A stretch of 64,000 nt of DNA from Synechococcus sp. GTDB taxonomy: Bacteria > Cyanobacteriota > Cyanobacteriia > PCC-6307 > Cyanobiaceae. This document shows positions 1 through 64,000 of this stretch, piece by piece. The position numbers and the translations under genes are program-made. The stretch spans positions 2,304,136-2,368,135 of the forward strand of contig JBJBDC010000001.1 of the NCBI GenBank assembly GCA_047285535.1, given 5' to 3'. How positions within the stretch are numbered: the stretch's first letter is position 1; the number at the start of each line of letters is the position of its first letter. Below the pieces are notes generated by a model. The model did no database searches. It worked only from the letters and a program-made list of their open reading frames with translations, and had not been told where the DNA came from.

Positions 1-104
1 GCCATTGCGAGGCCATCATGTAGAACGGCAGGGCATTGATCTTGCCTCTTCTCAGGCTTCATCACGCATGTGGTGTGAGAATGATGGAATCTGATTTCGC
101 TGGG

Positions 105-878
105 ATGTCCCGCCTTTCTCTGCTGCCTGCTGAGCTCCGCCGCAGCCTGGAACAGCGTTCCGCACTCAAGGTGATCGCCGGTCTGATGAATTTCGATCCC
201 ACCAATGTGGCGATGGTGGCTTCTGCCGCAGGTCGTGGTGGTGCTGATTTGATTGATTTGGCCTGTGATTCGGAGCTGGTCAAGTTGGCCATCAAGGCCT
301 CAGGTGGTGTGCCGGTTTGTGTGTCTGCAGTGGACCCTGAGTTGTTTCCTGCCGCTGTGGATGCTGGTGCAGTGATGGTGGAGATTGGCAATTACGACGC
401 CTTCTACCCCCAAGGGCGAATCTTTGATGCTGCTGAAGTGTTGGCGCTGACCTGCAGGACACGTGAGCTACTGCCCAAGGTGGTGATGAGTGTCACGGTG
501 CCTCACGTTCTGCCGATGGACCAACAAGAACTTCTTGCTGTTGATTTGGTCGCAGCCGGTGCTGATTTGATTCAAACAGAGGGGGGTACCAGTGCGAAGC
601 CATCCAGCCCAGGCAGCCTTGGTTTGATTGAGAAAGCAGCTCCCACTTTGGCTGCGGCTCACAGCATCAGTGCCGCTTTGAAGCAATCAAAGTGCGTTGT
701 GCCCGTACTGTGTGCGTCTGGCTTGTCTGCCGTCACCGTACCGATGGCCGTTGCTGCTGGCGCTGCTGGTGTGGGGGTGGGATCGGCGGTGAATCGTCTT
801 TCCGATGAACTGGCGATGACAGCAGTGGTGTGCGCCCTTCGCGAAGCTCTTGGCAAGTCAGTCACCAGCTGCGTTTGA
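105..878 (+). CDS. ycf23: Ycf23/DUF561 family protein
   Basis: ORF 36..878; ATG at 105 gives MSRLSLLP..; LKVIAGLMNFD, EIGNYDAFY and IQTEGG motifs are typical of cyanobacterial Ycf23. Confidence 0.85.
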   Translation: MSRLSLLPAELRRSLEQRSALKVIAGLMNFDPTNVAMVASAAGRGGADLIDLACDSELVKLAIKASGGVPVCVSAVDPELFPAAVDAGAVMVEIGNYDAFYPQGRIFDAAEVLALTCRTRELLPKVVMSVTVPHVLPMDQQELLAVDLVAAGADLIQTEGGTSAKPSSPGSLGLIEKAAPTLAAAHSISAALKQSKCVVPVLCASGLSAVTVPMAVAAGAAGVGVGSAVNRLSDELAMTAVVCALREALGKSVTSCV

Positions 879-1038
879 GCTGGCCGCCTTGGCAACGTCG
901 GCCTTGGGCTCCTCAGCGCCGAGCTCTTTCATGAAGAAATCAATATGGAATTAAAGAGAACTCCCTGATCAGCGTGATTGCTCATGGGCAGTGCCTCCTG
1001 TTGATTCCTAATTTGAGCTCAGTAAAGGTTTGATCGTG

Positions 1039-1461
1039 ATGGGACCTCTTGGCTGGTTGCTGCAGTGGCCGATTCGGGGGCTTGTTTTGCTTGTGGTTGC
1101 TGCGCTGCCCCTTGGTGTGGAGCTGGCCAGTTTTGGTACGGCGCTTTGGGCAGCGGTCTTGATTGGCTTCTTGGGCACTCTTTTGATCGTTCCGCTCAAA
1201 TTAGTGTTCGGTCCCGTGTGGGCCATCACTTCATTAGGCGGATTGATCTCGCCGGTGTCGTTTTTGTTCAATTGGATGATCACGGTCATCTTGTTTGGAT
1301 TGGCCGCTTGGTTGATTCAGGGTTTTCGTCTTAAGAACGGTTTGATCAGCGCCATTTTTGGTGCCGTTGTGTACAGCGTGATCAGTGCCATTGTGTTGCG
1401 CGCTCTTGGTCTGGCCGATGTGGATTTCACGAGGGCAGCCTTGAGTGGATCGGTGGCCTAG
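1039..1461 (+). CDS. 4-TM membrane protein (YvlD/DUF360, holin superfamily IV-like)
   Basis: Four hydrophobic segments; GVELASFGTALWAAVLIG and GFRLKNG.SAIFGA pattern. Confidence 0.7.
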   Translation: MGPLGWLLQWPIRGLVLLVVAALPLGVELASFGTALWAAVLIGFLGTLLIVPLKLVFGPVWAITSLGGLISPVSFLFNWMITVILFGLAAWLIQGFRLKNGLISAIFGAVVYSVISAIVLRALGLADVDFTRAALSGSVA

Positions 1462-1572
1462 AGGCTCCTTGTTGGGTCTGCTCCTTGTTGACTTCAGCTG
1501 CTGCGGAGTCACCGGATCTTCGGGAATCGCCGTAGCCTGAGGAGCCTTCCCATAGGCGTACGCCCCCTGAAC

Positions 1573-3612
1573 ATGCCCGCCTACGAGCTATCGGCGCCTT
1601 ACACCCCTAAAGGGGATCAACCTTCGGCTATTGCCCAATTGGTGGAGGGTGTGAATCGTGGAAAGCGTTATCAAACTCTTCTGGGTGCAACGGGTACGGG
1701 TAAGACGTTCACAATGGCCAATGTGATCGCCCAGACAGGACGCCCGGCTCTTGTACTAGCTCACAACAAGACGTTGGCCGCTCAGCTTTGCAATGAGTTG
1801 AGAGAGTTCTTTCCTCATAACGCTGTTGAATATTTTATTTCTTACTACGATTACTACCAGCCGGAAGCCTATGTTCCGGTGAGTGATACTTATATAGCCA
1901 AGACGGCATCGATCAATGAAGAGATCGATATGTTGCGTCATTCAGCGACGCGCTCACTATTCGAGCGCCGCGACGTCATTGTGGTGGCCTCGATCAGTTG
2001 TATTTACGGGCTTGGAATTCCAAGTGAATACCTCAAAGCTTCTGTCCCTTTCCAGGTTGGTGAGACTGTGGATTTGCGTAGATCGTTGCGCGAGTTGGTC
2101 AATAATCAGTACAACCGTAATGACACAGAGGCTGGCCGTGGTCGTTTTCGTGTAAAGGGAGATGTGCTCGAGATTGGTCCGGCCTATGACGATCGGCTAG
2201 TAAGAATAGAGCTGTTTGGTGATGAGATCGAAGCAATCCGCTATGTCGATCCAATCACGGGAGAAATTCTTCAAAGTTTGGATGCAATCAGTATTTATCC
2301 GGCCAAACATTTTGTGACCCCTAAAGAGCGGCTCAATGATGCAGTAAGGGCTATTCGTAGTGAGCTTAAGGATCAATTGGAGTTTCTGAATGGTGAGGGC
2401 AAATTGCTTGAGGCGCAACGCTTGGAACAACGCGCCAAGTATGACCTGGAAATGCTGCAACAAATTGGATATTGCAATGGAGTTGAGAACTACGCGCGTC
2501 ACTTAGCCGGTCGTGAGCCTGGATCAGCACCGGAATGCCTGATTGATTACTTCCCTGACGACTGGTTGTTGATCGTCGATGAAAGTCATGTGACCTGCTC
2601 CCAGCTGCATGCGATGTACAACGGCGATCAGGCACGCAAGAAAGTGCTGATTGACCATGGCTTCCGCTTGCCCAGCGCCGCTGATAACCGACCACTCAAA
2701 TCAGAAGAGTTTTGGAGTAAAGCCAGGCAAACCGTGTTTGTGAGTGCCACTCCAGGCAATTGGGAGATGGAGGTCAGTGAAGGGCAAGTGGCCGAACAGG
2801 TCATTCGACCCACAGGAGTGCTTGATCCGATCGTTGAAGTGCGACCAACAACCGGACAGGTTGATGACCTGCTTGGCGAAATTCGTGATCGTGCTTCAAA
2901 GCAGCAGCGTGTGTTGGTGACGACCCTCACCAAGCGGATGGCCGAGGACCTAACCGATTACTTGGCAGAGAACAAAGTACGTGTGCGCTATTTGCACTCT
3001 GAGATTCACTCAATCGAGCGGATCGAGATCATTCAAGATCTACGACTAGGTGAATACGATGTTCTTGTTGGTGTGAATTTGTTACGGGAAGGTCTTGATC
3101 TTCCAGAAGTCTCCTTGGTGGCAATTCTGGATGCAGATAAAGAAGGGTTCTTGCGGGCCCAGCGATCACTGATTCAAACGATCGGTCGTGCAGCGCGTCA
3201 TGTGGAGGGGAAGGCGTTGCTCTACGCGGAGACCATGACGGACTCGATGGCTAAGGCGATTGAAGAAACAGAAAGACGGCGCAAGATTCAGCACACCTAC
3301 AATGAAAGGCACGGAATTGTTCCTAAAGCCGCTGGCAAGAAGGCCAGTAATTCAATTCTTAATTTTCTGGAATTGTCGCGCAAACTCAAAACGGACGGCC
3401 CGGACGCTGACTTGGTCAAAGTGGCAGGTAAAGCTGTTCAAGCTTTAGAAGAGGAAAGTGACGGAATGGCTCTGGATGCTTTGCCGGAACTCATCGATCA
3501 GCTTGAGATGAAGATGAAGGAATCTGCTAAGAAGCTTGATTTCGAGGAAGCGGCAAATTTGCGTGACCGGATTAAGAAATTGCGTCAGAAGTTGGTTGGC
3601 AGTGGCAGATGA
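1573..3612 (+). CDS. uvrB: Excinuclease ABC subunit B
   Basis: GATGTGKT Walker [16 protein letters not shown]-terminal UVR motif [11 protein letters not shown]. Confidence 0.99.
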
Positions 3613-5415
3613 TTAGTCCTTTAAAGGTGATTCTGTTCCTTGCGCTTCATGGCATTCAAAGCCACCGAGTTGAAAGCCTGCGTGAACAGCTTGAAGGGCT
3701 TTGATGCCATCGGTTTCTGCGACGACACAGCTGGTGCGTATTTCGCTGGTCGCGATCAGTTCGATGTTCACACCGGCTTCGGCGAGAAAACGGAACATTC
3801 GTCCTGCCGTCCCAGCGGTGGCAGGCATTCCCGCACCGATCGCGCTGATGCGTGCAATTGCATGCCCATCCTCCAGAACGGCACCAGGCCATTGGGCTAG
3901 CAGTGGCGCCAAGGCTTGATCAGAAGCTGCTCGATCCTCACGCTTCACCACGAAACTGATGTCGCGGCTGCCATTGGCGTGCTGTCGTTCGGATTGGACG
4001 ATCGCTTCAAGGCTGATGCCGGCATCGGCGAGAGCTGAACAGAGTGAACCTGCCGTGCCAGGCCGGTCAGGAACTTGGCGCACGCTCACTTGAGCCTGGT
4101 CCCGATCCAAGGCCACGCCTCTCACTTCAGGTTCCCCTTCTCCGCTGACTGGAGGGTTGATGTGTTGCTGCTCCGGGCTGAGCTCGAAGGCTTGTTGAGC
4201 GGCTTGCAAGGCCTTGCCGCCCATCGACGCCTCCACCACGCAGCTCACTTTGACTTCGCTGGTGGCAATCAGGCGCACGTTGATTCCCTCTCGTGAGAGC
4301 GTGTCGAATAGCCCAGCGGCGATGCCTGGACGGCCCATAATCCCTGCACCTCGGATGCTCAGCTTGCTCATTCCTCCGTCAGCGCTGAGCTTCCCTCCCA
4401 GGCTGTCAACCAGCCTGGTGCAGATGCTATTGGCCTGGGCAAGGTCCGCTTCCGCAACGGTGAAGGTGATGTCGTTGCTGTTGCCTTCATGGGTGGCCTG
4501 AATGATGAGGTCGACGTTCACACCTCCTGCGGACAGGCTTTCGAACAGTCGGGCCGCGACCCCAGGCTGATCGGGCACATGAGACAGGGCGAGGACCGCT
4601 TGCTTCTCGATGAGTTCCACGCCGTCGACAGGGCGCCCGAGTTCCAGGCCGTCGCGGCCGATTGGTCTGGGATTGCGACTGGTGAGCTTGGTGCCTGGTT
4701 CATTGCTCCAGCTGGAGCGCACCACCAGGTTCACTCCGTAGTTTCGGGCAATTTCGACGGCACGGGGATGGAGCACGGCTGCGCCTAGGCTCGCCAATTC
4801 GAGCATTTCATCGCAGCTGACCTGGGGCATCAGCTGAGCATTGGCGACTTTGCGGGGGTCCGTGGTCAGCACCCCTGGCACATCAGTGAAAATCTCGCAG
4901 CTATCGGCACCCAGGGCTGCGGCTAACGCGACAGCTGAGGTATCAGATCCTCCCCTGCCGAGGGTGGTGATTTCGGCGGTGCCTCCACGGCTCAGACTGG
5001 TGCCCTGGAAGCCAGCTACCACCACAACTTGGCCTTCTGCAAGCCTGGCGCGTAGGCGGTCGGTCCGCACATCAAGGATTCGGGCTCGGCCATGGGCGGA
5101 TTCAGTCACGATTCCCACCTGGGCACCGGTCATCGAGACTGCTGGCACCCCTAGCTCATGTAAGGCCATCGCAAGGAGGGCGATTGAGACCTGTTCCCCA
5201 GTGGAGAGCAGCATGTCCATCTCCCGTTGGGGGGGAGCTGAGCTGATGGCTTTTGCCTTGGCGGTCAGCTCATCGGTGGTGTGGCCCATGGCCGACACCA
5301 CAATCACCAAATCATTGCCTTCTTCTTTGCAAGCGGCGATGCGCTGGGCAACGGCCTGCAGGCGTTCAACATTGCCGACGGACGTACCGCCGAACTTCTG
5401 AACCAGCAGGGCCAT
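3613..5415 (-). CDS. lysC: Aspartate kinase, cyanobacterial type with four ACT domains
   Basis: MALLVQKFGGTSVG, TTLGRGGSDTSA, duplicated ACT pairs (IATSEVK/IATSEIR). Confidence 0.97.
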   Translation of the reverse strand: MALLVQKFGGTSVGNVERLQAVAQRIAACKEEGNDLVIVVSAMGHTTDELTAKAKAISSAPPQREMDMLLSTGEQVSIALLAMALHELGVPAVSMTGAQVGIVTESAHGRARILDVRTDRLRARLAEGQVVVVAGFQGTSLSRGGTAEITTLGRGGSDTSAVALAAALGADSCEIFTDVPGVLTTDPRKVANAQLMPQVSCDEMLELASLGAAVLHPRAVEIARNYGVNLVVRSSWSNEPGTKLTSRNPRPIGRDGLELGRPVDGVELIEKQAVLALSHVPDQPGVAARLFESLSAGGVNVDLIIQATHEGNSNDITFTVAEADLAQANSICTRLVDSLGGKLSADGGMSKLSIRGAGIMGRPGIAAGLFDTLSREGINVRLIATSEVKVSCVVEASMGGKALQAAQQAFELSPEQQHINPPVSGEGEPEVRGVALDRDQAQVSVRQVPDRPGTAGSLCSALADAGISLEAIVQSERQHANGSRDISFVVKREDRAASDQALAPLLAQWPGAVLEDGHAIARISAIGAGMPATAGTAGRMFRFLAEAGVNIELIATSEIRTSCVVAETDGIKALQAVHAGFQLGGFECHEAQGTESPLKD

Positions 5416-5540
5416 CAACGCCGTCTCCAATAGAAAGGGATTTTCTCATTGCGGCTGTTTTGGGCGTTGCCATCGATGACGTTTCGCCCACCGGCATTGG
5501 TTTGGTTGCAAAGCAAGACCACCATGATTGAGCACCGATA

Positions 5541-6137
5541 ATGCAGTGTTGTCATGAAGGCACTAGGTTCTGCGCTTCTTTTCTTTGTCCTCTCTTAATC
5601 GGCTTTGGATTTGTTGGTTCTGCTCCATCAATTTCAGGGCCCACTGTGTCTCAAGTGAGTGATTTTGAAAATAATGTGAAAACGCAGCAGTCTGGAAGTG
5701 GTATGAGGTTTTTAGGGTTTGGAGGATTTAATAATGTTGCTGAAAATAAATCTTATGTATCGCTTGATCTGCTAATTATTGATACAACAGCTGGCGAGGT
5801 TTTTGGTTATACAACTGTTGAAGGAAGGTCTGTCAATACAGCCAAGATTAAAGCTTCTGGTGGTTCTTTATTGCTTCTCGCTGGTTTGATTGGAGGGTTG
5901 ATAGGGGCCAGTGGTTTAGGTGCCTAGGGACTTGCAGCTGCTGGAGCTTTGAGTTTCAATGAATCGTCTAGTGAAACAAAAAATGTGCCCGTGGCGAAAG
6001 CTGTTCGCGCAGCACTTATTGCGGCGTCAAATTATGTGGCATGTGTTTTAGTTCGCAAAGATCAGTGTCTTGTTGGTTATGTAAAGAGTAATTCTCGGCG
6101 CCGCCAAAATACATTGGATGTGCTCAAGATGGATTAG
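5541..6137 (+). pseudogene. CsgG/HfaB-like protein remnant (in-frame TAG at 5925-5927, probable internal deletion)
   Basis: ORFs 5541..5927 and 5949..6137 share a frame and are separated by one TAG; YVSLDLLIIDTTAGEV..TVEG resembles the CsgG-family C-terminal half; AT-rich relative to flanks. Confidence 0.65.
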
Positions 6138-6186
6138 TGGAAAGTGGATTTGATTGTTCCTTGAAAATGGTTCATCAAGCAGCGTT

Positions 6187-7152
6187 TCAGCTCAAGAGTC
6201 CGTCGCGAAATGCATGGCTTGGTAATGCGCCTCGTTTGAGTCTTGCCTCTACTTCCAACAACCGTCCTAATAGGGATAAAAAGCGTTTAGGTTGTCTTCC
6301 TTGTAACTGCTTGCGCATCACATAAATCCGTTTTGGATTGCCAATTCCGGCGGCTTTGGCAATCACCGCAACATCCCGTTCGCCCTGTTGCTCCAGCATG
6401 CTCACCCAGAGCCAACCGCGGATCTGACCTGTCAGAGTGGCAAGGATGCGTAGGGCAGGTTCGCCTGCATTGATAAGGGCGTCCCAGCGGGCAATGGCTT
6501 CTCCTGGATCGCCATCCAAGAGGGCATCCCCAACCGCGAGGGCATTCGTTGCTCTTCCTGTCACCAGCTCTTTGACGAGCTCGGCGTTGATCGTCGAGGT
6601 GCGTAGGGAAAGTTTGCGAAGTTCCGATTCCAGTCGGGAGCTATCGGTTCCTATGGCCTCTAGAAGGGCGTCGATAGCATCTGGATCCAGCGTGAGCGAG
6701 AGCGCTTCGGCGGTGCGCTTTACTAGCAGGCGCTGTCCATTGCCGTCCCAGGCTGTTGGCAGGGGGAAGCCCTTCTCCAAGTCTAAACCTTGTTTGATCC
6801 GCTTTTGCAGTTTTTTGGTCGTGCGCAGTCGTCCGTCTGGTTTCGCTGGGTTGCTGAGTATTAAGTGGGTGCTTGCTGGGATCAGTTCGAGGATGGCTTC
6901 AAAGCGATCGGCCAGGTCGCTCGGGCAAGCGTTGCAGAACGGTGAGCGTTGAAGCAGAACCACGCGCATGCCTCCGCCGAAGGGAGGGGTGCGTGCTTCT
7001 TCAAGGGCCTGTTGGGCTTGGCCAGCTTCGCTGCCATCGAGGCGGCTGAGATTGATGCTGCTCCATGTGGGATCGATGGCTTCCTCGATCAAGGCTGCGA
7101 TGGCGCGATCGCGGGCAGCACTGTCGTCACCCCAGAGAAGATGGATGGGCAT
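6187..7152 (-). CDS. holA: DNA polymerase III delta subunit
   Basis: MPIHLLWGDD start, TPPFGGGMRVV, KPDGRL, GIGNPKRIY typical of cyanobacterial HolA. Confidence 0.93.
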   Translation of the reverse strand: MPIHLLWGDDSAARDRAIAALIEEAIDPTWSSINLSRLDGSEAGQAQQALEEARTPPFGGGMRVVLLQRSPFCNACPSDLADRFEAILELIPASTHLILSNPAKPDGRLRTTKKLQKRIKQGLDLEKGFPLPTAWDGNGQRLLVKRTAEALSLTLDPDAIDALLEAIGTDSSRLESELRKLSLRTSTINAELVKELVTGRATNALAVGDALLDGDPGEAIARWDALINAGEPALRILATLTGQIRGWLWVSMLEQQGERDVAVIAKAAGIGNPKRIYVMRKQLQGRQPKRFLSLLGRLLEVEARLKRGALPSHAFRDGLLS

Positions 7153-7192
7153 GAAGGAGGTGGGGAGCGAGGACAAGGTTCGGTGTGCGTTG

Positions 7193-7852
7193 ATGATGCC
7201 GGAATTGCTTCTTGATCCTCTGAACAGCGATCATCCAATCTTTAGCGAAAGCATCCGTCGCATCCGGGCCCTGTTGGGAGCTACCGGTCTGGAACCTTTG
7301 CAGCAACAAGTCTTAGAGAGGGTTGTCCACAGCAGTGGTGATCCATCACTGCAGAGCCTGCTGGCATTCACTCCTGGTGCTTGTGAAGCCGGGATTCAGG
7401 CTTTAACAGCAGGGGCTTTGATCTTGACGGATACGGCGATGGCGGCGGCAGCGGTTCGGCCAATGGCAGAGCGCACCTTGGGAAATAAGGTGCGCTGCCT
7501 TCTTGATTGGGCCCCGGCCAAGGCGCCGCAAGGCTCCACCCGATCGGCGATGGCAATGGCTCGCGCTTGGCCGGAGCTCATTAGGGTCGCTGAGGACGCA
7601 GAGCAGCCCTTACCCCTTGTATTAATTGGCAGTGCTCCAACGGCTTTGGAGCAACTTCTGGATCAACTGGATGGCGGGGCTCAGAGCCCCAGCCTGATGA
7701 TTGGTATGCCGGTGGGGTTTGTGGGAGTGCCGGAGAGCAAACGTCGCTTGGCTGGTACAACCCTGGATCAGATCCGCTTGGACGGCACCCGTGGTGGTGC
7801 AGGGCTGGTCGCAGCCGCTGTGAATGCTCTGTTAAGTCAGGCGGCAAGTTGA
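7193..7852 (+). CDS. cobH: Precorrin-8X methylmutase
   Basis: [47 protein letters not shown]. Confidence 0.93.
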
Positions 7853-10611
7853 TCGAGGACTTGCTGCGCCCTTTGCACCACAGGTTGGGGCACCCCCGCT
7901 AATCGAGCTGCTTCAATGCCATAGCTGCGGCTGGCGCCTCCGGCCGCAACCCTGTGGAGAAACACCAGATCGCTGCCAGTTTCTTCAACAAGGACTTGGT
8001 AGTTGGCCACATTGGTTCGTTCGCCTGCAAGGGCATTGAGCTCGTGATAATGGGTGGCAAAGACGGTGCGCGCTTTGAGATCGCCGGCCAGATGTTCGCT
8101 GACGGCCCAGGCGATCGACAACCCATCAAAGGTGGCGGTGCCCCGCCCGATCTCGTCGAGGAGTACGAGTGAGCGTTCGCTGGCGTGATGCAGGATGTTG
8201 GCGGTTTCTGCCATCTCCACCATGAAAGTGGATTGGCCGGCGGCGAGATCATCCACCGCCCCCACGCGGGTGAAGATCCGATCGGCGATACCGATCCGAG
8301 CCACCTGTGCTGGAACCCAACTGCCCACCTGAGCCAGGAGCTGGATCAGGCCGATTTGGCGGAGGTAGCAGCTTTTGCCGCTGGCATTCGGCCCAGTTAG
8401 CACCATTAAATCGATGCCTGTTCCCAGGTCACTGTCATTCGGGGTGAATGCTTCTTCCACCAGCAGTTGCTCGACCACTGGATGACGGCCCTGGTTGATG
8501 ACCAAGCTTCGATCTAACGTGATCTCAGGTGGACACCAGCCTCCAGTGCTTGCTGTTTCAGCAAGGCTGGTCATGGCATCGAGACCAGCGATAGCGCGCG
8601 CGGATCGGCGAATCGCTTCTGCGTGATCCCCTACTTTCACGCGCAGTTGACAGAACAGTTCGTATTCGCGTTGCGAGGCTCGAGCTCGCATCTGAAAGAT
8701 CAGCCCCTCTCTGGCTTTGAGGTCAGGTGTGATGAAGCGTTCTTCATTCGTCAGGGTTTGGCGCCGGATCCAGTGATCTGGCACGGTGCCGGAGCGCGCC
8801 CGACTCACAGACAGGAAATAACCAAAGGTCCGGTGATATTGAAGTTTGAGGTTGCTGTTGTTGCTGCGCTGACGTTCCAGTTGCTCTTGTTCGGCCAGCC
8901 ACCGTTCCTGGTCATCGAGCTGATTGCGTAAGCCATCCAGGATGGGATCGACACCGTCGTGAATCAGGCCTCCCTCGCTGAGGCTGAGAGGTGGGCTATC
9001 GACCAGTTGATGGCGGATGTTGACTCCGAGCGCCGATAAAACTGGATTAGGTGCAAGGACATCCTTCAGCCAAGTAGGACCGCCATCGAGCTGGCTGCCG
9101 ATCAGATTGGCGAGCTTGGGTAGTCGCTCTAGGCCATCGGCGATCGCCACGAGATCTCTGGCTCCTGCATGGCCAGCCCCGGCGCGTCCAGCGAGTCGTT
9201 CCAGGTCACCCATGGGGCGTAGTAAGCGGCGCAAAGCCTGACGCAAAGGCCTCTTGCTCACCAATTGGCTCACGCTTGCTTGGCGGGCTTGAATGAGGGA
9301 GGCATCCATCAGTGGGGCAACAACCCAGCGACGCAGGCAACGGGCGCCCATGGCGGTGAGGGTGCGATCAATCGCCCACAGCAATGAGCCTTGAAATTGG
9401 CTATCACGCTGGGTGGCGGTTAGCTCGAGATTGCGGCGGGTTTGGGCATCTAGGACGAGGGCGTCGCCTGGGAAACAGGTGATCGGTCGCTCCAGGGGCG
9501 GAGGTGTGATCCCGTCGTCGTCAAGTGGGCAGGTGTCACCCAAATAGGCGAGTAGTCCGCCGGCGGCACGCATGGCGAGGGGAACATTGTGTAGCCCTAG
9601 GCCGTCGAGGGTTTGCAACCGGAATCGCTCCAAGAGCAGCGCTTCTGCTTCCGGTTGGCTGAAGGCTGTGCTGCCGAGTTCGCAGCGTTGCACGTGCTCC
9701 GGACACCAGCTGGGTGCAACATTGTCTTGGCTGTGGTGGATCAGTTCCGCCGGATCGAGCCGCGAAAGCTCTTGATGCAGAGAGGCGCTGGTGTCTTGTT
9801 CGCGAACCAAAAATTCTCCTGTGCTCACATCGGCGCAGGCCAGCCCCCAGCGGAAGGGGTTTCGGCCGCGGGCCGGTTCAACCACCACGGCTGCAAGCCA
9901 GTTGTTACGGCGAGCGCTGAGCAGGCCTTCTTCCAGGACGGTGCCAGGTGTTAACACTCTGGTGATGTCACGCCGCAACAAGGTTCCTTTAGTGGACCCA
10001 CTGGCAGGGGCGGTTTCGAGCTGGTCGCACAAGGCCACACTGAGGCCCTGGCGAATCAGTTCTGAGCAGTACCGCTCAGCGGCGTGATGAGGGATGCCTG
10101 CCATCGGCACCCGTCCAATCTTTTTGCCGGCTTCTTTCCCCGTGAGGGTGAGTTCCAGCAGGCGGGACAGCTTGATGGCATCTTCGAAAAAGCATTCGAA
10201 GAAATCGCCGAGTCGGTAGAGCAATACCCGATCGGGATGGGCTGCTTTGAGCTCCACGTAGTGGCGGAGCATCGGGGTGAGCTGCTCCAGTTTGACCTGA
10301 CTGTGGTGTGACCAAGGAGGAAGATCGTCGTCGCTATTGGCGTTAGAAGTAATTTCTGAAGTTGCTGCCTCGTTGTCGAGGCTCGTTGAGGGATCCGATT
10401 GCTGGCGTCGGCGTGGGCGCAGTTTGGCGTCTTCGGTGAGCTCTTTGTCATCCAGCTGACTGTGGTCAGCCTTCTTCTGCTGGTTTTGGATCGGAATTGA
10501 GTTGGTGGGTTCCGCATCCCCAAAAAGGTTGCCCTGCAGGGCCAGGTCCGGTTGGGGCACGGGAGGCACTGCAACAAGAGGATCGTAAGACTCGCTCCAA
10601 CGGATCACCAC
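7837..10611 (-). CDS. mutS: DNA mismatch repair protein MutS (true start may be a few codons downstream)
   Basis: [45 protein letters not shown]. Confidence 0.98.
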
Positions 10612-10698
10612 AAGCTGTGAAGGTTGATTCCAAGGTGCGCAACCGTTCCACGTGCGTGTGAGAATCTTTATTCACCGACCTGGTGTCGAACCAAATCC

Positions 10699-10887
10699 AT
10701 GCAGATCCTCAACACTCTCACCGTGCTGGCCCTGGTGGTGATGTCGTTTGCCCTTATCGTGGCGGTTCCTGTGCTGTATGCATCCAGTCAGGACAGCGGA
10801 CGCTCCAACCGTCTGATTCTGCTAGGAAGCATCGCTTGGGTTGTCTTAGTGCTGCTCAACTGGGGTGTGAGCTACTTCGTGGTCTGA
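10699..10887 (+). CDS. psbZ: Photosystem II protein PsbZ
   Basis: 62 aa, two TM helices, VAVPVLYAS motif; directly upstream of ribH. Confidence 0.95.
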   Translation: MQILNTLTVLALVVMSFALIVAVPVLYASSQDSGRSNRLILLGSIAWVVLVLLNWGVSYFVV

Positions 10888-10950
10888 ATCCATTGCAAAG
10901 TGATTCGGCTCTCCTTGATGGGAGCATGGTCTGAATTGCTCTGCCATTTC

Positions 10951-11433
10951 ATGGCTACGTTTGAAGGAAGGTTCACTGATTTAGCCCAGGTTCGCATCGC
11001 TGTCGTTGTGGCCCGTTTTAACGATCTCGTCACTGGAAAACTGTTGAGCGGTTGTCTGGATTGCTTGTCTCGTCATGGCGTTGATGTCAATGCAGATAGC
11101 AGTCAGCTCGATGTGGCCTGGGTGCCGGGATCGTTTGAGCTGCCTTTGGTGGCTCAAAACCTCGCGCGCTGCGGTCGCTATCAGGTTGTGATCACCCTTG
11201 GCGCGGTGATTCGTGGCGATACGCCCCATTTCGATGTAGTCGTTGCGGAAGCCAGTAAAGGCATTGCCAGCGTTGCGCGAGACACGGGCGTACCCGTCAT
11301 TTTTGGGGTTTTGACCACAGACACCATGCAGCAGGCTCTGGAGCGTGCGGGCATTAAAAGCAATCTTGGTTGGAGCTATGGATTGCAAGCCTTGGAAATG
11401 GCTTCTCTTATGAAGGCTTTACCGGGTCATTGA
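10951..11433 (+). CDS. ribH: 6,7-dimethyl-8-ribityllumazine synthase
   Basis: [27 protein letters not shown]. Confidence 0.98.
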
Positions 11434-11497
11434 CCAAGGGCACCTTTGTGCTGCATGCTGCACGGGTCGTCATGAACCAACGGTTCAGATCGTCTTT

Positions 11498-11569
11498 GCG
11501 GATGTAGCTCAGTGGTAGAGCATCTCCTTGCCAAGGAGAGGGTCGAGAGTTCGAATCTCTTCATCCGCT
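11498..11569 (+). tRNA. tRNA-Gly (GCC)
   Basis: GCGGATG/CATCCGC acceptor stem, D-arm TAGCTCAGTGGTAGAGC, anticodon arm TCTCC-TTGCCAA-GGAGA, T-loop GTTCGAATC; CCA not encoded. Confidence 0.97.
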
Positions 11570-11578
11570 TGATGTTGA

Positions 11579-12034
11579 TCATTGTCTCCGTACCAGCAGG
11601 TGCTGCTTGTCAACGGTTTGGAATCCGAGTTGCTGATAAAACCCAGAGCTGTTTGTAGTCATTAAGTACACCCGTTCAGCGTCACGGATCGCTTTGGCGT
11701 TCAACAGTGCTTCCACCACTCTTCGGCCAAGGCCACGGCCTTGGAGATCGCCAGCGACGACCACATCCCAGAGCACTGCACGATGGATACCGTCGCTGGT
11801 GGCCCGCCCAAAGCCAACCATCCGTTTGCCGCGCCAGAGGCTCACGACCACGGTACTTCCAGCGAGCATCGCTTTCAGATCAGGGAGATTGCGTTGTTTG
11901 GCCCAGAAGGCGTGTTTATGAAGCAAACGGCGAAGTTTGAGCAGGCCGCGGCTTGGTTTCAGATCCGGACCGATCCCAAACCAACGCAGGCCTGGAGCAC
12001 CTGTGGCATGTTGCACGAGTCGGATGCGGGCCAT
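11579..12034 (-). CDS. GNAT family N-acetyltransferase
   Basis: VGFGRATSDG, WDVVV..QGRGLG acetyl-CoA motif, FYQQLGF. Confidence 0.9.
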   Translation of the reverse strand: MARIRLVQHATGAPGLRWFGIGPDLKPSRGLLKLRRLLHKHAFWAKQRNLPDLKAMLAGSTVVVSLWRGKRMVGFGRATSDGIHRAVLWDVVVAGDLQGRGLGRRVVEALLNAKAIRDAERVYLMTTNSSGFYQQLGFQTVDKQHLLVRRQ

Positions 12035-12142
12035 GGCGGATCGCTTGGGGCACCATCATCGGCTAGTGCAGAACTGCACTTGCACTCAGCTTGGCTGAGA
12101 AGATGAGATCAGCTCATCCCAGTGCGTGATCGCTGCTGAGTC

Positions 12143-13252
12143 ATGGAATCTCCTTATCAGCTGATGCGTGAATGGCCTCCTGGCTACGGCGGAGTGGAGC
12201 GGGTGGCCCATGAATTGGCTAATGAGTGGGGAGGAACGGTTTATAGCTTTGATGCTCAATCTCGCAGTACGGATGAAGTCGATGCCTTAAAGGTTGCCTA
12301 CCTGCGCATCGTGTTGCCTACCGCTCCACCCCTCGGTCGCTTAGTGCTTCCACTGCCATCACATGCGCTGTGGAGGTTGTTGCGTTCGCGTCGTCCTCTG
12401 TATGGACACTTGCCCTCACCAGGAGTTCTTTTGGTCTTGCTTTTGGCCCGTTTGCTGCAACCGGGCCGGGCCGTGTTCGCTCATTGGCACTGCTTTGTGG
12501 CCCCTGAGCCGGGATCGAAAGCGAGGTTGTTTGCTCTTTACCAGTGGTTAGCCCTTCGTGTCGTCCCCTATATGACGAAGGTCATCACTACATCACCTGT
12601 GGTGGCTAAGGAGTTGATTCGTTGTGGTTGTCAGTCCTCTCGTGTTGCTGTGTTGCCCTGCTGTCTGAATGCGGAGCAAGAAAAGATCCTGTTGGCGTTG
12701 CCATCAAAACCGGTAACGGCAACACCATTGCGGGTGTTATTTATCGGGCGGCTTGACAGTTACAAGCGATTGGATTGGCTTTTGGAAGCATTGGCTTTGC
12801 AGAAACAGCCGTGGTCTTTGGCCGTGGTGGGCGATGGTCCTCGCCGGCTTGCCTTCGAGGAGCTCAGTTGTCAGTTGTTTGGGGCGGGGTCTGCCGTGAA
12901 CTTTTTAGGCCGTTTGGATGAAGAGGCGAAGGTGGCAGAACTCGCCTCTGCAGATGTACTGGTGCTCCCCTCAGATCGTTCTACAGAAGCGTTTGGGATC
13001 GTTCAGTTAGAGGCCATGGCGGCGGGACTGCCTTCACTTGCTTTTCAACATCGTCGCTCTGGGATGGGCTGGGTCGGCCAGCTCTCAGGATTGCATTGGT
13101 CGCAACAGCCTGATCAGCTGTCGATCGTGCTCAATCAGTTGGCGACTTCTCCTCCACTGCGCAAAGCGTTGGGAGTCGAGGCGCGTGAACGCTATCTGAA
13201 TTTGTTTGCGCGTCAGGTTTGGTTGGAATGTCTGCAATCTGTTCTCTTGTAA
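12143..13252 (+). CDS. Glycosyltransferase family 4 (GT-B)
   Basis: PPGYGGVE, FIGRL..YK, EAFGIVQLEAMAAG (E-x7-E). Confidence 0.9.
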   Translation: MESPYQLMREWPPGYGGVERVAHELANEWGGTVYSFDAQSRSTDEVDALKVAYLRIVLPTAPPLGRLVLPLPSHALWRLLRSRRPLYGHLPSPGVLLVLLLARLLQPGRAVFAHWHCFVAPEPGSKARLFALYQWLALRVVPYMTKVITTSPVVAKELIRCGCQSSRVAVLPCCLNAEQEKILLALPSKPVTATPLRVLFIGRLDSYKRLDWLLEALALQKQPWSLAVVGDGPRRLAFEELSCQLFGAGSAVNFLGRLDEEAKVAELASADVLVLPSDRSTEAFGIVQLEAMAAGLPSLAFQHRRSGMGWVGQLSGLHWSQQPDQLSIVLNQLATSPPLRKALGVEARERYLNLFARQVWLECLQSVLL

Positions 13253-13356
13253 GTGTCGATTGATCAAGGGGGCTGGTTGGCCAGATTTTTTCTCGTCATA
13301 GCTATCCCATCAAGGAGGCCTCAGTAGGCTGTCCTGCAGACGATTTGGCTGTTCTC

Positions 13357-16206
13357 ATGCTCAAGCTCCTGCTGGGTGATCCCAATGCCCGCAAGCTGAA
13401 GCGCTACCAGCCGATCGTGTCTGACATCAATCTGCTGGAAGAAGACATTGCGCCCCTGAGTGATGACGAATTAAGAGCTCGTACCGTTGAGTTTCGTCAG
13501 CGCTTAGCCAACGCTGGCTCCTTAGAGAAACAGAGGCCACTGCTTGATGAGCTGTTGCCGGAGGCCTTCGCAGTGGTTCGCGAAGCTGGCAAGCGGGTTC
13601 TCGGCATGCGTCATTTCGATGTGCAAATGGTCGGAGGCATGGTGCTTCACGAAGGCCAGATTGCTGAGATGAAAACAGGCGAGGGCAAGACCCTCGTCGC
13701 CACTCTTCCTAGCTATCTCAATGCGCTCACCGGTCGAGGCGTTCATGTTGTGACGGTGAACGATTATCTGGCCCGCCGCGATGCGGAATGGATGGGTCAG
13801 GTTCATCGTTTTTTGGGGCTTTCCGTTGGTTTGATTCAGCAGGACATGACGCCTGCTGAACGTCGGATCAATTACGGCTGTGACATCACCTATGCCACAA
13901 ATTCAGAGCTCGGGTTCGATTATTTACGCGACAACATGGCCGCCGATATTAATGAGGTCGTACAGCGCGAGTTTCAGTTTTGCGTGATCGATGAAGTCGA
14001 CTCAATCCTGATCGACGAAGCACGCACTCCTTTGATCATTTCCGGCCAGGTGGAACGGCCTCAAGAAAAATACAAGAAAGCAGCGGAAGTCGCTCAGGCT
14101 CTTGAACGGGCAGCCGAAATGGGCAAAGACGGTATTGACCCAGAAGGTGATTACGAGGTGGATGAAAAGCAACGAAGCTCAACGCTCACCGATGAAGGGT
14201 TCTCTAAAGCTGAGGGACTCATTGGTGTGGCTGATCTCTATGACCCTAAGGATCCCTGGGCTCATTACATCACGAATGCGCTCAAGGCCAAAGAGCTGTT
14301 TATTCGGGATGTCAATTACATCGTTCGCGATGGAGAGGCGGTCATCGTTGATGAATTCACGGGTCGTGTAATGCCAGGACGGCGTTGGAGTGATGGCCAG
14401 CACCAGGCGATTGAGGCCAAGGAGGGTCTGACGATTCAGCCGGAAACGCAGACATTGGCCTCCATCACATACCAGAACTTCTTTCTGCTCTATCCCCGTT
14501 TGGCAGGCATGACTGGAACCGCCAAAACCGAGGAAGTGGAATTTGAAAAAACGTATACCTTGCAGACCACAATCGTTCCTACCAATCGGGTTCGCGCACG
14601 TCAGGACTGGGTTGATCAGGTCTATAAAACTGAGCAGGCCAAATGGCGTGCTGTCGCCAAAGAAACAGCTGAGGTGCACAAGCAGGGTCGCCCTGTTCTT
14701 GTGGGGACCACCAGTGTTGAGAAGAGTGAGCTGCTAAGCGCCTTGTTGGCGGAGCAGGACATTCCTCATAACTTGCTCAATGCAAAACCTGAAAACGTGG
14801 AGCGCGAGGCTGAAATCGTTGCCCAGGCGGGTCGGGCCGGGTCTGTGACGATCGCCACCAACATGGCGGGCCGCGGCACCGACATCATTCTTGGTGGCAA
14901 CAGCGACTACATGGCGCGGCTCAAGTTGCGTGAAGTGCTGTTGCCTCGGTTGGTGCGCCCAGAGGACGGCCATCGCCCACCTGTTCCCCTGCAGCGCACA
15001 GCTAAAGGCGGTGGCGGTTTCTCTGAGACGGCCCCAGAAACGGGTGCTCATGGCAATGCGCCTAGTGAAGCTAAGGCGATTGGCAATCTTTATCCCTGCG
15101 AGCTCACTGAAGAAACGAATCAGGCTTTGGTTGTGCTGGCCAAGCAACTGGTCAAGACTTGGGGTGATCGGAGTCTCAATGTGATCGAACTGGAAGATCG
15201 CATCGCTACAGCGGCAGAAAAAGCACCCACAGCTGACCCTGAGATCGCCCAATTGCGTGCCTCGATCAATGCAGTCAAAGCCGAATATGACGTGGTGGTG
15301 AAGCAGGAGGAAATGGGCGTGCGTGAGGCTGGAGGCCTCCACGTTATTGGCACCGAGCGTCACGAATCACGTCGGGTCGACAACCAGCTCCGAGGTCGCG
15401 CGGGTCGTCAAGGTGACCCAGGCAGCTCCAGATTCTTTCTGTCTTTGGGCGATAACCTCCTACGCATTTTTGGAGGAGAGCGCGTGGCTGGGCTGATGAA
15501 TGCTTTCCGTGTAGAAGAAGATATGCCGATCGAATCCGGCATGCTGACGCGCTCTCTTGAAGGTGCCCAAAAGAAAGTTGAAACGTACTACTACGACATG
15601 CGTAAGCAAGTGTTTGAGTACGACGAGGTGATGAATAACCAGCGCAAAGCTGTTTATACCGAAAGACGTCGTGTCCTTGACGGCCGTGAACTCAAAAAGC
15701 AGGTGATTGGTTATGGCGAGCGCACGATGAATGAAATCGTGGAGGCTTATGTGAATCCTGATCTTCCGCCTGAAGAATGGGATGTGTCGCAGTTGGTGAG
15801 CAAGGTACAAGAGTTCGTCTATCTGTTGGCAGATCTCAAGGCTGAGCAACTGCAGGGGTTGTCAATGGATGAACTCAAGGTGTTTCTTCAGGAGCAACTG
15901 CGTAATGCCTATGACCTGAAGGAAGGCCAGATCGAGGAGGTGCGTCCTGGGCTGATGCGAGAAGCAGAGCGTTTTTTCATCCTTCAACAGATTGATACCC
16001 TCTGGCGTGAGCATCTTCAAGCGATGGATGCATTGCGCGAATCTGTGGGGCTAAGGGGCTATGGCCAAAAAGACCCCCTGATTGAATATAAAAATGAGGG
16101 TTACGATATGTTTCTCGAGATGATGACGAACATGCGCCGTAATGTGATCTATTCAATGTTTATGTTCCAGCCGGCGCCACCGGCGGCGCAGACTACTACT
16201 GCTTGA
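13357..16206 (+). CDS. secA: Preprotein translocase ATPase SecA
   Basis: [44 protein letters not shown]. Confidence 0.99.
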
Positions 16207-16957
16207 AGGGTGGTGAATTTTGCTCTCCCAAAAACTCAATGATTTCTCGATCCTTGAGGTTTTGGGATTTACCGGCGCAGACTTCACGAATCGGACGCCC
16301 AGCTGCCACTGCTTGTAGGCATGCCTGCAGCTCGCCTACTTGATTTTCCAACTGATCAATGCGTTCCATCAGGTTGCGGATCACATTGGCCTCAGCATCA
16401 GGAAGGGCGGAGTGGGCGAGGGGATTGATGCGTACTCCGCTCTGATGGATGACGCGACCAGGAACCCCGACCACGGTGCAGTTTTGCTCGACATCTCTGA
16501 CCACGACAGAACCAGCTCCAATTCTGGTGTTGGTTCCCACGTTGATGGCTCCCAGCACCTTGGCTCCTGCCCCTACGACAACGTTGTTGGCCAGTGTTGG
16601 GTGACGCTTGCCATGGTCTTTGCCTGTTCCGCCCAGGGTGACCCCCTGATATAGCAAGCAGCGGTCTCCGATTCGGCTTGTTTCGCCGATCACCACACCC
16701 ATTCCGTGATCAATGAAGACGCCATGGCCGATCTTGGCGCCTGGATGAATTTCTATGCCAGTCAGCCCACGTCCCAGTTGGCTCAACAGGCGTGCCGCCA
16801 GCTTCAGGGGTAATCGCGAACGCCAGAGGCGGTGGCTGAGCCTGTGCAGACTGATGGCTTGAAACCCTGGATAGCAGAGCAGGATCTCAAGGGGTCCACG
16901 CGCTGCAGGATCTCGTTCACGGATGATCGCTAAGTCTGCCCGGAACTGGTTAAGCAT
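16196..16957 (-). CDS. cysE: Serine O-acetyltransferase
   Basis: [32 protein letters not shown] hexapeptide repeats. Confidence 0.97.
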
Positions 16958-17026
16958 GACCTTGCTGCCTTAAGCCTTTCGCTAGTCCTGGCATCATCTC
17001 TTGCGGGCATTCCTCATCGTTGTGAT

Positions 17027-18016
17027 TTAGCTGTTGATCAGGCCAATTTCCTTGCGTAAAAGTTCAATCGTGTCACTGCTTAGATAGCTCTCGGCGCAGT
17101 GCACTTGGGGCATGCGCATCAGCTGGGAGCGATTCTGACGCAGACACTGCTCCACAAGCGGCATGCTTGGACGATCGCAGAGAACGTGACTAGAAGCGCG
17201 GAGAAGTGCTAAGAGGCGGCTACCAATATCCGGTGTGGCGGTCATCAGCAACAGGTCATTGCCGCGCATGCTGTGCAGGATCACCTCAGCCGCCCGCAGG
17301 ATGCCTGGGCTAATGCTCACCAGGCCCACGCAGCTGCCCTGACGGAGCTCTTTCAACATCGCCAGTTCTGCGCGGAAGTCGTTGAGATCGACAGCAACGG
17401 CACGCACGCCGTGTTTCTTCGCCAGTTCTTCTACAGGCTGGAGGAAATAACGACTGGTCACGACAGTGCCATTGCTGGCGTTTTCGAGCACGCTTTCCAG
17501 CTCTTCCATGGGCACCACTTCTACGGGCACGTTGATGTTCGGTTCAAGTTCTTCGGCGATCAGCATCGAAGCACCGATGTCTTCCCGCGGGGTACTCACC
17601 AGCACGCGAGCGCCGCAACGCAGGCGCCAATCGATTTCCCTTGTGAGAAGTTCACGAGTTTGTTGCAGTGTGCAGCCGGCATTCAGAAGTCCATCAACGC
17701 ATTTGCGCACCTCTCGATCGAGATCGGTGACGCCTCGATTGCGGATGTGGGGAGGTGTTTTGATTTCCCTCGGCTTCTGCTGATCGCGCACATAGATCCC
17801 TGAACCGGCCATGGCTTCGACGACACCATCTGTTTCCAGCTGGCGGTAAACCTTGCTGATGGTGTTGCGATGCAGACCGGTCTGCATCGCAAGCTGCCTT
17901 GTGCTGGGGAGACGATGCCCTGGAGGGTAGTGCCGGGCAGCAATAGCGAAACAGATCTGGTTGTAGAGCTGAGTCGATGCCGGAATGTCGCTTTCCTGTT
18001 GGATGTGGAATCGCAC
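17027..18016 (-). CDS. plmA: GntR family regulator, cyanobacterial PlmA subfamily
   Basis: N-terminal wHTH RLPSTRQLA..HRNT..KVY..GSGIYV with a long cyanobacteria-type C-terminal domain; GTG start. Confidence 0.8.
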   Translation of the reverse strand: MRFHIQQESDIPASTQLYNQICFAIAARHYPPGHRLPSTRQLAMQTGLHRNTISKVYRQLETDGVVEAMAGSGIYVRDQQKPREIKTPPHIRNRGVTDLDREVRKCVDGLLNAGCTLQQTRELLTREIDWRLRCGARVLVSTPREDIGASMLIAEELEPNINVPVEVVPMEELESVLENASNGTVVTSRYFLQPVEELAKKHGVRAVAVDLNDFRAELAMLKELRQGSCVGLVSISPGILRAAEVILHSMRGNDLLLMTATPDIGSRLLALLRASSHVLCDRPSMPLVEQCLRQNRSQLMRMPQVHCAESYLSSDTIELLRKEIGLINS

Positions 18017-18149
18017 GCCGGTGGTCCGGATCGGAATGCGGCCACCTTAAGGACTGGATCGCCTTGTGACAATCGCTGAGATGATCCTTGCCCTGATCTG
18101 AAGCTTCCTTTTCACGCATTGATGTCAATGCCTCTCTGCCTTTCTCAGC

Positions 18150-18795
18150 CTTGGCGCACAATCTGAGTCAGGGTGAAAATTGGTCCTTGGCCGTGGCTTG
18201 GTCCGTCGGTTCTGCGCCAAATAGCCGAGGAAAAGGGGCTTGGTGCTCTGCGCCTCTTGGCCGAGATCTTTGGAGGGAATGCGTGGGTGTTTGGACTGGT
18301 CGAGTATTGATCTGTTGCTGGCATTCCTTCGCCAGCGATGCCGCCATAGGCGCAAATCCCCTGAGACTTGAGTTCAGCCATGGCACCAGGCCACCTTCAA
18401 GGTCTGCGGTGCGAGGATTCATGAGTCAGAACTCCTCAAGGATGTTCAATCCTCGATGGAATGATCAGGCAGGCTGTCTCGCTTGATGATCAGTCCTTTC
18501 ATCAAGCTGGTGCGTCAGTGCTTAGGCGGTTATTAGGTCTCTCTTGTCTGCGACCCTTGCTGACGTTGATGTCAGTTTGAATTTTGACGAGACGAGGACA
18601 GCCTCGGGCGCCGAGTGCGATAAGCCCCCTGTTTGAAGTGGTTGCAGCAGCTGAAGAAGAGAGAGATCCATGGTCTTGTCGGCAGCTATTGATAGCCGAG
18701 CGATGTTGCGACTGACGAACCAACTTGATGGGTGAGATCAGTGATTCGTCTCAAGAGGTCTGTGATCAAGGACTGGAAGCTGCTTTCAGAGAAGG
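18150..18795 (+). pseudogene. Heavily degraded dienelactone hydrolase family gene (boundaries approximate)
   Basis: Hand translation across frames gives LLAEIFGGNAWV..*SVAGIPSPAMP (from 18248), ELLKDVQSSME*, RQCLGG (18513-18530; G-x-C-x-G-G nucleophile remnant), LLSATLADVDVSLNFD, MGE..WKLL, collinear with the DLH family motif order. Confidence 0.7.
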
Positions 18796-18796
18796 C

Positions 18797-19435
18797 TCAG
18801 GGTTGAGTGATGTTTCGACGAGCCGGAGAGGGGATGGTTCTCACTGCTTTGTTCACACTTTCGTCATCTTTGTCTTTTTTCACCAGCGGCGTTTTGCGTG
18901 GTGTGAGGAACATGATCATGTTCCGGCCTTCGCGCTTTGGAGGCTGTTGGACCTCAGCAGGCTCCTCCAGATCCTTGGCCATACGTCGTAGCAACACCTC
19001 AGCCAACGCAGTGTGTTGAATCTCACGGCCTCGGAAAATGACCGTGCATTTCACTTTGTCACCCGCCTTCAAGAAGCGCTGAGCTTGACCAATCCTGACG
19101 TCGTAATCGTGTTGATCGATCTTGTAACGCATCTTGACTTCTTTGACTTCGGTCTGGTGCGATTTTTTCTTGGCTTCTTTGGCCTTTTTTTCTTGTTCGA
19201 ATTTGAATTTGCCGTAATCCATGATCCGGCAGACCGGCGGATCAGCTTTCTCGCTTACCAAGACGAGGTCAAGTTCCCGGTCACGGGCAACTTCTAATGC
19301 CTTCTCTCGGTCAATCACTCCGAGTTGTTCTCCGTCTGCGTCAACAACCCTCAGCTGGGGATAGTTGATGCGGTCATTGATGTTGGGGAGCTCCCTGACT
19401 GGAGCGCGACGGTCAAAGCGAGGACGTGGAGGCAT
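18797..19435 (-). CDS. infC: Translation initiation factor IF-3
   Basis: [35 protein letters not shown]. Confidence 0.98.
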
Positions 19436-19489
19436 TCAGTGTTGTGAAGAACTGCTGATTGGTAGTTGTTTTCAGCAGAGTTATGGTGT

Positions 19490-20368
19490 TCAGCCTAAAC
19501 CCGCTTCGATCAGATCTCTCGCTTCGCTTAAGGCATCCTGACCACTGAGCCAGTGAGGGCTGTGTTGTCGTCGAAACCAAGTTCTCTGGCGCTTCGCAAA
19601 TTGCTGTGTGCGTCGGGTGGTGATTTCGATCGCTTTGGATTTGTCGAGACCTCCTTTTAGGACCGCTAGAGCTTCGCCGTAGCCGATGGTCTGCAGCATG
19701 GGGAGATCGGATCCATAGCGTTGGCTCAGTTGTTCCGTCTCTGCAATCAAACCCTTTCGGTAGATCTGATCGGTTCTATCCTCGATACGTGATCGCAGCT
19801 CCCTGGGATTCAGACCTAGCTCGAGCACACGCCAGAGAGGTGGGTTGGTTGATTGTTGCTGACTCATCGGTTTGCCACTGCAATACAGCACTTCCAGAGC
19901 TCTCTGCGTGCGAACAGCATCCGCTGGAGCGATCTTGGCCGCTGCTTGAGGATCTGCCTGTTGAAGAAGTTGATGGCAGTTGCTTTGACCGAGTTCGCTG
20001 AGCTGATGACGCAGTTTGGTTTGAGGAGGGACGGCTGGGGGCTGCAAGCCTTGGGTTAGGGCTTTTAAGTAAAGGCCGCTGCCTCCCGCCAGAAAGGCCA
20101 CTCCCCGTGCCTGGAGTACGTGGTTGATCGCCTCTGTTGCTTCTTGCTGGAACTCCTGGAGGTTGATGGGCTGATCGGGGGAACGGAGGTCCAGGAGGTG
20201 ATGTTTGACGCGCTGCTGTTGCTCTGGCGTGGGTTTGGCCGTGCCGATGTCCATCTCGCGGTAGAGCTGGCGCGAATCAATGTTGAGGATGTCCAGTTGG
20301 AAGTGTTCTGCGAGTTCCAGGGCGAGAGCGGTTTTGCCGCTCGCGGTTGGGCCAAGCAAAATCACCAC
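19490..20368 (-). CDS. miaA: tRNA dimethylallyltransferase
   Basis: [36 protein letters not shown]. Confidence 0.97.
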
Positions 20369-20506
20369 TAAGGGAGCTTCTGCGCTGGCTGTGGTCCTTA
20401 AGTCTGGCCTGACCTGATTGATCGAATAAATGATGGGTGTACCCCCTTTGAAAATGACGCGTGAGAGGCTTCTGCAAGCGCCTCTGGAATACCGGTGGTA
20501 AATTAG

Positions 20507-22837
<2,331 letters not shown>

Positions 22838-22845
<8 letters not shown>

Positions 22846-23248
22846 TTCACTCATACCTGGCCAGTTTGTTTTGGTTGGAATTGGTGCAATCCCAGGGGCT
22901 TGGCTGCGTTTGCGGATTGTCAATCATTTTGATCCGATGGTTCCCCGAAAGCATTGGGGCACATTCGCTGTGAACCTCACGGCAGCTTTTGCCTTGGGTT
23001 TGGTGCTCGGACTTCAAGTCAATGATCCCTGTACTGCTACTAGGGGAGTCTCTGGATTGACTTTATTGGTTGCAGTTGGTTTTTTCGGCAGTCTCAGCAC
23101 CTTCTCTACGTTTGCTGTCGAGTTGTTCACAACTTTGAAGCAAGGGCATTGGCTTGAATCTGTTCTGCTCGGAATTGGTTCGATCTTGGGCGGGTTGGCT
23201 TTGGCTGGGCTTGGTTATGGCATCGGGTTAGCCGAGGGAATCTCCTGA
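22838..23248 (+). CDS. crcB: Fluoride channel Fluc/CrcB (first of pair)
   Basis: [27 protein letters not shown]. Confidence 0.92.
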
Positions 23249-23643
23249 TGTCGGATCGTGCTGCCACCGCGCCTAAGCAGCTGTCTCTCCGACAGGAACT
23301 GACCGAGCTCTTCCTCGTGGCGGTTGGTGCGGTTCCTGGTGCGTTGATGCGCTGGCAGATTGGTGTTCACCTTCACGACAACGCCCTTGTTGTGAACGTG
23401 CTCGGTGCTTTCGTTTTGGGTTGGTTGGTTGGGCTTCCCTTACGCCCTAGGCGGCAGCTATTGGTTGGTATTGGTTTCTGTGGTTCGCTCACCACCTTCA
23501 GCAGTTGGATGGTGTACTGCGTCACTTATATCGCTCAGGGCGACTGGCGTTCAGCCTTGGGTTTGATCGGTTTCACCCTCGGGCTGGGCCTAGGTGCCGC
23601 AGCCCTTGGAGTGATGCTGGGTCGCGCTTGGTCTAGGCGCTGA
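23248..23643 (+). CDS. crcB: Fluoride channel Fluc/CrcB (second of pair)
   Basis: GAVPGALMR, VNVLGAF, GFCGSLTTFSSW; TGATG stop/start coupling. Confidence 0.92.
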   Translation: MSDRAATAPKQLSLRQELTELFLVAVGAVPGALMRWQIGVHLHDNALVVNVLGAFVLGWLVGLPLRPRRQLLVGIGFCGSLTTFSSWMVYCVTYIAQGDWRSALGLIGFTLGLGLGAAALGVMLGRAWSRR

Positions 23644-24112
23644 GTGCGGATTCAATGGCGCCCTTCAGTTCATCCGAATCGGGTTCAACACCACTTTTGA
23701 ATCGAGCAATCACAGTGCCGTCCTTGCCCACGAGGAACTTTTCAAAGTTCCATGCCACATCGCCTGAGGGTTCTGTCTGATTGAGGGTCGTGTAGGGCTC
23801 GGTGGTGCTGCCGGTGGCATGCACTTTGTTGAACAGTTCAAAATTGGCGTTGTAAGTGGTGGCGCAAAAGTTTTTGATTTCGTCCAGAGTGCCTGGCTCT
23901 TGCCCGCCGAAATCGTTGCAGGGGAAGCCCAACACCTGGAGTCCTTTGGAGCCGTAATTGTCTTGCAGCGCTTGCAGACCACTGTATTGGCGAGTGAAAC
24001 CACAGTGACTGGCTACGTTCACGATCAGCAGGACCTTGCCGGCGTAGGAACCGAGGGATTTTTCTGTTCCATCGGGAGTAGTGACGGACACATTACTGAT
24101 GTTGGGGGCCAT
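23633..24112 (-). CDS. gpx: Glutathione peroxidase family protein (Cys type)
   Basis: VNVASHCGFT, GFPCNDFGGQEPG, WNFEKFLV. Confidence 0.95.
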   Translation of the reverse strand: MAPNISNVSVTTPDGTEKSLGSYAGKVLLIVNVASHCGFTRQYSGLQALQDNYGSKGLQVLGFPCNDFGGQEPGTLDEIKNFCATTYNANFELFNKVHATGSTTEPYTTLNQTEPSGDVAWNFEKFLVGKDGTVIARFKSGVEPDSDELKGAIESALSA

Positions 24113-24189
24113 TACGGTTTCAGGTGACATTGGCGCAGACGATAACCGGCCGCAGATCGACTTACACTTCAAATGACTGGGTGGAGAGC

Positions 24190-25650
24190 ATGGATGAAGC
24201 CCAGGGCAGCAGCGGCGTGAGCATTGCTAATGACCTGGTTGCTGAGGTCGTCACTCAGCAACTTGAGTCCATGTTGTCTGTCGGCAACTATGACGGCGTC
24301 AAATTGCTCTTGGCTCCTGTTCAGCCCGTGGATGCGGCGGAAGCGATTGGGTATCTACCGCGAACGATGCAGGCACTTGCTTTCCGATTGCTCGGAAAAG
24401 ATGAAGCGATTGAGGTCTATGAATACCTTGAGCCAGCCGTTCAGCAAAGCTTGTTGGAACGGCTGCGTTCGGGTGAAGTCCTGGAGCTCGTGGAAGAGAT
24501 GTCGCCTGACGATCGGGTGCGCCTTTTCGACGAGCTCCCGGCCAAGGTGGTTCGCCGCCTCTTAGTGGAGCTCAGCCCTGCGGAGCGACGTGTCACCGCC
24601 CAACTCTTGGGCTATGCGCCTGAAACGGCTGGCCGTTTGATGACGACTGAGTACATCGATCTTAAGGAATTTCATAGTGCCGCACAGGCTCTCACCATTG
24701 TTCGCCGCCGTGCAAGAGAAACCGAAACGATCTACAGCCTCTACGTCACCGATGGACAGCGACATCTTTCTGGAATTTTGTCTCTGCGGGATTTGGTCAC
24801 CGCCGACCCCACCGATTGCATTGGCGAGGTGATGACGCGGGAGGTTGTGAGCGTTGGCACCGATACCGATCAGGAGGAGGTGGCCAGGGCGATCCAGCGT
24901 TATGACTTTCTTGCCGTGCCCGTTGTGGACCGGGAACGTCGTCTTGTTGGGATCGTCACAGTGGATGATGTCATCGACGTCATCGAGCAGGAAGCAACTC
25001 GCGACATCTATGCGGCGGGTGCTGTGCAGGCCGGCGATGAAGATGATTATTTTCAGAGCAATCTTTTTACCGTTGCGCGTCGGCGGGTGGTTTGGCTGTT
25101 GGTCTTGGTGATTGCCAATATTTTCACCACCCAGGTGATCGCGATCAATGATGGGGTTTTACGTGAGGTGGTGATGCTCGCGGCCTTCATCCCTTTGCTG
25201 ATCGGTACAGGTGGGAATGTGGGTGCTCAGAGTTCCACGGTGGTGATTCGCGGTCTGAGCACCCAACGCATTCAGGCGCTGGGTCCATGGCGTGCTGTTT
25301 TCCGTGAAGCAGTGGCGGGAGCTTTGCTGGGACTTTTGATGCTTGTCGTTGTAGTGCCTTTTGCCTGGTGGCGGGGAGATGGCCCCTTAGTAGGAATGGC
25401 AGTGGGCATCAGCCTGATGGCGATCACCACTCTGGCGGCTACTGCTGGTGCGTCGCTTCCTTTGCTGTTTAACCGTATGGGCTTGGATCCAGCACTGATG
25501 TCAGCCCCATTTATTACCACCGCAACAGATGTGGCAGGAGTTTTCATTTATCTCAAGACAGCTGAGTGGTTGCTGCTGCGTGCTCCCCAGCTGCTTGAGA
25601 CCACTAGAACGAGTATTTTTACTCAATTAGCAGCTGCGCTCGCTTTCTGA
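24190..25650 (+). CDS. mgtE: Magnesium transporter MgtE
   Basis: N-domain, CBS pair (AGRLMT, GIVTVDD), GGNVGAQS, DPALMSAPFITT..D. Confidence 0.96.
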   Translation: MDEAQGSSGVSIANDLVAEVVTQQLESMLSVGNYDGVKLLLAPVQPVDAAEAIGYLPRTMQALAFRLLGKDEAIEVYEYLEPAVQQSLLERLRSGEVLELVEEMSPDDRVRLFDELPAKVVRRLLVELSPAERRVTAQLLGYAPETAGRLMTTEYIDLKEFHSAAQALTIVRRRARETETIYSLYVTDGQRHLSGILSLRDLVTADPTDCIGEVMTREVVSVGTDTDQEEVARAIQRYDFLAVPVVDRERRLVGIVTVDDVIDVIEQEATRDIYAAGAVQAGDEDDYFQSNLFTVARRRVVWLLVLVIANIFTTQVIAINDGVLREVVMLAAFIPLLIGTGGNVGAQSSTVVIRGLSTQRIQALGPWRAVFREAVAGALLGLLMLVVVVPFAWWRGDGPLVGMAVGISLMAITTLAATAGASLPLLFNRMGLDPALMSAPFITTATDVAGVFIYLKTAEWLLLRAPQLLETTRTSIFTQLAAALAF

Positions 25651-25702
25651 GAGTTCGTTTACGTTTCTTAGGGTTATTCTTTACACAACTCAATGAAGCG
25701 TC

Positions 25703-26710
25703 ATGGCCCCTGCTGCAGCTCTTGCTTCACGCCCAGCCTCTGCCTCCACGGGTCGAGGCTCCGGCGCTGAAGTTGACCTTGTGCGTTCGTATTTGCGTGA
25801 TATTGGCCGAGTGCCGTTGTTGAGCCATCAACAGGAAATCACGCTGGGTCGCCAGGTGCAGGAGTTGATGGAACTTGAGTTGTTAGAAGCGGAATTGAAG
25901 GATCAATGTGGGGGTGAGGAGGTGCCACGAGAGGTGGTGGCCAAAGCTGCTGGAGTGAGTGCAGCGCAACTGAAGCGAAAACTGCAAGTGGGTCGACGTG
26001 CGAAAGAGCGGATGGTGGCGGCGAACCTGAGGCTGGTGGTGAGCGTGGCTAAGAAATACACGAAGAGAAATATGGAGCTGCTGGATTTAATCCAGGAGGG
26101 AACCATTGGTTTAGTGCGTGGTGTGGAGAAATTTGACCCCACGCGTGGGTACAAATTCAGCACCTATGCGTATTGGTGGATTCGTCAGGGAATCACGCGT
26201 GCGATTGCGGAGAAGAGCCGAACGATTCGCTTGCCGATTCACATCACAGAGATGTTGAACAAGCTGAAGAAAGGACAGCGTGAATTGAGTCAGGAGCTGG
26301 GACGAACACCATCGGTGACGGAACTGGCGTCGTTTGTGGAACTTCCAGAAGAGGAGGTGAAAGAACTGATGTGCCGTGCGCGCCAGCCGGTGAGTTTGGA
26401 GATGAAGGTGGGTGATGGAGACGACACGGAATTGTTGGAGTTGCTGTCAGGAGATGCAGCACTGCCGTCGGAACAGGTGGAAGGGGAATGCTTAAAGGGA
26501 GATCTGGGAGATCTGTTGTGTCAGCTGCCTGAGTTGCAAGGGAAAGTGCTGCGGATGCGTTACGGGATGGACGGCGAGGAGCCGATGAGCCTCACAGGAA
26601 TTGGTCGCATCATTGGCATTAGTCGTGACCGCGTGCGCAATCTTGAGCGTGATGGTCTGGCTGGTTTGCGTCGCCTGAGTGATCAAGTAGAGGCTTACGT
26701 TGCTAGTTGA
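25703..26710 (+). CDS. Group 2 sigma-70 factor (RpoD-like, no region 1.1)
   Basis: DLVRSYLRDIGR, ANLRLVVSVAKKY, DLIQEG, YKFSTYAYWWIRQ, SRDRVRNLE. Confidence 0.95.
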   Translation: MAPAAALASRPASASTGRGSGAEVDLVRSYLRDIGRVPLLSHQQEITLGRQVQELMELELLEAELKDQCGGEEVPREVVAKAAGVSAAQLKRKLQVGRRAKERMVAANLRLVVSVAKKYTKRNMELLDLIQEGTIGLVRGVEKFDPTRGYKFSTYAYWWIRQGITRAIAEKSRTIRLPIHITEMLNKLKKGQRELSQELGRTPSVTELASFVELPEEEVKELMCRARQPVSLEMKVGDGDDTELLELLSGDAALPSEQVEGECLKGDLGDLLCQLPELQGKVLRMRYGMDGEEPMSLTGIGRIIGISRDRVRNLERDGLAGLRRLSDQVEAYVAS

Positions 26711-27633
26711 TTGATGATGAATAGCAATTGTTGATTGACAGCTTCTGGTGATTCGTCGTGCGGGCAGTGACCCGCATGAGGAATCACCAAAAATGACTTG
26801 ATGCAATCAAATTGTTGTTCCCATCGCTGGGCCTCATTGAGCGGTTCCCAGGGATCAAGTTCGCCCCAAATTAGATGTACTGGAACGGCAAGATTGATGA
26901 GTAATTCAGGTGCCAAGTGATCATCAAACAGGTTGATGAATCCTCGGAACGCTTCTGTTGCCCCATCTCTTTGACTCGGCTCAAATAGCAGAGACACCAG
27001 CTCCTCATCGACATTATTGCCGCTGGGATAGGCCTGGGTTAAGACACTTTTAATCAGTGCTGGCCTTGCAGCGTTGCGAAACAAGGCGGTACTCAGCCAT
27101 CGCTGACGAACCAACGTTTTGAGCAGTGGACGGATCCAGGTCATCCAGGCGGGTTGCCTGGCCAATTGTTTGTCATCCATCTGCCTCTGTGCACAGTCGA
27201 TTAGCACGACGTTTTTGCAATGGTCGGAGCCAAGGAGTTGGGCTGTTCTTAGTGCTACAACCCCACCGATTGAATTGCCAACGAGTACTACGGGGCGGTC
27301 AATGACGTCGAAGCAAAAATCGGCAACTTGTTGGGCCCAGAGATCAAAACCGTACTGAACGGTTAACGCTTGTGTGGATTGATCTTCGGTGGATTCATGC
27401 TTCAGCTGAGCCCTGGGCTGATCACTCCTCCCGAAGCCCAGCAGGTCGATGGCATAGGTGGGAGCGAATTCGGCGAGAACAGGTTGATTGAAGCGCCAAT
27501 GATTCGTGTTGGCTCCGAAACCGTGGATCAGAAGCACTGCTGTCGGTGCCGATCGATCTCCAATCAGCGTCCAGCCAATTTGGTGGGACTTCCACGTCCA
27601 GAGAGCCTGTTTCGGAGAAGGAGTGAGCTCCAT
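26695..27633 (-). CDS. Alpha/beta fold hydrolase
   Basis: HGFGA, DLLGFGRS, GNSIGG nucleophile, GHCPHDE. Confidence 0.93.
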   Translation of the reverse strand: MELTPSPKQALWTWKSHQIGWTLIGDRSAPTAVLLIHGFGANTNHWRFNQPVLAEFAPTYAIDLLGFGRSDQPRAQLKHESTEDQSTQALTVQYGFDLWAQQVADFCFDVIDRPVVLVGNSIGGVVALRTAQLLGSDHCKNVVLIDCAQRQMDDKQLARQPAWMTWIRPLLKTLVRQRWLSTALFRNAARPALIKSVLTQAYPSGNNVDEELVSLLFEPSQRDGATEAFRGFINLFDDHLAPELLINLAVPVHLIWGELDPWEPLNEAQRWEQQFDCIKSFLVIPHAGHCPHDESPEAVNQQLLFIINQLAT

Positions 27634-27641
27634 CCGATGAG

Positions 27642-30600
27642 TCAAACCATTGTGGACTTCTCAGTGCTGCTGTTGCTTGGCGAGAAAAGCTTGCTCTCTA
27701 GGTTCTTGATCAGCACATAAAACGGGGGAACAACAACAAGAGAGAGCGCGGTGGCCACGATCAATCCTCCAAAGATGACGGTGCCAAGCGCCTGTTGCGC
27801 AGAAGCTCCGGCACCGTTGGCGACCACCAGCGGGAGAAAGCCGGCTAACGCTGCAACTGCAGTCATCAGGATTGGGCGAAGTCGCGATTCGGCTGATTCC
27901 ATCACAGCGTCAACGGTACTTTTTCCTTGCTTGAGCTTTTGTTCTGCGACCTCCACGATCAAGATTCCGTTCTTGGCGGCCAGACCAATCAGGGTGACCA
28001 AGCCAATTTGTGCATAGATGTTCAGATCGATGGAGCGGAACGCTAGAAACGCGAGAGCACCAAGCATGGCGAGGGGCACGGTTGCCAGAATGATGATTGG
28101 AGTGATGTAACTCTCGTACTGTGCTGAGAGAACGAGATACACAAAGAGAATCCCAAGTCCAAACACCAAGATGCTTGCGCTTCCAGCGGACAGTTGCAGC
28201 GCTGCGAGACCGGTGAAGGCTGAACCGATATTGGTGTAGTTCTGTGCAGTGAACAGTTGCTGGATTGTGGCCAAGGCCTGACCACTACTCTTCCCAATCG
28301 CTTGAGCGCCTTGGATCAGCACGGTGCGGCTCAAGTTGTAGTGGGCGATCACCGGTGGCGCGCTGCTGAGTTCGGCTTCGGCGAATTGCGAAACCTGGAC
28401 TAGGTCGCCATCTCTCGATGGAACATAGAAGCTAAGAATGTCGTCGATGTTCTCTCTCTCTTCAGGTGTGCCCTGAACATAGATGTTGCGCACCTGACCA
28501 CTTTCGTAGGTCAGCCCTGAGAAATTGCTACCCGCCAGAGCGGCAATGCTGTCCATCGCTGCCTTGTATTCGACGTTCAGGGCACCCATCACCTCTCGAT
28601 TCACTTTGAGGCCGATCGCTGGAGAGCTGGGGTTGAATTGGGTGTAAATGTTGGAAAAGTCACCACTTGCATTGGCCTTCTTGATCAGTTGGCCAGCCAA
28701 ATCAGAGAGTTCGTTGAAGGTGTAGGCCCCGTTGCTGAGATCGTTGAACTGGAAGTAGAAACCTCCTTGGGGGGAGAATCCAGGGACCGCTGGTGGGCCT
28801 GAAGCTCTAGCCAGGCCGTCGCTTAATTGGATTAACTTTGCATTGAGTCGATTCACAATGGCTTCTGAACTATGTTCAGCGCCTTTTCGTTCTTCCAAAG
28901 GCAGGAGGCCGAAGAAAAAGATGCCCTGATCAGGGCTGGAGCCGTTGAAGCCGGCTCCGGCGACAATTGACGCGTTGGCTACATCTTCTTCTTCACTCAG
29001 AACTTTGGCAATTTGAGCCCCGAGTTTTTTGGTCTCGACCAGTGAAGCCCCGTTTTGCAGTTGGAAGACTCCCATGCCATAGCCTTGATCCTGATCCGGG
29101 ATGAAGGCTGTAGGAAGGGTGGTAAATGCAAAGCCAGTCATCACGATGCCGATGACTAATCCAGTGAGTACCAAAGTGCGTGCTCGGATCACCCGTTTGA
29201 GGATGTTGGCGTAGGTGTTTTCGAGACGCTCGAAGTTGCGGTTAAAAACCCTGAAGACCAGGGGCAGGTTCGCTCCAACGAGGGCGCCGATCACAATGCC
29301 GGCGATATAAGTCCAGTTGCCGAAGGAAGCAGAACTGAAGCGTCCAAAGGCCAAGCCGACGATCACTCCTACAACAATCCAACTGCGTCCCTTTGGTTCC
29401 GGTGGTTTTGTCTTCGGAAGGATCAAACCGGAGAGCATTGGAGAAAACGTCAGCGCATTAAAGGCAGAAATGGCAACAGAAAAGGCGATCGTGAGTGCGA
29501 ACTGCTTGTAGATAATTCCGGTTCCACCGGGATAAAACGCAACGGGTACAAACACCGCCATTAAAACCAGGGCTGTGGCCAGCAGTGCACCGAAGAGCTC
29601 GCCCATACAAGCCAGGGCGGCCTCACGGGGTTTCATGCCGTTTTCGATATTGGTAGAGACGGCTTCGATCACCACGATGGCGTCATCGACAACGAGTCCT
29701 GTTGCTAGAACGAGACCCAGCAAGGTGAGTTGATTGATCGAAAAGCCGAAGATATTGAGGAATGCGAATGTTCCCACCAGAGAAATGGGAATGGCCAGGC
29801 TGGGTACAACGGTGGCTCGCCAGTTCTGGAGGAAAAGAAACAGGATGATCAGGACCAGCACGATGGCAAGACCAAGCGCATCAATGACGCCATCAACGGA
29901 TGATTTGATGAACTGGCCGATGTCATAAATTTGATTAACAGTGACCCCAGGAGGCACGGTTGTCTTGAATTGGTTGATTGTTTCCACGACCGCTTGAGAG
30001 ACGTCAAGGGCATTACTTGAGGGCGTCTGATAGACAGCTACGGTGAGTGCTTCTTGCCCCTTTTTGTTCATCGCTTGTACAGAGAAAGTGTTAGTGCCAT
30101 AGCGGACTTCTCCTACATCTTTCAGTTTGAGCAAATTACCCAAAGGCGAGCGATTTATGATCAGATTGTTGAAATCATCGATGGAAATAAGGTTGCCATT
30201 GTTCTCCACTACAATTGGATATGTGTAAGCCTGATCACCAGAGGCAGGAGGCCCTCCTACCAGGCCGCCAACAGCAATACTGTTTTGGGCCTTCACTGCA
30301 TTGATAACTTTTTCGGAGGTGAGTTTGTTGGCGGCGAGTTTGTTGGGATCGATAAAGAGCCAGAAGGCTGGATTGGCTCCTCCATAGACATTGACCGTGG
30401 CGACCCCTTCTACCCGTGACAGTGGGTAATACAGTTGTTCATAGATAAGTCCATTTAAGTAAGCAGCATCAAATTGCCCTTTGGTGGAACTGACCTCGTA
30501 GGCGAGAAGGATCGAGGGGTTGCTTTGCTTGACGGATACGCCTGTTTCAGTCACCTTTTGCGGCAGCTGGGGGTTGGCCAGACTCACCCGGTTTTGAACA

Positions 30601-30923
30601 TTGACCTGATCAATATCGATATCGGTTGTTTGGTCGAAATAGACATTGATTGTGCTGTTGCCCGTCATGTCTGTGTTGGAGGAGATGTAGCTGACCCCAG
30701 GGACTCCGTTGATCTGTTGTTCCAAGGGATTGGTGACCGCTTGTTCGGTTACTTCAGCGTTCGCACCTCCATAGTTCGCGACAACCTGGATTTCAGGATT
30801 AGCGATGTTTGGCAGATAGGCAATTGGCAGGATCGGGATTGAGATCACTCCGACCAGCACAATCAAAATGCTGCAGACAGTGGTTAGAACTGGCCGCTTG
30901 ATGAAATTGTCAGAGAAGGACAT
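27642..30923 (-). CDS. RND efflux permease (HAE1/AcrB family)
   Basis: FIKRPV start, GLVVDDAIVV, AKNGIL and RLRPILMT proton-relay motifs. Confidence 0.96.
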   Translation of the reverse strand: MSFSDNFIKRPVLTTVCSILIVLVGVISIPILPIAYLPNIANPEIQVVANYGGANAEVTEQAVTNPLEQQINGVPGVSYISSNTDMTGNSTINVYFDQTTDIDIDQVNVQNRVSLANPQLPQKVTETGVSVKQSNPSILLAYEVSSTKGQFDAAYLNGLIYEQLYYPLSRVEGVATVNVYGGANPAFWLFIDPNKLAANKLTSEKVINAVKAQNSIAVGGLVGGPPASGDQAYTYPIVVENNGNLISIDDFNNLIINRSPLGNLLKLKDVGEVRYGTNTFSVQAMNKKGQEALTVAVYQTPSSNALDVSQAVVETINQFKTTVPPGVTVNQIYDIGQFIKSSVDGVIDALGLAIVLVLIILFLFLQNWRATVVPSLAIPISLVGTFAFLNIFGFSINQLTLLGLVLATGLVVDDAIVVIEAVSTNIENGMKPREAALACMGELFGALLATALVLMAVFVPVAFYPGGTGIIYKQFALTIAFSVAISAFNALTFSPMLSGLILPKTKPPEPKGRSWIVVGVIVGLAFGRFSSASFGNWTYIAGIVIGALVGANLPLVFRVFNRNFERLENTYANILKRVIRARTLVLTGLVIGIVMTGFAFTTLPTAFIPDQDQGYGMGVFQLQNGASLVETKKLGAQIAKVLSEEEDVANASIVAGAGFNGSSPDQGIFFFGLLPLEERKGAEHSSEAIVNRLNAKLIQLSDGLARASGPPAVPGFSPQGGFYFQFNDLSNGAYTFNELSDLAGQLIKKANASGDFSNIYTQFNPSSPAIGLKVNREVMGALNVEYKAAMDSIAALAGSNFSGLTYESGQVRNIYVQGTPEERENIDDILSFYVPSRDGDLVQVSQFAEAELSSAPPVIAHYNLSRTVLIQGAQAIGKSSGQALATIQQLFTAQNYTNIGSAFTGLAALQLSAGSASILVFGLGILFVYLVLSAQYESYITPIIILATVPLAMLGALAFLAFRSIDLNIYAQIGLVTLIGLAAKNGILIVEVAEQKLKQGKSTVDAVMESAESRLRPILMTAVAALAGFLPLVVANGAGASAQQALGTVIFGGLIVATALSLVVVPPFYVLIKNLESKLFSPSNSSTEKSTMV

Positions 30924-30927
30924 TGGC

Positions 30928-32070
30928 TCAGTTGGCTCCCGTTGCGACCTTGACCGGCATGCCACTGCGCAGGCGACTTGTATTGCTCACTGCCACCTTG
31001 TCCCCAGTCTTGAGTCCCGAAATCACGGGATAGAGGTTGTTCTGTAATGGTCCAAGCTTGACTGGGGTTTGAAACACCATCGGAGTGTTCCCAGGAAGCT
31101 TTTCCAGTTTTTTCAACTCTTGATCCGTCGTATTGGGTGAGCTTTTGATCTTCGGCAGTGCCTTGCTGATGGGCACAACCCTGTAAACGAAAGGTTGTTG
31201 AGCTTGCATCATCACGGCCTGCACTGGTACAGCCAGACTTTGACTCGTTCCCGTGATGATCGTGGAGGCCACGTACTGGCCAGTTTTTAATTGTCCGGTG
31301 AGATTGGGGAATTCCGCCTTCACCGTCATTGTGTTGGGTGGGTTGCCGTTTTGGCTGAATGCGAAGTAAGGAGATATAAAGGTGATTTTCCCTTCACCTG
31401 TGATCTGGGGGGTGGATTGGGATGCAACTTTCACAGTTTGCCCCACTTTGACTTGGGAGGCTTGGGATGACGGAATGTCCATCAATGTCCAGAGCGTGGA
31501 GTTGTCCACGATCCCTGTGATGGCTTGTCCAGTTGTGACGTAGTCCCCGAGCTTTACGGTATCGAGATCCCCGACCACACCATCAATTGGAGAGCGTACA
31601 AATTTATAGTTAAGAGTGGCTTTGTCAGCAATGGCCTGATCCCGTGCTTTGATCGCCTTTGTGGCATAGAAATCACGATCCATGGCCGAGGCGGCGCCTT
31701 GTTCGTAAAGGTATTGAAAACGCTCCGCATTCACAAAGCTGTTTCGAGCTGCTGATTGTGAAGTATTGAGCTGAGCGCTATCTTGCGTGTTATCGAGAAC
31801 AAGAATCACTTGCCCTGCTTGTACTCGATCTCCCTCCCTAACAAGCTTTTTGATTACTCGTCCATCGGTCTCAGGGCTTAACACCACATTGGTGGTGGAC
31901 TCGAGCGGGCTAATGGCTCTGATGCTTGGCGCGAAGGTGCTTTCGGAGATTGTCGCGGTCTTGATGGATAAAAAGGTATGACCGGCCTTTTTGCTTTGAC
32001 CGCATGCTGCAAGCGCAGTCGAGACAATCAGCACGACCGCAAGGGAACCTCGCACAATCCAACCTTTCAC
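30928..32070 (-). CDS. RND periplasmic adaptor (MFP), lipoprotein
   Basis: Lipobox LAAC, V.EGDRVQAGQ and RSPIDGVVG lipoyl-like halves, GLKTGDKV. Confidence 0.92.
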   Translation of the reverse strand: MKGWIVRGSLAVVLIVSTALAACGQSKKAGHTFLSIKTATISESTFAPSIRAISPLESTTNVVLSPETDGRVIKKLVREGDRVQAGQVILVLDNTQDSAQLNTSQSAARNSFVNAERFQYLYEQGAASAMDRDFYATKAIKARDQAIADKATLNYKFVRSPIDGVVGDLDTVKLGDYVTTGQAITGIVDNSTLWTLMDIPSSQASQVKVGQTVKVASQSTPQITGEGKITFISPYFAFSQNGNPPNTMTVKAEFPNLTGQLKTGQYVASTIITGTSQSLAVPVQAVMMQAQQPFVYRVVPISKALPKIKSSPNTTDQELKKLEKLPGNTPMVFQTPVKLGPLQNNLYPVISGLKTGDKVAVSNTSRLRSGMPVKVATGAN

Positions 32071-32519
32071 TGGGCGGAGGTTACCTGCAATTCACGTTTG
32101 TTGGCGGCATGGATTGTGATTCAGTCATCAGGACGAGTGTTGATGATTTGCTGACCACAGTGTTCTGTCTGGACCGTGGGCCTCAAGCGCTGCCGTTAAG
32201 TCCTGAGATGCCGTTGCGTCGACACAAGCTGCCTGCAGTTATTCATGAGAGACAAAAGCTGTTCATTCAGGCCATTTTGTTTGTTTTTAGGGTAGAGAAC
32301 AGCGGCGAGTGAGATGAAACGTGGTGTCATCGGCAGGATGTCTTGGCGTTGTTGTGAATCCGAAAAGATGACAGCCAGCCAAAGTTCAGCTCAGTACAAG
32401 GCAAATGTCCAGGAGGTCGGCCAAAGATGGAAGGAGCCGATCATGTGCTGCGTGCATGGTTATGGCTAGTGTCTAAGGAAGGAAGGCCAACCGCAACGGC
32501 TCCTGGGCCAAGGGATTGT

Positions 32520-32572
32520 CTCCCCCCCCCCGCTCATCACGCTGAGGATGAAAATTGACGAGGGCGGGGAGG
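32520..32572. repeat. C10 homopolymer inside an imperfect GC-rich inverted repeat
   Basis: CTCCCCCCCCCCGCTCATCA ... TGACGAGGGCGGGGAG. Confidence 0.5.
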
Positions 32573-32660
32573 ATGGATGGCACGTCGCTACAAATCGGGA
32601 ATGGCTTCTATCCCATGAAAGAAGTTTGATCTCTGGGGCTCAAGTCTTCAGGGAAATCTG

Positions 32661-32801
32661 ATGCTCATGTCGCGTTTCACGTATGAGAGTTTTCAAATGT
32701 TGTTTGAAATCTGGATGCTGCTCGCATTGGCCTTTGGATTGAAAGCTTGCAGTAGCGTTCTTGTGCGGTTGGATGAATACTTGCCTGCGTGGATCTTTTG
32801 A
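32661..32801 (+). CDS. Possible 46-aa single-TM small protein
   Basis: MLMSRFTYESFQMLFEIWMLLALAFGLKACSSVLVRLDEYLPAWIF*; below the ORF-track length cutoff. Confidence 0.4.
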   Translation: MLMSRFTYESFQMLFEIWMLLALAFGLKACSSVLVRLDEYLPAWIF

Positions 32802-33009
32802 GCGTGAATTCATTGATTTGATGGTTGTGATGAGCCGATCCTCTCTGGTTGTTGCTAAAGCATGACTAATTGTGGATTCAGCGTTTGTGAATTTGTGCCT
32901 GTCTTTGTCTTTGTCTTTGGATGATTGATGTTAGTGGCTCTTGGGATTCGATCTCTTTGCGTGGGTATGCGGTGATTGAGCGGAAGTGGCTTTTGATTTC
33001 GGTCGCATT

Positions 33010-33137
33010 GGATACCAAATTACTTGAAAAGATTTTGCTTAATAGATTAGTTCAAATGATTTTTACTTCTTATAAAGTTTAGTGTGACCTTTTAATTGAC
33101 GGCTTGTTTGGCCATCTCTCGGTGAAATTCAAAAACT
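33010..33137 (+). promoter_or_regulatory. AT-rich putative promoter region of the arginase-urea channel operon
   Basis: Markedly AT-rich stretch containing TTGAAA and TATAAA hexamers just upstream of the ATG at 33138; exact -35/-10 pairing not resolved. Confidence 0.4.
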
Positions 33138-34646
33138 ATGGCTTCGATCCGTTTTGGCGAAGAGCTATCCAATCTGTTTGCGCTGATTGATGCTGACGGA
33201 GATGGGGTGATTACCACAGCCGAGGTGGAGCAGTTGCTGACCTCCATGGATGTAATCGTTGACCCTTCTGAAGCCAGTGCCTTGCGTGAACTCATCGCCA
33301 CAAAGGGGTCTTTGAATCGCGCTGACTTTTTGTTTTGGGCTAATCAGCAACCAGAGTTGGGGACCCATCAACTGCTCAGGGATCTGTTTGCGTTGATTGA
33401 TACCGATAGGAATGGCTGGCTGAGTCAGGAAGAACTTTCTGTGCTGGTTGCGCTTTTGCTTACGCCTGAGGCGCATTTGACCCCCGAGTTTTTGCTGGAG
33501 CGGCTTGATCGTGATGGGAATGGGCAGATCACAACGGATGAATTTCTGGCTTTATTTGAGGAGGAGAGCCTGTTGTCGTTATCTCTGGCTGACCTCAAGC
33601 GCCTGAAGAAAAATTTGGTACAGATCACCAGCACGTCCCGTTTGGCTGGGGTGAGCCTGGTGGAGGTGGATTGTGATCTGGGAGCCGGGATCCCGGGAGC
33701 AGGGGCTGGGATCGAATTGCTGAAGACTGCCATGCAGCGCCAGAAAGATCTGCAGCGGATGAGTGAATCTCTGATTGCTGAGATTCATGCTCAGCAGAGT
33801 CCTATTGCTCGAGCGACCGCCGCTGGCAGTCACAGTCAGACCCCGCATGCTCGCCACATCGAAACCATTGCTGGAGTGATGCGCAAGGCTTCCCAACTTG
33901 TGGCCAGCACCCTCGAGCAGGGACGTTTCCCTCTAGTGCTGGCAGGTGACCACTCCACGGCTGCTTCCACGATCGCTGGCATCCGTCGTGCTTATCCGCA
34001 GCAGCGACTGGGGGTGGTTTGGATCGATGCCCATGCTGATCTCCATTCACCCTTCACGACACCGTCGGGCAACATGCACGGCATGCCTTTGGCAATAGCC
34101 ACTGGGCTCGACAACTTGCCCGAGTCGATCAATGTCCCCGACGCTCGCACCCAAGAGCTTTGGAGGGAATTAAAGCAGTTGCACGGATCAGAATCGGCCG
34201 CGATCGCATTGCGGGATTTGATTTATGTCGCTGTACGCGACACCGAGGCCGCTGAGGATGCAGCGATCATTGCGCATTCAATTCCTGTAATCAGCACCGA
34301 GCAGCTGCGACAAGAAGGGGCCTTGCAGGTTGCCAATCGCTGCCTAGCCCACCTTGCGGAGGTGGATCTTATTTATGTGAGCTTCGATGTGGATGCCCTT
34401 GATTCAACGATCTGTAAGGGAACAGGAACTCCGGTGCCTGGGGGGCTCTGGGCCCATGAAGCTGCTTCACTCTTGCGCACTCTGCTGTCCGACCCACGGA
34501 TTTGTTGTTGGGAAATCTGCGAAATTAATCCTCATCTTGATGAGCTGAACACCCTGGCGGAGGTTTCGCTGGGGATCTTCCGGGCCGGACTGGAGGTGCT
34601 CTCGGAGCGGTTCACTCCCATCACCGTTGCCTCCTATGCCGATTGA
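33138..34646 (+). CDS. Arginase fused to an N-terminal calmodulin-like EF-hand domain
   Basis: EF loops DADGDGVITTAE, DTDRNGWLSQEE, DRDGNGQITTDE; ureohydrolase Mn ligands GDHS, DAHAD, SFDVD; arginase-type SGNMHG; TGTPVPGG; EINP. Confidence 0.92.
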   Translation: MASIRFGEELSNLFALIDADGDGVITTAEVEQLLTSMDVIVDPSEASALRELIATKGSLNRADFLFWANQQPELGTHQLLRDLFALIDTDRNGWLSQEELSVLVALLLTPEAHLTPEFLLERLDRDGNGQITTDEFLALFEEESLLSLSLADLKRLKKNLVQITSTSRLAGVSLVEVDCDLGAGIPGAGAGIELLKTAMQRQKDLQRMSESLIAEIHAQQSPIARATAAGSHSQTPHARHIETIAGVMRKASQLVASTLEQGRFPLVLAGDHSTAASTIAGIRRAYPQQRLGVVWIDAHADLHSPFTTPSGNMHGMPLAIATGLDNLPESINVPDARTQELWRELKQLHGSESAAIALRDLIYVAVRDTEAAEDAAIIAHSIPVISTEQLRQEGALQVANRCLAHLAEVDLIYVSFDVDALDSTICKGTGTPVPGGLWAHEAASLLRTLLSDPRICCWEICEINPHLDELNTLAEVSLGIFRAGLEVLSERFTPITVASYAD

Positions 34647-36240
34647 TGACCATTCCCTGTTTGAGCTTTTACAGGTCTTGTTGCCGCCACCTCCCCCGGT
34701 TCGCAGAGCTGTAAGGGGTGGGGTTTTTAGCAACCGCTTTTCGTTGAGCCCTTGGCTCAGCTGGTTGCGTAGCTTTTCGCAGGTGATCTTCATCAACAAT
34801 CCGCTGAGTGGAGCCCTGCTGCTACTGGCTTTTCTGCTGGGTTCCCCCTGGATGGCTCTTTTGGCTGTGGTTGGCATGGCTGCGGCCAATCTCACCTCAA
34901 GCCTGCTTGGTTTAGCAAGGAATCTGCGTGACCAGGGCATTCATGGTTTCAACGGTGTTCTGGTGGGTTGTGCTGGGGCATCTCTCGTGAATCTCGGAGC
35001 CGTTCAAAGTGTTGGTCTTTTGGTGATCTTGGTGGGAGTCGGGGGCGGTTTCACCACGGTGCTTGTCGAAGTCTGGAGCCGCTTCTTTCATCGCCGCGGA
35101 GATCCACCGGTGCTCACGTTGCCGTTCTGTTTGGTCACCTGGTGCCTTTTGATTCTTGTCCTTCCTTCATCTTCAGATCCGATTGAGTCCCTGCAGTTCT
35201 CTGCAGCAGGAGGTTTGCTGCAGGCGTTGCTGCTCGGCCTGCCTCAAAGCTTTGGTCAAGTGTTTCTCTGCTCAGGCTTGGCGAGCGGATTCCTGGTGCT
35301 CCTGGCTGTCGCCTTGGCCAGTCCTATGGCTGCGGCTCTCGGCGCGGCTGGGGCGATGGTGGGGATGATGACCGCTCTGATTCTTTCCCAAGGCGCTGAT
35401 CATGCGGCCGTGGCTCAGGGGCTCTGGGGCTACAACGGTCTTCTGGTGGCGATCGCTCTTGGCGGGATCTTCCATGCTCCCGGAGTGAAAAGCCTGCTGA
35501 TGGGTCTGGCTGGGGCATGTCTTGCCACTCTGCTTCAATCCCTTCAGGTCTCGCTGATGAGCAGCCTGCCTCCTTTGACCTTCAGCTTCGTGCTGACGAC
35601 CTGGCTGCTGCAGCGCTTTGCCAGCCAGACGTTGCCGGCTCTGATTCCGGTCTCCTTGCATGCGGTGGTTACGCCTGAGGAACATCGCAAGCGGTTTGTT
35701 GTCGCCAGGGAGCTGCTTGGCAGTTTCCGTCGCAACCTGCGGCAGCGGATTAATGGAACAGTGCAAACCCCTGGCCTGGCTCCGTTGGCGCCGGCGCTGC
35801 AGACTCAGGCGCAACGTTTGTTCCAGTTGATCGACCGCGATTGCGATGGCAGCCTCAGCTTGGACGAGTTGCGTGAGGCGTTGCTGCCGTCTCGATCCAG
35901 GGATGAGGCCTCAGAGCAAAGCCTGTCCTTTCTGGATTCTCAGCTGACAGCAACGATGGCTGCGATGGATCTCGATGGAGATGGACGGATCGACTTCGCT
36001 GAATTCAGCCAGCTGATCCAGCGATTGCAGCGGCTCCGTGAGGGGGAGGAACGGCTCCTTCTGTACCTCTTGCCCGTCGATGTCAATGGTGACGATCGCC
36101 TCGATCGGGATGAATTGGCCCGATTGCTGCAAAGCCTTGGTCAAACGCCGCTCACGGCGACCGAACAGTCACTGGTTTTCGCTGATCAGGAGTTGGGTCT
36201 GCGCTGGCGCGATTTTGTGGATCGCCTGCTGTTGATTTGA
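34636..36240 (+). CDS. UT-family urea transporter fused to a C-terminal EF-hand domain
   Basis: UT repeat motifs SFSQVIFINNPLSG / GIHGFNG / LTLPF and SFGQVFL / GLWGYNG / LTFSF, then TPEEH; EF loops DRDCDGSLSLDE, DLDGDGRIDFAE, DVNGDDRLDRDE; overlaps the arginase stop. Confidence 0.9.
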   Translation: MPIDDHSLFELLQVLLPPPPPVRRAVRGGVFSNRFSLSPWLSWLRSFSQVIFINNPLSGALLLLAFLLGSPWMALLAVVGMAAANLTSSLLGLARNLRDQGIHGFNGVLVGCAGASLVNLGAVQSVGLLVILVGVGGGFTTVLVEVWSRFFHRRGDPPVLTLPFCLVTWCLLILVLPSSSDPIESLQFSAAGGLLQALLLGLPQSFGQVFLCSGLASGFLVLLAVALASPMAAALGAAGAMVGMMTALILSQGADHAAVAQGLWGYNGLLVAIALGGIFHAPGVKSLLMGLAGACLATLLQSLQVSLMSSLPPLTFSFVLTTWLLQRFASQTLPALIPVSLHAVVTPEEHRKRFVVARELLGSFRRNLRQRINGTVQTPGLAPLAPALQTQAQRLFQLIDRDCDGSLSLDELREALLPSRSRDEASEQSLSFLDSQLTATMAAMDLDGDGRIDFAEFSQLIQRLQRLREGEERLLLYLLPVDVNGDDRLDRDELARLLQSLGQTPLTATEQSLVFADQELGLRWRDFVDRLLLI

Positions 36241-37577
36241 GCTTGCAAAGCACGATCGCTCTCCGCCTTAGAGAGTTCAAGGTCACAGCCAACCGGTTGG
36301 ATCAAGTGCTCGAGTGCGTCGGCGGTTTGAGACAGGCCCTTCTCTTCTTGGATGAGTTTCTGCAACTGGAGAGCACGCTGTTTGAAGCTTGGGGTAACGG
36401 CGAGGCTCTGCAAGCTTTTTCTGAGCCCATCGGTGGTCACTGTTTTTGCTGTGTAAGTGGCTGGACTGACTCCCAAGCGCTCAAGGGTGCGTCCCCAGGC
36501 CGGCTGATCAGCGAAGAAGGCCACCACGATGCTGGGAATGCCACTGATCAGTGTGCTGGCTGTTGTGCCTGCACCGCCGTGGTGGATGGCACCTTGCAGT
36601 TGAGGGAAGAGCCACTGATGGGGACAGTGTTCGAGTACGAACACTGACTCAGGCAATCGACCTTTTGGCAGCAGATGCCCCCATCCCGGCGAGAGGATCA
36701 GTCGTTGATTGGCTTGGCATGCCGCGGTGACGATGATCTCGGCAAGCTGTTCTGGATCTCTGGGGATCATGCTTCCAAAGCCGGCATAAAACGGGGCTGG
36801 CCCTTCCTGCAGAAAATGCTTGAGGTCCTCAGGGGGCTCGTAAGGGTGATCGGCCTCCTTTGTGGAAAGGCAGAACCCTGTCACTTTTGCTTGAGAAGGC
36901 CAGTCCGCCGGCTTTGGGATTAAGTGTTTGCTGAAGAGATGCAGCACCGTTGGGGATTGCAGAAACGGAGGGGTGTCTTGTCTGGCTGATGCTCCGTTCC
37001 AGGGCAGTTGGGGTAGTCCTTGCTGACGTCGAAACGCTTGAATCACGTTGCTTTCTTGTCGCCATTTGAGAAGGCGAATCGCTTCATAACTGAGTTGGTT
37101 GAGTTTTCCTCGGATGCGGTTGCGAGGTCCGCTCCCATTGGAAGACCCATCTCCTGGCCAGCTCAGGAAGGAGAAGTTTGTTGTGCTGAGCAACGGAATC
37201 GGGCTGACCACCGCGAACCTGCAGCCCTCAGCTTCAGCAAGGTGATATCCCCATAGAGCCAACGGCGGAGTGAGTAGCAGGTCGCAGCCATCGATTGCTT
37301 TGCGGGCAGTTTCGATCCATTCATGAAGCAAGTTGTTATTGATTAAACGAATGGCTTTGCCCTCCATTAACTGGACGCCGTCTTCTGAAGCCATGAGCTC
37401 TCTGAAGTCTCCCGCAAGAGAGGTGAAACGCACCCCCTCGTCTTGCACAGCCTCTTGAAAATTGGCGCTGCCAATGAGATGCACATCATGACCGCGCTTC
37501 TTGAGTTCCTTAAGAAGAACCAAATAGGGCTCGAGATCACCGCGTGAGCCGACGCTGATTAGATGGATGGATGCCAT
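36186..37577 (-). CDS. GT1/GT28-type glycosyltransferase (sterol/glycolipid glucosyltransferase-like)
   Basis: GSRGDLEPY, GFGSM, HHGGAGTT, FFADQPAWG. Confidence 0.9.
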   Translation of the reverse strand: MASIHLISVGSRGDLEPYLVLLKELKKRGHDVHLIGSANFQEAVQDEGVRFTSLAGDFRELMASEDGVQLMEGKAIRLINNNLLHEWIETARKAIDGCDLLLTPPLALWGYHLAEAEGCRFAVVSPIPLLSTTNFSFLSWPGDGSSNGSGPRNRIRGKLNQLSYEAIRLLKWRQESNVIQAFRRQQGLPQLPWNGASARQDTPPFLQSPTVLHLFSKHLIPKPADWPSQAKVTGFCLSTKEADHPYEPPEDLKHFLQEGPAPFYAGFGSMIPRDPEQLAEIIVTAACQANQRLILSPGWGHLLPKGRLPESVFVLEHCPHQWLFPQLQGAIHHGGAGTTASTLISGIPSIVVAFFADQPAWGRTLERLGVSPATYTAKTVTTDGLRKSLQSLAVTPSFKQRALQLQKLIQEEKGLSQTADALEHLIQPVGCDLELSKAESDRALQAQINSRRSTKSRQRRPNS

Positions 37578-37662
37578 AGACGGCGGCTTTTTAATAACAA
37601 CTATTTTCTGCAGATCGCTTGCAGCGCGTGCGCTCTCTCGCTTAGAAATCGATGAGAAAGCA

Positions 37663-38868
37663 ATGTGTTGGTTCCTGCCCCCTCCGATCCGATTTGTGGC
37701 CTGCAATCTGGTTAAGGATCTTCTCGATTGGTGGGAGATTCATGGTCGTAGGGATCCAGCGCAAAAGCCTTGGATGTTTACTCCTGAAGGGAAATGGCCT
37801 CAGCGCTGCGAGCACTTGAATCCCTATCCGATTCACGTGGCCGAGGTGATGCTGCAGCAAACACAGCTGCAGGTGGTGCTGCCGTATTGGCAGCGCTGGA
37901 TGGAGTTCTTCCCAGCTCTTGAGGCGTTAGCTGAGGCGGAGGCGCAGACAGTGTTGCTGTGTTGGCAGGGTCTCGGCTACTACTCCCGGGCTCGCCGTTT
38001 GCATGACTCGGCCCGGCAGCTGCTGAAGCGAATAGGCTCCAATGCCTCTCATGATCCACAGTGTTGGTCAAGGGATCTGGAGGCGTGGCTGGAATTGCCG
38101 GGGATCGGCCGCAGTACGGCTGGCGGCATTCTTTCCTCTTCTTTTAATAGCCCAGTGGCGATCCTGGATGGCAACGTGCGCCGGGTGTTGGCGCGGTTGC
38201 AGGCTCATTCGCTTCCGCCGATGCGGGCGCAATCTCTGTTCTGGAGATGGAGCCAAGCTTTAATCGATGCTGCTCCATCGCGGGCCAGAGATCTCAATCA
38301 GGCTCTGATGGATCTTGGTGCCACGGTTTGTACCCCCCGTTCACCACAATGCTGCTCCTGTCCCTGGCAGGATCATTGCGCTGCGTACGCTGCTGGCGAT
38401 GTGGAGCGCTTCCCCGTGAAAGAGACCCCGAAAGCTGTGCCCTTTCAGGTGATAGGTGTGGGTGTGGTGCTGAATGATGCCGGTGAGGTGTTGATTGATC
38501 AACGCCTGAATGAGGGGCTGCTTGGTGGATTGTGGGAGTTCCCCGGCGGTAAGCAGGAGCCTGGCGAGGCCATCGTTGCCACGATCTCGCGCGAATTGCA
38601 GGAAGAGTTGGGCATTGAGGTGGCTGTGGGAGAGGAGTTGATCAGCCTCGAGCACGCTTACAGCCATAAAAAGCTGCGATTTGTTGTGCATCTCTGCGAG
38701 TGGCGTTCTGGAAACCCACAGCCTCTGGCGAGCCAGCAGGTGCTCTGGGTAAGCCCGAATGAACTGCGGAATTACCCTTTTCCCGCAGCCAATGCACGGA
38801 TCATCGAGGCCTTGGTTGGCAGGTTGGATCCTTCTGGTCAGCCTGAAGCAAGTTGCAATGAGGACTGA
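37663..38868 (+). CDS. mutY: A/G-specific adenine glycosylase MutY with C-terminal Nudix (MutT) domain; start uncertain
   Basis: EVMLQQT, GLGYYSRAR, LPGIG HhH, DGNVRRV, 4Fe-4S C-x6-C-x2-C-x5-C, Nudix box GKQEPGEAIVATISRELQEELGI. Confidence 0.93.
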   Translation: MCWFLPPPIRFVACNLVKDLLDWWEIHGRRDPAQKPWMFTPEGKWPQRCEHLNPYPIHVAEVMLQQTQLQVVLPYWQRWMEFFPALEALAEAEAQTVLLCWQGLGYYSRARRLHDSARQLLKRIGSNASHDPQCWSRDLEAWLELPGIGRSTAGGILSSSFNSPVAILDGNVRRVLARLQAHSLPPMRAQSLFWRWSQALIDAAPSRARDLNQALMDLGATVCTPRSPQCCSCPWQDHCAAYAAGDVERFPVKETPKAVPFQVIGVGVVLNDAGEVLIDQRLNEGLLGGLWEFPGGKQEPGEAIVATISRELQEELGIEVAVGEELISLEHAYSHKKLRFVVHLCEWRSGNPQPLASQQVLWVSPNELRNYPFPAANARIIEALVGRLDPSGQPEASCNED

Positions 38869-39830
38869 TGACCGAAAGCTCCTCTTCCCCCCAGGTGCTC
38901 TGTCTCGGTGAAGCTTTGGTCGATCGGCTTGGCCCTGCTGGAGGGAATCCGGCAAAGGATCAGCCGGTGGATGATCGTTTGGGGGGGGCTCCGGCAAACG
39001 TGGCCTGCGCCCTTGCCCGGTTAGGGACTTCAGTGGCCTTTCTCGGTCGGTTAGGTGAGGACTCGATCGGTGCAGCCTTCAGCGCGCTGTTCGCCGAACG
39101 CGGCGTCGATCAGAGGTTGGTGCAACAGGATCGTCAGCGCCCTAGCCGGACTGTGTTGGTGCGGCGATCCATTTCGGGGGAACGGCAATTCCAGGGCTTT
39201 GCGGGTGATCAGGGTCTGGGATTTGCTGATCAAGCGTTAGAACCGATAGCACTGCCCAAACCCGCTGGTTGGCTGTTGGTTGGCACCATTCCGTTAGCTA
39301 CGGCGGCGTCTGCTGCGTCCCTTGAGAAAGCGGTGGCAGATGCCCGTTCGCACGGCATCGCTTTGGCCTTGGATGTGAACTGGCGCCCAACGTTCTGGGA
39401 TCCCCTGGCTGATCCAGCGGCAGGGCCTACCACTGAAGCTGCCACGGTCATCAGGCCACTGTTGGAGCAGGCCGCCCTGATCAAGTTGGCCAGAGAAGAG
39501 GCGTTGTGGTTTTTCGGAAGTGATGATCCTGCCGCGATTGCTGCAGGTTTGGCACAGCATCCTGATGTGGTGGTGACCGATGGAGCAAACCCCGTCCGTT
39601 GGTTCATTGCGCAGGAATCCGGGAGCATGCCTGTGTTTCAACCCAATGAGGTGATCGACACCACAGGAGCAGGTGATGCCTTCACCGCTGGTTTGTTGCA
39701 CCGATGGGACCATCCTGTAATCGAGCGGTTGCGCTTCGCGTCAGCCTGTGGAGCCCTGGTGTGTGGTGGTGCTGGAGCTATTGATCCACAGCCGCGGGAG
39801 CGAGACGTTCTCGCTTACCTGAGCCGATGA
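38868..39830 (+). CDS. PfkB family carbohydrate kinase (fructokinase-like)
   Basis: GGAPANVA, DVNWRP, DTTGAGDAF. Confidence 0.93.
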   Translation: MTESSSSPQVLCLGEALVDRLGPAGGNPAKDQPVDDRLGGAPANVACALARLGTSVAFLGRLGEDSIGAAFSALFAERGVDQRLVQQDRQRPSRTVLVRRSISGERQFQGFAGDQGLGFADQALEPIALPKPAGWLLVGTIPLATAASAASLEKAVADARSHGIALALDVNWRPTFWDPLADPAAGPTTEAATVIRPLLEQAALIKLAREEALWFFGSDDPAAIAAGLAQHPDVVVTDGANPVRWFIAQESGSMPVFQPNEVIDTTGAGDAFTAGLLHRWDHPVIERLRFASACGALVCGGAGAIDPQPRERDVLAYLSR

Positions 39831-40369
39831 CCGTACGCGCCGTGCTCCGCCTTGGGGATTCCAGGCTGCGTGAGATGGCTCAGCCGGTGCAGGATCTTGG
39901 AACCCCGCAGTTGCTGGAGTTGTGCTCCGATCTAAAGGAAACGATGGAGGCTCTTTCTGGTGCGGGGCTAGCTGCACCGCAAATCGGTGTGCCCTCTCGT
40001 GTGGTGATTTTTGGCGGGGGAGGCCCTAATCCCCGCTATCCGGGTGCTTTGCCGGTGCCGCTTACGGTGCTGATCAATCCGGACCTAACGCCCATCGGTG
40101 AGGGGCGTTCCCTGGGTTGGGAAGGCTGCCTCAGTGTCCCTGGCTTGCGCGGCCAGGTGGAGCGCAGCAACCGGGTGCGCTATTGCGGCTGGACGCCCGA
40201 GGGGGAATGGCTTGAGCGCAGCGTGGAGGGTTTCCATGCCCGCGTGGTGCAGCACGAGTGTGATCACCTCGATGGAGTGCTTTTCCCAGATCGACTGCAC
40301 ACACCTCAAGCCTTTGGATTCATCCCCGAACTCGAGCATTCAGGGCTGATTCCAAGGGTGCCTTCTTAA
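39827..40369 (+). CDS. def: Peptide deformylase
   Basis: GLAAPQ, EGCLS and QHECDHLDG motifs. Confidence 0.95.
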   Translation: MTVRAVLRLGDSRLREMAQPVQDLGTPQLLELCSDLKETMEALSGAGLAAPQIGVPSRVVIFGGGGPNPRYPGALPVPLTVLINPDLTPIGEGRSLGWEGCLSVPGLRGQVERSNRVRYCGWTPEGEWLERSVEGFHARVVQHECDHLDGVLFPDRLHTPQAFGFIPELEHSGLIPRVPS

Positions 40370-40428
40370 TCGAGGGGGCTTGCAATAGCAAGAGCAGCGA
40401 GGCGATTCAGGTCTTGTGAGCTTGTTGA

Positions 40429-41376
40429 TCACAGCTCGTGGATCTCAATTGAATGAGCTGCCATAAAGCGGAGAGCTTCATCCTTGTTGAACACGCTCTC
40501 GGTGGCTGAGGTGCTGCGCACGCAGCTAGCCCCCATAGCACTGCCCCAGCGCACACAGCCCTTCAGATCCTGTCCGTTGAGATGGCCCGCGATGAAGCCG
40601 GCATCAAAGGCGTCGCCGGCACCTGTCCCTCCCCGGAAGTTGGTTGGATAGGCATCGCTACGAAGTCGCAGTCCATCTGTGATCAGATGGGTCCCTTGCT
40701 CGCCATCCGTAATCACCACAGTCCGGGCTCCGGCGTCGCGGAAGGCCTGGGCCTGCTCCAAGGGAAGGCTGCGTCCGGTAAGGAGTGTTGCTTCATCTCT
40801 ATTCGGCAGCACGATGTCGGTGTATGGCAAGATTCGCTTCACGCGTTCCATGGCGGCCGGATCGGTGACCTCGATCACATCCAGCACCACCAGGGCGCCG
40901 TTGGAGCGGGCCTGATCAAGGCGCTTCAGGGTCAGCTCGCTTTCGAGGGCGTCCAGCATCAGATAGCCACCGATGTAAACCACTGCTGCGGATTCGATTA
41001 GTCCCTCAGGAATCATCGCGCCGCTCAGCAGTCGGTTGGCTCCCACCGCTGAGATCAAGCGGCGGTCATCACCATCCACATTGATCACGCTTGATGTTGC
41101 GGTCGAGGCTTGTGGGCAGCGGATCACCCCAGTGGTCTGAACTCCAGCCTCCTCCAAGGTTTGGAGAAGAAAGTCACCAAATGGATCGTCTCCGATGCAT
41201 CCCCCTAAACACACATCCACCCCCAACTTGACTAAGTCGTAGGCGGTGTTGGCTGCACACCCTCCTAAGCAGAGTTCCATGTGAGAGGTCTCTACGATTT
41301 GGCCGGGGTTTGGCAGAGCAGGAACTGGGTCGCAGACCAGATCAGCGCAGAGAAGACCAAGACATAAACAATCCAA
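40429..41376 (-). CDS. PfkB family kinase of unknown substrate
   Basis: GGCAANTA, PNRDEA, GTGAGDAFDAG; TTG start abuts the upstream stop. Confidence 0.88.
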   Translation of the reverse strand: MDCLCLGLLCADLVCDPVPALPNPGQIVETSHMELCLGGCAANTAYDLVKLGVDVCLGGCIGDDPFGDFLLQTLEEAGVQTTGVIRCPQASTATSSVINVDGDDRRLISAVGANRLLSGAMIPEGLIESAAVVYIGGYLMLDALESELTLKRLDQARSNGALVVLDVIEVTDPAAMERVKRILPYTDIVLPNRDEATLLTGRSLPLEQAQAFRDAGARTVVITDGEQGTHLITDGLRLRSDAYPTNFRGGTGAGDAFDAGFIAGHLNGQDLKGCVRWGSAMGASCVRSTSATESVFNKDEALRFMAAHSIEIHEL

Positions 41377-42729
41377 CTACACAAGTCCCCCCACGATCGG
41401 CCACCAGCAACTATCAATCACTTGCTGCTCTGCTGACTTGGTCTCCGCGTTGCGGATTTCAGCAGCAAGACTATCCAGAAGAGATCCATGCAACAGCGGG
41501 CCCATGGCCTCATGCAGTACAGAATCGCGCTCGAACGCCATCCGGGCTTCAACAAGGCTGGCCGGAAGCTTGGGGATGTTGTGATCGCTCAGCAGAGCGG
41601 GATCACCCGTTTGCTCCGGTGGAAGTGTGCGTTGATCACGCAGGGCGTCAAGCACCTGAGCTTGAAGTGCACCCAACAGCAAGTAGGGATTTGCAGTGGG
41701 ATCGACTGCTTTGATTTCCAGGTGAGCGGCACTCTGATCGATTGCGGTGGGAATTAAGCGAACGGCTGCCTCACGGTTCTCCATGCCCCAGACCTGGAAA
41801 GGGGCGGACCAGCTGCTGGGCACCAGCCGTAGGTAAGACACAGGAGAAGGGCTGGCCAGCGCCACCAGAGCAGGGAGTTGCTCAAGCATCCCGGCAATCA
41901 GGGCTTCTCCTTCAGGACGCAGCCCATAGGGACCTGGCCCGTCTTGGAGCAGGGGGCCTTGAGCATCCCGAAGGCTGAAGTGCAGGTGGCCGCCATTCCC
42001 GATCCAGTCCAGTCGGGGTTTGGCACTAAAGCTGCTGTACCAGCCAAAGCGGCGCGTCACGCGTTGGATCACCAGACGGGCTCGTATCAGCTGATCCGCC
42101 ACCTGGAGTGGGGCTTCGGCTGCGAAGGACAGTTCGAACTGCGAGGGGCCATATTCGGGATGAAACTGGATCCAGTCCACCTCTGCGGTATCGAGTGCCT
42201 CGAGAAGTGCCGAGGCGTAATCGAGGCCCTCGATCAAACGGTCGGCTCCGTAAGGTCCCCCAGAGATCATCGCCTTTGGGGAGCCGTTTCTGTCAGGGCT
42301 TACGACAACCCATTCCAGTTCAAATCCGGCGGTAAGGGACAGTCCAGCTGCATCGAGTTTCTCCTCCATGCGGCGGCAGAAGTGGCGTTGATCTGCGCCG
42401 TAGGGTCCGCTCGTACGAGTCCAGCGTTCGCCCGCGGCCCAGGCCCAGCCCTGATTGGGCTCCAGCATTGCCAGCGATTTAGGGTCTGCCTTGAGGCGCA
42501 GATCGCCATCCGGTCGTGTGAGGCGATGCGTTGGTTCGATGATCCCGTCCGAACGGAAGGCATCGGATATGGGCGAGAAGCCGACTCCGATGTCGACGGC
42601 GAGTTGCCAACGACGCAAAGGCACAACCTTGACGAGCGACTCGCCCGCGTGGTTGTCCCAGGTGATGGCGATCTGACGCACACCTTTGGCGGTCAACGCT
42701 TCGAGGGACTGGTCATACTCCGTGGTCAT
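41377..42729 (-). CDS. Glutamine synthetase-like protein (GlnA3/FluG-type gamma-glutamyl-amine ligase candidate)
   Basis: GFELEW, HPEYGPSQFE, GNGGHLHFSL, SYLRL, NREAAVR, LEIKAVDPTANPYL. Confidence 0.88.
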   Translation of the reverse strand: MTTEYDQSLEALTAKGVRQIAITWDNHAGESLVKVVPLRRWQLAVDIGVGFSPISDAFRSDGIIEPTHRLTRPDGDLRLKADPKSLAMLEPNQGWAWAAGERWTRTSGPYGADQRHFCRRMEEKLDAAGLSLTAGFELEWVVVSPDRNGSPKAMISGGPYGADRLIEGLDYASALLEALDTAEVDWIQFHPEYGPSQFELSFAAEAPLQVADQLIRARLVIQRVTRRFGWYSSFSAKPRLDWIGNGGHLHFSLRDAQGPLLQDGPGPYGLRPEGEALIAGMLEQLPALVALASPSPVSYLRLVPSSWSAPFQVWGMENREAAVRLIPTAIDQSAAHLEIKAVDPTANPYLLLGALQAQVLDALRDQRTLPPEQTGDPALLSDHNIPKLPASLVEARMAFERDSVLHEAMGPLLHGSLLDSLAAEIRNAETKSAEQQVIDSCWWPIVGGLV

Positions 42730-42905
42730 GGCTGCGCATGCAGTGCATTAAGGATGCAGCAGGGTGCCGTTGAGGACTCAGAACGGGCAGGAGCAAGTTC
42801 CATCCATGGCTGGACTTTTACTGATCCAGTCCTTTTGGGCTGTGCTGTGGCTTTTGATGTGGTTGGTGATTGATCAGAATCGTTGCAGCGTGGGGGGTCG
42901 GTTTC

Positions 42906-43091
42906 ATGTCTGAAGTTCCAAGAGGTCTGCTATGGCTGGCCGTGCCCGCTGCGGTTGTTTTGGCCTTAGTGGTGCATGGTCAGGCTGAATCGGCCCTGCC
43001 TTTTTGGGCTGGCATGCCTGTTTGGGTGTTGATGTTCATCGCCCTGCAGGCGGCACTCACCCTTGTTGCTGCTTGGATCGCCCGCCCATGA
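42906..43091 (+). CDS. Small 2-TM symporter accessory protein (DUF3311/DUF997-like)
   Basis: 61 aa, two hydrophobic helices flanking AGMPVW; ATGA overlap with the SSS gene. Confidence 0.6.
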   Translation: MSEVPRGLLWLAVPAAVVLALVVHGQAESALPFWAGMPVWVLMFIALQAALTLVAAWIARP

Positions 43092-44545
43092 GCATCACCT
43101 TGATCTCCGCGCTCCTTGCGCTGGTGGCTTATCTCCTGGCGTTGCTCTGGCTTGGTGCTCAGAGTCTCGGGGGTCAAACCAACAGCGCCGACTCCTATTT
43201 TCTGGCCGATCGGCGACTGCGTGCCGGTGTGCTGTTTTTCACGCTGATCGCCACTAATTTCAGCGCTTTCTTTTTTCTTGGCTTTGCCGGCGCGGGATAT
43301 CGAATCGGGATTGCGTACTACCCAATGATGGCGTTCGGAACAGGATTAGCAGCCTTCAGCTTCGGCAGCCTCGGCTGCCGGGTGCGCAAACTCAGCGCTC
43401 AACATGGCCTGATCACCCCGTCCGAATTGATCGGTCATTTCTTGCCTGGGGAAGGCCTGCGCCTCTTGGTGCTTGCGGTGATGGTGCTGTTCACCCTTCC
43501 CTATTTAGCTCTGCAACCTTTGGGTGCCGGTTACTTGTTGGAGAGCCTTACGGGAGGTGCGGTTCCTTTTGGCGTTGGAGCAACCCTGCTCACGGTCGTG
43601 ATTGTGCTCTATGTCGTAGGCGGCGGCATGCGAGCTGTGGCACGGACCGACGTGCTTCAGGGGGTCTTGATGTTCCTGCTGATGCTGATGGCCTTTGGGG
43701 CTGTAGCCAAAGGTGTCGGTGGCGTCGAGATGGCGAATCGTACGCTGTTCCAACAACGTCCAGACCTCTTCAGTACGGCTGGTCTTGGCGGGTTCTTTAC
43801 GCCGCGAATGATGGCGAGCTATTTGCTGCTCTGGCCTTTGTGTCTGCCGATGTTTCCGCAGATGCTGATGCGTTTCTTTGCCGCCGGGGATGACCGTTCG
43901 CTGAAGCAATCCATGGTGCTGTACCCAGTGGTGGCGGGGGTGTTGTTTATCTGCCCGGTCATGATCGGGATGTGGGGGCATCTGGCCTTCCCCGATCTGG
44001 TGGGTCGCGCCTCAGATCAGATCCTGCCGTTGATGCTTGGACGCTACAGCCCTGAGTGGTTAACGGGAATCGTGATGGTGGGGGCCTTGGCTGCGTTTAT
44101 GTCAACCCTGGACTCGCAGTTGTTGGCGCTGTCTTCGATGCTGACTCGCGACCTCTACACAAGATATTGGCGCCCGCAAGCTTCCTTGCCAGAGCAAGTG
44201 CGTGTCGGGCAGTTCGTGGTGATCGCCCTTGCGGTTGCTGGGCTGGTCATCGCCCTTCGGCCTCCGGATGCGATTCTTTCGCTTGCAACCCATGCGTTCT
44301 CCGGTTTGGCCTTGCTGTTCCCGATGCTGGTGGGGGCGGTCTATGGCCTGCGTTGGTCTGTCCTTGGGGCGATGTTGTCGGTGATCGGCGGCGAAGCCGT
44401 CCTGCTGGGTTTTGCAACGGGTGTGATTCCAGAGGGGTTCCAGGTTGGCTGTCTACCTTTGATTCCGGCACTGGTGGTGGCCTGCTCGATTTTGGTTGTG
44501 GATCAGCTCATTGATCGCTGGTCTTCGTCTTGCTTGCAGGCCTGA
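43088..44545 (+). CDS. Sodium:solute symporter (SSS) family permease
   Basis: YFLADR, ATNFSAFFFLG, GGMRAVARTDVLQG, AAFMSTLDSQLL; many hydrophobic segments. Confidence 0.93.
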   Translation: MSITLISALLALVAYLLALLWLGAQSLGGQTNSADSYFLADRRLRAGVLFFTLIATNFSAFFFLGFAGAGYRIGIAYYPMMAFGTGLAAFSFGSLGCRVRKLSAQHGLITPSELIGHFLPGEGLRLLVLAVMVLFTLPYLALQPLGAGYLLESLTGGAVPFGVGATLLTVVIVLYVVGGGMRAVARTDVLQGVLMFLLMLMAFGAVAKGVGGVEMANRTLFQQRPDLFSTAGLGGFFTPRMMASYLLLWPLCLPMFPQMLMRFFAAGDDRSLKQSMVLYPVVAGVLFICPVMIGMWGHLAFPDLVGRASDQILPLMLGRYSPEWLTGIVMVGALAAFMSTLDSQLLALSSMLTRDLYTRYWRPQASLPEQVRVGQFVVIALAVAGLVIALRPPDAILSLATHAFSGLALLFPMLVGAVYGLRWSVLGAMLSVIGGEAVLLGFATGVIPEGFQVGCLPLIPALVVACSILVVDQLIDRWSSSCLQA

Positions 44546-45032
44546 CTTTCGGGGACTGCAGCGAGATGGTGCGTCCGCCACCAGGAGCGTAATGAAGATC
44601 GAAGCGCCAGGCGTCAGGCAGGGCAAGGCTGAGTCGCTCCGGCCACTCCACCACGAGCAGGGCTCCTAATGCGCTTGCCTCTTCCTCCTCTTGCAGGAAG
44701 AGGTCGTCGGCTGCGACGGCTTGCTCGAGTCGGTAGAGGTCGAGATGGATCAGAGGTGGGGTGCCTTCGGGGTAGTGCTGCGCTAGCGCGAAGGTTGGGC
44801 TGGTGATCGGTTCTTGGATTCCTAGAGCTTCGGCTAGCCCTTGCACCAGAGAGGTTTTGCCTGCACCGAGTGGACCCTGTAAAAGCACAATGTCGAGGGG
44901 TTTAAGGCATGCCGCCAACATCCGACCAAGGTTTTTTGTGGCCTCGAGATCGTCAAGGCTCCTTGTTTCATCTGTAGATTGGCCGTCAAGGGAGCCCGAA
45001 GCCTCGGCGTCTCCGAAGTATTTATCGTTCAC
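44508..45032 (-). CDS. tsaE: tRNA t6A ATPase TsaE
   Basis: [23 protein letters not shown]. Confidence 0.95.
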
Positions 45033-45056
45033 ATCCTCCTCAGGGAGCTTTTCAAT

Positions 45057-46487
<1,431 letters not shown>

Positions 46488-46550
46488 TCCCTAGCTGCTG
46501 CTTGGTTCTGCTTGCTCCATGGAAGACTTGCGCGATCACTCGCTGTCTTC

Positions 46551-47210
46551 ATGGGGCTTTCTGAACTGATCACCCAGCTTCCAGAGCTGATCGGACAGGC
46601 TGTTGAGGCGAATCAATGGTTGGGCTATGGCGCTATTTTTTCGGCCATGTTTTTGGAAAATTTATTTCCCCCTATCCCCTCAGAGCTGATCATGCCTCTG
46701 GGGGGATTTTATGTGCAGCAAGGGCAACTGCAGTTCATCCCTGTCGTGCTGGCTGGTTTGATTGGAACTGTGCTTGGAGCGTTGCCTTGGTATGGCATCG
46801 GTCGCCTGATCAATGAAGAACGCATTGAGCAATGGCTGGAGCGGCATGGCCGCTGGATTGGTATTAGTCCCGAGGAGCTGGCCCGTAGTCGCCGTTGGTT
46901 CAGCCGCTACGGCACAGCTCTTGTGTTTTGGGGACGTTTAGTCCCAGGGATTCGAACTCTGATTTCGGTTCCTGCAGGGATCGAGCTGATGCCGATGGCG
47001 CCATTTTTAATCTGGACGACGGCAGGCAGCCTGATTTGGACTCTTCTGCTCACCATTGCTGGGATGGTTCTAGGTGAGGGCTACAGCAATGTTGAACTTT
47101 GGATTGAACCCGTTTCAAAAGTGATCAAAGTGGGCTTGGTCATTGCTGTGCTGGCCGCAGGGATTTGGCTGGGCCTTCGAATCTGGCGTCGCCGTCAGTC
47201 GTCCGATTAA
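46551..47210 (+). CDS. DedA family membrane protein
   Basis: ENLFPPIPSE, GRLVPGIRTLISVPAG. Confidence 0.93.
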   Translation: MGLSELITQLPELIGQAVEANQWLGYGAIFSAMFLENLFPPIPSELIMPLGGFYVQQGQLQFIPVVLAGLIGTVLGALPWYGIGRLINEERIEQWLERHGRWIGISPEELARSRRWFSRYGTALVFWGRLVPGIRTLISVPAGIELMPMAPFLIWTTAGSLIWTLLLTIAGMVLGEGYSNVELWIEPVSKVIKVGLVIAVLAAGIWLGLRIWRRRQSSD

Positions 47211-47272
47211 TCATGAGCGACCTTCGCTGGGCCTGCTCAACGCATGCAGCAGGTCGCTCCTGTTTCCCTGAT

Positions 47273-47653
47273 TTAAAAGGGGACCTCTTCGTCAGTAGGG
47301 CTACCCCCTCCGAAACCGCTGGATGCAGCTTCACTGTCCCGCTTGGATCCGAGCAGTTCGAGGCGATCCACCCGAACCACTGGCTTGCTGCGCTCCTCGC
47401 CGCTGTTGCGGTCTGTCCAGCGATCCAATTTGAAGCTGCCGATGATGCCCAGGAGAGAGCCTTTCTTGACGTAATCGGCTGCAACTTGAGCCTGTTTTCC
47501 CCAGATCTCAAGATTGAACCAGTCCGGTTCGTCGTCGCGACTGCGGCGATTCACGGCAATGGTGAGGTTGGCCACCATGCTTCCAGATTCGAAGTAGCGC
47601 ACTTCGGGGTCTCGGCCGGCCCGGCCGACAAGGGTTACGGAATTGACACCCAT
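47273..47653 (-). CDS. ssb: Single-stranded DNA-binding protein
   Basis: NSVTLVGRAGRDPE, C-terminal DEEVPF tail. Confidence 0.96.
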   Translation of the reverse strand: MGVNSVTLVGRAGRDPEVRYFESGSMVANLTIAVNRRSRDDEPDWFNLEIWGKQAQVAADYVKKGSLLGIIGSFKLDRWTDRNSGEERSKPVVRVDRLELLGSKRDSEAASSGFGGGSPTDEEVPF

Positions 47654-47788
47654 AAAAGGTCCTGCTGTGTGGATTAATGATGCGCCACGGTTGTGGTGGC
47701 TGCTTTTAAGGAGTTCCACCCTCCTTGCCGGATGTATCAGTCAGTGCATGACAACACCCCTAAGATTCGTCATCTTGTGCGACAGCCA

Positions 47789-48841
47789 GTGCTCTTCCGT
47801 CGATTTCAGCTTTCCCGCGACATCGGTATCGACCTCGGCACGGCCAATACTCTGATTTATGTCTCCGGAAAGGGGATTGTGTTGCAAGAGCCTTCAGTGG
47901 TGGCCATTGATTTGGAGAAAGGGGTGCCCTTGGCTGTCGGCGATGAGGCGAAGTTGATGCTGGGTCGTACTCCCGGCAACATTCGCGCCGTCCGCCCACT
48001 TCGTGATGGCGTCATTGCCGATTTTGATGCAGCTGAGCAGATGCTCAAAAGTTTTATTCAGAAAGGAAATGAGGGTCGAGGGATCGTTGCCCCCAGATTG
48101 GTGGTGGGGATCCCTAGTGGGGTTACGGGAGTGGAGCGCCGTGCGGTGCGTGAGGCAGGTCTAGCCGGTGCCAGAGAAGTCCATCTGATTGATGAACCCG
48201 TGGCGGCAGCGATCGGTGCGGGTTTGCCCGTTACGGAACCCGTTGGCACAATGATTGTTGATATCGGAGGTGGCACCACCGAAGTGGCGGTGCTCAGCCT
48301 TGGCGGGACGGTTCTAAGTGAATCAGTCCGGGTTGCAGGTGATGAGATCAGTGATTCCATCGGTGTCCATCTCAAAAAGGTTCACAACCTGGTGGTGGGA
48401 GAGCGCACAGCCGAAGACATCAAGATTCGAATTGGCTCTGCATTTCCCGACAATGACTTTGACCAGACCGTGATGGATGTGCGGGGTCTTCACCTGTTAT
48501 CTGGCCTGCCGCGTACGATTCAACTTCAGGCTGGCGACTTACGAGAGGCGATTGCCGAGCCTCTCAATGTGATTGTGGAGGCGGTGAAGCGAACGCTCGA
48601 ACGCACCCCTCCTGAGCTGGCCGCAGATATCGTGGATCGCGGCATCATGCTCGCTGGTGGTGGGGCCTTGGTGCGTGGTATCAGCGACTTGATCAGTCAT
48701 GAAACTGGGATTTTCACCCACGTGGCTGAGGATCCTTTGCTGTGTGTGGTGAATGGCTGCGGTCAGGTGCTGGAGGACTACAAGCGCTTGCAGCGTGTGC
48801 TCGATACTCCTGAATTTGTTCGCTCTGCGTCGAGCCTCTAA
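47789..48841 (+). CDS. mreB: Rod shape-determining protein MreB
   Basis: GIDLGTANT, DIGGGTTE, LAGGGAL. Confidence 0.98.
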   Translation: MLFRRFQLSRDIGIDLGTANTLIYVSGKGIVLQEPSVVAIDLEKGVPLAVGDEAKLMLGRTPGNIRAVRPLRDGVIADFDAAEQMLKSFIQKGNEGRGIVAPRLVVGIPSGVTGVERRAVREAGLAGAREVHLIDEPVAAAIGAGLPVTEPVGTMIVDIGGGTTEVAVLSLGGTVLSESVRVAGDEISDSIGVHLKKVHNLVVGERTAEDIKIRIGSAFPDNDFDQTVMDVRGLHLLSGLPRTIQLQAGDLREAIAEPLNVIVEAVKRTLERTPPELAADIVDRGIMLAGGGALVRGISDLISHETGIFTHVAEDPLLCVVNGCGQVLEDYKRLQRVLDTPEFVRSASSL

Positions 48842-48846
48842 TTTCG

Positions 48847-49590
48847 ATGGGCTTCTCGCCGTGGCCTCAGGGAACCCAATCCCGGAGCCTCAAACGAATC
48901 TGGCCTTGGCTTGCTCTTCTTGGAGTCTTAGGGATCGTGCGTTGGAGCAAAGGCGCCGGTTTTGCTGATGCGTATGCCTTGCTCAGTCGTCCCTTTTGGC
49001 CTGGTCCGGCTCAGAAAGAGTGGATCCAGTCTGCTCAGCAGACAGATGATGCATCTCGTCTGCAATTGCTTGAGGCTGACAATGCCCGTCTCAGGGATTT
49101 GCTTTCGTTAGATCGGCAAGGAGCCAGCAGTGCGATTTCTGCAGCTGTGATCTCTCGGACGCCTGAGGGCTGGTGGCAGCAGATTGTTTTAGGCAAAGGT
49201 TTGCTGGATGGAATCACAAAAGATGATGCGGTGATCGGACCCGGTGGATTGATTGGCCGCGTTCAAAGTGTGACGCCGGCCACAAGCTTGGTGCGCTTAC
49301 TCACAGCTCCTGGAAGTCGGGTCGGAGTTTGGGTGCCGCGTACCCGTCAGCATGCATTGCTGGTGGGAATGGGAACAGCCCGGCCTCAATTGGAATTTCT
49401 TGATAAAGACGTGCAGGTGCGTCCTGGAGATTTGGTCAGCACCTCACCCGCCAGCACGTTGTTGCCGGCCAATATCCCAGTGGCCGTTGTGCAGTCCTTG
49501 AATCCCAGAGGCGTGCCGGCGCCCACGGCTCTTGTGCAGTTGATTGCACAACCGGATGCAATCGACTGGGTTCAGGTCAGTAGACGCTGA
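48847..49590 (+). CDS. mreC: Rod shape-determining protein MreC
   Basis: TM segment, coiled coil LEADNARLRDLL, GLIGRV; follows mreB. Confidence 0.92.
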   Translation: MGFSPWPQGTQSRSLKRIWPWLALLGVLGIVRWSKGAGFADAYALLSRPFWPGPAQKEWIQSAQQTDDASRLQLLEADNARLRDLLSLDRQGASSAISAAVISRTPEGWWQQIVLGKGLLDGITKDDAVIGPGGLIGRVQSVTPATSLVRLLTAPGSRVGVWVPRTRQHALLVGMGTARPQLEFLDKDVQVRPGDLVSTSPASTLLPANIPVAVVQSLNPRGVPAPTALVQLIAQPDAIDWVQVSRR

Positions 49591-49593
49591 TCC

Positions 49594-50097
49594 ATGGCTC
49601 GTCTTCATCGTCAACCGCTTTGTGTTGCCTCTGGATTATTGGTGCCTTTGATTCACTTTGCGGCGCCGTCATGGCTGACCCTCGGTGGAATCCCTCCCAG
49701 CTGGGCTGTGTTGTGGTTACTGCCCTGGTCCTTGATTGATGGACCGGTGTCAGGTGTGATCGCTGGTGCCTCAATGGGATTGGTCCTGGATGGTCTAAGC
49801 GTTGGCGATGCCAGTCAGGTGCCGATTTTGATGTTGTTGGGTTGGTGGTGGGGATGGCTCGGACGCCGAGGTCGGCCAATTCAACGCAGCTTCAATCTTG
49901 GTCTGCTCGCTTGGATCGGCACGATGCTGCTTGGGTTCAGTCTTTGGGTTCAGCTGTTGATTCAGGGTATGGATGCACCTCTGGCCCAAGCCTTTGCGTT
50001 GCATACCTGTTTGGCTCAAGGACTGCTGACAGGCCTCTTGGCCCCGATGATTGTGTCTTGGCAACTTCTGATCTGGCGACGGCGCATTCCCGCATGA
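49594..50097 (+). CDS. mreD: Rod shape-determining protein MreD
   Basis: Hydrophobic, G..MGLVLDGL motif; follows mreC. Confidence 0.85.
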   Translation: MARLHRQPLCVASGLLVPLIHFAAPSWLTLGGIPPSWAVLWLLPWSLIDGPVSGVIAGASMGLVLDGLSVGDASQVPILMLLGWWWGWLGRRGRPIQRSFNLGLLAWIGTMLLGFSLWVQLLIQGMDAPLAQAFALHTCLAQGLLTGLLAPMIVSWQLLIWRRRIPA

Positions 50098-51401
50098 TTC
50101 AGCACACTTCCCATCCCCGTCGATGGCTTGCCCTTGCGTTGGTCGGCACTTCGTTGCTGATCGGAGGATGCAGGCGTGCCGCATCTCCAGAGGAAGCGCT
50201 CCAGCTCTGGACACTGCAATTGGCACCAAAATTCAACACTTATATGGAGAAGGTGATTGATGGTTGGGATCGAGACCATCCCGATGCTCCGGTGCGCTGG
50301 ACAGACTTGCCCTGGGGTTCTGTGGAGCGGAAGCTCCTGGCAGCTGTCTTTGCTCGCACTGCTCCGGATGTGGTGAATCTCAATCCCCCGTTTGCAGCCA
50401 ATTTGGCAAGTAAGGGGGGGTTGACTGATCTCACACCGCTGCTCCCTCCCAAGGCCGCAAAGCGCTATTTACCGTCGGTTTGGAATGCAGCAAGTGATCC
50501 GAAGGCTGGGCAGATCGCGGTGCCTTGGTATCTCACGGTCCGCCTCAGTTTGGTGAACCAGGACCTGCTTCAAAAAGCCGGCCTAACCTCTCCTCCCCGT
50601 CGTTGGGAGGACATTCCTGACTATGCCCGTCGCATCCGTCAGAGCACGGGCCGGTATGGCTTGTTCGTCACGGCTGTGCCCGACGATTCAGCGGAATTGC
50701 TCGAGTCGATGGTGCAGATGGGTGTCACGTTGCTGGATGCGCGTCAGCGAGCTGGATTCAACACATCGGAGGGTCGTAAAGCATTTGCGTTCTGGACTGA
50801 TTTGTATCGGGAGGGGCTTCTCCCAAGGGAGGTGGTGAGTCAGGGACAGCGTCGAGCTATTGAGCTGTACCAAAGTGGCGAGTTGGCGTTGCTGGCTAGT
50901 GGCGCCGAATTTTTACGCAGTATCCAGACCAATGCACCTGGAGTGGCTGCGGTGACCTCCCCCGAACCACCACTCACCGGTCGCGATGGCACGGCCAATG
51001 TGGCCTTAATGACTCTGGCGGTTCCTCGCCAGAGCCAGCGACCTAGAGAGGCGTTGTCGTTTGCGCTTGACCTCACCAACGGTCGGAACCAAGCTCAGTT
51101 TGCGCGAGAGGCCAGGGTCTTGCCTTCTTCCCTTGAGGCTCTCCAGACAGTGCTCGCTGAACTTGAGGCAGAACGCCCGAAGACTCCCCAGGACGCTCAA
51201 ATTCGAGAGGCCAGGCTTCTGTCTGCCAAGACGCTTGCAGGTGCAAGAGTCCTTGTGCCTGCAACGCCTGGGGTGAAGCGTCTCCAAAGCATTGTTTATA
51301 CGCAGCTACAGCGAGCCATGCTGGGCCAAATCAGCAGTGATGAAGCGGTGAGGATTGCAGCCGAGCAGTGGAATCGATACTCGGAAGCTCGATGGCCGTA
51401 A
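50094..51401 (+). CDS. ABC transporter sugar-type substrate-binding lipoprotein
   Basis: Lipobox-like IGGC, APDVVNLNP, AVPWY. Confidence 0.85.
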   Translation: MIQHTSHPRRWLALALVGTSLLIGGCRRAASPEEALQLWTLQLAPKFNTYMEKVIDGWDRDHPDAPVRWTDLPWGSVERKLLAAVFARTAPDVVNLNPPFAANLASKGGLTDLTPLLPPKAAKRYLPSVWNAASDPKAGQIAVPWYLTVRLSLVNQDLLQKAGLTSPPRRWEDIPDYARRIRQSTGRYGLFVTAVPDDSAELLESMVQMGVTLLDARQRAGFNTSEGRKAFAFWTDLYREGLLPREVVSQGQRRAIELYQSGELALLASGAEFLRSIQTNAPGVAAVTSPEPPLTGRDGTANVALMTLAVPRQSQRPREALSFALDLTNGRNQAQFAREARVLPSSLEALQTVLAELEAERPKTPQDAQIREARLLSAKTLAGARVLVPATPGVKRLQSIVYTQLQRAMLGQISSDEAVRIAAEQWNRYSEARWP

Positions 51402-51524
51402 TGGATCAAGCCTGAATGTTGTTAAAAACATGAAAACAATCGAAAACCTGAGTGAGCAGAGCTTTGGATTCCACGGGCTGTTCACACTGAGCAGTAGAGT
51501 TGCTTGTCTTCATATTGTCTTGCG

Positions 51525-52292
51525 ATGCCCACAGATGGGCCTTCCATAAAAGGAACCATTCTTGTGGTTGACGATGAGCCCGCGGTGCTGCGGGTCTTGT
51601 TGACGCGTCTGCGTTTAGCTGGATATCACGTTGTTTCCGCCGAAGACGGAGAACAAGCGCTGGAAGTGTTTCACAACGAATCCCCTGATTTGGTGGTTCT
51701 TGATGTGATGCTCCCCAAGATGGATGGATTCGCGGTTTGCCGGCGTCTCAGGGCTGAATCCTGCGTTCCGATCATTTTCCTTTCCGCCTTGGAATCCATT
51801 TCTGAGCGAGTAGCGGGTCTTGATCTTGGAGCTGACGACTATCTTCCAAAACCATTCAGTCCCAAGGAGCTGGAAGCTCGCATCTCCACAATCTTGCGTC
51901 GGGTCGGTTCTGGATCAGCCACCGTTGAACCTCGTGAGATCCCTAGTGGGCAAGGTGTGATGCGCGTTGGAGATTTGGTGGTGGACACCAATCGCAGGCA
52001 AGTCTCTCGAGGAACCGAACGGATTGCCTTGACGTATACGGAATTCAGCCTTCTTGAGTTGTTATTTCGTGAGCCAGGTCACGTCGTTCCACGGGCTGAA
52101 ATTCTGGAACAGCTCTGGGGATATCCACCTCGTCGTGCTGCTGATCTCCGCGTTGTTGACGTTTACGTTGCAAGATTGCGCGGAAAGCTCGAACCAGATC
52201 CACGGAATCCAGAGCTGATTCTCACCGTGAGAGGGATTGGCTATGCCTCCCAACGAATGGCCGAAGCCACTGGTACGCCAGCAGCGGTTTAA
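51525..52292 (+). CDS. srrA: OmpR-family response regulator, RpaB paralogue (SrrA-like)
   Basis: VVDDE, LDVMLP, KPFSPKELEARI, RVVDVYVARLR, TVRGIGY; diverged from canonical RpaB and adjacent to lysS. Confidence 0.7.
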   Translation: MPTDGPSIKGTILVVDDEPAVLRVLLTRLRLAGYHVVSAEDGEQALEVFHNESPDLVVLDVMLPKMDGFAVCRRLRAESCVPIIFLSALESISERVAGLDLGADDYLPKPFSPKELEARISTILRRVGSGSATVEPREIPSGQGVMRVGDLVVDTNRRQVSRGTERIALTYTEFSLLELLFREPGHVVPRAEILEQLWGYPPRRAADLRVVDVYVARLRGKLEPDPRNPELILTVRGIGYASQRMAEATGTPAAV

Positions 52293-52363
52293 TGAATTCA
52301 GTGAGATGAAGTCGCTTCCGGTCCCGTCACGGGTGAGGATGGCGCCCGACTGCTTCTTCTCTC

Positions 52364-53833
52364 GTGTCTGAACTTCGTGAGACCCGCTTAGAGAAGGCGA
52401 ATGCTCTCAAAGAACAGGGGCAAGAGCCTTATGCACTGCGTTTTGAGCTTTCGAATCGAATGGCTTGCTTGCAAGCCGATCATGCCGATCTCCCCAACGG
52501 AACCGAGCGCGATTTAAAGGTGTCGGTTGCTGGTCGGGTGATGACGCGCCGAGTCATGGGAAAGCTCGCTTTCTTCACGCTGGCGGATGAGACAGGAACC
52601 ATTCAGTTGTTTCTGGAAAAAGCAACGTTGGGAGACAGCTTTGCTCAGCTCAGTTCTCTTGTGGATGCAGGGGATCTCATCGGAGTGCAGGGGATTTTGC
52701 GCCGCACTGATCGGGGTGAATTGTCTGTGAAGGTGAGCGCATGGCAGATGCTCACTAAGTCGCTGCAGCCTCTCCCTGACAAATGGCATGGCCTCGCGGA
52801 TGTGGAGAAGCGCTATCGCCAGCGCTATCTCGATTTGATCGTTACTCCCCAGTCCCGAGAGACGTTTCGGCGGCGGGCGATGACCGTCAGTGCAATTCGC
52901 CGTTGGTTGGATGAACGTGAATTTTTAGAGATTGAGACACCGGTACTCCAGTCGGAAGCCGGAGGGGCTGAGGCTCGACCGTTTGTTACTCATCACAACA
53001 CGCTTGATCTGCCTCTCTACCTCAGGATTGCCACAGAACTCCACCTCAAGCGATTGGTGGTGGGTGGGTTTGAGCGGGTGTACGAGCTCGGACGGATTTT
53101 CCGCAACGAAGGGGTGAGCACACGCCACAACCCTGAATTCACGTCGGTTGAGATCTATCAGGCCTATGCCGACTACACCGACATGATGACGCTCACTGAA
53201 CAGCTGATTTGTTCGGTTTGTCAGCAGGTCTGCGGCACTACACGCATTCGCTATCAAGGAGCGGAAGTGGATCTGACGCCGCCCTGGAGACGCGCCACGA
53301 TGCATGAACTGGTGCAAGAGGCCACTGGGTTTGATTTCAGCTCTTTTGGCGAGCGTGAGGCGGCTGCAGGTGCCATGCAGGCAGCGGGTCTTCCTACGCC
53401 GGATAAGGCCGATACGGTTGGACGGCTTTTGAACGAAGCGTTTGAGCACGCGGTGGAACCGAATCTGATCCAGCCCACGTTTGTGCTCGATTACCCCAAG
53501 GAGATTTCACCCCTGGCGCGTCAACACCGCAGCAAACCCGGATTGGTGGAACGGTTTGAACTGTTCATTGTTGGTCGAGAAACCGCCAATGCTTTCAGCG
53601 AGCTGACGGATCCTTTGGATCAAAGGAGTCGGCTGGAGCTCCAGCAGGAACGTCGTGCAGCTGGAGATGTGGAAGCTAATGGTGTGGATGAGGATTTCAT
53701 TCAGGCCCTGGAGGTAGGGATGCCTCCCACCGGTGGGCTTGGTATCGGGATTGATCGATTGGTGATGCTGCTTACCGACAGCCCTTCCATTCGGGATGTG
53801 ATCGCCTTTCCACTTTTGCGGCCAGAGGGGTGA
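52364..53833 (+). CDS. lysS: Lysine--tRNA ligase (class II)
   Basis: [34 protein letters not shown]. Confidence 0.99.
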
Positions 53834-53877
53834 TCCGTCAGAATGGATAATTAAACCAGTGGCAGGATCCAATTCTC

Positions 53878-54141
53878 ATGAGTGGTGAGCGCGTAGGTTT
53901 CCGCTTCAAGCACACCGATGCGGTGGTCAAGCGCAATCCGCAGGGTAGATCCCGTCGCGGATGGGTGATGGAGCCGGTGGAGCAGACCACGAGCAGAGGC
54001 ACAAAGATGCCCGCTTACCGAATCCGCTGGCGTGACAGTGAGCGTCCTGAGATTGTCTTGCAGCACATGCTGATCGCTGATCCAGACCCCACACCTCCGC
54101 CTGAAAACGTCAGCCTTGAGCCTCCTGCTCCAAAGGCCTGA
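53878..54141 (+). CDS. Conserved hypothetical protein (picocyanobacterial)
   Basis: 87-aa ORF with ATG filling the intergenic space; YRIRWRDSERPE. Confidence 0.7.
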   Translation: MSGERVGFRFKHTDAVVKRNPQGRSRRGWVMEPVEQTTSRGTKMPAYRIRWRDSERPEIVLQHMLIADPDPTPPPENVSLEPPAPKA

Positions 54142-54157
54142 TGGCTCGCAAGCTCAA

Positions 54158-54643
54158 TTAGTTGAGGCCTGTCTTGCGTCTTAGCTCTTCGAGTTCTTGC
54201 TTGGCTTCGAACAGCGCCCAATCTTCATCAAGGGTTCGTTTTGATGAAGATCGTTGTTCTTGCTTTTGAAGGTTTTGTAGCTGCTGTTCGAGTTCGTCGA
54301 ACTGAATGCCAAGGGCCTCGAACTCTTCCCAGAGTTCACGACCTTGCTGCATCAGAGCCTCAACATGCTGTTGAGCACGGTTTGCCAGTTCAAAAGCGCC
54401 GGCAGAGTGTGCCTTGAGACCACGATTCCTCCAGGCTTGCACCTGTTCGGCAAGCGTGAGCAACTGTCGGCGCAATTCGCGCGCGCGGACCTGTTGTTGC
54501 TCTCGACGATTGTTCAGATCTCGTTGGCGGTCTTGTAAATGCTGCTCGCGCAACAGTTTCTCTTGGCTCGGATTGCTTTTGAGAAAGTGTTCCAGCCGTT
54601 CTTCCAGACTGCGTTCCAGGTTGTCCAGCCAGGTGGGACTCAT
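54158..54643 (-). CDS. Hercynine metabolism protein (coiled-coil, PspA-related)
   Basis: LERSLEERLEHFLKSNP, long heptad region, WALFE..ELEELRR; in operon with egtBD. Confidence 0.8.
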   Translation of the reverse strand: MSPTWLDNLERSLEERLEHFLKSNPSQEKLLREQHLQDRQRDLNNRREQQQVRARELRRQLLTLAEQVQAWRNRGLKAHSAGAFELANRAQQHVEALMQQGRELWEEFEALGIQFDELEQQLQNLQKQEQRSSSKRTLDEDWALFEAKQELEELRRKTGLN

Positions 54644-54873
54644 GGGATTTGGTCGGGTGCGCGCGTGATCAGTGGGGCTTCGATTTCCAGCTCAAGAGGA
54701 CTGATGGCGCCCTCTCTTGAACGCAGCAACAGCTGCGTGAGGCGGGCCATTGAGCCTTCGCCAAGTTCTTGTGTCCCCAGGCGATCAAAGGCGTTGCGGT
54801 AGACCTTTTCCAGCTCTTCCATCAAGGTTTCTCGTTGCCTACGGACCGTGGCCCGTTGTTCTTCACGACTCAT
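54640..54873 (-). CDS. Hercynine metabolism small protein
   Basis: 77 aa, ARLTQLLLRSREGAI; directly downstream of egtD. Confidence 0.8.
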   Translation of the reverse strand: MSREEQRATVRRQRETLMEELEKVYRNAFDRLGTQELGEGSMARLTQLLLRSREGAISPLELEIEAPLITRAPDQIP

Positions 54874-54898
54874 GGCAGCAGGGATGAAGGTCTGGATC

Positions 54899-55867
54899 TC
54901 AGTCTGGCGTTTCTAGAAGATGCAGAGAGAGATCATCCTCTGGATCATGCCAGCGGCGCACCCAACGCCATCCCGCCTGTTGCGCTAGCGCAAGAGCACG
55001 TTCAGGGCTGTATTTGAGGCTGCACTCGGTGATCAGTGGTTCATTGCGTTTGAAAGTCCAGCTCTCACCTGCGATCGTGATGGTCTGTTCGCAGCTGCTG
55101 ATCAACGCCATCTGCACGCGCTGTTGCTCAGCTTGCCAGCGTGCTTGGTATTGAAAGCATGCGGGATCAAAATTGGCTCCTAGATCGGTATTCAGGCGAC
55201 ACAGCAAGTTGCGTGCGAAGGCTGCTGAAATTCCAGCAGCATCGTTATAGGCGGCTTCGAGTCGGACCTGGCTTTTGGGTTGGTCGAGGCCAAGAAGGAG
55301 AGGTCCTCCGTTCAGTAATTGTCTGAAATGGCGTAGCACTCTGACGGCATCATGCTCTTCAAAATTGCCGAGTGAGCTGCCTGGAAAGAAACCGATGAGT
55401 CTCTTGTTGGAGAGGAATCGGTGTGCTGGTAATGCAGCAAGTGTGCTGTGATCACAACAGATTCCCAGCATCGAGACCTCAGGGTGGCGTTGCTGCAGGG
55501 CCGAAGTGGCCTGGCGTAGATGGTCAGCACTGATGTCGAGGGCCACATAGGCCGAAGGGTGAGCGGCTTCGAGAAGAGGTCCCACCTTTTGGGCGCTACC
55601 AGCGCCGAATTCAACGATCACACCTTCACCGATGGCCGTCGCGATGTCATGGGCACAAGACTTGAGCAGAGCGATTTCAATGCGTGTGAGGCTGTATTCG
55701 GGTTGCTCACAAATGCGATCGAAGAGGCGGGAGCCTTCCGCGTCGTAAAGAAACCAGGCCGGGAGTTGGCGCGGGTGACGGTTGAGCCCGATCCGGACGA
55801 GATGTTCCATATCCGCCGCTTGCGGATGGAGGTCAATGAGTTCGATCTGTTGAGAGGTGGTGGTCAT
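54899..55867 (-). CDS. egtD: L-histidine N-alpha-trimethyltransferase
   Basis: YDAEGSRLFDRIC..PEY, EFGAGS, FPGSSLGN, AAYND. Confidence 0.95.
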   Translation of the reverse strand: MTTTSQQIELIDLHPQAADMEHLVRIGLNRHPRQLPAWFLYDAEGSRLFDRICEQPEYSLTRIEIALLKSCAHDIATAIGEGVIVEFGAGSAQKVGPLLEAAHPSAYVALDISADHLRQATSALQQRHPEVSMLGICCDHSTLAALPAHRFLSNKRLIGFFPGSSLGNFEEHDAVRVLRHFRQLLNGGPLLLGLDQPKSQVRLEAAYNDAAGISAAFARNLLCRLNTDLGANFDPACFQYQARWQAEQQRVQMALISSCEQTITIAGESWTFKRNEPLITECSLKYSPERALALAQQAGWRWVRRWHDPEDDLSLHLLETPD

Positions 55868-57072
55868 TGGGCCAGGCGAAGGCCAGCCGCCATCCAGCGG
55901 CTGGAGGGAGCAAAAAAATTGCGGTAGGTGTTACGGGCATGCCCATGTGGTGTGAGCTGGCTGCTGCCGCGCAATACAAACTGAGAGGTCATGAATTTGC
56001 CGTTGTATTCACCGATGGCCCCTGTGGTTGCTTGAAATCCTGGATAGGGCCGATAAGGACTAGAGGTCCATTGCCAAAGCTCGGCGTGGCTTTGCAGGAG
56101 CTGAAGCCCATGCTCTTGTGCAGCCACCTCCCATTCGGCTTCTGTGGGCAGGTGGGCTCCAGCCCACCGTGCGTAGGCATCGGCCTCAAACCAGCTCAGA
56201 TGGCGAACAGGACGATGGACGTCCAGGGGGCAGCGTCCTGCCAGGGTGAACTCCCAGTCCCAGGTTGTTTGGTCTGGCTGTGTTTTGCGCCAATAACAAG
56301 GTGCCTGCCATTGATGTTCTGATCGCTGGGCCCAACCTTCACTCATCCAAAGTTCGGGTCGCTCATATCCCCCGTCATCGATAAAAGCGGCAAACTCACC
56401 GTTGCTGACCAAGCGATCCGCCATGGAAAAAGGCTCCAGCCAGACGCGATGTCGTGGTTCTTCATTGTCGAAATGGAAGTCATGGTCTTTGCTGTCGCTG
56501 TTCACTCCGATCTCAACGAGGCCGCCTGCGCAGTCCAGCCAGACGGTTCCCTTCGCTTCTGTGGGAAGCCCTTTTGGTTCTTGCCAATTTGCTCGATAGG
56601 CAGGCTCCAGGGGCTGACGACTGAAGCCATCCAACACATCCATCAACATCAGCTCTTGATGCTGTTGTTCATGCTGGAGTCCCAGTTCTACAAGATCTAG
56701 CAATGAGGCATCGTTGCTGCTTTTGAGAAGATCTTCGAGAGCCTTGTTCACCTTGTGTCGCCAGACGATCACCTCAGTGATCGGCGGTCTGCTGAGCAAC
56801 CCCCTTTGAGGTCTGGGTTGCCGAGGGCCAAGCGCTTCGTAATAGGAATTGAAAAGATAGTTCCAGCGGGGATCTGCTCCTTCATAACCAGGGCAGTGGG
56901 GAGTTAGAACGAAGGTTTCAAAAAACCAGGTGGTGTGAGCGAGATGCCACTTTGGTGGGCTCGCATCGGCCATGCCCTGGAGGCAAAGATCTTCGGCTTC
57001 AAGTGGCTCAATCAAGACCTCGCTGGTGCGTCTCACGTCCATCAGCCGGCTGAGCAGCGTGCCGGAGTCCAT
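55864..57072 (-). CDS. egtB: Ergothioneine biosynthesis sulfoxide synthase
   Basis: DASPPKWHLAHTTWFFE, HEQQHQE iron-binding motif, FGE-like domain, EYNGKFM. Confidence 0.95.
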   Translation of the reverse strand: MDSGTLLSRLMDVRRTSEVLIEPLEAEDLCLQGMADASPPKWHLAHTTWFFETFVLTPHCPGYEGADPRWNYLFNSYYEALGPRQPRPQRGLLSRPPITEVIVWRHKVNKALEDLLKSSNDASLLDLVELGLQHEQQHQELMLMDVLDGFSRQPLEPAYRANWQEPKGLPTEAKGTVWLDCAGGLVEIGVNSDSKDHDFHFDNEEPRHRVWLEPFSMADRLVSNGEFAAFIDDGGYERPELWMSEGWAQRSEHQWQAPCYWRKTQPDQTTWDWEFTLAGRCPLDVHRPVRHLSWFEADAYARWAGAHLPTEAEWEVAAQEHGLQLLQSHAELWQWTSSPYRPYPGFQATTGAIGEYNGKFMTSQFVLRGSSQLTPHGHARNTYRNFFAPSSRWMAAGLRLAQ

Positions 57073-57168
57073 GGGAGGTTGGTGCACTCAAAATGACCTT
57101 AATGAGATCAAGCTGCGAGTGCTTTCGTACAAGTCCCCCTACCATCAGCCCATCTAGGCCATGTCGTT

Positions 57169-59220
57169 GTGATCGGCACGCTGCTGGCTGAGCGCTATCG
57201 CTTGGATCAATGCCTCACTGCAGAAGAAACTGCACCTCAGGGACACCTTTGGCGTGGAACGGATCTACTGGCCGCAGATGCGCCAGTGGCATTGCGTCAG
57301 CTTCAGGATCCCGAAGCGCAAGAGCGATTTCGTCAGCTCTGGCCAACCATGCAATCTGTGCTCCATCCGCTGATTCCACGCTTCGGGGGACTGCTGGAGG
57401 ATTTGGATTCTCTCTGGTTGGTCAGAGAGTGGCAGGAAGGATCCACTTTTAGTCGAATTCAGCAGCAGCGACGCGAGCGTCAGCTGGTGTTTGGTACCGG
57501 TGAAGTTCTCCTGCTCTTGCGTCAACTTCTGCCGGTTTTAGGAGTACTCCATGCCAAGGGTCTGGTCCATGGAGATATCAATCCGAGCAATCTTCTTCGC
57601 CGAGATCAGGATGGATTGCCGGTTGTGTTGGACTTTGGCCTTCTCCAGCGCCTAGGCGAGGAGCCGATCTTGGGAGCCACGGCGGTCTATGCCCCAAGGG
57701 GTCAAGGTCGTGGAGAGAAGGCCGCCCCGTGGATGGATTTGCATGCCTTGGGTGTTACGGCATTGACGCTGTTGAGCGGTCGTCCTTCAGAGGCGTTGCT
57801 GCCGCCGGATGCCAGCGCATGCCAGTGCCCCCCTGAGCTGGATCTCCATGAGGGGTTCCGTGATGTGTTGGAACGGCTGCTCAGTGAAGCGCCAGGTCGT
57901 CGTTTTGACCAAGCCGCAGAGGTTTTGCAGGCTCTGAAAAAGGTTCCAATGCCGGATTCGACCGGTCCAACGCCGAGTTCCACTCGGACGGTCGTGCTTG
58001 CGCCTGTTGTTCTGGATTCTCCTGAACTTCCCGCCTTGGATTCGCAGGTAGTCGCTTCCGCTTCGTCTGAGCCCCGCCGCCGTCAGCGCGCTGAGGAGCG
58101 CCAAGAGGCTGCGGAAGGACGCTTGTGGCCGGTGGTGCTTGCCCTGTTGTTGTCAGCTGTGGTTGGCACCGTGATTGGCTGGTTTTTGCTGAGCCGCGGC
58201 AATGCTCCAGCCGGCGTGCCCTCCACAGAACGAGATGTGGTGGGCCGTTCACCAACGGCCAGCCTTCCCCCGGCAGAGGTGGATCAGCGTCAGCAACTGT
58301 TGAGTCGTCTTCGGGCTTTGCAGGTGGATCGCAGTTGGTTCTTGCAGCTTGTGGATGCCAGTTTGCTAGCCCGTTTCCCCGAACGCAGCGGCCGTTTGCC
58401 CAGTGATTCCCTGGAAGATGCTCCTTTGCGGAAGGTCTGGAACGAGTTGGCTGACGAATGGCTGGCCAGGGTGGAGCAGCTCCCTCCCGCTCTGCGCAGC
58501 CGATTGGGACAGCTGGATCCTAAGGATTGGCAGACGCAGCGCCAGGCACTGGTTGCTCAAGGCGTGAATGAGAGGGTGGTGGAGCAGCTGGTTTCTGTGG
58601 CTGCGAAAACTCTTTTGCCTGGCGTTCCCACTGGGACGAAGCCACCAGAACCCTTCCGTCAGCTCTGGTATGCAGCTGCCTTGCGCAGCCTGGAGGAGGT
58701 TCAAATTGAAAAGGTGAAGGCAGGGGCTGAGAGGGCCACGGTGCTTTCAAGTCGGGTTCCAGCTGATAGCGCCCGTCTGATTTCGATTCAGGTTCCGCCT
58801 GGCCGTCGGCTGGTGCTTGGAATTAACGGAACGCCCTTGATGCAGATGACTGTCTACGGAGCCGATGGCTCTGTGGCTGCTGAACGTGGTCCATTGAGGG
58901 TGGTCACCCTGCCGCCGGAAGTGGGCACGCCTGTGCAGGTGCTTGTGACGAATGAAGGAGTGTCTTCCGGGATCCTTACACTCTCTTGTCGGGCGGATCG
59001 TCCAATCCCGAAGCCCTTGCCCAAGGTGGATCCAAATCCGATTGCTGATCCTGCGACTGGAGCAAGAGGTCCAGTGGAGGCATTGCCTGAGCCTCCGGGA
59101 CCGAAGCCAGCAGGGATTGCGGAGGACTCTCCTGAACCGGAGGTCAATCCAAAACAAGACGTTTTGAACCCAACCGAGCAGACCAGCGATCCAATCATGG
59201 ATGACACTCAGACGCCTTAA
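57169..59220 (+). CDS. Membrane-anchored Hanks-type Ser/Thr kinase-like protein
   Basis: HGDINPSN, LDFG, DLHALG; TM LWPVVLALLLSAVVGTVIGWFLL; long C-terminal domain. Confidence 0.85.
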   Translation: MIGTLLAERYRLDQCLTAEETAPQGHLWRGTDLLAADAPVALRQLQDPEAQERFRQLWPTMQSVLHPLIPRFGGLLEDLDSLWLVREWQEGSTFSRIQQQRRERQLVFGTGEVLLLLRQLLPVLGVLHAKGLVHGDINPSNLLRRDQDGLPVVLDFGLLQRLGEEPILGATAVYAPRGQGRGEKAAPWMDLHALGVTALTLLSGRPSEALLPPDASACQCPPELDLHEGFRDVLERLLSEAPGRRFDQAAEVLQALKKVPMPDSTGPTPSSTRTVVLAPVVLDSPELPALDSQVVASASSEPRRRQRAEERQEAAEGRLWPVVLALLLSAVVGTVIGWFLLSRGNAPAGVPSTERDVVGRSPTASLPPAEVDQRQQLLSRLRALQVDRSWFLQLVDASLLARFPERSGRLPSDSLEDAPLRKVWNELADEWLARVEQLPPALRSRLGQLDPKDWQTQRQALVAQGVNERVVEQLVSVAAKTLLPGVPTGTKPPEPFRQLWYAAALRSLEEVQIEKVKAGAERATVLSSRVPADSARLISIQVPPGRRLVLGINGTPLMQMTVYGADGSVAAERGPLRVVTLPPEVGTPVQVLVTNEGVSSGILTLSCRADRPIPKPLPKVDPNPIADPATGARGPVEALPEPPGPKPAGIAEDSPEPEVNPKQDVLNPTEQTSDPIMDDTQTP

Positions 59221-59232
59221 AAGAACCTGTAG

Positions 59233-59727
59233 TCAGTAACGCGCAATGGCTGCTCGCGTTTCTTTCTTGACTTGTTTCTCTTTTGCAGCGGCGCGTTTGT
59301 CATGCAGCTTGCGCCCCTTGCCCAATCCGATCGTCACCTTGATCCATGATCCCTGTAGATGCAAATTGAGCGGAATGAGCGCGAGCCCCTTTTGCTCGAG
59401 GTGACCGCGTAACTTGTTGATTTCTCGGCGATGAGCGAGTAAGCGCCTCACCCTGAGAGGGTCGTGATTGAAATAGCGGCTGGCATGGCTGTGCGGGGAG
59501 ATGTGCACGTTGTGAAGGAGTAGTTCGCCTTTCCTGATCAGGCAGAAGCCATCGCGGAGATTGGCTTGTCCTGCGCGCACAGACTTCACCTCTGTACCCA
59601 GAAGTTCGATTCCCGTTTCTAGGGTTTCAAGGATCTCGTACTGGTGCCTCGCCAGTCGGTTATCGGCTAGCAGGCGATTCGCTGCTGCCCTTGCCGCTGC
59701 ACTCTTCTTGCCACCTCCCTTTCCCAT
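59233..59727 (-). CDS. smpB: SsrA-binding protein
   Basis: [29 protein letters not shown]. Confidence 0.98.
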
Positions 59728-59790
59728 CTCGCGTCAGGCCTTAGGCCGATCGGTCTCCCGACCCTATCCAGCTATCGGTACCCTGCAACC

Positions 59791-60870
59791 ATGGCGATTG
59801 TTTCTTCCAACGCTGGATCTCCGTCGGGAGCCCCCCGACAAAAGCGATCTCGAGTGGTCGATGGATCGCGTCAGGCCGATGACGCGGCTGAGTTGAGTTC
59901 TGTCAAGGAAGATGGCCTGAGGCCGCGTCGCTTGGACGATTACATCGGCCAGTGCGAGCTCAAGCAAGTGCTTGGCATTGCGATTCAGGCGACAATGGGG
60001 CGAGGCGAGGCCCTGGACCATGTTTTGCTCTATGGCCCTCCCGGGCTAGGTAAAACCACTATGGCGATGGTGCTGGCTGAAGAGCTGGGCGTGACTTGCC
60101 GGATCACCAGCGCTCCGGCTCTGGAGCGCCCTCGAGACATCGTCGGCCTGCTCGTGAATCTTCAGCCACGTGAGGTTTTGTTTATTGATGAAATCCATCG
60201 ATTGACCCGTGTTGCGGAAGAGCTCCTGTATCCGGCGATGGAGGATCGCCGCTTGGACCTCACGGTGGGCAAGGGCAGTACTGCTCGTACCCGTGCCTTG
60301 GAGTTGCCGCCATTCACCCTTGTGGGTGCCACCACCCGGGCGGGTGCGCTGAGTTCTCCTCTGCGCGATCGTTTCGGGCTGATTCAGCGCCTTGAGTTTT
60401 ATGGACAGGATGATCTGCAAGCAATCGTGATGCGGGCTGCTGGTCTCTTAGAGCTGCAGCTCTCCTCCGAGGCCTGTGCTGAGATTGCCCGTCGCTGTAG
60501 AGGAACGCCAAGAATTGCGAATCGTCTGTTGAGAAGGGTGCGCGATGTGGCCTGTGTGCGTGCAGTCTCTGGTTGTATCGATCTGCATTTGGTTGATGAA
60601 GCGCTCACGCTTCATCGCGTTGATGGCAGGGGGCTCGATGCCAGTGACAGGCGATTGTTGGAGCTATTGCTTCAGTCCCACGGAGGTGGCCCCGTGGGTC
60701 TTGAGACCTTGGCCGCGGCGCTTGGTGAGGACCCCACCACCCTTGAAGCGGTTGTGGAGCCCTATTTGCTCCAACTCGGGTTCCTGCGTCGCACTCCTCG
60801 TGGACGCGTGGTGACCGCCGCTGGCCGAGGTCATTTGGGGTGGCCGTTGGAGGAGGGAGATGTGGCATGA
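59791..60870 (+). CDS. ruvB: Holliday junction helicase RuvB
   Basis: [31 protein letters not shown]. Confidence 0.99.
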
Positions 60871-61676
60871 GTTTTGATCTCAGGCGTTGTTTTGTATCTG
60901 TGCTGGTTGCCGCAGGCATCGTGGTTGCCCTTGGAGCCGATCCGGTCCTTGCTCAATCGCTTCCCAAGGATCAGCATCATGAGCTGTTTGACCAGGCCCT
61001 GCGCTTCAGCCGTCAGGGCAATCCAGAGCAGGCATTGGTGAGTTGGGATCGGGTGCTGGAGCTGGCCCCAGACGATGCTGCGGCTTGGAGCAATCGCGGC
61101 AATGTTCGTCTCGTCTTAGGCGACACGGAGGGGGCGATCGCAGATCAAACCAGGGCCATCGAACTTGCGCCAATGGAAGCTGATCCCCATCTGAATCGAG
61201 GCACGGCTGAAGAGGCATTGCAGCGATGGTCAGAGGCTGAACAGGATTACAACTGGATTTTGAAACGGGATCCTCAGGATGCTTCGGCGCTTTACAACCT
61301 CGGCAATGTGCGCGGCTCTGAAGGCGACTGGGAATCTGCTGAACATCTTTATCGGCTTGCCTCTGAGGCCCGTCCTGGTTTTGCGATGGCACGCTCCAGC
61401 AGGGCACTGGCCTTGTATCAATTGGATGCGGTTGCTGAGGCTGAGCGTGAGATGCGCAATTTGATTCGCCGTTATCCGATGTTTGCCGATGCCCGAGCCG
61501 GTTTGAGTGCCCTGCTCTGGATCCGTGGCTCCCATGGTGAAGCAGAAAGCAACTGGGCCGCTGCAGCAGGCTTGGATCCGAGTTATCGCGATGCTGATTG
61601 GCTTCTTCAGGTGCGTCGCTGGCCGCCACGACCCGTCTCTGACTTACAGCATTTTCTGGCTCTGGAACGTCCATGA
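60867..61676 (+). CDS. Tetratricopeptide repeat protein with signal peptide
   Basis: AWSNRGN, PHLNRG and ALYNLGN repeats. Confidence 0.9.
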
Positions 61677-62848
61677 CGATCACCACTGCTTCTCTCAACC
61701 AACGGCTTGAGGCGATCTTGCCTGAGTTGATTGAACTACGACGTCATCTGCATGCCCATCCGGAATTGAGTGGGGAAGAGCATCAGACTGCGGCACTCAT
61801 TGCCGGAGAGTTGCGGCAGTGCGGCTGGCGTGTTCGGGAAGGGGTGGGTCGTACGGGTGTGTTGGCGCAGCTCGGGCCTGAGAGTGGGCCACAATTGGGT
61901 TTGCGGGTGGATATGGATGCTCTTCCCGTGGAAGAACGCACGGGGTTGCCCTATGCCTCCCGTCAACAAGGTGTGATGCATGCCTGCGGTCATGATCTGC
62001 ACAGTTGTATTGGGTTGGGTGTTGCTCGCTTGTTGGCGCAGGAGTCGTCGTTGCCTGTAGGGATGCGATTGCTGTTTCAGCCGGCTGAGGAGCTCGCCCA
62101 GGGAGCCCGCTGGATGCGCGCTGATGGCGCGACCGATGGGCTCACGGCTTTATTTGGCGTGCATGTGTTCCCAGAACTGCCGGTGGGCTCCATCGGGGTA
62201 CGAAGCGGCAGCTTGACGGCCGCCGCTGGAGAACTGGAAATCGAAGTGATCGGTGAAGGTGGTCACGGGGCCAGACCCCATCAATCGGTGGATGCCATTT
62301 GGATCGCATCTCGGCTGGTCACGGGATTGCAGGAGGCGATCAGTCGTCGGTTGGATGCTCTGCATCCGGTGGTGATCAGTTTTGGGACAATCGAAGGTGG
62401 AAAGGCCTTCAATGTGATTGCGGATCGAGTCACCCTCCTCGGAACGGTTCGCTGCCTTTGCGCAGATCTCCATGAACGACTACCGGGCTGGATTGAGGAG
62501 ACGGTCCAGGCCATCTGTGCAGGCTTTGGAGCTCAAGCTCGAGTTCGCTACCGCTGCATCGCGCCTCCGGTGCGAAATGATCATGGGCTCACGGCTTTGC
62601 TAGAGGGCATTGCGATCGAGCAGTTGGGGGCAGAACAGGTGCAACGGCTCGAACAACCCTCACTCGGTGCTGAGGATTTTGCCGAACTTTTGCAGGATGT
62701 TCCTGGCAGCATGTTTCGTTTGGGGGTAGCAGGTCCTGAGGGATGCGCTCCGCTGCACAACGGTTATTTCAATCCTGAGGAACAGGCTCTGGGAGTGGGC
62801 GTGAAGGTGTTGACCGCAGCAATGTTGGCTTGGACTCCCGTCTTATGA
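61673..62848 (+). CDS. M20D family amidohydrolase
   Basis: RRHLHAHPELS, DMDALP, MHACGHD, FQPAEE, AEDF. Confidence 0.95.
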   Translation: MTITTASLNQRLEAILPELIELRRHLHAHPELSGEEHQTAALIAGELRQCGWRVREGVGRTGVLAQLGPESGPQLGLRVDMDALPVEERTGLPYASRQQGVMHACGHDLHSCIGLGVARLLAQESSLPVGMRLLFQPAEELAQGARWMRADGATDGLTALFGVHVFPELPVGSIGVRSGSLTAAAGELEIEVIGEGGHGARPHQSVDAIWIASRLVTGLQEAISRRLDALHPVVISFGTIEGGKAFNVIADRVTLLGTVRCLCADLHERLPGWIEETVQAICAGFGAQARVRYRCIAPPVRNDHGLTALLEGIAIEQLGAEQVQRLEQPSLGAEDFAELLQDVPGSMFRLGVAGPEGCAPLHNGYFNPEEQALGVGVKVLTAAMLAWTPVL

Positions 62849-63075
62849 GCCGTCAAACCACGACGCGGATCTATATCTTGTTGTCACTTGCGGCACCGTT
62901 GATGGTGCTGCTCGGCGTTGTGGCGATGCTGCAGCGAGAGGGCACCGACCGATGGCAGGCTCTTCCTGCCATTGTTGTGGGATCTGGTTTGGTGATCCAT
63001 GCAGTGGTGGGTCGTCGTCACCGGCGCCATCAGTTGTTGATTGCCTTGCGCAGCATCCGTTCTCAGGAGGATTGA
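62845..63075 (+). CDS. Small 2-TM protein (DUF3188-like)
   Basis: Two TM helices, DRWQALPA, basic C-terminus. Confidence 0.65.
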   Translation: MSRQTTTRIYILLSLAAPLMVLLGVVAMLQREGTDRWQALPAIVVGSGLVIHAVVGRRHRRHQLLIALRSIRSQED

Positions 63076-63076
63076 G

Positions 63077-63703
63077 ATGGCGAGTAGCTCTGAACAGTTG
63101 GCGCCCGACCCCGACGAGTTGCGTGCAGCCATCGTCTCTGGGGATCCCGTGCAGGCGATGCCAGCCTTAGCAAAATTGCGAGCTTTGCCCGATTCAGCCA
63201 ATGACAGCGTTGTGATTCCATTGCTGATTCTGGGCAGTGAGCAGCAGGCATTCTTGGTGCGTTCCTTGAGTTGCAGTGGTCTGGGTTACCGGCGCAATGA
63301 ACAGGGTTGGCAGGTACTGAGTCGTTTGCTTGTGCGAGACGAAGACCCCAATGTGCGTGCAGAAGCAGCGAATTCTTTGGCCAGCTACGGGGTCGATCGG
63401 GCCTGGCCTGTATTACGCGACAGCTTCGCGAAGGATCAGGCCTGGTTGGTGCGCTGCAGCATTCTTTCTGCCTTTGCGGAGCAGCCAGGGATCAATCCAG
63501 CCTGGTTGCTTGATCTCGGACGTCAAGCCATTGCAGATGCGGATGGCACTGTGCGCGTGAGTGGTGCTGAAATTTTGGCTCGGGTGGTGCGTGAGCAGGC
63601 CGGAGATGCCAATGGCGCTGAGGCCAGGGCGCTCCTGCAGCCGCTTCAGAAGGACGGTGATCATCGCGTGGTGGCTGCTGCATTGAATGGATTGCAGTCC
63701 TAA
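63077..63703 (+). CDS. HEAT-repeat protein (PBS lyase/NblB-like)
   Basis: DPNVRAEAANSL, DQAWLVRCS, DGTVRVSGA and DHRVVAAA repeats. Confidence 0.85.
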   Translation: MASSSEQLAPDPDELRAAIVSGDPVQAMPALAKLRALPDSANDSVVIPLLILGSEQQAFLVRSLSCSGLGYRRNEQGWQVLSRLLVRDEDPNVRAEAANSLASYGVDRAWPVLRDSFAKDQAWLVRCSILSAFAEQPGINPAWLLDLGRQAIADADGTVRVSGAEILARVVREQAGDANGAEARALLQPLQKDGDHRVVAAALNGLQS

Positions 63704-63750
63704 AAGCAGAAGTGCACCAGACCCGGAAACTGTGGCTAGCTTGTCAATAC

Positions 63751-63840
63751 CACTAGGGGTGCCTCGGCTGTCCTTGCGATAGACGGGGCTGAGATCACAC
63801 CCTCTGAACCTGATCCGGGTCATGCCGGCGCAGGGAAGTG
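63751..63840 (+). ncRNA. TPP riboswitch
   Basis: CACTAGGGGTGC..GCTGAGA..ACCC..GAACCTGATC..ATGCCGGCGCAGGGAAGTG upstream of thiC. Confidence 0.95.
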
Positions 63841-63898
63841 AATAGCGTGATCCACGGTTTTCAAGCCGGCTCCTGGCAATTCCGCTGCTGCCAAGGAC

Positions 63899-64000
63899 AT
63901 GCGTACTCAATGGGTCTCTGCTCGCAAGGGTCAGGCCAATGTGTCTCAGTTGTATTACGCCCGCCAAGGCCTGGTCACTGAGGAAATGGCCTACGTGGCC
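63899..64000 (+). CDS. thiC: Phosphomethylpyrimidine synthase, 5' end (runs off the window)
   Basis: [34 protein letters not shown]; downstream of the TPP riboswitch. Confidence 0.92.

Follow-up and report, generated by a model that had tools for sequence, protein, structure and literature searches.

For marine picocyanobacteria, urea is among the major sources of nitrogen. In the published work on urea uptake that we found, the focus is on the Urt ABC system and on DUR3, not on a UT channel (PMC13505874). The locus described here lies in a 64,000-nucleotide stretch of Synechococcus sp. DNA that was analysed as a whole (the window), and it raises the question of why a bacterial UT urea channel should carry a C-terminal EF-hand tail, and whether Ca2+ could act through this tail on the passage of urea. 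Here we report that the channel gene is the second gene of a translationally coupled two-gene operon, the first gene of which encodes an arginase-family enzyme with an EF-hand domain of its own. This partner shifts the question from a gated pore to the Ca2+-coordinated production and passage of urea.

Domain organization and topology of the urea channel

The channel open reading frame ends at position 36240 of the + strand and has alternative starts at 34627 (TTG) and 34636 (ATG); the database form of the protein (P0003) is 100% identical and begins at the ATG. The following features were assigned:

34636..36240, + strand: UT urea channel gene with C-terminal EF-hand tail, gene 2 of the operon (534 amino acids)
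34636..34749, + strand: predicted cytoplasmic N-terminal extension with a helix at residues 8-14, a PPPPP run and an arginine-rich stretch
34762..35670, + strand: UT channel domain with both repeats (Pfam UT; Foldseek)
35671..35754, + strand: TPEEH motif (35671-35685, residues 346-350) and basic amphipathic helix 347-373 (AF2 model, conservation)
35833-35868, 35968-36003 and 36079-36114, + strand: three canonical EF loops with first residues D400, D445 and D482
36184..36219, + strand: degenerate fourth EF loop, the pairing partner of EF3, without Ca2+ ligands

The match to Pfam UT (PF03253; E-value 1.9e-63, 214.8 bits against a cut-off of 25) extends over profile positions 4-287 of 292, and therefore both UT repeats are present, as the earlier note on this DNA had proposed. 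The AF2 model of the channel (pLDDT 79) and its fold matches agree with the UT fold of 10 transmembrane and two pore helices; a Foldseek search with this model retrieved 8blo, 8xd7, 9j22, 3k3g and 4ezc with E-values of 1.8e-14 to 1.4e-13, the matches including dvUT, UT-A and UT-B. In common with dvUT (3k3f/3k3g), bovine and human UT-B and human UT-A, to which it is 27-30% identical with TM-scores (target) of 0.75-0.84, the channel possesses the Pfam UT domain with both repeats. Signature blocks are also held in common in an alignment with human UT-A, where T161 aligns with the threonine of the TLPF block. T161 and T315, which we take to be the pore-lining threonines, one per UT repeat, are conserved in 30/30 homologues. 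At its N-terminus, the channel has the PPPPP run at residues 17-21, preceded by an invariant L16 and by L12, a leucine in 27/30 homologues; the model has a pLDDT of 71 at residues 11-20 and lower values to either side.

The channel tail matches EF-hand_7 (E-value 9.2e-18, 64.8 bits, cut-off 30), and EF-hand_1, _5, _6 and _8 also score above their Pfam cut-offs. In each of the three canonical loops, position 1 is aspartate and position 12 glutamate in 30/30 homologues, position 3 is D/N in 30/30, and position 5 is D/N with one serine. The fourth loop has no conserved acidic ligand, and W524 and D529 are each found in 30/30. In the linker, P347, E348, E349, H350 and R353 are all conserved in 30/30 homologues, and the basic stretch RKRFVVARELLGSFRRNLRQRI falls inside the modelled helix 347-373. 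The acidic loop ligands present in 30/30 homologues and the invariant TPEEH motif place these features of the tail far beyond chance. The linker, the three loops and a W..D.LLL sequence at the C-terminal end persist even where overall identity drops to about 32-38%, and are shared by several cyanobacterial orders and three other phyla. The features listed by the earlier note for this gene are thus borne out: the PPPPP run, the TPEEH motif followed by a basic linker, which is moderately amphipathic, the EF loops, which start exactly at the positions that it gave as approximate, and the degenerate fourth loop. The tail is a calmodulin-like domain, and three of its Ca2+ sites look functional.

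The linker helix (residues 351-372), which the earlier note likened to a calmodulin target that the EF domain could clamp, is predicted in the model, and has a hydrophobic moment of 0.4-0.5 and a net charge of +4/+5; such a moment is unremarkable, and would also fit a helix lying on the membrane surface. The tail itself is modelled with moderate confidence (pLDDT of about 60-87 in the full model, mean 71 when folded alone), and a fold search with the tail alone returned generic EF-hand matches only (Z 9-11), with no specific regulator standing out.

The side of the membrane on which the tail lies had been named beforehand as a check on the gating idea. The UT fold comprises 10 transmembrane helices and two pore helices and forms trimeric pores (PMC10541013), and the two ends of the channel therefore lie on one side of the membrane. 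Lysine and arginine residues number four in the N-terminal loop (15-38), eight in the C-terminal helix and zero in the central loop. By the positive-inside rule and UT helix parity, the EF-hand tail is predicted to be cytoplasmic, and a periplasmic tail was rejected on the same two grounds.

An EF-hand arginase precedes the channel in the operon

The gene directly upstream of the channel has the following features:

33138..34646, + strand: arginase-family enzyme with N-terminal EF-hand domain, gene 1 of the operon (502 amino acids)
33189..33542, + strand: EF loops of the N-terminal domain, namely D18-E29 (33189-33224), D88-E99 (33399-33434) and D124-E135 (33507-33542)
33582..33623, + strand: conserved basic linker helix SLADLKRLKKNLVQ between the EF-hand and catalytic domains (conservation)
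33651..34550, + strand: arginase catalytic domain (Pfam residues 172-471)
34636..34646, + strand: 11 nt shared by the two genes, from the channel ATG to the arginase stop codon (34644-34646)

This gene was absent from the earlier note. Its product matches Pfam Arginase (PF00491) at residues 172-471 with an E-value of 2.2e-49 and 168.9 bits (cut-off 22), and the closest solved relatives are true arginases (2eiv, E-value 9.6e-40, and 1cev). Arginases convert arginine to ornithine and urea. The metal-ligand and substrate blocks GDHS, DAHAD, SGN.HG and DVD..D align with the Thermus arginase 2eiv, and the blocks GDHSTAA, WIDAHAD..H.SP..T.PSGN.HGMP, DVD..D and CCWE.CEINP are invariant among 32 sequences. 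Of the ureohydrolase models, the arginase one gives much the highest score (191.9 bits, against 61.7-64.5 for agmatinase and 76.8 for hutG), and this score is below the NCBIfam rocF equivalog (TIGR01229) cut-off of 227.6 bits. Likewise, the channel scores 144.2 bits against a cut-off of 274.6 for the NCBIfam Yut equivalog (TIGR03441), so the substrate identity of both proteins is assigned by family, not by equivalog.

EF-hand families match residues 9-140 of the arginase, a calmodulin-like domain of four EF-hands, and the EF-arginase family, with proteins of about 500 amino acids, conserves both domains. Among 32 homologues, D22, G23, E29, D88 and D124 of the EF loops are invariant, and D18, D90, G93, E99 and E135 reach 90% conservation or higher. 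The linker helix, with a hydrophobic moment of 0.36-0.41 and a net charge of +3 to +5, has an invariant L160 in the same set, and S149, L150, A151, L153, L156, K157 and K158 are conserved at 90% or more. The EF-hand domains of the two proteins give a best BLASTP E-value of 4e-4 over 37 residues, and a recent duplication of a single EF-hand domain onto both was rejected since the similarity is only generic. A complex prediction with the channel tail (343-534) and the arginase N-terminal region (1-172) gave a score of 0.00, which is no answer and is neutral for either side.

Above the Pfam cut-off, the 3.03-Mb genome contains three EF-hand_7 matches, and all of them lie in these two genes. A search for regulatory signals found no NtcA-type site (GTA-N8-TAC) in the whole window (1.16 expected) and no match to Rfam elements in 31900-33300 at E-values up to 1, and hence no such tie of the operon to nitrogen control. 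No sigma-70-like promoter was found in 32000-36700, and terminator-like sites were at chance level (five found, 5.9 expected). A search of sequencing runs found no RNA run; a single run, of unstated kind, contained 0.29 of the words. Elsewhere in the window, the SSF transporter at 43004-44545 was considered as a possible DUR3 and was not recognisable as such; its best NCBIfam matches, panF and PutP, are below cut-off.

Distribution of the channel and arginase genes within the family and across phyla

Of 401 family genomes, 45 encode a UT, and the EF-hand tail is present in all intact copies. EF-arginase was found in 24 of the 401. In 22 of these 24 cases, it is encoded directly upstream of the channel on the same strand and at a distance of at most 300 nt; in one, the two genes are separated by 2.1 kb that include a transposase-like ORF, and the last copy is a pseudogene, in a genome in which no UT match was found. 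EF-arginase is missing from about half of the family genomes that encode a UT, and therefore the pairing is not obligatory for the channel. The gene upstream of the channel encodes a FUR-family regulator, RecR or a transglutaminase-like protein at loci L021-L028, and at loci L006, L015 and L029 the channel is intact and the arginase decayed, which favours a stand-alone use of the channel, for example in uptake. The urease gene ureC was identified in G000; among the 45 UT-bearing family genomes, 43 have it, and the two that do not are 73% and 87% complete.

A search of loci across phyla, with a four-sequence alignment as a query, revealed an arginase match upstream in 21/29 tail-type UT loci versus 0/40 tail-less UT loci. 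Outside the family, the cassette occurs in other cyanobacterial orders, Myxococcota, Burkholderiaceae and Acidobacteriota; in the other phyla the gaps between arginase and channel are again short or zero, and the gene order, arginase then channel, is kept. In those Enhygromyxa and Leptolyngbya loci without the arginase, a different EF-hand enzyme is encoded just upstream of the channel. In the UT phylogenetic tree, all 20 tail-bearing UTs fall inside one clade of 22 rows (SH-aLRT 99). Judging from these sequences, the UT-EF fusion is a widespread subfamily and not a one-off, and the channel is assigned to a subfamily separate from the Yut-type channels, grouping in one clade with the other tail-bearing UTs. 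The earlier note had reasoned that an always-open pore would leak nitrogen in a nutrient-poor sea and that gating would thus be useful; the presence of the same fusion in non-marine cyanobacteria and in other phyla weakens this argument.

Comparison with known systems

The channel differs from the solved UTs that it matched in having about 190 additional cytoplasmic residues past the common C-terminal end; none of these structures has an EF-hand domain, in agreement with the earlier statement that structurally characterised UTs contain no fused Ca2+ sensor. Mammalian UT-A1 is controlled by phosphorylation and trafficking, and is not known to be regulated by a fused sensor. EF-hand modules located C-terminal to UT in protists and bacteria have been described in a survey of domain architectures ("Urea transporter evolution", Biol Direct 2026, PMC12998343), which models one example, lists UT+EF-hand proteins in Bacillati and Stramenopiles (Table S3) and suggests Ca2+ regulation; the fusion itself is therefore not new. 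That survey does not treat the operon, the conservation of the linker, the membrane topology or the origin in a single clade, and neither "arginase" nor "cyanobacteri" occurs in its main text. Our literature search, with most subscription journals outside its coverage, found nothing relevant on an arginase-UT pair, and the cassette of EF-arginase and EF-channel appears to be unreported.

Two systems with comparable regulatory domains help to frame a mechanism. The mitochondrial ATP-Mg/Pi carrier (4zcu) is also a transporter fused to a four-EF-hand calmodulin-like domain, the Ca2+-bound lobes of which capture an amphipathic helix. The channel tail aligns with 4zcu at Z 8.9 over 124 residues, while generic EF-hand pairs in the same list score 9-11. 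The membrane domain of the carrier is unrelated to the channel and its regulatory domain is N-terminal; homology is confined to the EF-hand fold, and the analogy concerns the mechanism alone. The activation domain of CDPK (3khe), which regulates a kinase, unlike the channel tail, has the same order of a helix followed by four EF-hands. In the Foldseek search with the full model, no other EF-hand structure ranked above it (rank 20), and the tail alone aligns with it at Z 9.8 over 147 residues; the rmsd of about 10 A over this long alignment implies that the arrangement of the lobes differs or is not well modelled. At the level of physiology, the Helicobacter channel UreI is a proton-gated urea channel that works with the arginase RocF and urease, and thus resembles the proposed system as a bacterial ligand-gated urea channel in a cell with arginase and urease, where the gating of the channel described here is putative. 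UreI differs in belonging to the AmiS/UreI family, in its periplasmic proton gating and in having no known fused sensor.

Proposed function and alternative explanations

We propose, with a probability of about 0.55, that Ca2+ governs both the production of urea by the EF-arginase and its passage across the membrane through the EF-tailed UT channel, the two being encoded in one operon. From the sequences we infer Ca2+ binding, gating, the sign of gating and the direction of flux. The channel would be an inner-membrane UT (SLC14) pore with its cytoplasmic C-terminus continuing into the basic helix and the calmodulin-like domain. Cytosolic Ca2+ would set the rate of urea release from arginine via the arginase, as well as the membrane permeability to urea via the channel, and urease would then consume the resulting urea. 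Reasoning from EF-hand regulatory domains in which a neighbouring amphipathic helix is captured, we suggest that the Ca2+-bound EF lobes may seize the basic helix leaving the last transmembrane segment, and the helix or the whole tail may thereby be shifted relative to the cytoplasmic mouth of the pore. In the favoured supply logic, Ca2+ would turn on two intracellular sources of urea, namely channel entry and arginine breakdown. We offer tentatively an extended version, namely a self-contained Ca2+-switched nitrogen module in which the first ligand-gated UT/SLC14 member is joined by the first arginase under Ca2+ control, and which has spread as one piece among phyla.

The main alternative to this supply logic is that Ca2+ triggers a pathway from arginine to ornithine and that the by-product urea leaves the cell through a channel serving the arginase. 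Such an export role, which we regard as unlikely, would account for the presence of 23/24 EF-arginases in genomes with a tail-bearing UT, the exception being the pseudogene, for the lack of an arginase beside the 40 tail-less UT loci, and for the constant order of overlapping or near-abutting ORFs across phyla. However, at least 43 of the 45 genomes with a UT also have urease, which would consume the urea inside the cell, the intact channel persists where the arginase is lost or decayed, and the export of nitrogen would seem costly for these organisms.

An improbable alternative is that the EF-hand tail serves in docking or assembly, tethering the arginase or another EF-hand enzyme or stabilising the oligomer of a constitutively open pore. 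Arginases are trimers or hexamers, which suits such an arrangement, as do the trimeric state of UTs (PMC10541013), the EF-hand domains on two co-translated proteins and the different EF-hand enzyme just upstream of the channel in Enhygromyxa and Leptolyngbya. The similarity between the two EF-hand domains is only generic, and the conserved canonical Ca2+ ligands argue for sensing over plain scaffolding. Still less probable is a structural or neutral tail, with Ca2+ or another divalent ion bound structurally, or a mere appendage, on a bacterial UT that is otherwise ordinary and ungated. Structural EF-hand motifs are indeed common in bacteria, but the linker, loops and W..D.LLL end of this tail are kept at low overall identity in several orders and three other phyla, every intact UT of the family retains the tail, and the partner enzyme has a parallel EF-hand domain and basic linker. 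Finally, passage of another or additional solute (ammonia, water or a small amide) is very improbable given the full-length UT profile match, the signature blocks in common with human UT-A, the two invariant threonines presumed to line the pore and a partner enzyme that produces urea, even though the channel scores below the Yut cut-off and, according to PMC12171576, water also permeates mammalian UTs and NH3 permeates UT-B.

Implications for calcium signalling

If Ca2+ governs both proteins as proposed, a transient of cytosolic Ca2+ would, in a marine picocyanobacterium, be wired directly to metabolism, its output being the release of urea from arginine and the opening or closing of a urea pore. 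To our knowledge, very few effectors of bacterial Ca2+ signalling have been established. The operon provides two candidates, the only clear EF-hand proteins of this genome, each with an obvious biochemical read-out (urea flux and arginase activity), and makes it testable whether Ca2+ acts as a second messenger in picocyanobacteria and whether a UT channel can be gated. A gated UT, if real, would also offer a helpful reference point for studies of mammalian SLC14 channels. Beyond the pair described here, the EF-hand enzymes that replace the arginase beside the channel in some loci hint at a wider bacterial design combining an EF-hand enzyme with an EF-hand channel.

A UT channel with a fused EF-hand domain

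The UT-family gene that the earlier note had read as a candidate ligand-gated urea channel appears, from its sequence, to belong to an uncharacterised UT subfamily that is widely distributed, carries a fused predicted Ca2+ sensor and is encoded in a conserved operon with a predicted Ca2+-sensor arginase (EF-arginase). The features concerned are:

33138-34646, forward strand: EF-arginase gene, directly upstream of the channel gene and ending 11 nt past the channel ATG
34627 (TTG) or 34636 (ATG) to 36240, forward strand: channel ORF
Close to the channel N-terminus: PPPPP run
Channel residues 346-350: TPEEH, followed by the basic stretch RKRFVVARELLGSFRRNLRQRI
35833, 35968 and 36079, forward strand: first residues (D400, D445, D482) of channel EF loops 1-3
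36184-36219, forward strand: fourth channel EF loop, without acidic ligands

Channel residues are counted from the ATG at 34636, which is also the start in the 100% identical database entry P0003 (534 residues). The ORF is real, and it matches the Pfam UT family (PF03253, E 1.9e-63) over profile positions 4-287 of 292, a span that takes in both repeats; there are also matches over the Pfam cut-offs to several EF-hand families (EF-hand_7, E 9.2e-18), and the protein scores under the NCBIfam Yut equivalog cut-off. The earlier description of this gene at 34636-36240, with two UT repeats, the PPPPP run, TPEEH and a basic stretch after the UT domain, three EF loops and a degenerate fourth, holds throughout, and the loop starts that it gave as approximate are exact. 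In an alignment of 30 homologues (44-82% identity to the query), P347, E348, E349, H350 and R353 of the tail linker are invariant, as are T161 and T315, one in each UT repeat. Each of the three EF loops has D at position 1 and E at position 12 in all 30 homologues, positions 3 and 5 are D/N with one S, and W524 and D529 of the degenerate fourth loop are present in 30/30. A GT28/UDPGT-type glycosyltransferase ORF (36186-37706, reverse strand) converges on the channel gene and shares its last 55 nt (36186-36240).

The AlphaFold2 model of the channel (mean pLDDT 79, pTM 0.76) contains, in order, the UT helices, one long helix (347-373) and four helix-loop-helix units. In Foldseek, human UT-A and UT-B, bovine UT-B and the Desulfovibrio channel matched the membrane part (E about 1e-13 to 1e-14, TM by target 0.75-0.84), and calmodulin-like domains matched the tail, the first EF-hand entry being that of a CDPK. 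Folded alone (pLDDT 71), the tail matched many EF-hand pairs at Z 9-11, among them KChIP2, CHP2 and CIB2, which are regulators on channels or transporters, as well as the ATP-Mg/Pi carrier's regulatory domain, at Z 8.9; no single regulator was prominent among the EF-hand matches of this search.

Solved UTs are described as trimers that have 10 TM helices, along with two pore helices (PMC10541013), which places both termini on the same side of the membrane. In the channel, four K/R residues lie in the N-terminal loop 15-38, two each in loops 95-100 and 151-160, and eight in the C-terminal helix, while the central loop 176-193 has none and two acidic residues. By the positive-inside rule, this distribution predicts that both ends, and hence the EF tail, are cytoplasmic; the K/R pattern and the 10-TM fold thus bear out the cytoplasmic C-terminus for which the earlier note had suggested a topology check. 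The termini of mammalian UTs are likewise intracellular.

An EF-hand arginase encoded upstream

The earlier interpretation of the channel is plausible but incomplete, as it overlooked the EF-arginase gene. The 502-residue product matches EF-hand families over residues 9-140 and Pfam Arginase over 172-471 (E 2.2e-49), and its closest solved relatives are the true arginases of Thermus (2eiv, E 9.6e-40) and Bacillus caldovelox (1cev). Among NCBIfam ureohydrolase models, arginase is far ahead of the others, at 191.9 and below the equivalog cut-off of 227.6. In 32 homologues the catalytic blocks (GDHSTAA; WIDAHAD..H.SP..T.PSGN.HGMP; DVD..D; CCWE.CEINP) are invariant, and SLADLKRLKK, the linker between the EF and catalytic domains, is nearly so. 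The channel and the EF-arginase share a common design of working domain, conserved basic helix and calmodulin-like domain. Recent duplication of one EF domain onto both proteins is ruled out, since the two domains have generic EF-hand similarity and nothing beyond.

A UT with EF-hands is a domain architecture already reported in "protists and bacteria", with the suggestion that such UTs might be under Ca2+ regulation (PMC12998343), so the fusion as such is not new; the main text of that paper does not contain "arginase" or "cyanobacteri". In its available text, a study from 2026 on how marine Synechococcus takes up urea covers urtABCDE and DUR3, without mention of a channel (PMC13505874). A literature search short of most subscription journals found no published account of the EF-hand arginase or the cassette, nor of the conserved linkers, the topology or the single clade described below.

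Distribution within the family

Among 401 genomes of the taxonomic family, that of the window included, 45 encode a UT domain. Each intact copy sits in an open frame 538 residues long or longer and therefore carries the tail; the others are fragments, frameshifts or pieces at contig ends. EF-arginase (E up to 1e-60) was found in 24 of the 401 genomes, in 22 of them on the channel's strand and no more than 300 nt upstream of it. In another genome it is truncated and lies 2.1 kb from the channel, with a transposase-like ORF in between, and in genome G342, which has no UT match, it is reduced to a two-piece pseudogene with two TGA stops (contig C1, 2368738-2369759). Five of the arginase matches have one in-frame stop.

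The EF-arginase has decayed repeatedly in these relatives. Remnants stand beside an intact channel at three loci, L006 (G277) and L029 (G118), where they are short, and L015 (G260), where there is an insertion with a DUF772 transposase-like ORF. About half of the channel-bearing genomes lack EF-arginase; at eight such loci the upstream gene encodes a FUR-family regulator (five) or else RecR or a transglutaminase-like protein. At the loci L021, L022, L024, L026 and L028, from one genus, the arginase-less channel lies just 3' of the FUR-family regulator gene, on the same strand. The arginase match covers the catalytic part alone (query residues from about 170) at G064:C32:1852-2772, G199:C12:102273-103208 and L065:3057-3983, where the arginase EF domain may be absent or diverged; the channel there retains its tail.

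Distribution beyond the family

Scoring the channel protein against 1.84 billion representatives recovered full-length tail-bearing relatives down to 32-38% identity, as well as long eukaryote-type proteins combining UT with EF-hands or ankyrin repeats; those that carry a name are a Myxococcales MAG, an MMETSP transcript and Rhodelphis. In a tree of 120 UT domains, all 20 full-tail rows fall in a single clade (SH-aLRT 99) of 22, whose two remaining rows are truncated proteins, and the eukaryote-type EF-bearing UTs form a separate clade. Because the deep nodes lack resolution, the UT/EF-hand fusion may have had one origin or two.

A cross-phylum scan with one genome per species yielded 69 loci, 29 tail-type (26 extending to the tail, three cut short) and 40 tail-less. 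Tail-bearing channels occur in Leptolyngbyaceae, Microcoleus, Pseudanabaenales, Chroococcidiopsis, Pleurocapsa, Xenococcaceae, Prochlorotrichaceae, Crinalium and Moorena on the cyanobacterial side, and also in Enhygromyxa, a Myxococcales MAG, Burkholderiaceae MAGs and a Candidatus Sulfopaludibacter. An arginase match lies directly upstream on the same strand at 21 of the 29 tail-type loci, and none lies beside the 40 tail-less UTs; six tail-type loci lack a match and two are not judgeable. The 21 comprise 14 full-length proteins with the EF part, four partial ones (three cut by the contig start, one confined to the catalytic part) and three short pieces, of which two are remnants and one is at a contig start. 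The gap to the channel is near zero (1-nt overlap up to 6 nt) at five loci and 29-35 nt at two more. This linkage and the short gaps argue that the two genes form a cassette, which appears to have moved between phyla.

Proposed function

The UT channel has a cytoplasmic, conserved and ligand-complete EF-hand domain, the EF-arginase is co-translated with it and bears the same kind of sensor domain, the linkage of the two genes is tight and cross-phylum, and urease is present in almost all channel hosts. We infer that both EF domains bind Ca2+ and answer the same cytosolic signal. In CDPKs and the ATP-Mg/Pi carrier, an EF-hand regulatory domain sequesters an adjacent amphipathic helix, and by analogy we propose that the channel is gated by helix capture. 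The Ca2+-bound lobes would seize the basic helix that leaves the final membrane segment or else, perhaps, helix 8-14 at the N-terminus, which is conserved, and capture would change, in one direction or the other, how accessible the pore is at its cytoplasmic mouth.

Ca2+ might then turn on two urea sources for urease, a supply role favoured by survival of the channel without the EF-arginase and by the urease of its hosts. Weighed beside it is a venting role, in which arginase-made urea would exit via the channel; this is favoured by the finding that the EF-arginase never occurs without the channel, the G342 pseudogene excepted. Lesser rivals are that the tail merely docks partners or is purely structural, or that the pore carries another permeant. 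The cassette is of moderate to high interest because ordinary assays could settle both UT gating and Ca2+ control of nitrogen handling in these cells.

Genomic context

Just one UT is present in the window's genome (3.03 Mb, one contig), which also has urease (ureC), the urea ABC binding protein UrtA and, elsewhere, a second arginase-family gene; the genome's three EF-hand_7 matches over the Pfam cut-off all lie within the EF-arginase and channel genes. Across the family, ureC is present in 43 of the 45 UT-bearing genomes, the other two being 73% and 87% complete. Between a divergent RND-efflux adaptor gene (30928-32070, reverse strand) and the EF-arginase gene, about 1.07 kb (32071-33137) lacks a convincing ORF and has a G+C content of about 50%, versus 55-59% elsewhere; it has no Rfam match and no sigma-70-like promoter, and the whole window has no NtcA-type site. 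About 5 kb downstream of the channel lies a glutamine-synthetase-fold gene (41377-42729, reverse strand; top NCBIfam model gamma-glutamylputrescine synthetase, below cut-off), and divergent from it is a sodium:solute symporter gene (43004-44545, forward strand; best panF/PutP, below cut-off); the pair could be linked to polyamine or ornithine metabolism.

At two arginase-less tail-type loci, L048:1169-2854 (Enhygromyxa salina) and L051:2192-3889 (Leptolyngbya cf. ectocarpi), the gene just upstream of the channel, in the same orientation, codes for a metallophosphoesterase/5'-nucleotidase-like enzyme that has EF-hands at its C-terminus and no obvious signal peptide, and a different EF-hand enzyme thus occupies the position of the arginase. 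Near the cassette at L059 are genes for a NOX5-like protein with EF-hands and ferric reductase, FAD and NAD domains (2-1894) and a bestrophin-type channel (8437-9366). In other cyanobacteria, EamA transporters are found repeatedly near the cassette (L059, L061 and, on either side of it, L038), as are MscS-like channels (L038, L052), and SpoIIE phosphatases with HAMP/CHASE3/Cache sensors occur at L052 and L054-L056; such cyanobacterial flanks may represent Ca2+ or osmotic-stress islands.

Follow-up and report, generated by a model that had tools for sequence, protein, structure and literature searches.

A candidate calcium-responsive arginase and urea channel cassette with a calmodulin-like lobe on each partner in Synechococcus sp.

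Two overlapping genes of a Synechococcus sp. genome encode an arginase-family ureohydrolase and a UT-type urea channel, and each protein carries a calmodulin-like lobe of EF-hands next to a conserved basic helix. On the strength of residue conservation and of analogy with known Ca2+-regulated proteins, the cassette is tentatively read as a urea producer and a urea channel that would be switched by Ca2+ through these built-in lobe-and-helix sensors, a reading to which we give slightly less than an even chance. The DNA analysed (the window) is a stretch of 64,000 nt from assembly GCA_047285535.1, contig JBJBDC010000001.1, positions 2,304,136–2,368,135 of the forward strand. The cassette occupies 33138–36240, and all coordinates below are window positions. 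Its features are as follows, with the basis of each in brackets.

32071..33137, no strand assigned: long non-coding upstream region with an AT-rich 3' half, presumed promoter and 5' leader (GC content, position)
33138..34646, + strand: gene 1, 502 aa, EF-hand lobe followed by a basic helix and an arginase-family ureohydrolase (ORF list, Pfam)
33153..33560, + strand: gene 1 calmodulin-like lobe, residues 6–141, four helix-loop-helix units (Pfam, AF2)
33573..33641, + strand: gene 1 conserved basic amphipathic linker helix, residues 146–168 (alignment A1, AF2)
33651..34580, + strand: gene 1 arginase-fold catalytic domain, residues 172–481 (PF00491, solved relatives, Foldseek)
34636..34646, + strand: 11-nt overlap, gene 2 start to gene 1 stop (read from the sequence)
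34636..36240, + strand: gene 2, 534 aa, UT urea channel followed by a basic helix and an EF-hand lobe (ORF list, Pfam)
34753..35703, + strand: gene 2 UT channel domain, residues 40–356 (PF03253, UT alignment, Foldseek)
35674..35754, + strand: gene 2 conserved basic juxtamembrane helix, residues 347–373 (alignment A2, AF2)
35791..36234, + strand: gene 2 calmodulin-like lobe, residues 386–533, fourth unit degenerate (Pfam, loops, AF2)

Gene 1 begins with ATG in the ORF list. Gene 2 was listed from a TTG (34627..36240, +), and an in-frame ATG at 34636 gives the 534-aa form, which is also the length of a database copy (P0121) matching it at 100% identity and coverage. Since the TGA stop codon of gene 1 sits at 34644–34646, the two genes overlap by 11 nt, the same overlap as given in a preliminary description of this DNA. 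The domain orders proposed there, EF-hand plus arginase in gene 1 and UT plus EF-hand in gene 2, agree with the Pfam scores, in which the EF-hand, Arginase and UT E-values of the two genes are far beyond chance. The upstream region is AT-rich, as had also been noted, with a GC content of 0.43–0.48 across 32500–33250 vs 0.55–0.61 within genes. It contains short ORFs only, and neither an Rfam match at E ≤ 1 nor a match to the sigma-70 consensus was found in it; its presumed role as promoter and leader is read from its position. A simple scan of 32000–36700 detected five terminator-like sites vs 5.9 expected from shuffles, four of them within the two genes and none convincing. The cassette is probably co-transcribed and translationally coupled. 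It forms a self-contained two-gene unit, and its neighbourhood holds no further conserved gene.

The enzyme domain of gene 1 was matched by Arginase PF00491 at residues 172–471 (E 2.2e-49, 168.9 bits vs a cut-off of 22). Its closest solved relatives by sequence are the Thermus and Bacillus arginases (1e-39 to 1e-36), and agmatinases follow at 7e-19 or weaker only. The top Foldseek matches to the AF2 model are likewise all arginases (target-normalised TM 0.67–0.80, E to 3e-19). The model has a pLDDT of about 90 for most of residues 240–470; a stretch at residues 181–232 is disordered. In an alignment of 61 gene 1-type sequences (A1), H272, D297, H299, D301, H314, D417, D419 and E462 are invariant (61/61), and the motif residues align with those of the Thermus and Bacillus enzymes, so that the arginase is intact as first described. 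From the rat and human enzymes, we take H272, D297, H299, D301, D417 and D419 to be the binuclear-metal ligands, and H314 and E462 presumably serve as the catalytic His and Glu.

Arginase cleaves arginine to ornithine and urea, and L-arginine is most likely the substrate of gene 1, with ornithine and urea as products. The name arginase given in the preliminary description stands as far as the residues of the superfamily are concerned, whereas the score against the rocF equivalog TIGR01229 (191.9 bits) is below the cut-off of 227.6. It is unlikely, though more probable than the other alternatives, that the enzyme acts on a guanidino acid, agmatine or a modified arginine, in which case the channel would still dispose of urea and the lobes would still regulate. 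Besides the TIGR01229 score, such a reading draws on an exchange of Asn for His: a His lies two residues past DAHxD in 80/80 loci, a set picked partly via a motif adjoining that position, where the solved arginases have Asn. In rat numbering, we take the residues in contact with the alpha-carboxylate and alpha-amino groups of L-arginine to be N130, S137, N139, D181, D183 and E186, of which N130 presumably touches the substrate carboxylate. In gene 1, the equivalents S310, N312, D368 and E373 are invariant, that of D183 is E370, and that of N130 is H303. The whole subfamily, including unfused relatives from Bacteroidota, also forms a separate clade in the tree, and no literature on its substrate was found. 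The accessible text of Schriek et al. (2007; PMC2242806) warns that the substrate of a ureohydrolase cannot be called from sequence. Against a different substrate, the arginase model of NCBIfam scores far ahead of the others (191.9 bits vs 76.8 for hutG and 64.5 for agmatinase), and the solved relatives closest in sequence and fold are all arginases. Moreover, D368, E370 and E373, which we assume to be the equivalents of the binders of the alpha-amino group, are invariant in A1 together with the SGN-HG motif. The enzyme is thus placed by its sequence in a distinct arginase subfamily whose specificity may differ from that of the solved arginases.

The channel domain of gene 2 was matched by UT PF03253 at E 1.9e-63 (214.8 bits vs a cut-off of 25). 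Its motifs align to UT-A, UT-B and the Desulfovibrio UT, and Foldseek gave target-normalised TM values of 0.72–0.84 against UT-B, UT-A and dvUT. In an alignment of 63 gene 2-type sequences (A2), T161 and T315 are invariant. They line up with the Thr of both UT-A pore motifs, and we take them to correspond to the central pore threonines, T172 and T334 of UT-B. The score against the Yut equivalog TIGR03441 is 144.2 bits, below the cut-off of 274.6. UT proteins are passive, bidirectional urea channels, and gene 2 would accordingly be expected to encode such a channel in the cell membrane.

Picocyanobacteria normally import urea by UrtABCDE. No urease or urt genes were found within the 64-kb window, and none were linked in the related loci examined. 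At one related locus (L003), a periplasmic binding protein of the Peripla_BP_5/6 type lies upstream of the pair. These surroundings bear on a rather improbable alternative in which a Ca2+ signal, for example at nitrogen step-down, would open the channel to external urea while the arginase mobilises internal arginine, and both sources would feed urease as an emergency nitrogen supply. The bidirectionality of UT is in line with uptake, as are the other bacterial urea channels, which presumably serve a cytoplasmic urease, and the binding protein of L003. The family is also common in freshwater and coastal lineages (Cyanobium, Vulcanococcus) and in lake MAGs, habitats where urea can be more abundant. 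The absence of linked urease and urt genes from the window and from the related loci examined nevertheless argues against uptake, and so does the lack of an NtcA-type site (GTA-N8-TAC) anywhere in the window; product handling is a simpler account of the tight pairing with a urea-producing enzyme.

Homology searches indicated that the two fusions are real and conserved. EF-hand plus arginase was present in 113/120 of the gene 1 homologues listed and UT plus EF-hand in 118/120 of the gene 2 homologues listed. Both are widespread in picocyanobacteria and occur also in filamentous cyanobacteria, some Burkholderiales and Polyangiaceae. In a by-eye comparison, 12 pairs of the listed gene 1 and gene 2 homologues agree exactly in the length of their longest contig and may stem from the same assemblies, an indirect sign of linkage. 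The EF-fused arginases constitute one clade with an SH-aLRT of 100, suggesting a single origin of the fusion. Besides the window, 13 of the 21 assessable EF-arginase loci have a UT gene immediately downstream in the same orientation, compared with 0/55 loci of unfused relatives (Fisher p = 1.3e-9, a test that ignores shared ancestry), and the spacing in the 13 loci runs from overlaps up to 222 nt. In the remaining 8 of 21, no UT was found in the flank examined; these comprise Caldora, Symploca, Calothrix, a Coleofasciculaceae MAG and Moorena, the last a disrupted copy, as well as two Polyangiaceae and one MAG of the Burkholderiales clade whose record is labelled Bordetella parapertussis. The linkage test proposed in the preliminary description thus has a largely positive outcome, with linkage frequent and not universal, and the eight loci indicate that the enzyme does not need the channel and that the fusion also stands alone. 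Conversely, the UT-EF gene of one locus (L022) has an arginase without the lobe as its partner.

In both proteins, the lobe is calmodulin-like. Five EF-hand Pfam families exceed their cut-offs at residues 9–140 of gene 1 and at about residues 393–510 of gene 2 (numbering of the 537-aa form), and both sequences match calmodulin chains. A loop was called canonical if its 12 residues offered an acidic or oxygen ligand at each of positions 1, 3 and 5 and ended in Glu (position 12); a pattern search located three in gene 1 (18–29, 88–99 and 124–135) and three in gene 2 (400–411, 445–456 and 482–493), and one EF unit per lobe is degenerate. Exactly three such loops were counted in 93/109 gene 1 homologues that reach 480 aa and in 93/111 gene 2 homologues that reach 500 aa. 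In A1 as in A2, conservation of the ligands at positions 1, 3, 5 or 6, and 12 is complete or at least 90%. The claim that both partners carry calmodulin-like EF-hand domains therefore holds at the sequence level, and both lobes are predicted to bind Ca2+. Similarity between the two lobes is weak. The sole match found for the gene 1 lobe outside the arginase family is a kinase with EF-hands (P0390), while structural matches of the gene 2 lobe include calmodulin, the calmodulin-like domains of CDPKs and the Ca-regulatory domain of the ATP-Mg/Pi carrier (Foldseek). Among Burkholderiales, the UT tails are retained with one canonical loop, and in the UT tail of L019 no EF-hand was detected by Pfam at 1e-5.

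Each lobe adjoins a conserved amphipathic basic helix. In gene 1, positions 157 and 158 are basic and positions 146, 150, 153, 156 and 160 hydrophobic in 61/61 rows, and the AF2 model has a helix at 150–167, which may be a calmodulin-target-like element. In gene 2, P347, H350, R353 and R365 occur in 63/63 rows and F364 and L368 in 61/63, and the modelled helix at 347–373 may act as a junction helix. From this basic juxtamembrane helix and the topology we presume for UT, the gene 2 lobe would be cytoplasmic.

The sharing of one lobe-plus-basic-helix module by both partners is also compatible with a quite improbable arrangement, in which the lobe of one protein would grip the helix of the other and dock the arginase, as an oligomer, on the cytoplasmic side of the trimeric channel, so that urea would pass directly from active site to pore, whether Ca2+-dependently or not. 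Translational coupling of the genes, which is itself probable, would suit such docking, as would the weak likeness of the lobes, expected of non-identical partners, and the trimer-based assembly that we take arginases and UTs to have in common. The EF-arginases without a nearby UT, however, keep lobes and helices equally conserved in A1, and the UT-EF gene of L022 sits beside a lobe-less arginase; both speak against a scaffold. Finally, it is very improbable that the EF lobes are structural, Ca2+ buffers or binders of another metal with neither activity under control: some bacterial EF-hand proteins such as EfhP are described as buffers in the accessible text of PMC13578307, each lobe has a degenerate unit, and the Burkholderiales UT tails are kept though most canonical loops are lost, but three canonical loops with Glu at 12 persist across a wide phylogenetic range in both proteins, and a conserved amphipathic basic helix beside each lobe is a trait of sensor-responders and not of buffers.

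Among the closest parallels to the cassette are eukaryotic proteins. The CDPKs found in plants and apicomplexans unite, in one polypeptide, a working domain with a junction helix and a calmodulin-like domain of four EF-hands, and the CDPK domains 3khe, 3l19, 4ysm and 3hx4 match the gene 2 lobe among its best structural hits. Their working domain is a kinase, whereas the cassette has a hydrolase of arginase fold in one protein and a membrane channel in the other; in addition, gene 1 has the reverse order with an N-terminal lobe, and autoinhibition by the helices would be an analogy with CDPKs. The mitochondrial carriers SCaMC/APC and aralar/citrin likewise combine a transporter with a four-EF-hand regulator that handles an amphipathic helix, and the structural matches of the gene 2 lobe include the regulator of the human ATP-Mg/Pi carrier (4zcu). 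They differ in their SLC25 fold, lobe position and location in a eukaryotic organelle, and have no enzyme partner with the same module. In the photosynthetic lineage, calredoxin of Chlamydomonas and CSE of Anabaena are also EF-hand proteins proposed as Ca2+ sensors or sensor-responders; according to the accessible parts of the reports on them, calredoxin joins four EF-hands to a thioredoxin domain and CSE is a small stand-alone protein found mostly in filamentous cyanobacteria. Both have other output domains and no tie to urea or arginine.

With respect to the working domains, gene 2 has the fold and signature residues of dvUT (Desulfovibrio), Yut (Yersinia) and mammalian UT-A/UT-B, whereas the solved UTs have no EF-hand tail, their matched chains stopping near residue 356–359 of gene 2. 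Bacterial UTs are tied to urease-dependent urea use and are not known to pair with an arginase. Similarly, gene 1 shares fold, binuclear-metal ligands and catalytic His and Glu with RocF (Bacillus, Thermus) and animal arginases I/II; it differs in its N-terminal calmodulin-like lobe and linker helix, in the His for Asn, and in being paired with a channel rather than with ornithine-catabolic genes. The earlier remark that EF-hand fusions had not been described for UTs is outdated at the level of domain catalogues. A domain search published in Biology Direct in 2026 (PMC12998343) listed UT with C-terminal EF-hands in "protists and bacteria" and suggested Ca2+ regulation; its supplementary table gives 8–15 such proteins from "Bacillati, Stramenopiles". 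Divergent UT+EF proteins were also found in the present search. In the main text of that catalogue, there is no mention of arginase, cyanobacteri(a), Synechococcus or operon, and its accessible text presents no gene-neighbourhood analysis, conserved-helix analysis or experiments. Hence, the UT+EF-hand architecture was already known, and the arginase partner and the operon context are absent from the catalogue as far as its main text goes.

Returning to the Ca2+-switched pair, gene 1 would act as a cytoplasmic ureohydrolase of the arginase type that releases urea, most likely from L-arginine with ornithine left, and gene 2 as the passive urea channel in the cell membrane. The lobe of each protein, with four EF-hands and three canonical loops, would be its own sensor, joined to the working domain by the strongly conserved basic amphipathic helix. 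On binding Ca2+, the lobe would clamp the adjoining helix and thereby change the activity of the attached domain, as in CDPKs and the mitochondrial carriers. A cytoplasmic Ca2+ transient could in this way switch urea production and membrane urea permeability together; the urea set free in a burst of arginine breakdown could then even out across the membrane rather than build up. Regulation by Ca2+, a response of both partners in one direction, activation rather than inhibition and efflux as the direction of flow are each inferred. Opening of a passive channel during arginine breakdown would mean loss of nitrogen, which is hard to reconcile with nitrogen-poor habitats and would make sense if the purpose were relief, exchange or uptake. 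We regard as doubtful the more specific version in which a Ca2+ transient switches on arginine breakdown and opens the urea pore, with the arginase perhaps docking trimer-on-trimer.

If that version holds, the cassette would rank with the first direct outputs of Ca2+ signalling, enzymatic and transport, to be identified in cyanobacteria, and abundant picocyanobacteria would be able to release, or admit, urea in regulated pulses.

The two genes of the cassette appear in the ORF listing of the window as follows.

33138..34646, plus strand: gene 1 ORF, 502 aa
34627..36240, plus strand: gene 2 ORF; an in-frame ATG at 34636 gives 534 aa

The start at 34636 is the one used by the database copy of gene 2 (P0121, 534 aa, 100% identity and coverage). 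As read from the sequence, the stop codon of gene 1 occupies 34644-34646, so that the two genes share 11 nt. About 1.07 kb 5' of gene 1 is without a convincing ORF, and the 3' half of this gap has a GC content of 0.43-0.48 vs 0.55-0.61 within the two genes. Both the overlapping two-gene arrangement and the AT-rich upstream region of the preliminary description are thus borne out. A 46-aa hydrophobic ORF lies inside the non-coding gap (window 32661-32801), and nothing marks it as a gene. A riboswitch or structured leader upstream of gene 1 was rejected, Rfam giving no match in 32000-33200 at E<=1; across the whole window its sole matches were a TPP riboswitch (63745-63853, 74.4 bits) and a tRNA gene (11498-11569), both distant from the cassette. 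The pattern GTA-N8-TAC, which we take to be the NtcA consensus, is absent from the whole 64-kb window, a sigma-70 promoter scan returned no match, and terminator-like sites were no commoner than in shuffled sequence. The minus-strand genes at window 27642-32070, which diverge from the cassette across the 1.07-kb gap, encode an AcrB-type RND efflux pump of 1107 aa with its HlyD-type membrane-fusion protein. On the other side, gene 2 and a convergent GT1/EryCIII-like glycosyltransferase ORF (36186-37706, minus strand) overlap at their 3' ends by 55 nt (36186-36240).

Gene 1 matches the Arginase family of Pfam (PF00491) at residues 172-471 with an E value of 2.2e-49, and this domain aligns over its full length with the arginases of Thermus and Bacillus caldovelox (E 1e-39 to 1e-36). 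In A1, the alignment of 61 gene 1 homologues, H272, D297, H299, D301, D417 and D419, which we take to be the six metal ligands, are invariant, as are H314 and E462, presumably the catalytic His and Glu. The top matches in a fold search with the gene 1 model were exclusively arginases, and agmatinase-type chains scored far lower in the sequence search (7e-19). The arginase equivalog of NCBIfam is the best model for gene 1, yet the score is 191.9 bits vs a cut-off of 227.6. A His stands two residues after the DAHxD motif in 80/80 of the related loci listed, a set gathered partly by a peptide pattern spanning the motif beside this position and hence not an unbiased sample for the count; the aligned solved arginases have Asn there, which we assume to contact the substrate carboxylate. 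On the sub-cut-off score and the His in place of Asn, the gene 1 enzyme is classed by its sequence as a member of the arginase-fold family, closest to the true arginases, that forms a distinct subfamily. The strongest rival reading, in which a different guanidino compound is the substrate, would draw on the same two features, set against the exclusively arginase matches in the fold search. No sign of a measured substrate for this subfamily was seen in the open literature.

Gene 2 matches the UT family (PF03253) with an E value of 1.9e-63. Its channel domain aligns with human UT-A, UT-B and the Desulfovibrio UT, on which the gene 2 model superposes with target-normalised TM-scores of 0.72-0.84. 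T161 and T315, in the two pore motifs, are invariant in 63 sequences, and their equivalents in UT-B are, we assume, essential.

Five EF-hand Pfam families score above cut-off at residues 9-140 of gene 1, and five are matched in the C-terminal 140 residues of gene 2. A loop pattern search found three canonical 12-residue EF loops in gene 1 (residues 18-29, 88-99 and 124-135) and three in gene 2 (400-411, 445-456 and 482-493), all six with Glu at position 12. Of the matches listed, 93/109 full-length gene 1 homologues and 93/111 gene 2 homologues have exactly three such loops. AlphaFold2 models built from the alignments of this study were judged confident (gene 1, mean pLDDT 79.5, pTM 0.78, residues 181-232 disordered; gene 2, mean pLDDT 84.8, pTM 0.85). 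In both models, each lobe is composed of four helix-loop-helix units, which together with the three canonical loops indicates a calmodulin-like lobe with one degenerate unit. The preliminary description therefore holds for the domains it had named: an intact arginase, a UT channel, and EF-hand domains in both partners. When the two lobes were compared, the similarity was weak and at loop level (best E 3e-4). Used alone as query, the gene 1 lobe retrieved arginase fusions in 28/30 matches, the other two being weak, which leaves a portable module shared with other enzymes without support.

The helix that links lobe and working domain is among the best-conserved segments of both proteins. All 61/61 gene 1 sequences have, within this helix (residues 146-168), basic residues at positions 157 and 158 and hydrophobic ones at 146, 150, 153, 156 and 160; in gene 2 (residues 347-373), P347, H350, R353 and R365 are found in 63/63 sequences and F364 and L368 in 61/63. 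By the positive-inside rule, so basic a helix beside the membrane agrees with a cytoplasmic tail of gene 2, as does the topology of UT proteins, in which the C-terminal tail would be cytoplasmic.

Among the 120 best homologues of each protein, the domain-architecture check supports both fusions, with EF-hand plus arginase in 113/120 for gene 1 and UT plus EF-hand in 118/120 for gene 2. The remaining 7/120 gene 1 homologues are short (343-389 aa) and hold the arginase domain alone. The homologues with a named source come from Synechococcus, Cyanobium, Vulcanococcus, 'Synechococcaceae' and one Prochlorococcus (MIT 1342), names that point to a Synechococcus-like picocyanobacterium as the probable origin of the window. 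An exhaustive search with gene 2 at the 50% cluster level gave 35 clusters at E<=1e-30, about a dozen of them full-length UT+EF. Divergent UT+EF proteins with long N-terminal extensions are among them (database proteins P0311, P0322, P0369 and P0321; family unassigned), the extension of P0311 reaching 413 aa, and one UT protein has C-terminal ankyrin repeats; these extended and ankyrin-repeat proteins may be eukaryotic. A Rosetta-stone fusion of arginase to UT was sought in 14 UT proteins that are divergent or long, and none was found.

A genome scan with gene 1 gave at least 80 loci, with a top identity of 62% among the matches listed and the nearest marine relatives outside the set; EF, arginase, UT and tail parts were placed in each locus by tblastn. 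An EF-hand arginase occurs in 24 of the loci listed (L001-L021, L023, L024 and L049), three of which (L020, L024 and L049) end too early to judge, leaving 21 assessable. The proposal that the fusions are conserved neighbours stands for 13/21 of these, in which the EF-arginase is followed immediately by a UT gene in the same orientation (L001-L006, L010-L014, L016 and L019; in L016 the contig ends within the UT gene). It fails for 8/21, with no UT in the flanks examined (Caldora, Symploca, Calothrix, a Coleofasciculaceae MAG, Moorena, two Polyangiaceae and one Burkholderiales-clade MAG). A UT gene is nearby in 0/55 loci with unfused relatives (mostly Bacteroidota, some with incomplete flanks), and the difference from the EF-fused loci gives a Fisher p of 1.3e-9, uncorrected for shared ancestry. 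The exception is L022, where a 406-aa arginase lacking the lobe shares 4 nt with a UT-EF gene (L022:5722-8564). In L022 and the 12 linked loci with both ORFs complete, the spacing ranges from overlap to 222 nt and is <=4 nt or an overlap in 8/13. Linkage is also supported indirectly by 12 pairs of gene 1 and gene 2 homologues whose longest contigs, as judged by eye, are of equal length.

A conserved third gene around the pair was looked for and none was found, and the 64-kb window holds no urease or urt gene. Two filamentous cyanobacteria have EamA-family (DMT) transporter genes beside the pair (L012:4244-5248 and 9290-10351; L013:5376-6464). In the Calothrix MAG, whose locus is without a UT gene, the EF-arginase gene faces a convergent sodium:solute symporter gene (L009:7458-8879), whose product may be an alternative transport partner. 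In the Symploca MAG, the EF-arginase starts 54 nt past an NRPS gene of domain order C-A-T-TE (L008:1502-7464), a hint that the enzyme may provide ornithine for peptide synthesis there. The Moorena MAG locus (L023:6001-7988) is disrupted by an in-frame stop within the EF lobe, and ~500 nt of unrelated AT-rich sequence separate the linker helix from the arginase domain. Within the window, a glutamine-synthetase-like gene (41380-42729, minus strand), whose best NCBIfam model, gamma-glutamylputrescine synthetase, is far under cut-off (207 vs 650 bits), adjoins a sodium:solute symporter (43004-44542); lying ~5 kb from the cassette, the two could be tied to polyamine or ornithine-derived metabolism. 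Two adjacent genes at 54902-57087 (minus strand) carry histidine-specific methyltransferase (PF10017) and FGE-sulfatase domains, a pattern that we take to be the EgtD/EgtB ergothioneine pair.

In the arginase-domain tree (79 rows; L024 and L049 omitted for short matches), the EF-fused arginases and L022 form one clade (SH-aLRT 100), with unfused Bacteroidota enzymes as sister. UT linkage is scattered inside this clade and requires at least four changes, and a Burkholderiales group is nested among cyanobacteria. The simplest reading is that the EF-arginase fusion arose once, that UT pairing came early in cyanobacteria, the partner being later lost or moved several times, and that the pair was transferred once to Burkholderiales; since the tree is rooted by midpoint only, we infer the order of these events. 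The position of the EF-arginase and UT pair of three Burkholderiales MAGs (L014, L016 and L019) within cyanobacterial diversity suggests horizontal transfer. The UT proteins of L014 and L019 keep a ~200-aa tail with one canonical EF loop; the L014 and L019 arginases have three canonical loops each, that of L016 two. L022, from a MAG labelled Acidobacteriota, sits on a long branch within the picocyanobacterial clade, and the labels of L006 (Bifidobacterium breve), L021 and L077 (both Bordetella parapertussis) are likewise at odds with tree position.

A working domain, a conserved basic amphipathic helix and a four-EF-hand lobe make up a layout that the cassette proteins have in common with CDPKs and Ca-regulated mitochondrial carriers, and in a structure search the gene 2 lobe matched calmodulin first, with CDPKs and Ca-regulated mitochondrial carriers among the matches that followed. 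From this shared layout, it is proposed that each lobe, on binding Ca2+, would clamp its own helix and alter the state of the attached domain. Urea production and urea permeability would in this way both be governed by a single Ca2+ transient, urea as common product accounting for the pairing of the two proteins. Activation with efflux is favoured because a channel directly behind a urea-producing enzyme would most simply be a product outlet, while the data constrain neither the direction of regulation nor that of urea flow. In one rival reading, the channel would serve urea uptake. In another, the two proteins would cross-dock; a complex prediction of gene 1 (A1) with gene 2 residues 345-534 (A2, the alignment of gene 2 homologues) scored 0.00 in two runs, with no controls folded, and counts neither for nor against binding. 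A further rival, a non-regulatory role of the EF lobes, fits poorly with the conserved helices. The Ca2+-controlled arginase and channel of the preliminary description is therefore plausible and partly backed by conservation and linkage; we infer its functional steps, and as a whole the model has a little less than an even chance of being right. That both proteins bind Ca2+, a narrower claim, is more probable than this model.

Searches of the open literature found neither an EF-hand arginase nor an arginase-UT pair described, in line with the earlier statement that no such system was known. The companion statement that UTs are not described as EF-hand fusions has been overtaken by a domain catalogue: PMC12998343 (Biol Direct 2026) reports UT domains with EF-hand modules in 'protists and bacteria' from domain searches and suggests Ca2+ regulation, and its supplement places 8-15 UT+EF proteins under 'Bacillati, Stramenopiles'. 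The words arginase, cyanobacteri(a), Synechococcus and operon are absent from its main text. A 2007 survey that covers arginine catabolism in cyanobacteria (PMC2242806) gave no match to EF-hand, calcium or urea transporter in a term search, and two papers on CSE, the small EF-hand protein of cyanobacteria, leave arginase unmentioned and name urea solely as a gel reagent. The UT+EF architecture is thus catalogued and unstudied, and for the EF-arginase, the conserved helices and the operon there appears to be no earlier description. Enzymes and transporters regulated by Ca2+ through a fused calmodulin-like domain are already known as a kind.

Cyanobacterial Ca2+ signalling is documented, and its protein targets are largely unknown; in Nostoc, according to PMC13578307, just two Ca2+-binding proteins have been analysed. 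Here a presumed sensor is covalently joined to two activities that are easily assayed, the release of urea from arginine and the flux of urea, so that the effect of a bacterial Ca2+ signal could be tested directly with two recombinant proteins. Members of the family are widespread among picocyanobacteria of the sea, of coasts and of fresh water. An arginase route would extend picocyanobacterial arginine catabolism, and regulated urea release or uptake by these organisms would bear on nitrogen exchange in the plankton.

Follow-up and report, generated by a model that had tools for sequence, protein, structure and literature searches.

Two overlapping EF-hand fusion genes

At positions 33138-36240 of the window, the whole 64,000-nucleotide stretch of Synechococcus sp. 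DNA that was analysed, lies a two-gene unit encoding an EF-hand-arginase and an EF-hand-urea channel, as the first-pass annotation had observed. Gene 1 (33138-34646, + strand) encodes a 502-residue EF-hand-arginase fusion and gene 2 (34636-36240, + strand) a 534-residue fusion of a UT urea channel with EF-hands, assignments that draw on the open reading frames, Pfam, AlphaFold models and fold matches (from Foldseek for gene 1 and from the PDB for gene 2). The two reading frames do overlap behind an AT-rich region, as had been described: gene 2 begins at an ATG at 34636 and the arginase stop codon occupies 34644-34646, an overlap of 11 nt, and this start is credible because close homologues align from residue 1. 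The leader and probable promoter region (33000-33137, + strand), the 138 nt ahead of the first ATG, has a GC content of 33% against 56% across the window. No match to the sigma-70 promoter consensus was found upstream of gene 1 and no riboswitch or RNA family between 31500 and 38000, and terminator-like sites were at chance level. A convergent family-1/28 glycosyltransferase gene (36186-37706, − strand) belongs to the same variable insert and is not a conserved partner, and a scan of neighbouring ORFs (86 and 58) revealed no further conserved partner within the variable flanks. The fusions are not chance products, because each has more than 100 full-length homologues and the gene order is conserved.

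In the EF-hand-arginase, Pfam places EF-hands at residues 9-140 and the Arginase family PF00491 at 172-471 (E 2e-49; 168.9 bits against a cut-off of 22). The ureohydrolase (arginase) domain (33651-34550, + strand) carries the metal ligands H272, D297, H299, D301, D417 and D419 together with H314 and E462; the six binuclear-metal ligands and the catalytic His and Glu, which align with those of the Thermus arginase, are invariant in 110/110 EF-arginase homologues. Loop A is of arginase length and keeps S310 and N312 for the carboxylate binders Ser137 and Asn139, with H303 at the position of a third such binder, Asn130, a His shared by all 110 homologues and all 55 EF-less relatives; in loop B the Asp183 position is Glu, and Glu186 is kept. 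The description of this protein as an intact arginase is thus upheld for every metal and catalytic residue, and is weakened by that His and by a TIGR01229 score of 191.9, below the cut-off of 227.6, although this is still the best family by far. Against the agmatinase family TIGR01230 the protein scores well below the cut-off (61.7 against 174.3), and a separate gene of the same genome encodes an agmatinase that exceeds this cut-off (251.9). The AlphaFold model (pLDDT 80.6) has arginases as its top Foldseek matches.

The channel likewise has the composition first read from it, with PF03253 at residues 43-325 (214.8 bits against a cut-off of 25, E 2e-63) and EF-hands from residue 390. Its UT (SLC14-type) domain (34762-35610, + strand) has conserved pore motifs in both repeats and is followed by an invariant linker, P347-E-E-H350; the score against the Yut family TIGR03441 is 144, with a cut-off of 274.6. 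The AlphaFold model (pLDDT 80.9) matches UT channels and calmodulin or CDPK domains in the PDB, with TM-scores of 0.76-0.84 of the target for UT structures.

Taking D-x-[DNS]-x-[DNSE]-x6-[ED], in paired helix-loop-helix motifs, as the canonical EF loop, each protein has three canonical loops and one degenerate loop of four. In the arginase EF-hand domain (33189-33542, + strand) the canonical loops span residues 18-29, 88-99 and 124-135 and conform to the pattern in 109, 108 and 110, respectively, of the 110 homologues, while the degenerate second loop is canonical in 0/110. In the channel domain (35833-36114, + strand) they span residues 400-411, 445-456 and 482-493 and are canonical in 111/111 for each, and the degenerate fourth loop in 0/108. 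At positions 1, 3, 5 and 12 of the loops the Ca2+ ligands are retained in 108-111 of 110-111 homologues, whereas the residues next to them are variable. This strong conservation agrees with the earlier proposal that the loops may bind Ca2+, and the layout makes both domains candidate calmodulin-like Ca2+ sensors. A PF13499 scan of the genome matched only these two proteins; that they are the only EF proteins of the genome was rejected, as a motif scan gave two more ORFs with at least two loops.

Linkage, distribution and an upstream NtcA-like box

Among 301 genomes of the family, 19 carry the EF-arginase, all with the channel gene adjacent, and the two genes co-diverge (rho 0.93 across 40 loci). 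In the same genomes 14 of the 33 channel carriers have no arginase. In a separate survey of homologous loci, no channel adjoins the EF-arginase at 8 of the 21 that could be assessed, and a urea channel is adjacent in 0/55 EF-less arginase relatives. Many loci have a disrupted operon or have lost it, so that it is dispensable, and the occurrence of the channel alone in 14 genomes means that coupling to the arginase is not obligatory. Channel-only loci retain the canonical Ca2+ loops; Burkholderiales channels have lost two of the three, and one cyanobacterial lineage keeps the pair with an enzyme that has lost its EF domain. Conserved linkage of the fusions, on which the original proposal depended, is therefore seen from the side of the arginase in this family but not from that of the channel, and independent occurrence, named beforehand as evidence against it, was found in part. 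Because the fusions also occur independently, the proposal that urea production and flux are switched together does not stand as worded, and joint switching can be no more than one way of using two parts that are each regulated on their own. No prior description of such a system was found in the literature searched, in keeping with what had been supposed. A link to nitric oxide synthase was rejected, the 1468-aa ORF beside one EF-arginase (locus L008) being an NRPS.

UT-EF fusions also occur in an ESM Atlas cluster of 53 members, 85% of them with an EF-hand, which is mostly diatom, the taxonomy of its long UT-EF proteins resting on one Atlas query. In a quick unrooted UT tree the bacterial fusions form their own clade, separate from the eukaryote-like ones, a separation that may or may not mean separate origins. 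A second cyanobacterial UT-EF paralogue sits with nucleotide-catabolism genes, one of which, a nucleotidase, is itself EF-fused.

A putative NtcA-like palindromic box, GTC-N8-TAC, lies at 33002-33015, 123 nt before the first ATG, with one mismatch to GTA-N8-TAC, the NtcA consensus given in PMC5714215; no exact NtcA consensus is present in the window. Of 27 picocyanobacterial loci, 21 have the same motif at a distance of 84-168 nt before residue 9 of the EF-arginase, against 1.8 expected, the interval and pattern having been fixed post hoc after a first look over 400 nt in 30 loci (18 against 13.1 expected). By sequence group it is present in 13 of 19, with a background of 126 of 1649 genome windows; it is absent from 6 of the 27 loci and from all 28 channel-only loci, and in the first look no more than 3 of the 9 filamentous loci had it. 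The GTA half is intact in 18 of the 21 boxes, which the same source gives as a trait of induced promoters, and repressor sites are there described as deviating from the consensus and varying in position. No canonical -10 box 22-23 nt past the site was evident by eye in the upstream regions of the loci. The conserved box, new here as a feature of the EF-arginase operon, is a probable nitrogen-control site as judged from sequence, and its recurrence argues for nitrogen control instead of the osmotic role once suggested.

Nitrogen metabolism of the host and a proposed function

Urease is encoded in 39/42 and UrtA in 38/42 carrier genomes, and both are present in this one, consistent with the Urt-type urea uptake that had been taken as normal for picocyanobacteria. 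The arginine dihydrolase ArgZ/AgrE achieves the same net reaction as arginase plus urease, from arginine to ornithine, two NH3 and CO2. In this genome, 99.99% complete, no match was found to the ADI family, TIGR00300, cyanophycin synthetase, ornithine cyclodeaminase or PutA; no ornithine-to-glutamate route was found in it, so that only two of the four nitrogens of arginine are clearly recovered. TIGR00300 and cphA were found in 0/40 family genomes tested, and since the TIGR00300 marker is missing with or without the arginase, the idea that ArgZ explains arginase loss was rejected; in the filamentous carriers, ArgZ-type and cphA genes accompany the operon (9/9). A review describes the Ca2+ transient of nitrogen starvation in S. 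elongatus as NtcA-dependent (PMC4284465), and PMC10117731 reports that free cytoplasmic Ca2+ is kept low and that CSE and CcbP link Ca2+ to nitrogen status. In diatoms arginase and urea genes peak under nitrogen limitation (PMC6779911). Urea is bound with a Kd of 0.2-2.3 mM by UT proteins against 141 nM by UrtA (PMC10392092).

The best explanation, to which we give a probability of about 40%, is a mobile two-gene operon that recycles and scavenges the nitrogen of arginine and urea under control at two levels. NtcA would bind the upstream box, as its conservation suggests, and would presumably turn the operon on when nitrogen is short. The enzyme, of the Mn-type arginase family, would convert arginine to ornithine and urea, and the urease of the cell would release ammonium from the urea, the net reaction being that of ArgZ/AgrE, which these picocyanobacteria lack. 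The UT protein would be a passive low-affinity urea pore; if always open it would drain urea coming from arginase or from UrtABCDE and hence needs a gate, a role that may fall to the cytoplasmic EF-hand domain of the channel. The transient rise in cytoplasmic Ca2+ on nitrogen step-down, as described for a unicellular cyanobacterium, would be read directly by the three EF loops of each protein, tuning the arginase and leaving the pore either shut, with urea kept for urease, or open, with a pulse of urea taken up. As each protein would have its own sensor, either could work alone. We count in favour of recycling the conserved loops, the invariant catalytic residues, the NtcA-like box, urease and UrtA, the missing ArgZ-type and cyanophycin genes, the separate agmatinase, the Ca2+ transient, the Kd data and the diatom expression data, and against it the six loci without a box, the scarcity of the box in filamentous loci, its post hoc interval, the want of an evident -10 box, the missing ornithine route, the losses of loops and EF domains, the broken operons and the ArgZ-type and cphA genes of filamentous carriers; a pore of millimolar affinity would moreover contribute little to uptake at the urea concentrations of sea water.

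The main rival, and the principal reading of the first-pass annotation, is a nitrogen overflow valve, in which NtcA would repress the operon, leaving it active when nitrogen is in excess or has just been shifted up, Ca2+ would turn on the arginase and open the pore together, and surplus nitrogen would be excreted as urea while ornithine is recycled to arginine. A low-affinity pore does matter mostly when internal urea is high, these cells have no cyanophycin store, the lack of an ornithine degradation route in our searches would leave ornithine to be recycled, the boxes vary in position (-84 to -168) and deviate much as repressor sites do in PMC5714215, and a single operon and a single type of sensor serve both enzyme and pore. 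We nevertheless think it unlikely, as the carriers keep urease and UrtA, which would recapture the urea, the reported Ca2+ signal is one of low nitrogen, and loci from which the arginase has been deleted still have the channel, its loops intact.

Quite unlikely, in our estimate, is that the EF domains serve for structure or buffering, constitutively loaded with Ca2+ or Mg2+ for folding or oligomer assembly, in an ordinary arginase and channel operon with no switching. The EF loss from the arginase of one lineage, the loop decay in Burkholderiales and the fact that EF-less arginases and UTs work elsewhere would fit this, but the paired calmodulin-like four-EF layout with a canonical Glu12 in essentially all homologues, the low free cytoplasmic Ca2+ and the recurrence of EF domains on diatom-like UTs and on a neighbouring nucleotidase argue against it.

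That the enzyme uses a guanidino compound other than arginine (agmatine, homoarginine, a guanidino acid or a canavanine-like one), with the channel handling the resulting urea, we regard as improbable. The His and Glu at the Asn130 and Asp183 positions and the sub-threshold TIGR01229 score raise this reading, Asn130 being a specificity determinant in human arginase (PMC9224512), and two Synechocystis proteins annotated as arginases proved not to be arginases (PMC2242806). However, loop A keeps the arginase length with the Ser137 and Asn139 equivalents, and arginase activity survived even the N130Y change when the length of the loop was kept (PMC9224512). The best sequence and fold matches, furthermore, are arginases, a sister-clade protein (L026) passes TIGR01229, and the genome already has an agmatinase.

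Least probable, and to us very doubtful, is that the EF domains are docking modules fixing the arginase at the channel mouth for urea to be channelled straight out: both families form three-fold oligomers, and the translational overlap, the co-divergence and the complementary degenerate loops would suit it, but the channel keeps its loops intact in loci that lack the arginase, loss of the enzyme's EF domain has not broken up the pair, and no fused arginase-UT protein was found among the best 150 profile matches or, as weak evidence, in a search at 880-2510 aa, whose one match was unrelated, a complex prediction for the two EF domains (score 0.00) speaking neither for nor against.

Comparison with known systems

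More broadly, UT-EF proteins may be a hitherto undescribed class of directly Ca2+-gated urea channels common to cyanobacteria and diatoms which, as one set of nitrogen-catabolic proteins with the EF-arginase and, by way of the second paralogue, the EF-nucleotidase, would read the nitrogen-status Ca2+ transient under NtcA as its first enzyme and channel effectors, a proposition that we place only a little short of an even chance. With EF-hands of their own, the enzyme and the channel are purifiable candidates for direct effectors that simple assays can follow, by ornithine and urea production or by urea flux, and through them the role of the Ca2+ signal becomes testable. Gating by a ligand would, if true, be a novelty among UTs, as no solved member of the family has a sensor domain, and diatom-like proteins of the same layout take it to a second major group of phytoplankton. 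A genuine arginase in picocyanobacteria would likewise fill a gap, given the two misannotated Synechocystis proteins, and should urea flow outward, some strains would supply it to plankton communities in a regulated way.

The EF-arginase shares with the RocF arginases of Bacillus and Thermus (PDB 6nbk, 1cev, 2eiv; TIGR01229) the fold, the binuclear-metal ligands, the catalytic His and Glu and the long loop A, and differs in its N-terminal four-EF domain, the residues at the Asn130 and Asp183 positions and its urea channel partner; its clade is sister to uncharacterised Bacteroidota arginases. In contrast to ArgZ/AgrE of the ornithine-ammonia cycle, the arginase has an unrelated fold and frees a urea intermediate able to cross the membrane. 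The channel has the ten-helix two-repeat fold and pore motifs of the UT/SLC14 family (Desulfovibrio dvUT 3k3f, mammalian UT-A and UT-B, Yut TIGR03441), whereas the linker, a long helix and the C-terminal four-EF domain are absent from the solved UTs that it matched. The diatom and protist cluster also combines a UT with a linker of the same type and C-terminal EF-hands, but is eukaryotic, and the UT tree does not unite it with the bacterial fusions in a single clade. In P. tricornutum the mitochondrial UT3, possibly of this type although 'EF-hand' does not appear in the main text of the paper, is found in mitochondria together with urease and arginase (PMC6779911). CSE and CcbP are, according to PMC10117731, small stand-alone Ca2+ binders of filamentous strains, whereas here the putative sensor is fused to the enzyme and the channel themselves.

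Two overlapping EF-hand fusion genes

The 3.03-Mb genome, a single contig estimated as 99.99% complete and picocyanobacterial to judge from how its homologues are named, carries on the forward strand a gene (33138-34646) for a 502-residue protein with EF-hands at residues 9-140 and an arginase domain (PF00491) at 172-471, here termed EF-arginase. It overlaps by 11 nt a second forward-strand gene (34636-36240) whose 534-residue product, UT-EF, has a UT urea channel domain (PF03253) at residues 43-325 and EF-hands from residue 390. The domain matches and the overlap bear out the first-pass annotation, as does the GC content of 33% over the 138 nt upstream of the first gene, where an AT-rich stretch had been noted. 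Structure models of the two products, built on alignments of 31 and 27 rows, reached pLDDT values of 80.6 and 80.9, respectively, and matched solved arginases and solved UT channels first and calmodulin and CDPK domains next. UT-EF retains the UT pore motifs in both repeats, and an invariant linker precedes its EF domain; the C-termini of UT proteins face the cytoplasm.

The same annotation knew of no prior description, and within the full-text literature searched by title or abstract start, with subscription journals outside coverage, none of either fusion was found. Passages of two diatom preprints, PMC2242806 and PMC11844795 describe neither, and a review of bacterial Ca2+ proteins contains neither the fusions nor the words 'arginase' and 'urea'. 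The automatic JGI name 'urea transporter/Ca2+-binding EF-hand superfamily protein' exists already. Both fusions are real, conserved and made from known parts, and apparently undescribed.

Linkage and loss of the pair

EF-arginase occurs in 24 of the best 80 GTDB loci, with a UT gene immediately downstream in 13, absent in 8 and the contig too short in 3; in a 25th locus (L022) an EF-less arginase precedes UT-EF. None of 55 loci with EF-less arginases, mostly from Bacteroidota, has a UT gene alongside. Among 301 family genomes, 19 gave an arginase match and 33 a channel match. The proposed co-occurrence as neighbours holds from the side of the enzyme, in 19/19 genomes (a transposase interrupts the pair in one of them and a contig end in another), but not from that of the channel, which stands without a scoring arginase in 14 (arginase remnants in 2). 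Seven of 401 phylum genomes hold a full clade arginase, all with UT-EF, adjacent in 6; the channel matched in 16, including 2 fragments. Arginase lies upstream in 30/55 metagenome loci retrieved with the channel. Across 40 loci, themselves related and hence not independent, pairwise identities for one gene follow those for the other (correlation 0.93).

The synteny of Fur-[channel]-Crp (L139) against Fur-[arginase]-[channel]-Crp (L004) indicates loss; Fur also lies upstream of the channel in L096, L098 and L101. The two-gene unit is accessory in this genus, since the flanking RND-adaptor and mutY genes lie ~200 nt apart in four genomes (G277, G037, G135, G109), with the channel alone at that site in G697 and the pair inverted in G672. 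Quick, unrooted trees with SH-aLRT support only gave a single bacterial UT-EF clade (33/105 rows) and a single EF-arginase clade (33/47 rows), the latter having Bacteroidota enzymes as its sister group; in each clade Burkholderiales and picocyanobacteria are neighbours, and filamentous cyanobacteria branch outside them. Contigs L006, L021 and L022 bear the names Bifidobacterium, Bordetella and Sulfopaludibacter, yet in the trees they fall with sequences from Synechococcus/Cyanobium or from environmental Burkholderiales; they are probably mis-binned or mislabelled MAGs and were therefore left out of the count of extra phyla.

Nitrogen context and proposed Ca2+ control

No exact NtcA consensus (GTA-N8-TAC) lies within the 64-kb window; a box with one mismatch (GTC-N8-TAC) lies at 33002-33015. 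An initial 400-nt scan of 30 loci found a site in 18 versus 13.1 by shuffling, the picocyanobacterial sites being clustered in position, most with like beginnings. In an interval narrowed post hoc to -200 to -60 from EF-arginase residue 9, the motif occurs in 21/27 picocyanobacterial regions (13/19 sequence groups) versus 1.8 expected from shuffles, in 126/1649 equivalent windows of the genome background, and in 0/28 channel-only loci, many closely related. NtcA activates from a strict GTA box near -41.5 and represses from variable sites (PMC5714215, in excerpt).

The reading that we favour, at roughly 40%, is that nitrogen shortage would induce the operon through NtcA and that arginase with urease would return arginine nitrogen as ammonium; the passive UT pore would need a gate, as it would otherwise leak futilely, and a Ca2+ transient on nitrogen starvation may set both enzyme and gate. 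Such an NtcA-dependent transient is described for S. elongatus (passages of review PMC4284465 and of PMC10117731, section 12), and UT proteins bind urea with a Kd of 0.2-2.3 mM versus 141 nM for UrtA (PMC10392092, in part). Overflow export is a less probable alternative. Carrier genomes encode urease in 39/42 cases and UrtA in 38/42. This genome gave no above-cut-off match to ADI, TIGR00300 (which we take to mark ArgZ/AgrE), cyanophycin synthetase, ornithine cyclodeaminase or PutA; TIGR00300 and cphA occur in 0/40 family genomes and 9/9 larger cyanobacteria.

That the EF domains are non-regulatory is unlikely. Loops 1, 3 and 4 of EF-arginase keep the canonical Ca2+ pattern in 109/110, 108/110 and 110/110 proteins (at least 470 residues, out of 121 collected), and loops 1, 2 and 3 of UT-EF in 111/111 each (at least 500 residues, out of 120), both sets being closest matches, chiefly picocyanobacterial; the pattern occurs in 0/110 for EF-arginase loop 2 and 0/108 for UT-EF loop 4. 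One lineage has lost the enzyme's EF domain and Burkholderiales channels keep one Ca2+ loop, so coupling of the two fusions is not obligate.

Action of the enzyme on another substrate is rather improbable. The first-pass call of an intact arginase stands for the metal ligands and catalytic residues, all invariant in the 110 proteins, but the product scores 191.9 on TIGR01229, below the cut-off of 227.6, and His occupies the Asn130 position in 110/110 EF-arginases and 55/55 EF-less relatives; Glu occupies that of Asp183. In human arginase Asn130 affects specificity and loop length is decisive (PMC9224512, in excerpt). Loop A here has arginase length, with Ser137 and Asn139 equivalents, the agmatinase model gives 61.7, and a separate agmatinase is encoded in the genome, so that arginine is the likely substrate as judged from residues and profiles. 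That the EF domains are docking modules is very improbable. Most of the readings considered imply Ca2+ regulation of one or both proteins.

About 5 kb downstream (41377-44545) lie a GlnA-like gene, nearest to gamma-glutamylputrescine synthetase but below cut-off, and an SSF symporter gene, possibly for amine uptake. At L123 and L184 a glutamine synthetase gene precedes the unit. The genome has two more ORFs (contig C1, 338552-339067 and 1223997-1225181) with three and two EF-type loops, respectively, and the window holds a TPP riboswitch (63745-63853) and a tRNA (11498-11569).

Other settings of the EF-hand channel

A UT-EF profile search over 1.84 billion representatives returned long proteins, of which 59 were scanned: 29 combine UT with EF-hands at the C-terminus, 1 has its EF domain at the N-terminus, and 17 bear ankyrin repeats. 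The C-terminal ankyrin fusions (P0279, P0287, P0294 and 14 more) form a separate group in the tree.

Larger cyanobacteria have a second UT-EF paralogue that adjoins 5'-nucleotidase and nucleoside-hydrolase genes (L173, L174, L177, L180, L183), with the nucleotidase alongside in L175 too. At L177 the 5'-nucleotidase-like protein (L177:4151-5881, reverse strand) has three canonical C-terminal EF loops and its gene is divergent from UT-EF (L177:6143-7789), with nucleoside hydrolase alongside; by its sequence this is a second EF-enzyme/EF-channel pairing. Purine breakdown is the other classic source of urea, and the EF channel is thus found in two catabolic contexts. Upstream of this paralogue, L173:3477-4532 and L183:3948-5024 encode a 352-359-residue protein with no Pfam match and, by eye, a signal peptide, a beta-rich domain and four C-terminal helices, an arrangement that may resemble a pentameric ligand-gated channel. 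In Microcoleus/Crinalium-type loci (L180:1-20000, L012, L013) the pair sits within an island of EamA transporters, MscS, bestrophin, a Castor/Slo-like RCK channel, a conserved 465-residue protein, a histidine-phosphatase-membrane-EF fusion (L012:27-2087), a globin-pentapeptide protein and a stop-broken second UT-EF copy; for those strains this gene content is suggestive of a setting of ion/osmotic balance or rehydration.

One UT-EF queried in the Atlas fell in a 53-member cluster, 63% eukaryote with diatoms commonest, and with an EF-hand in 85%. The main text of PMC6779911 names EF-hands nowhere and places in diatoms a metazoan-like mitochondrial UT3, induced by nitrogen limitation, alongside urease and arginase.
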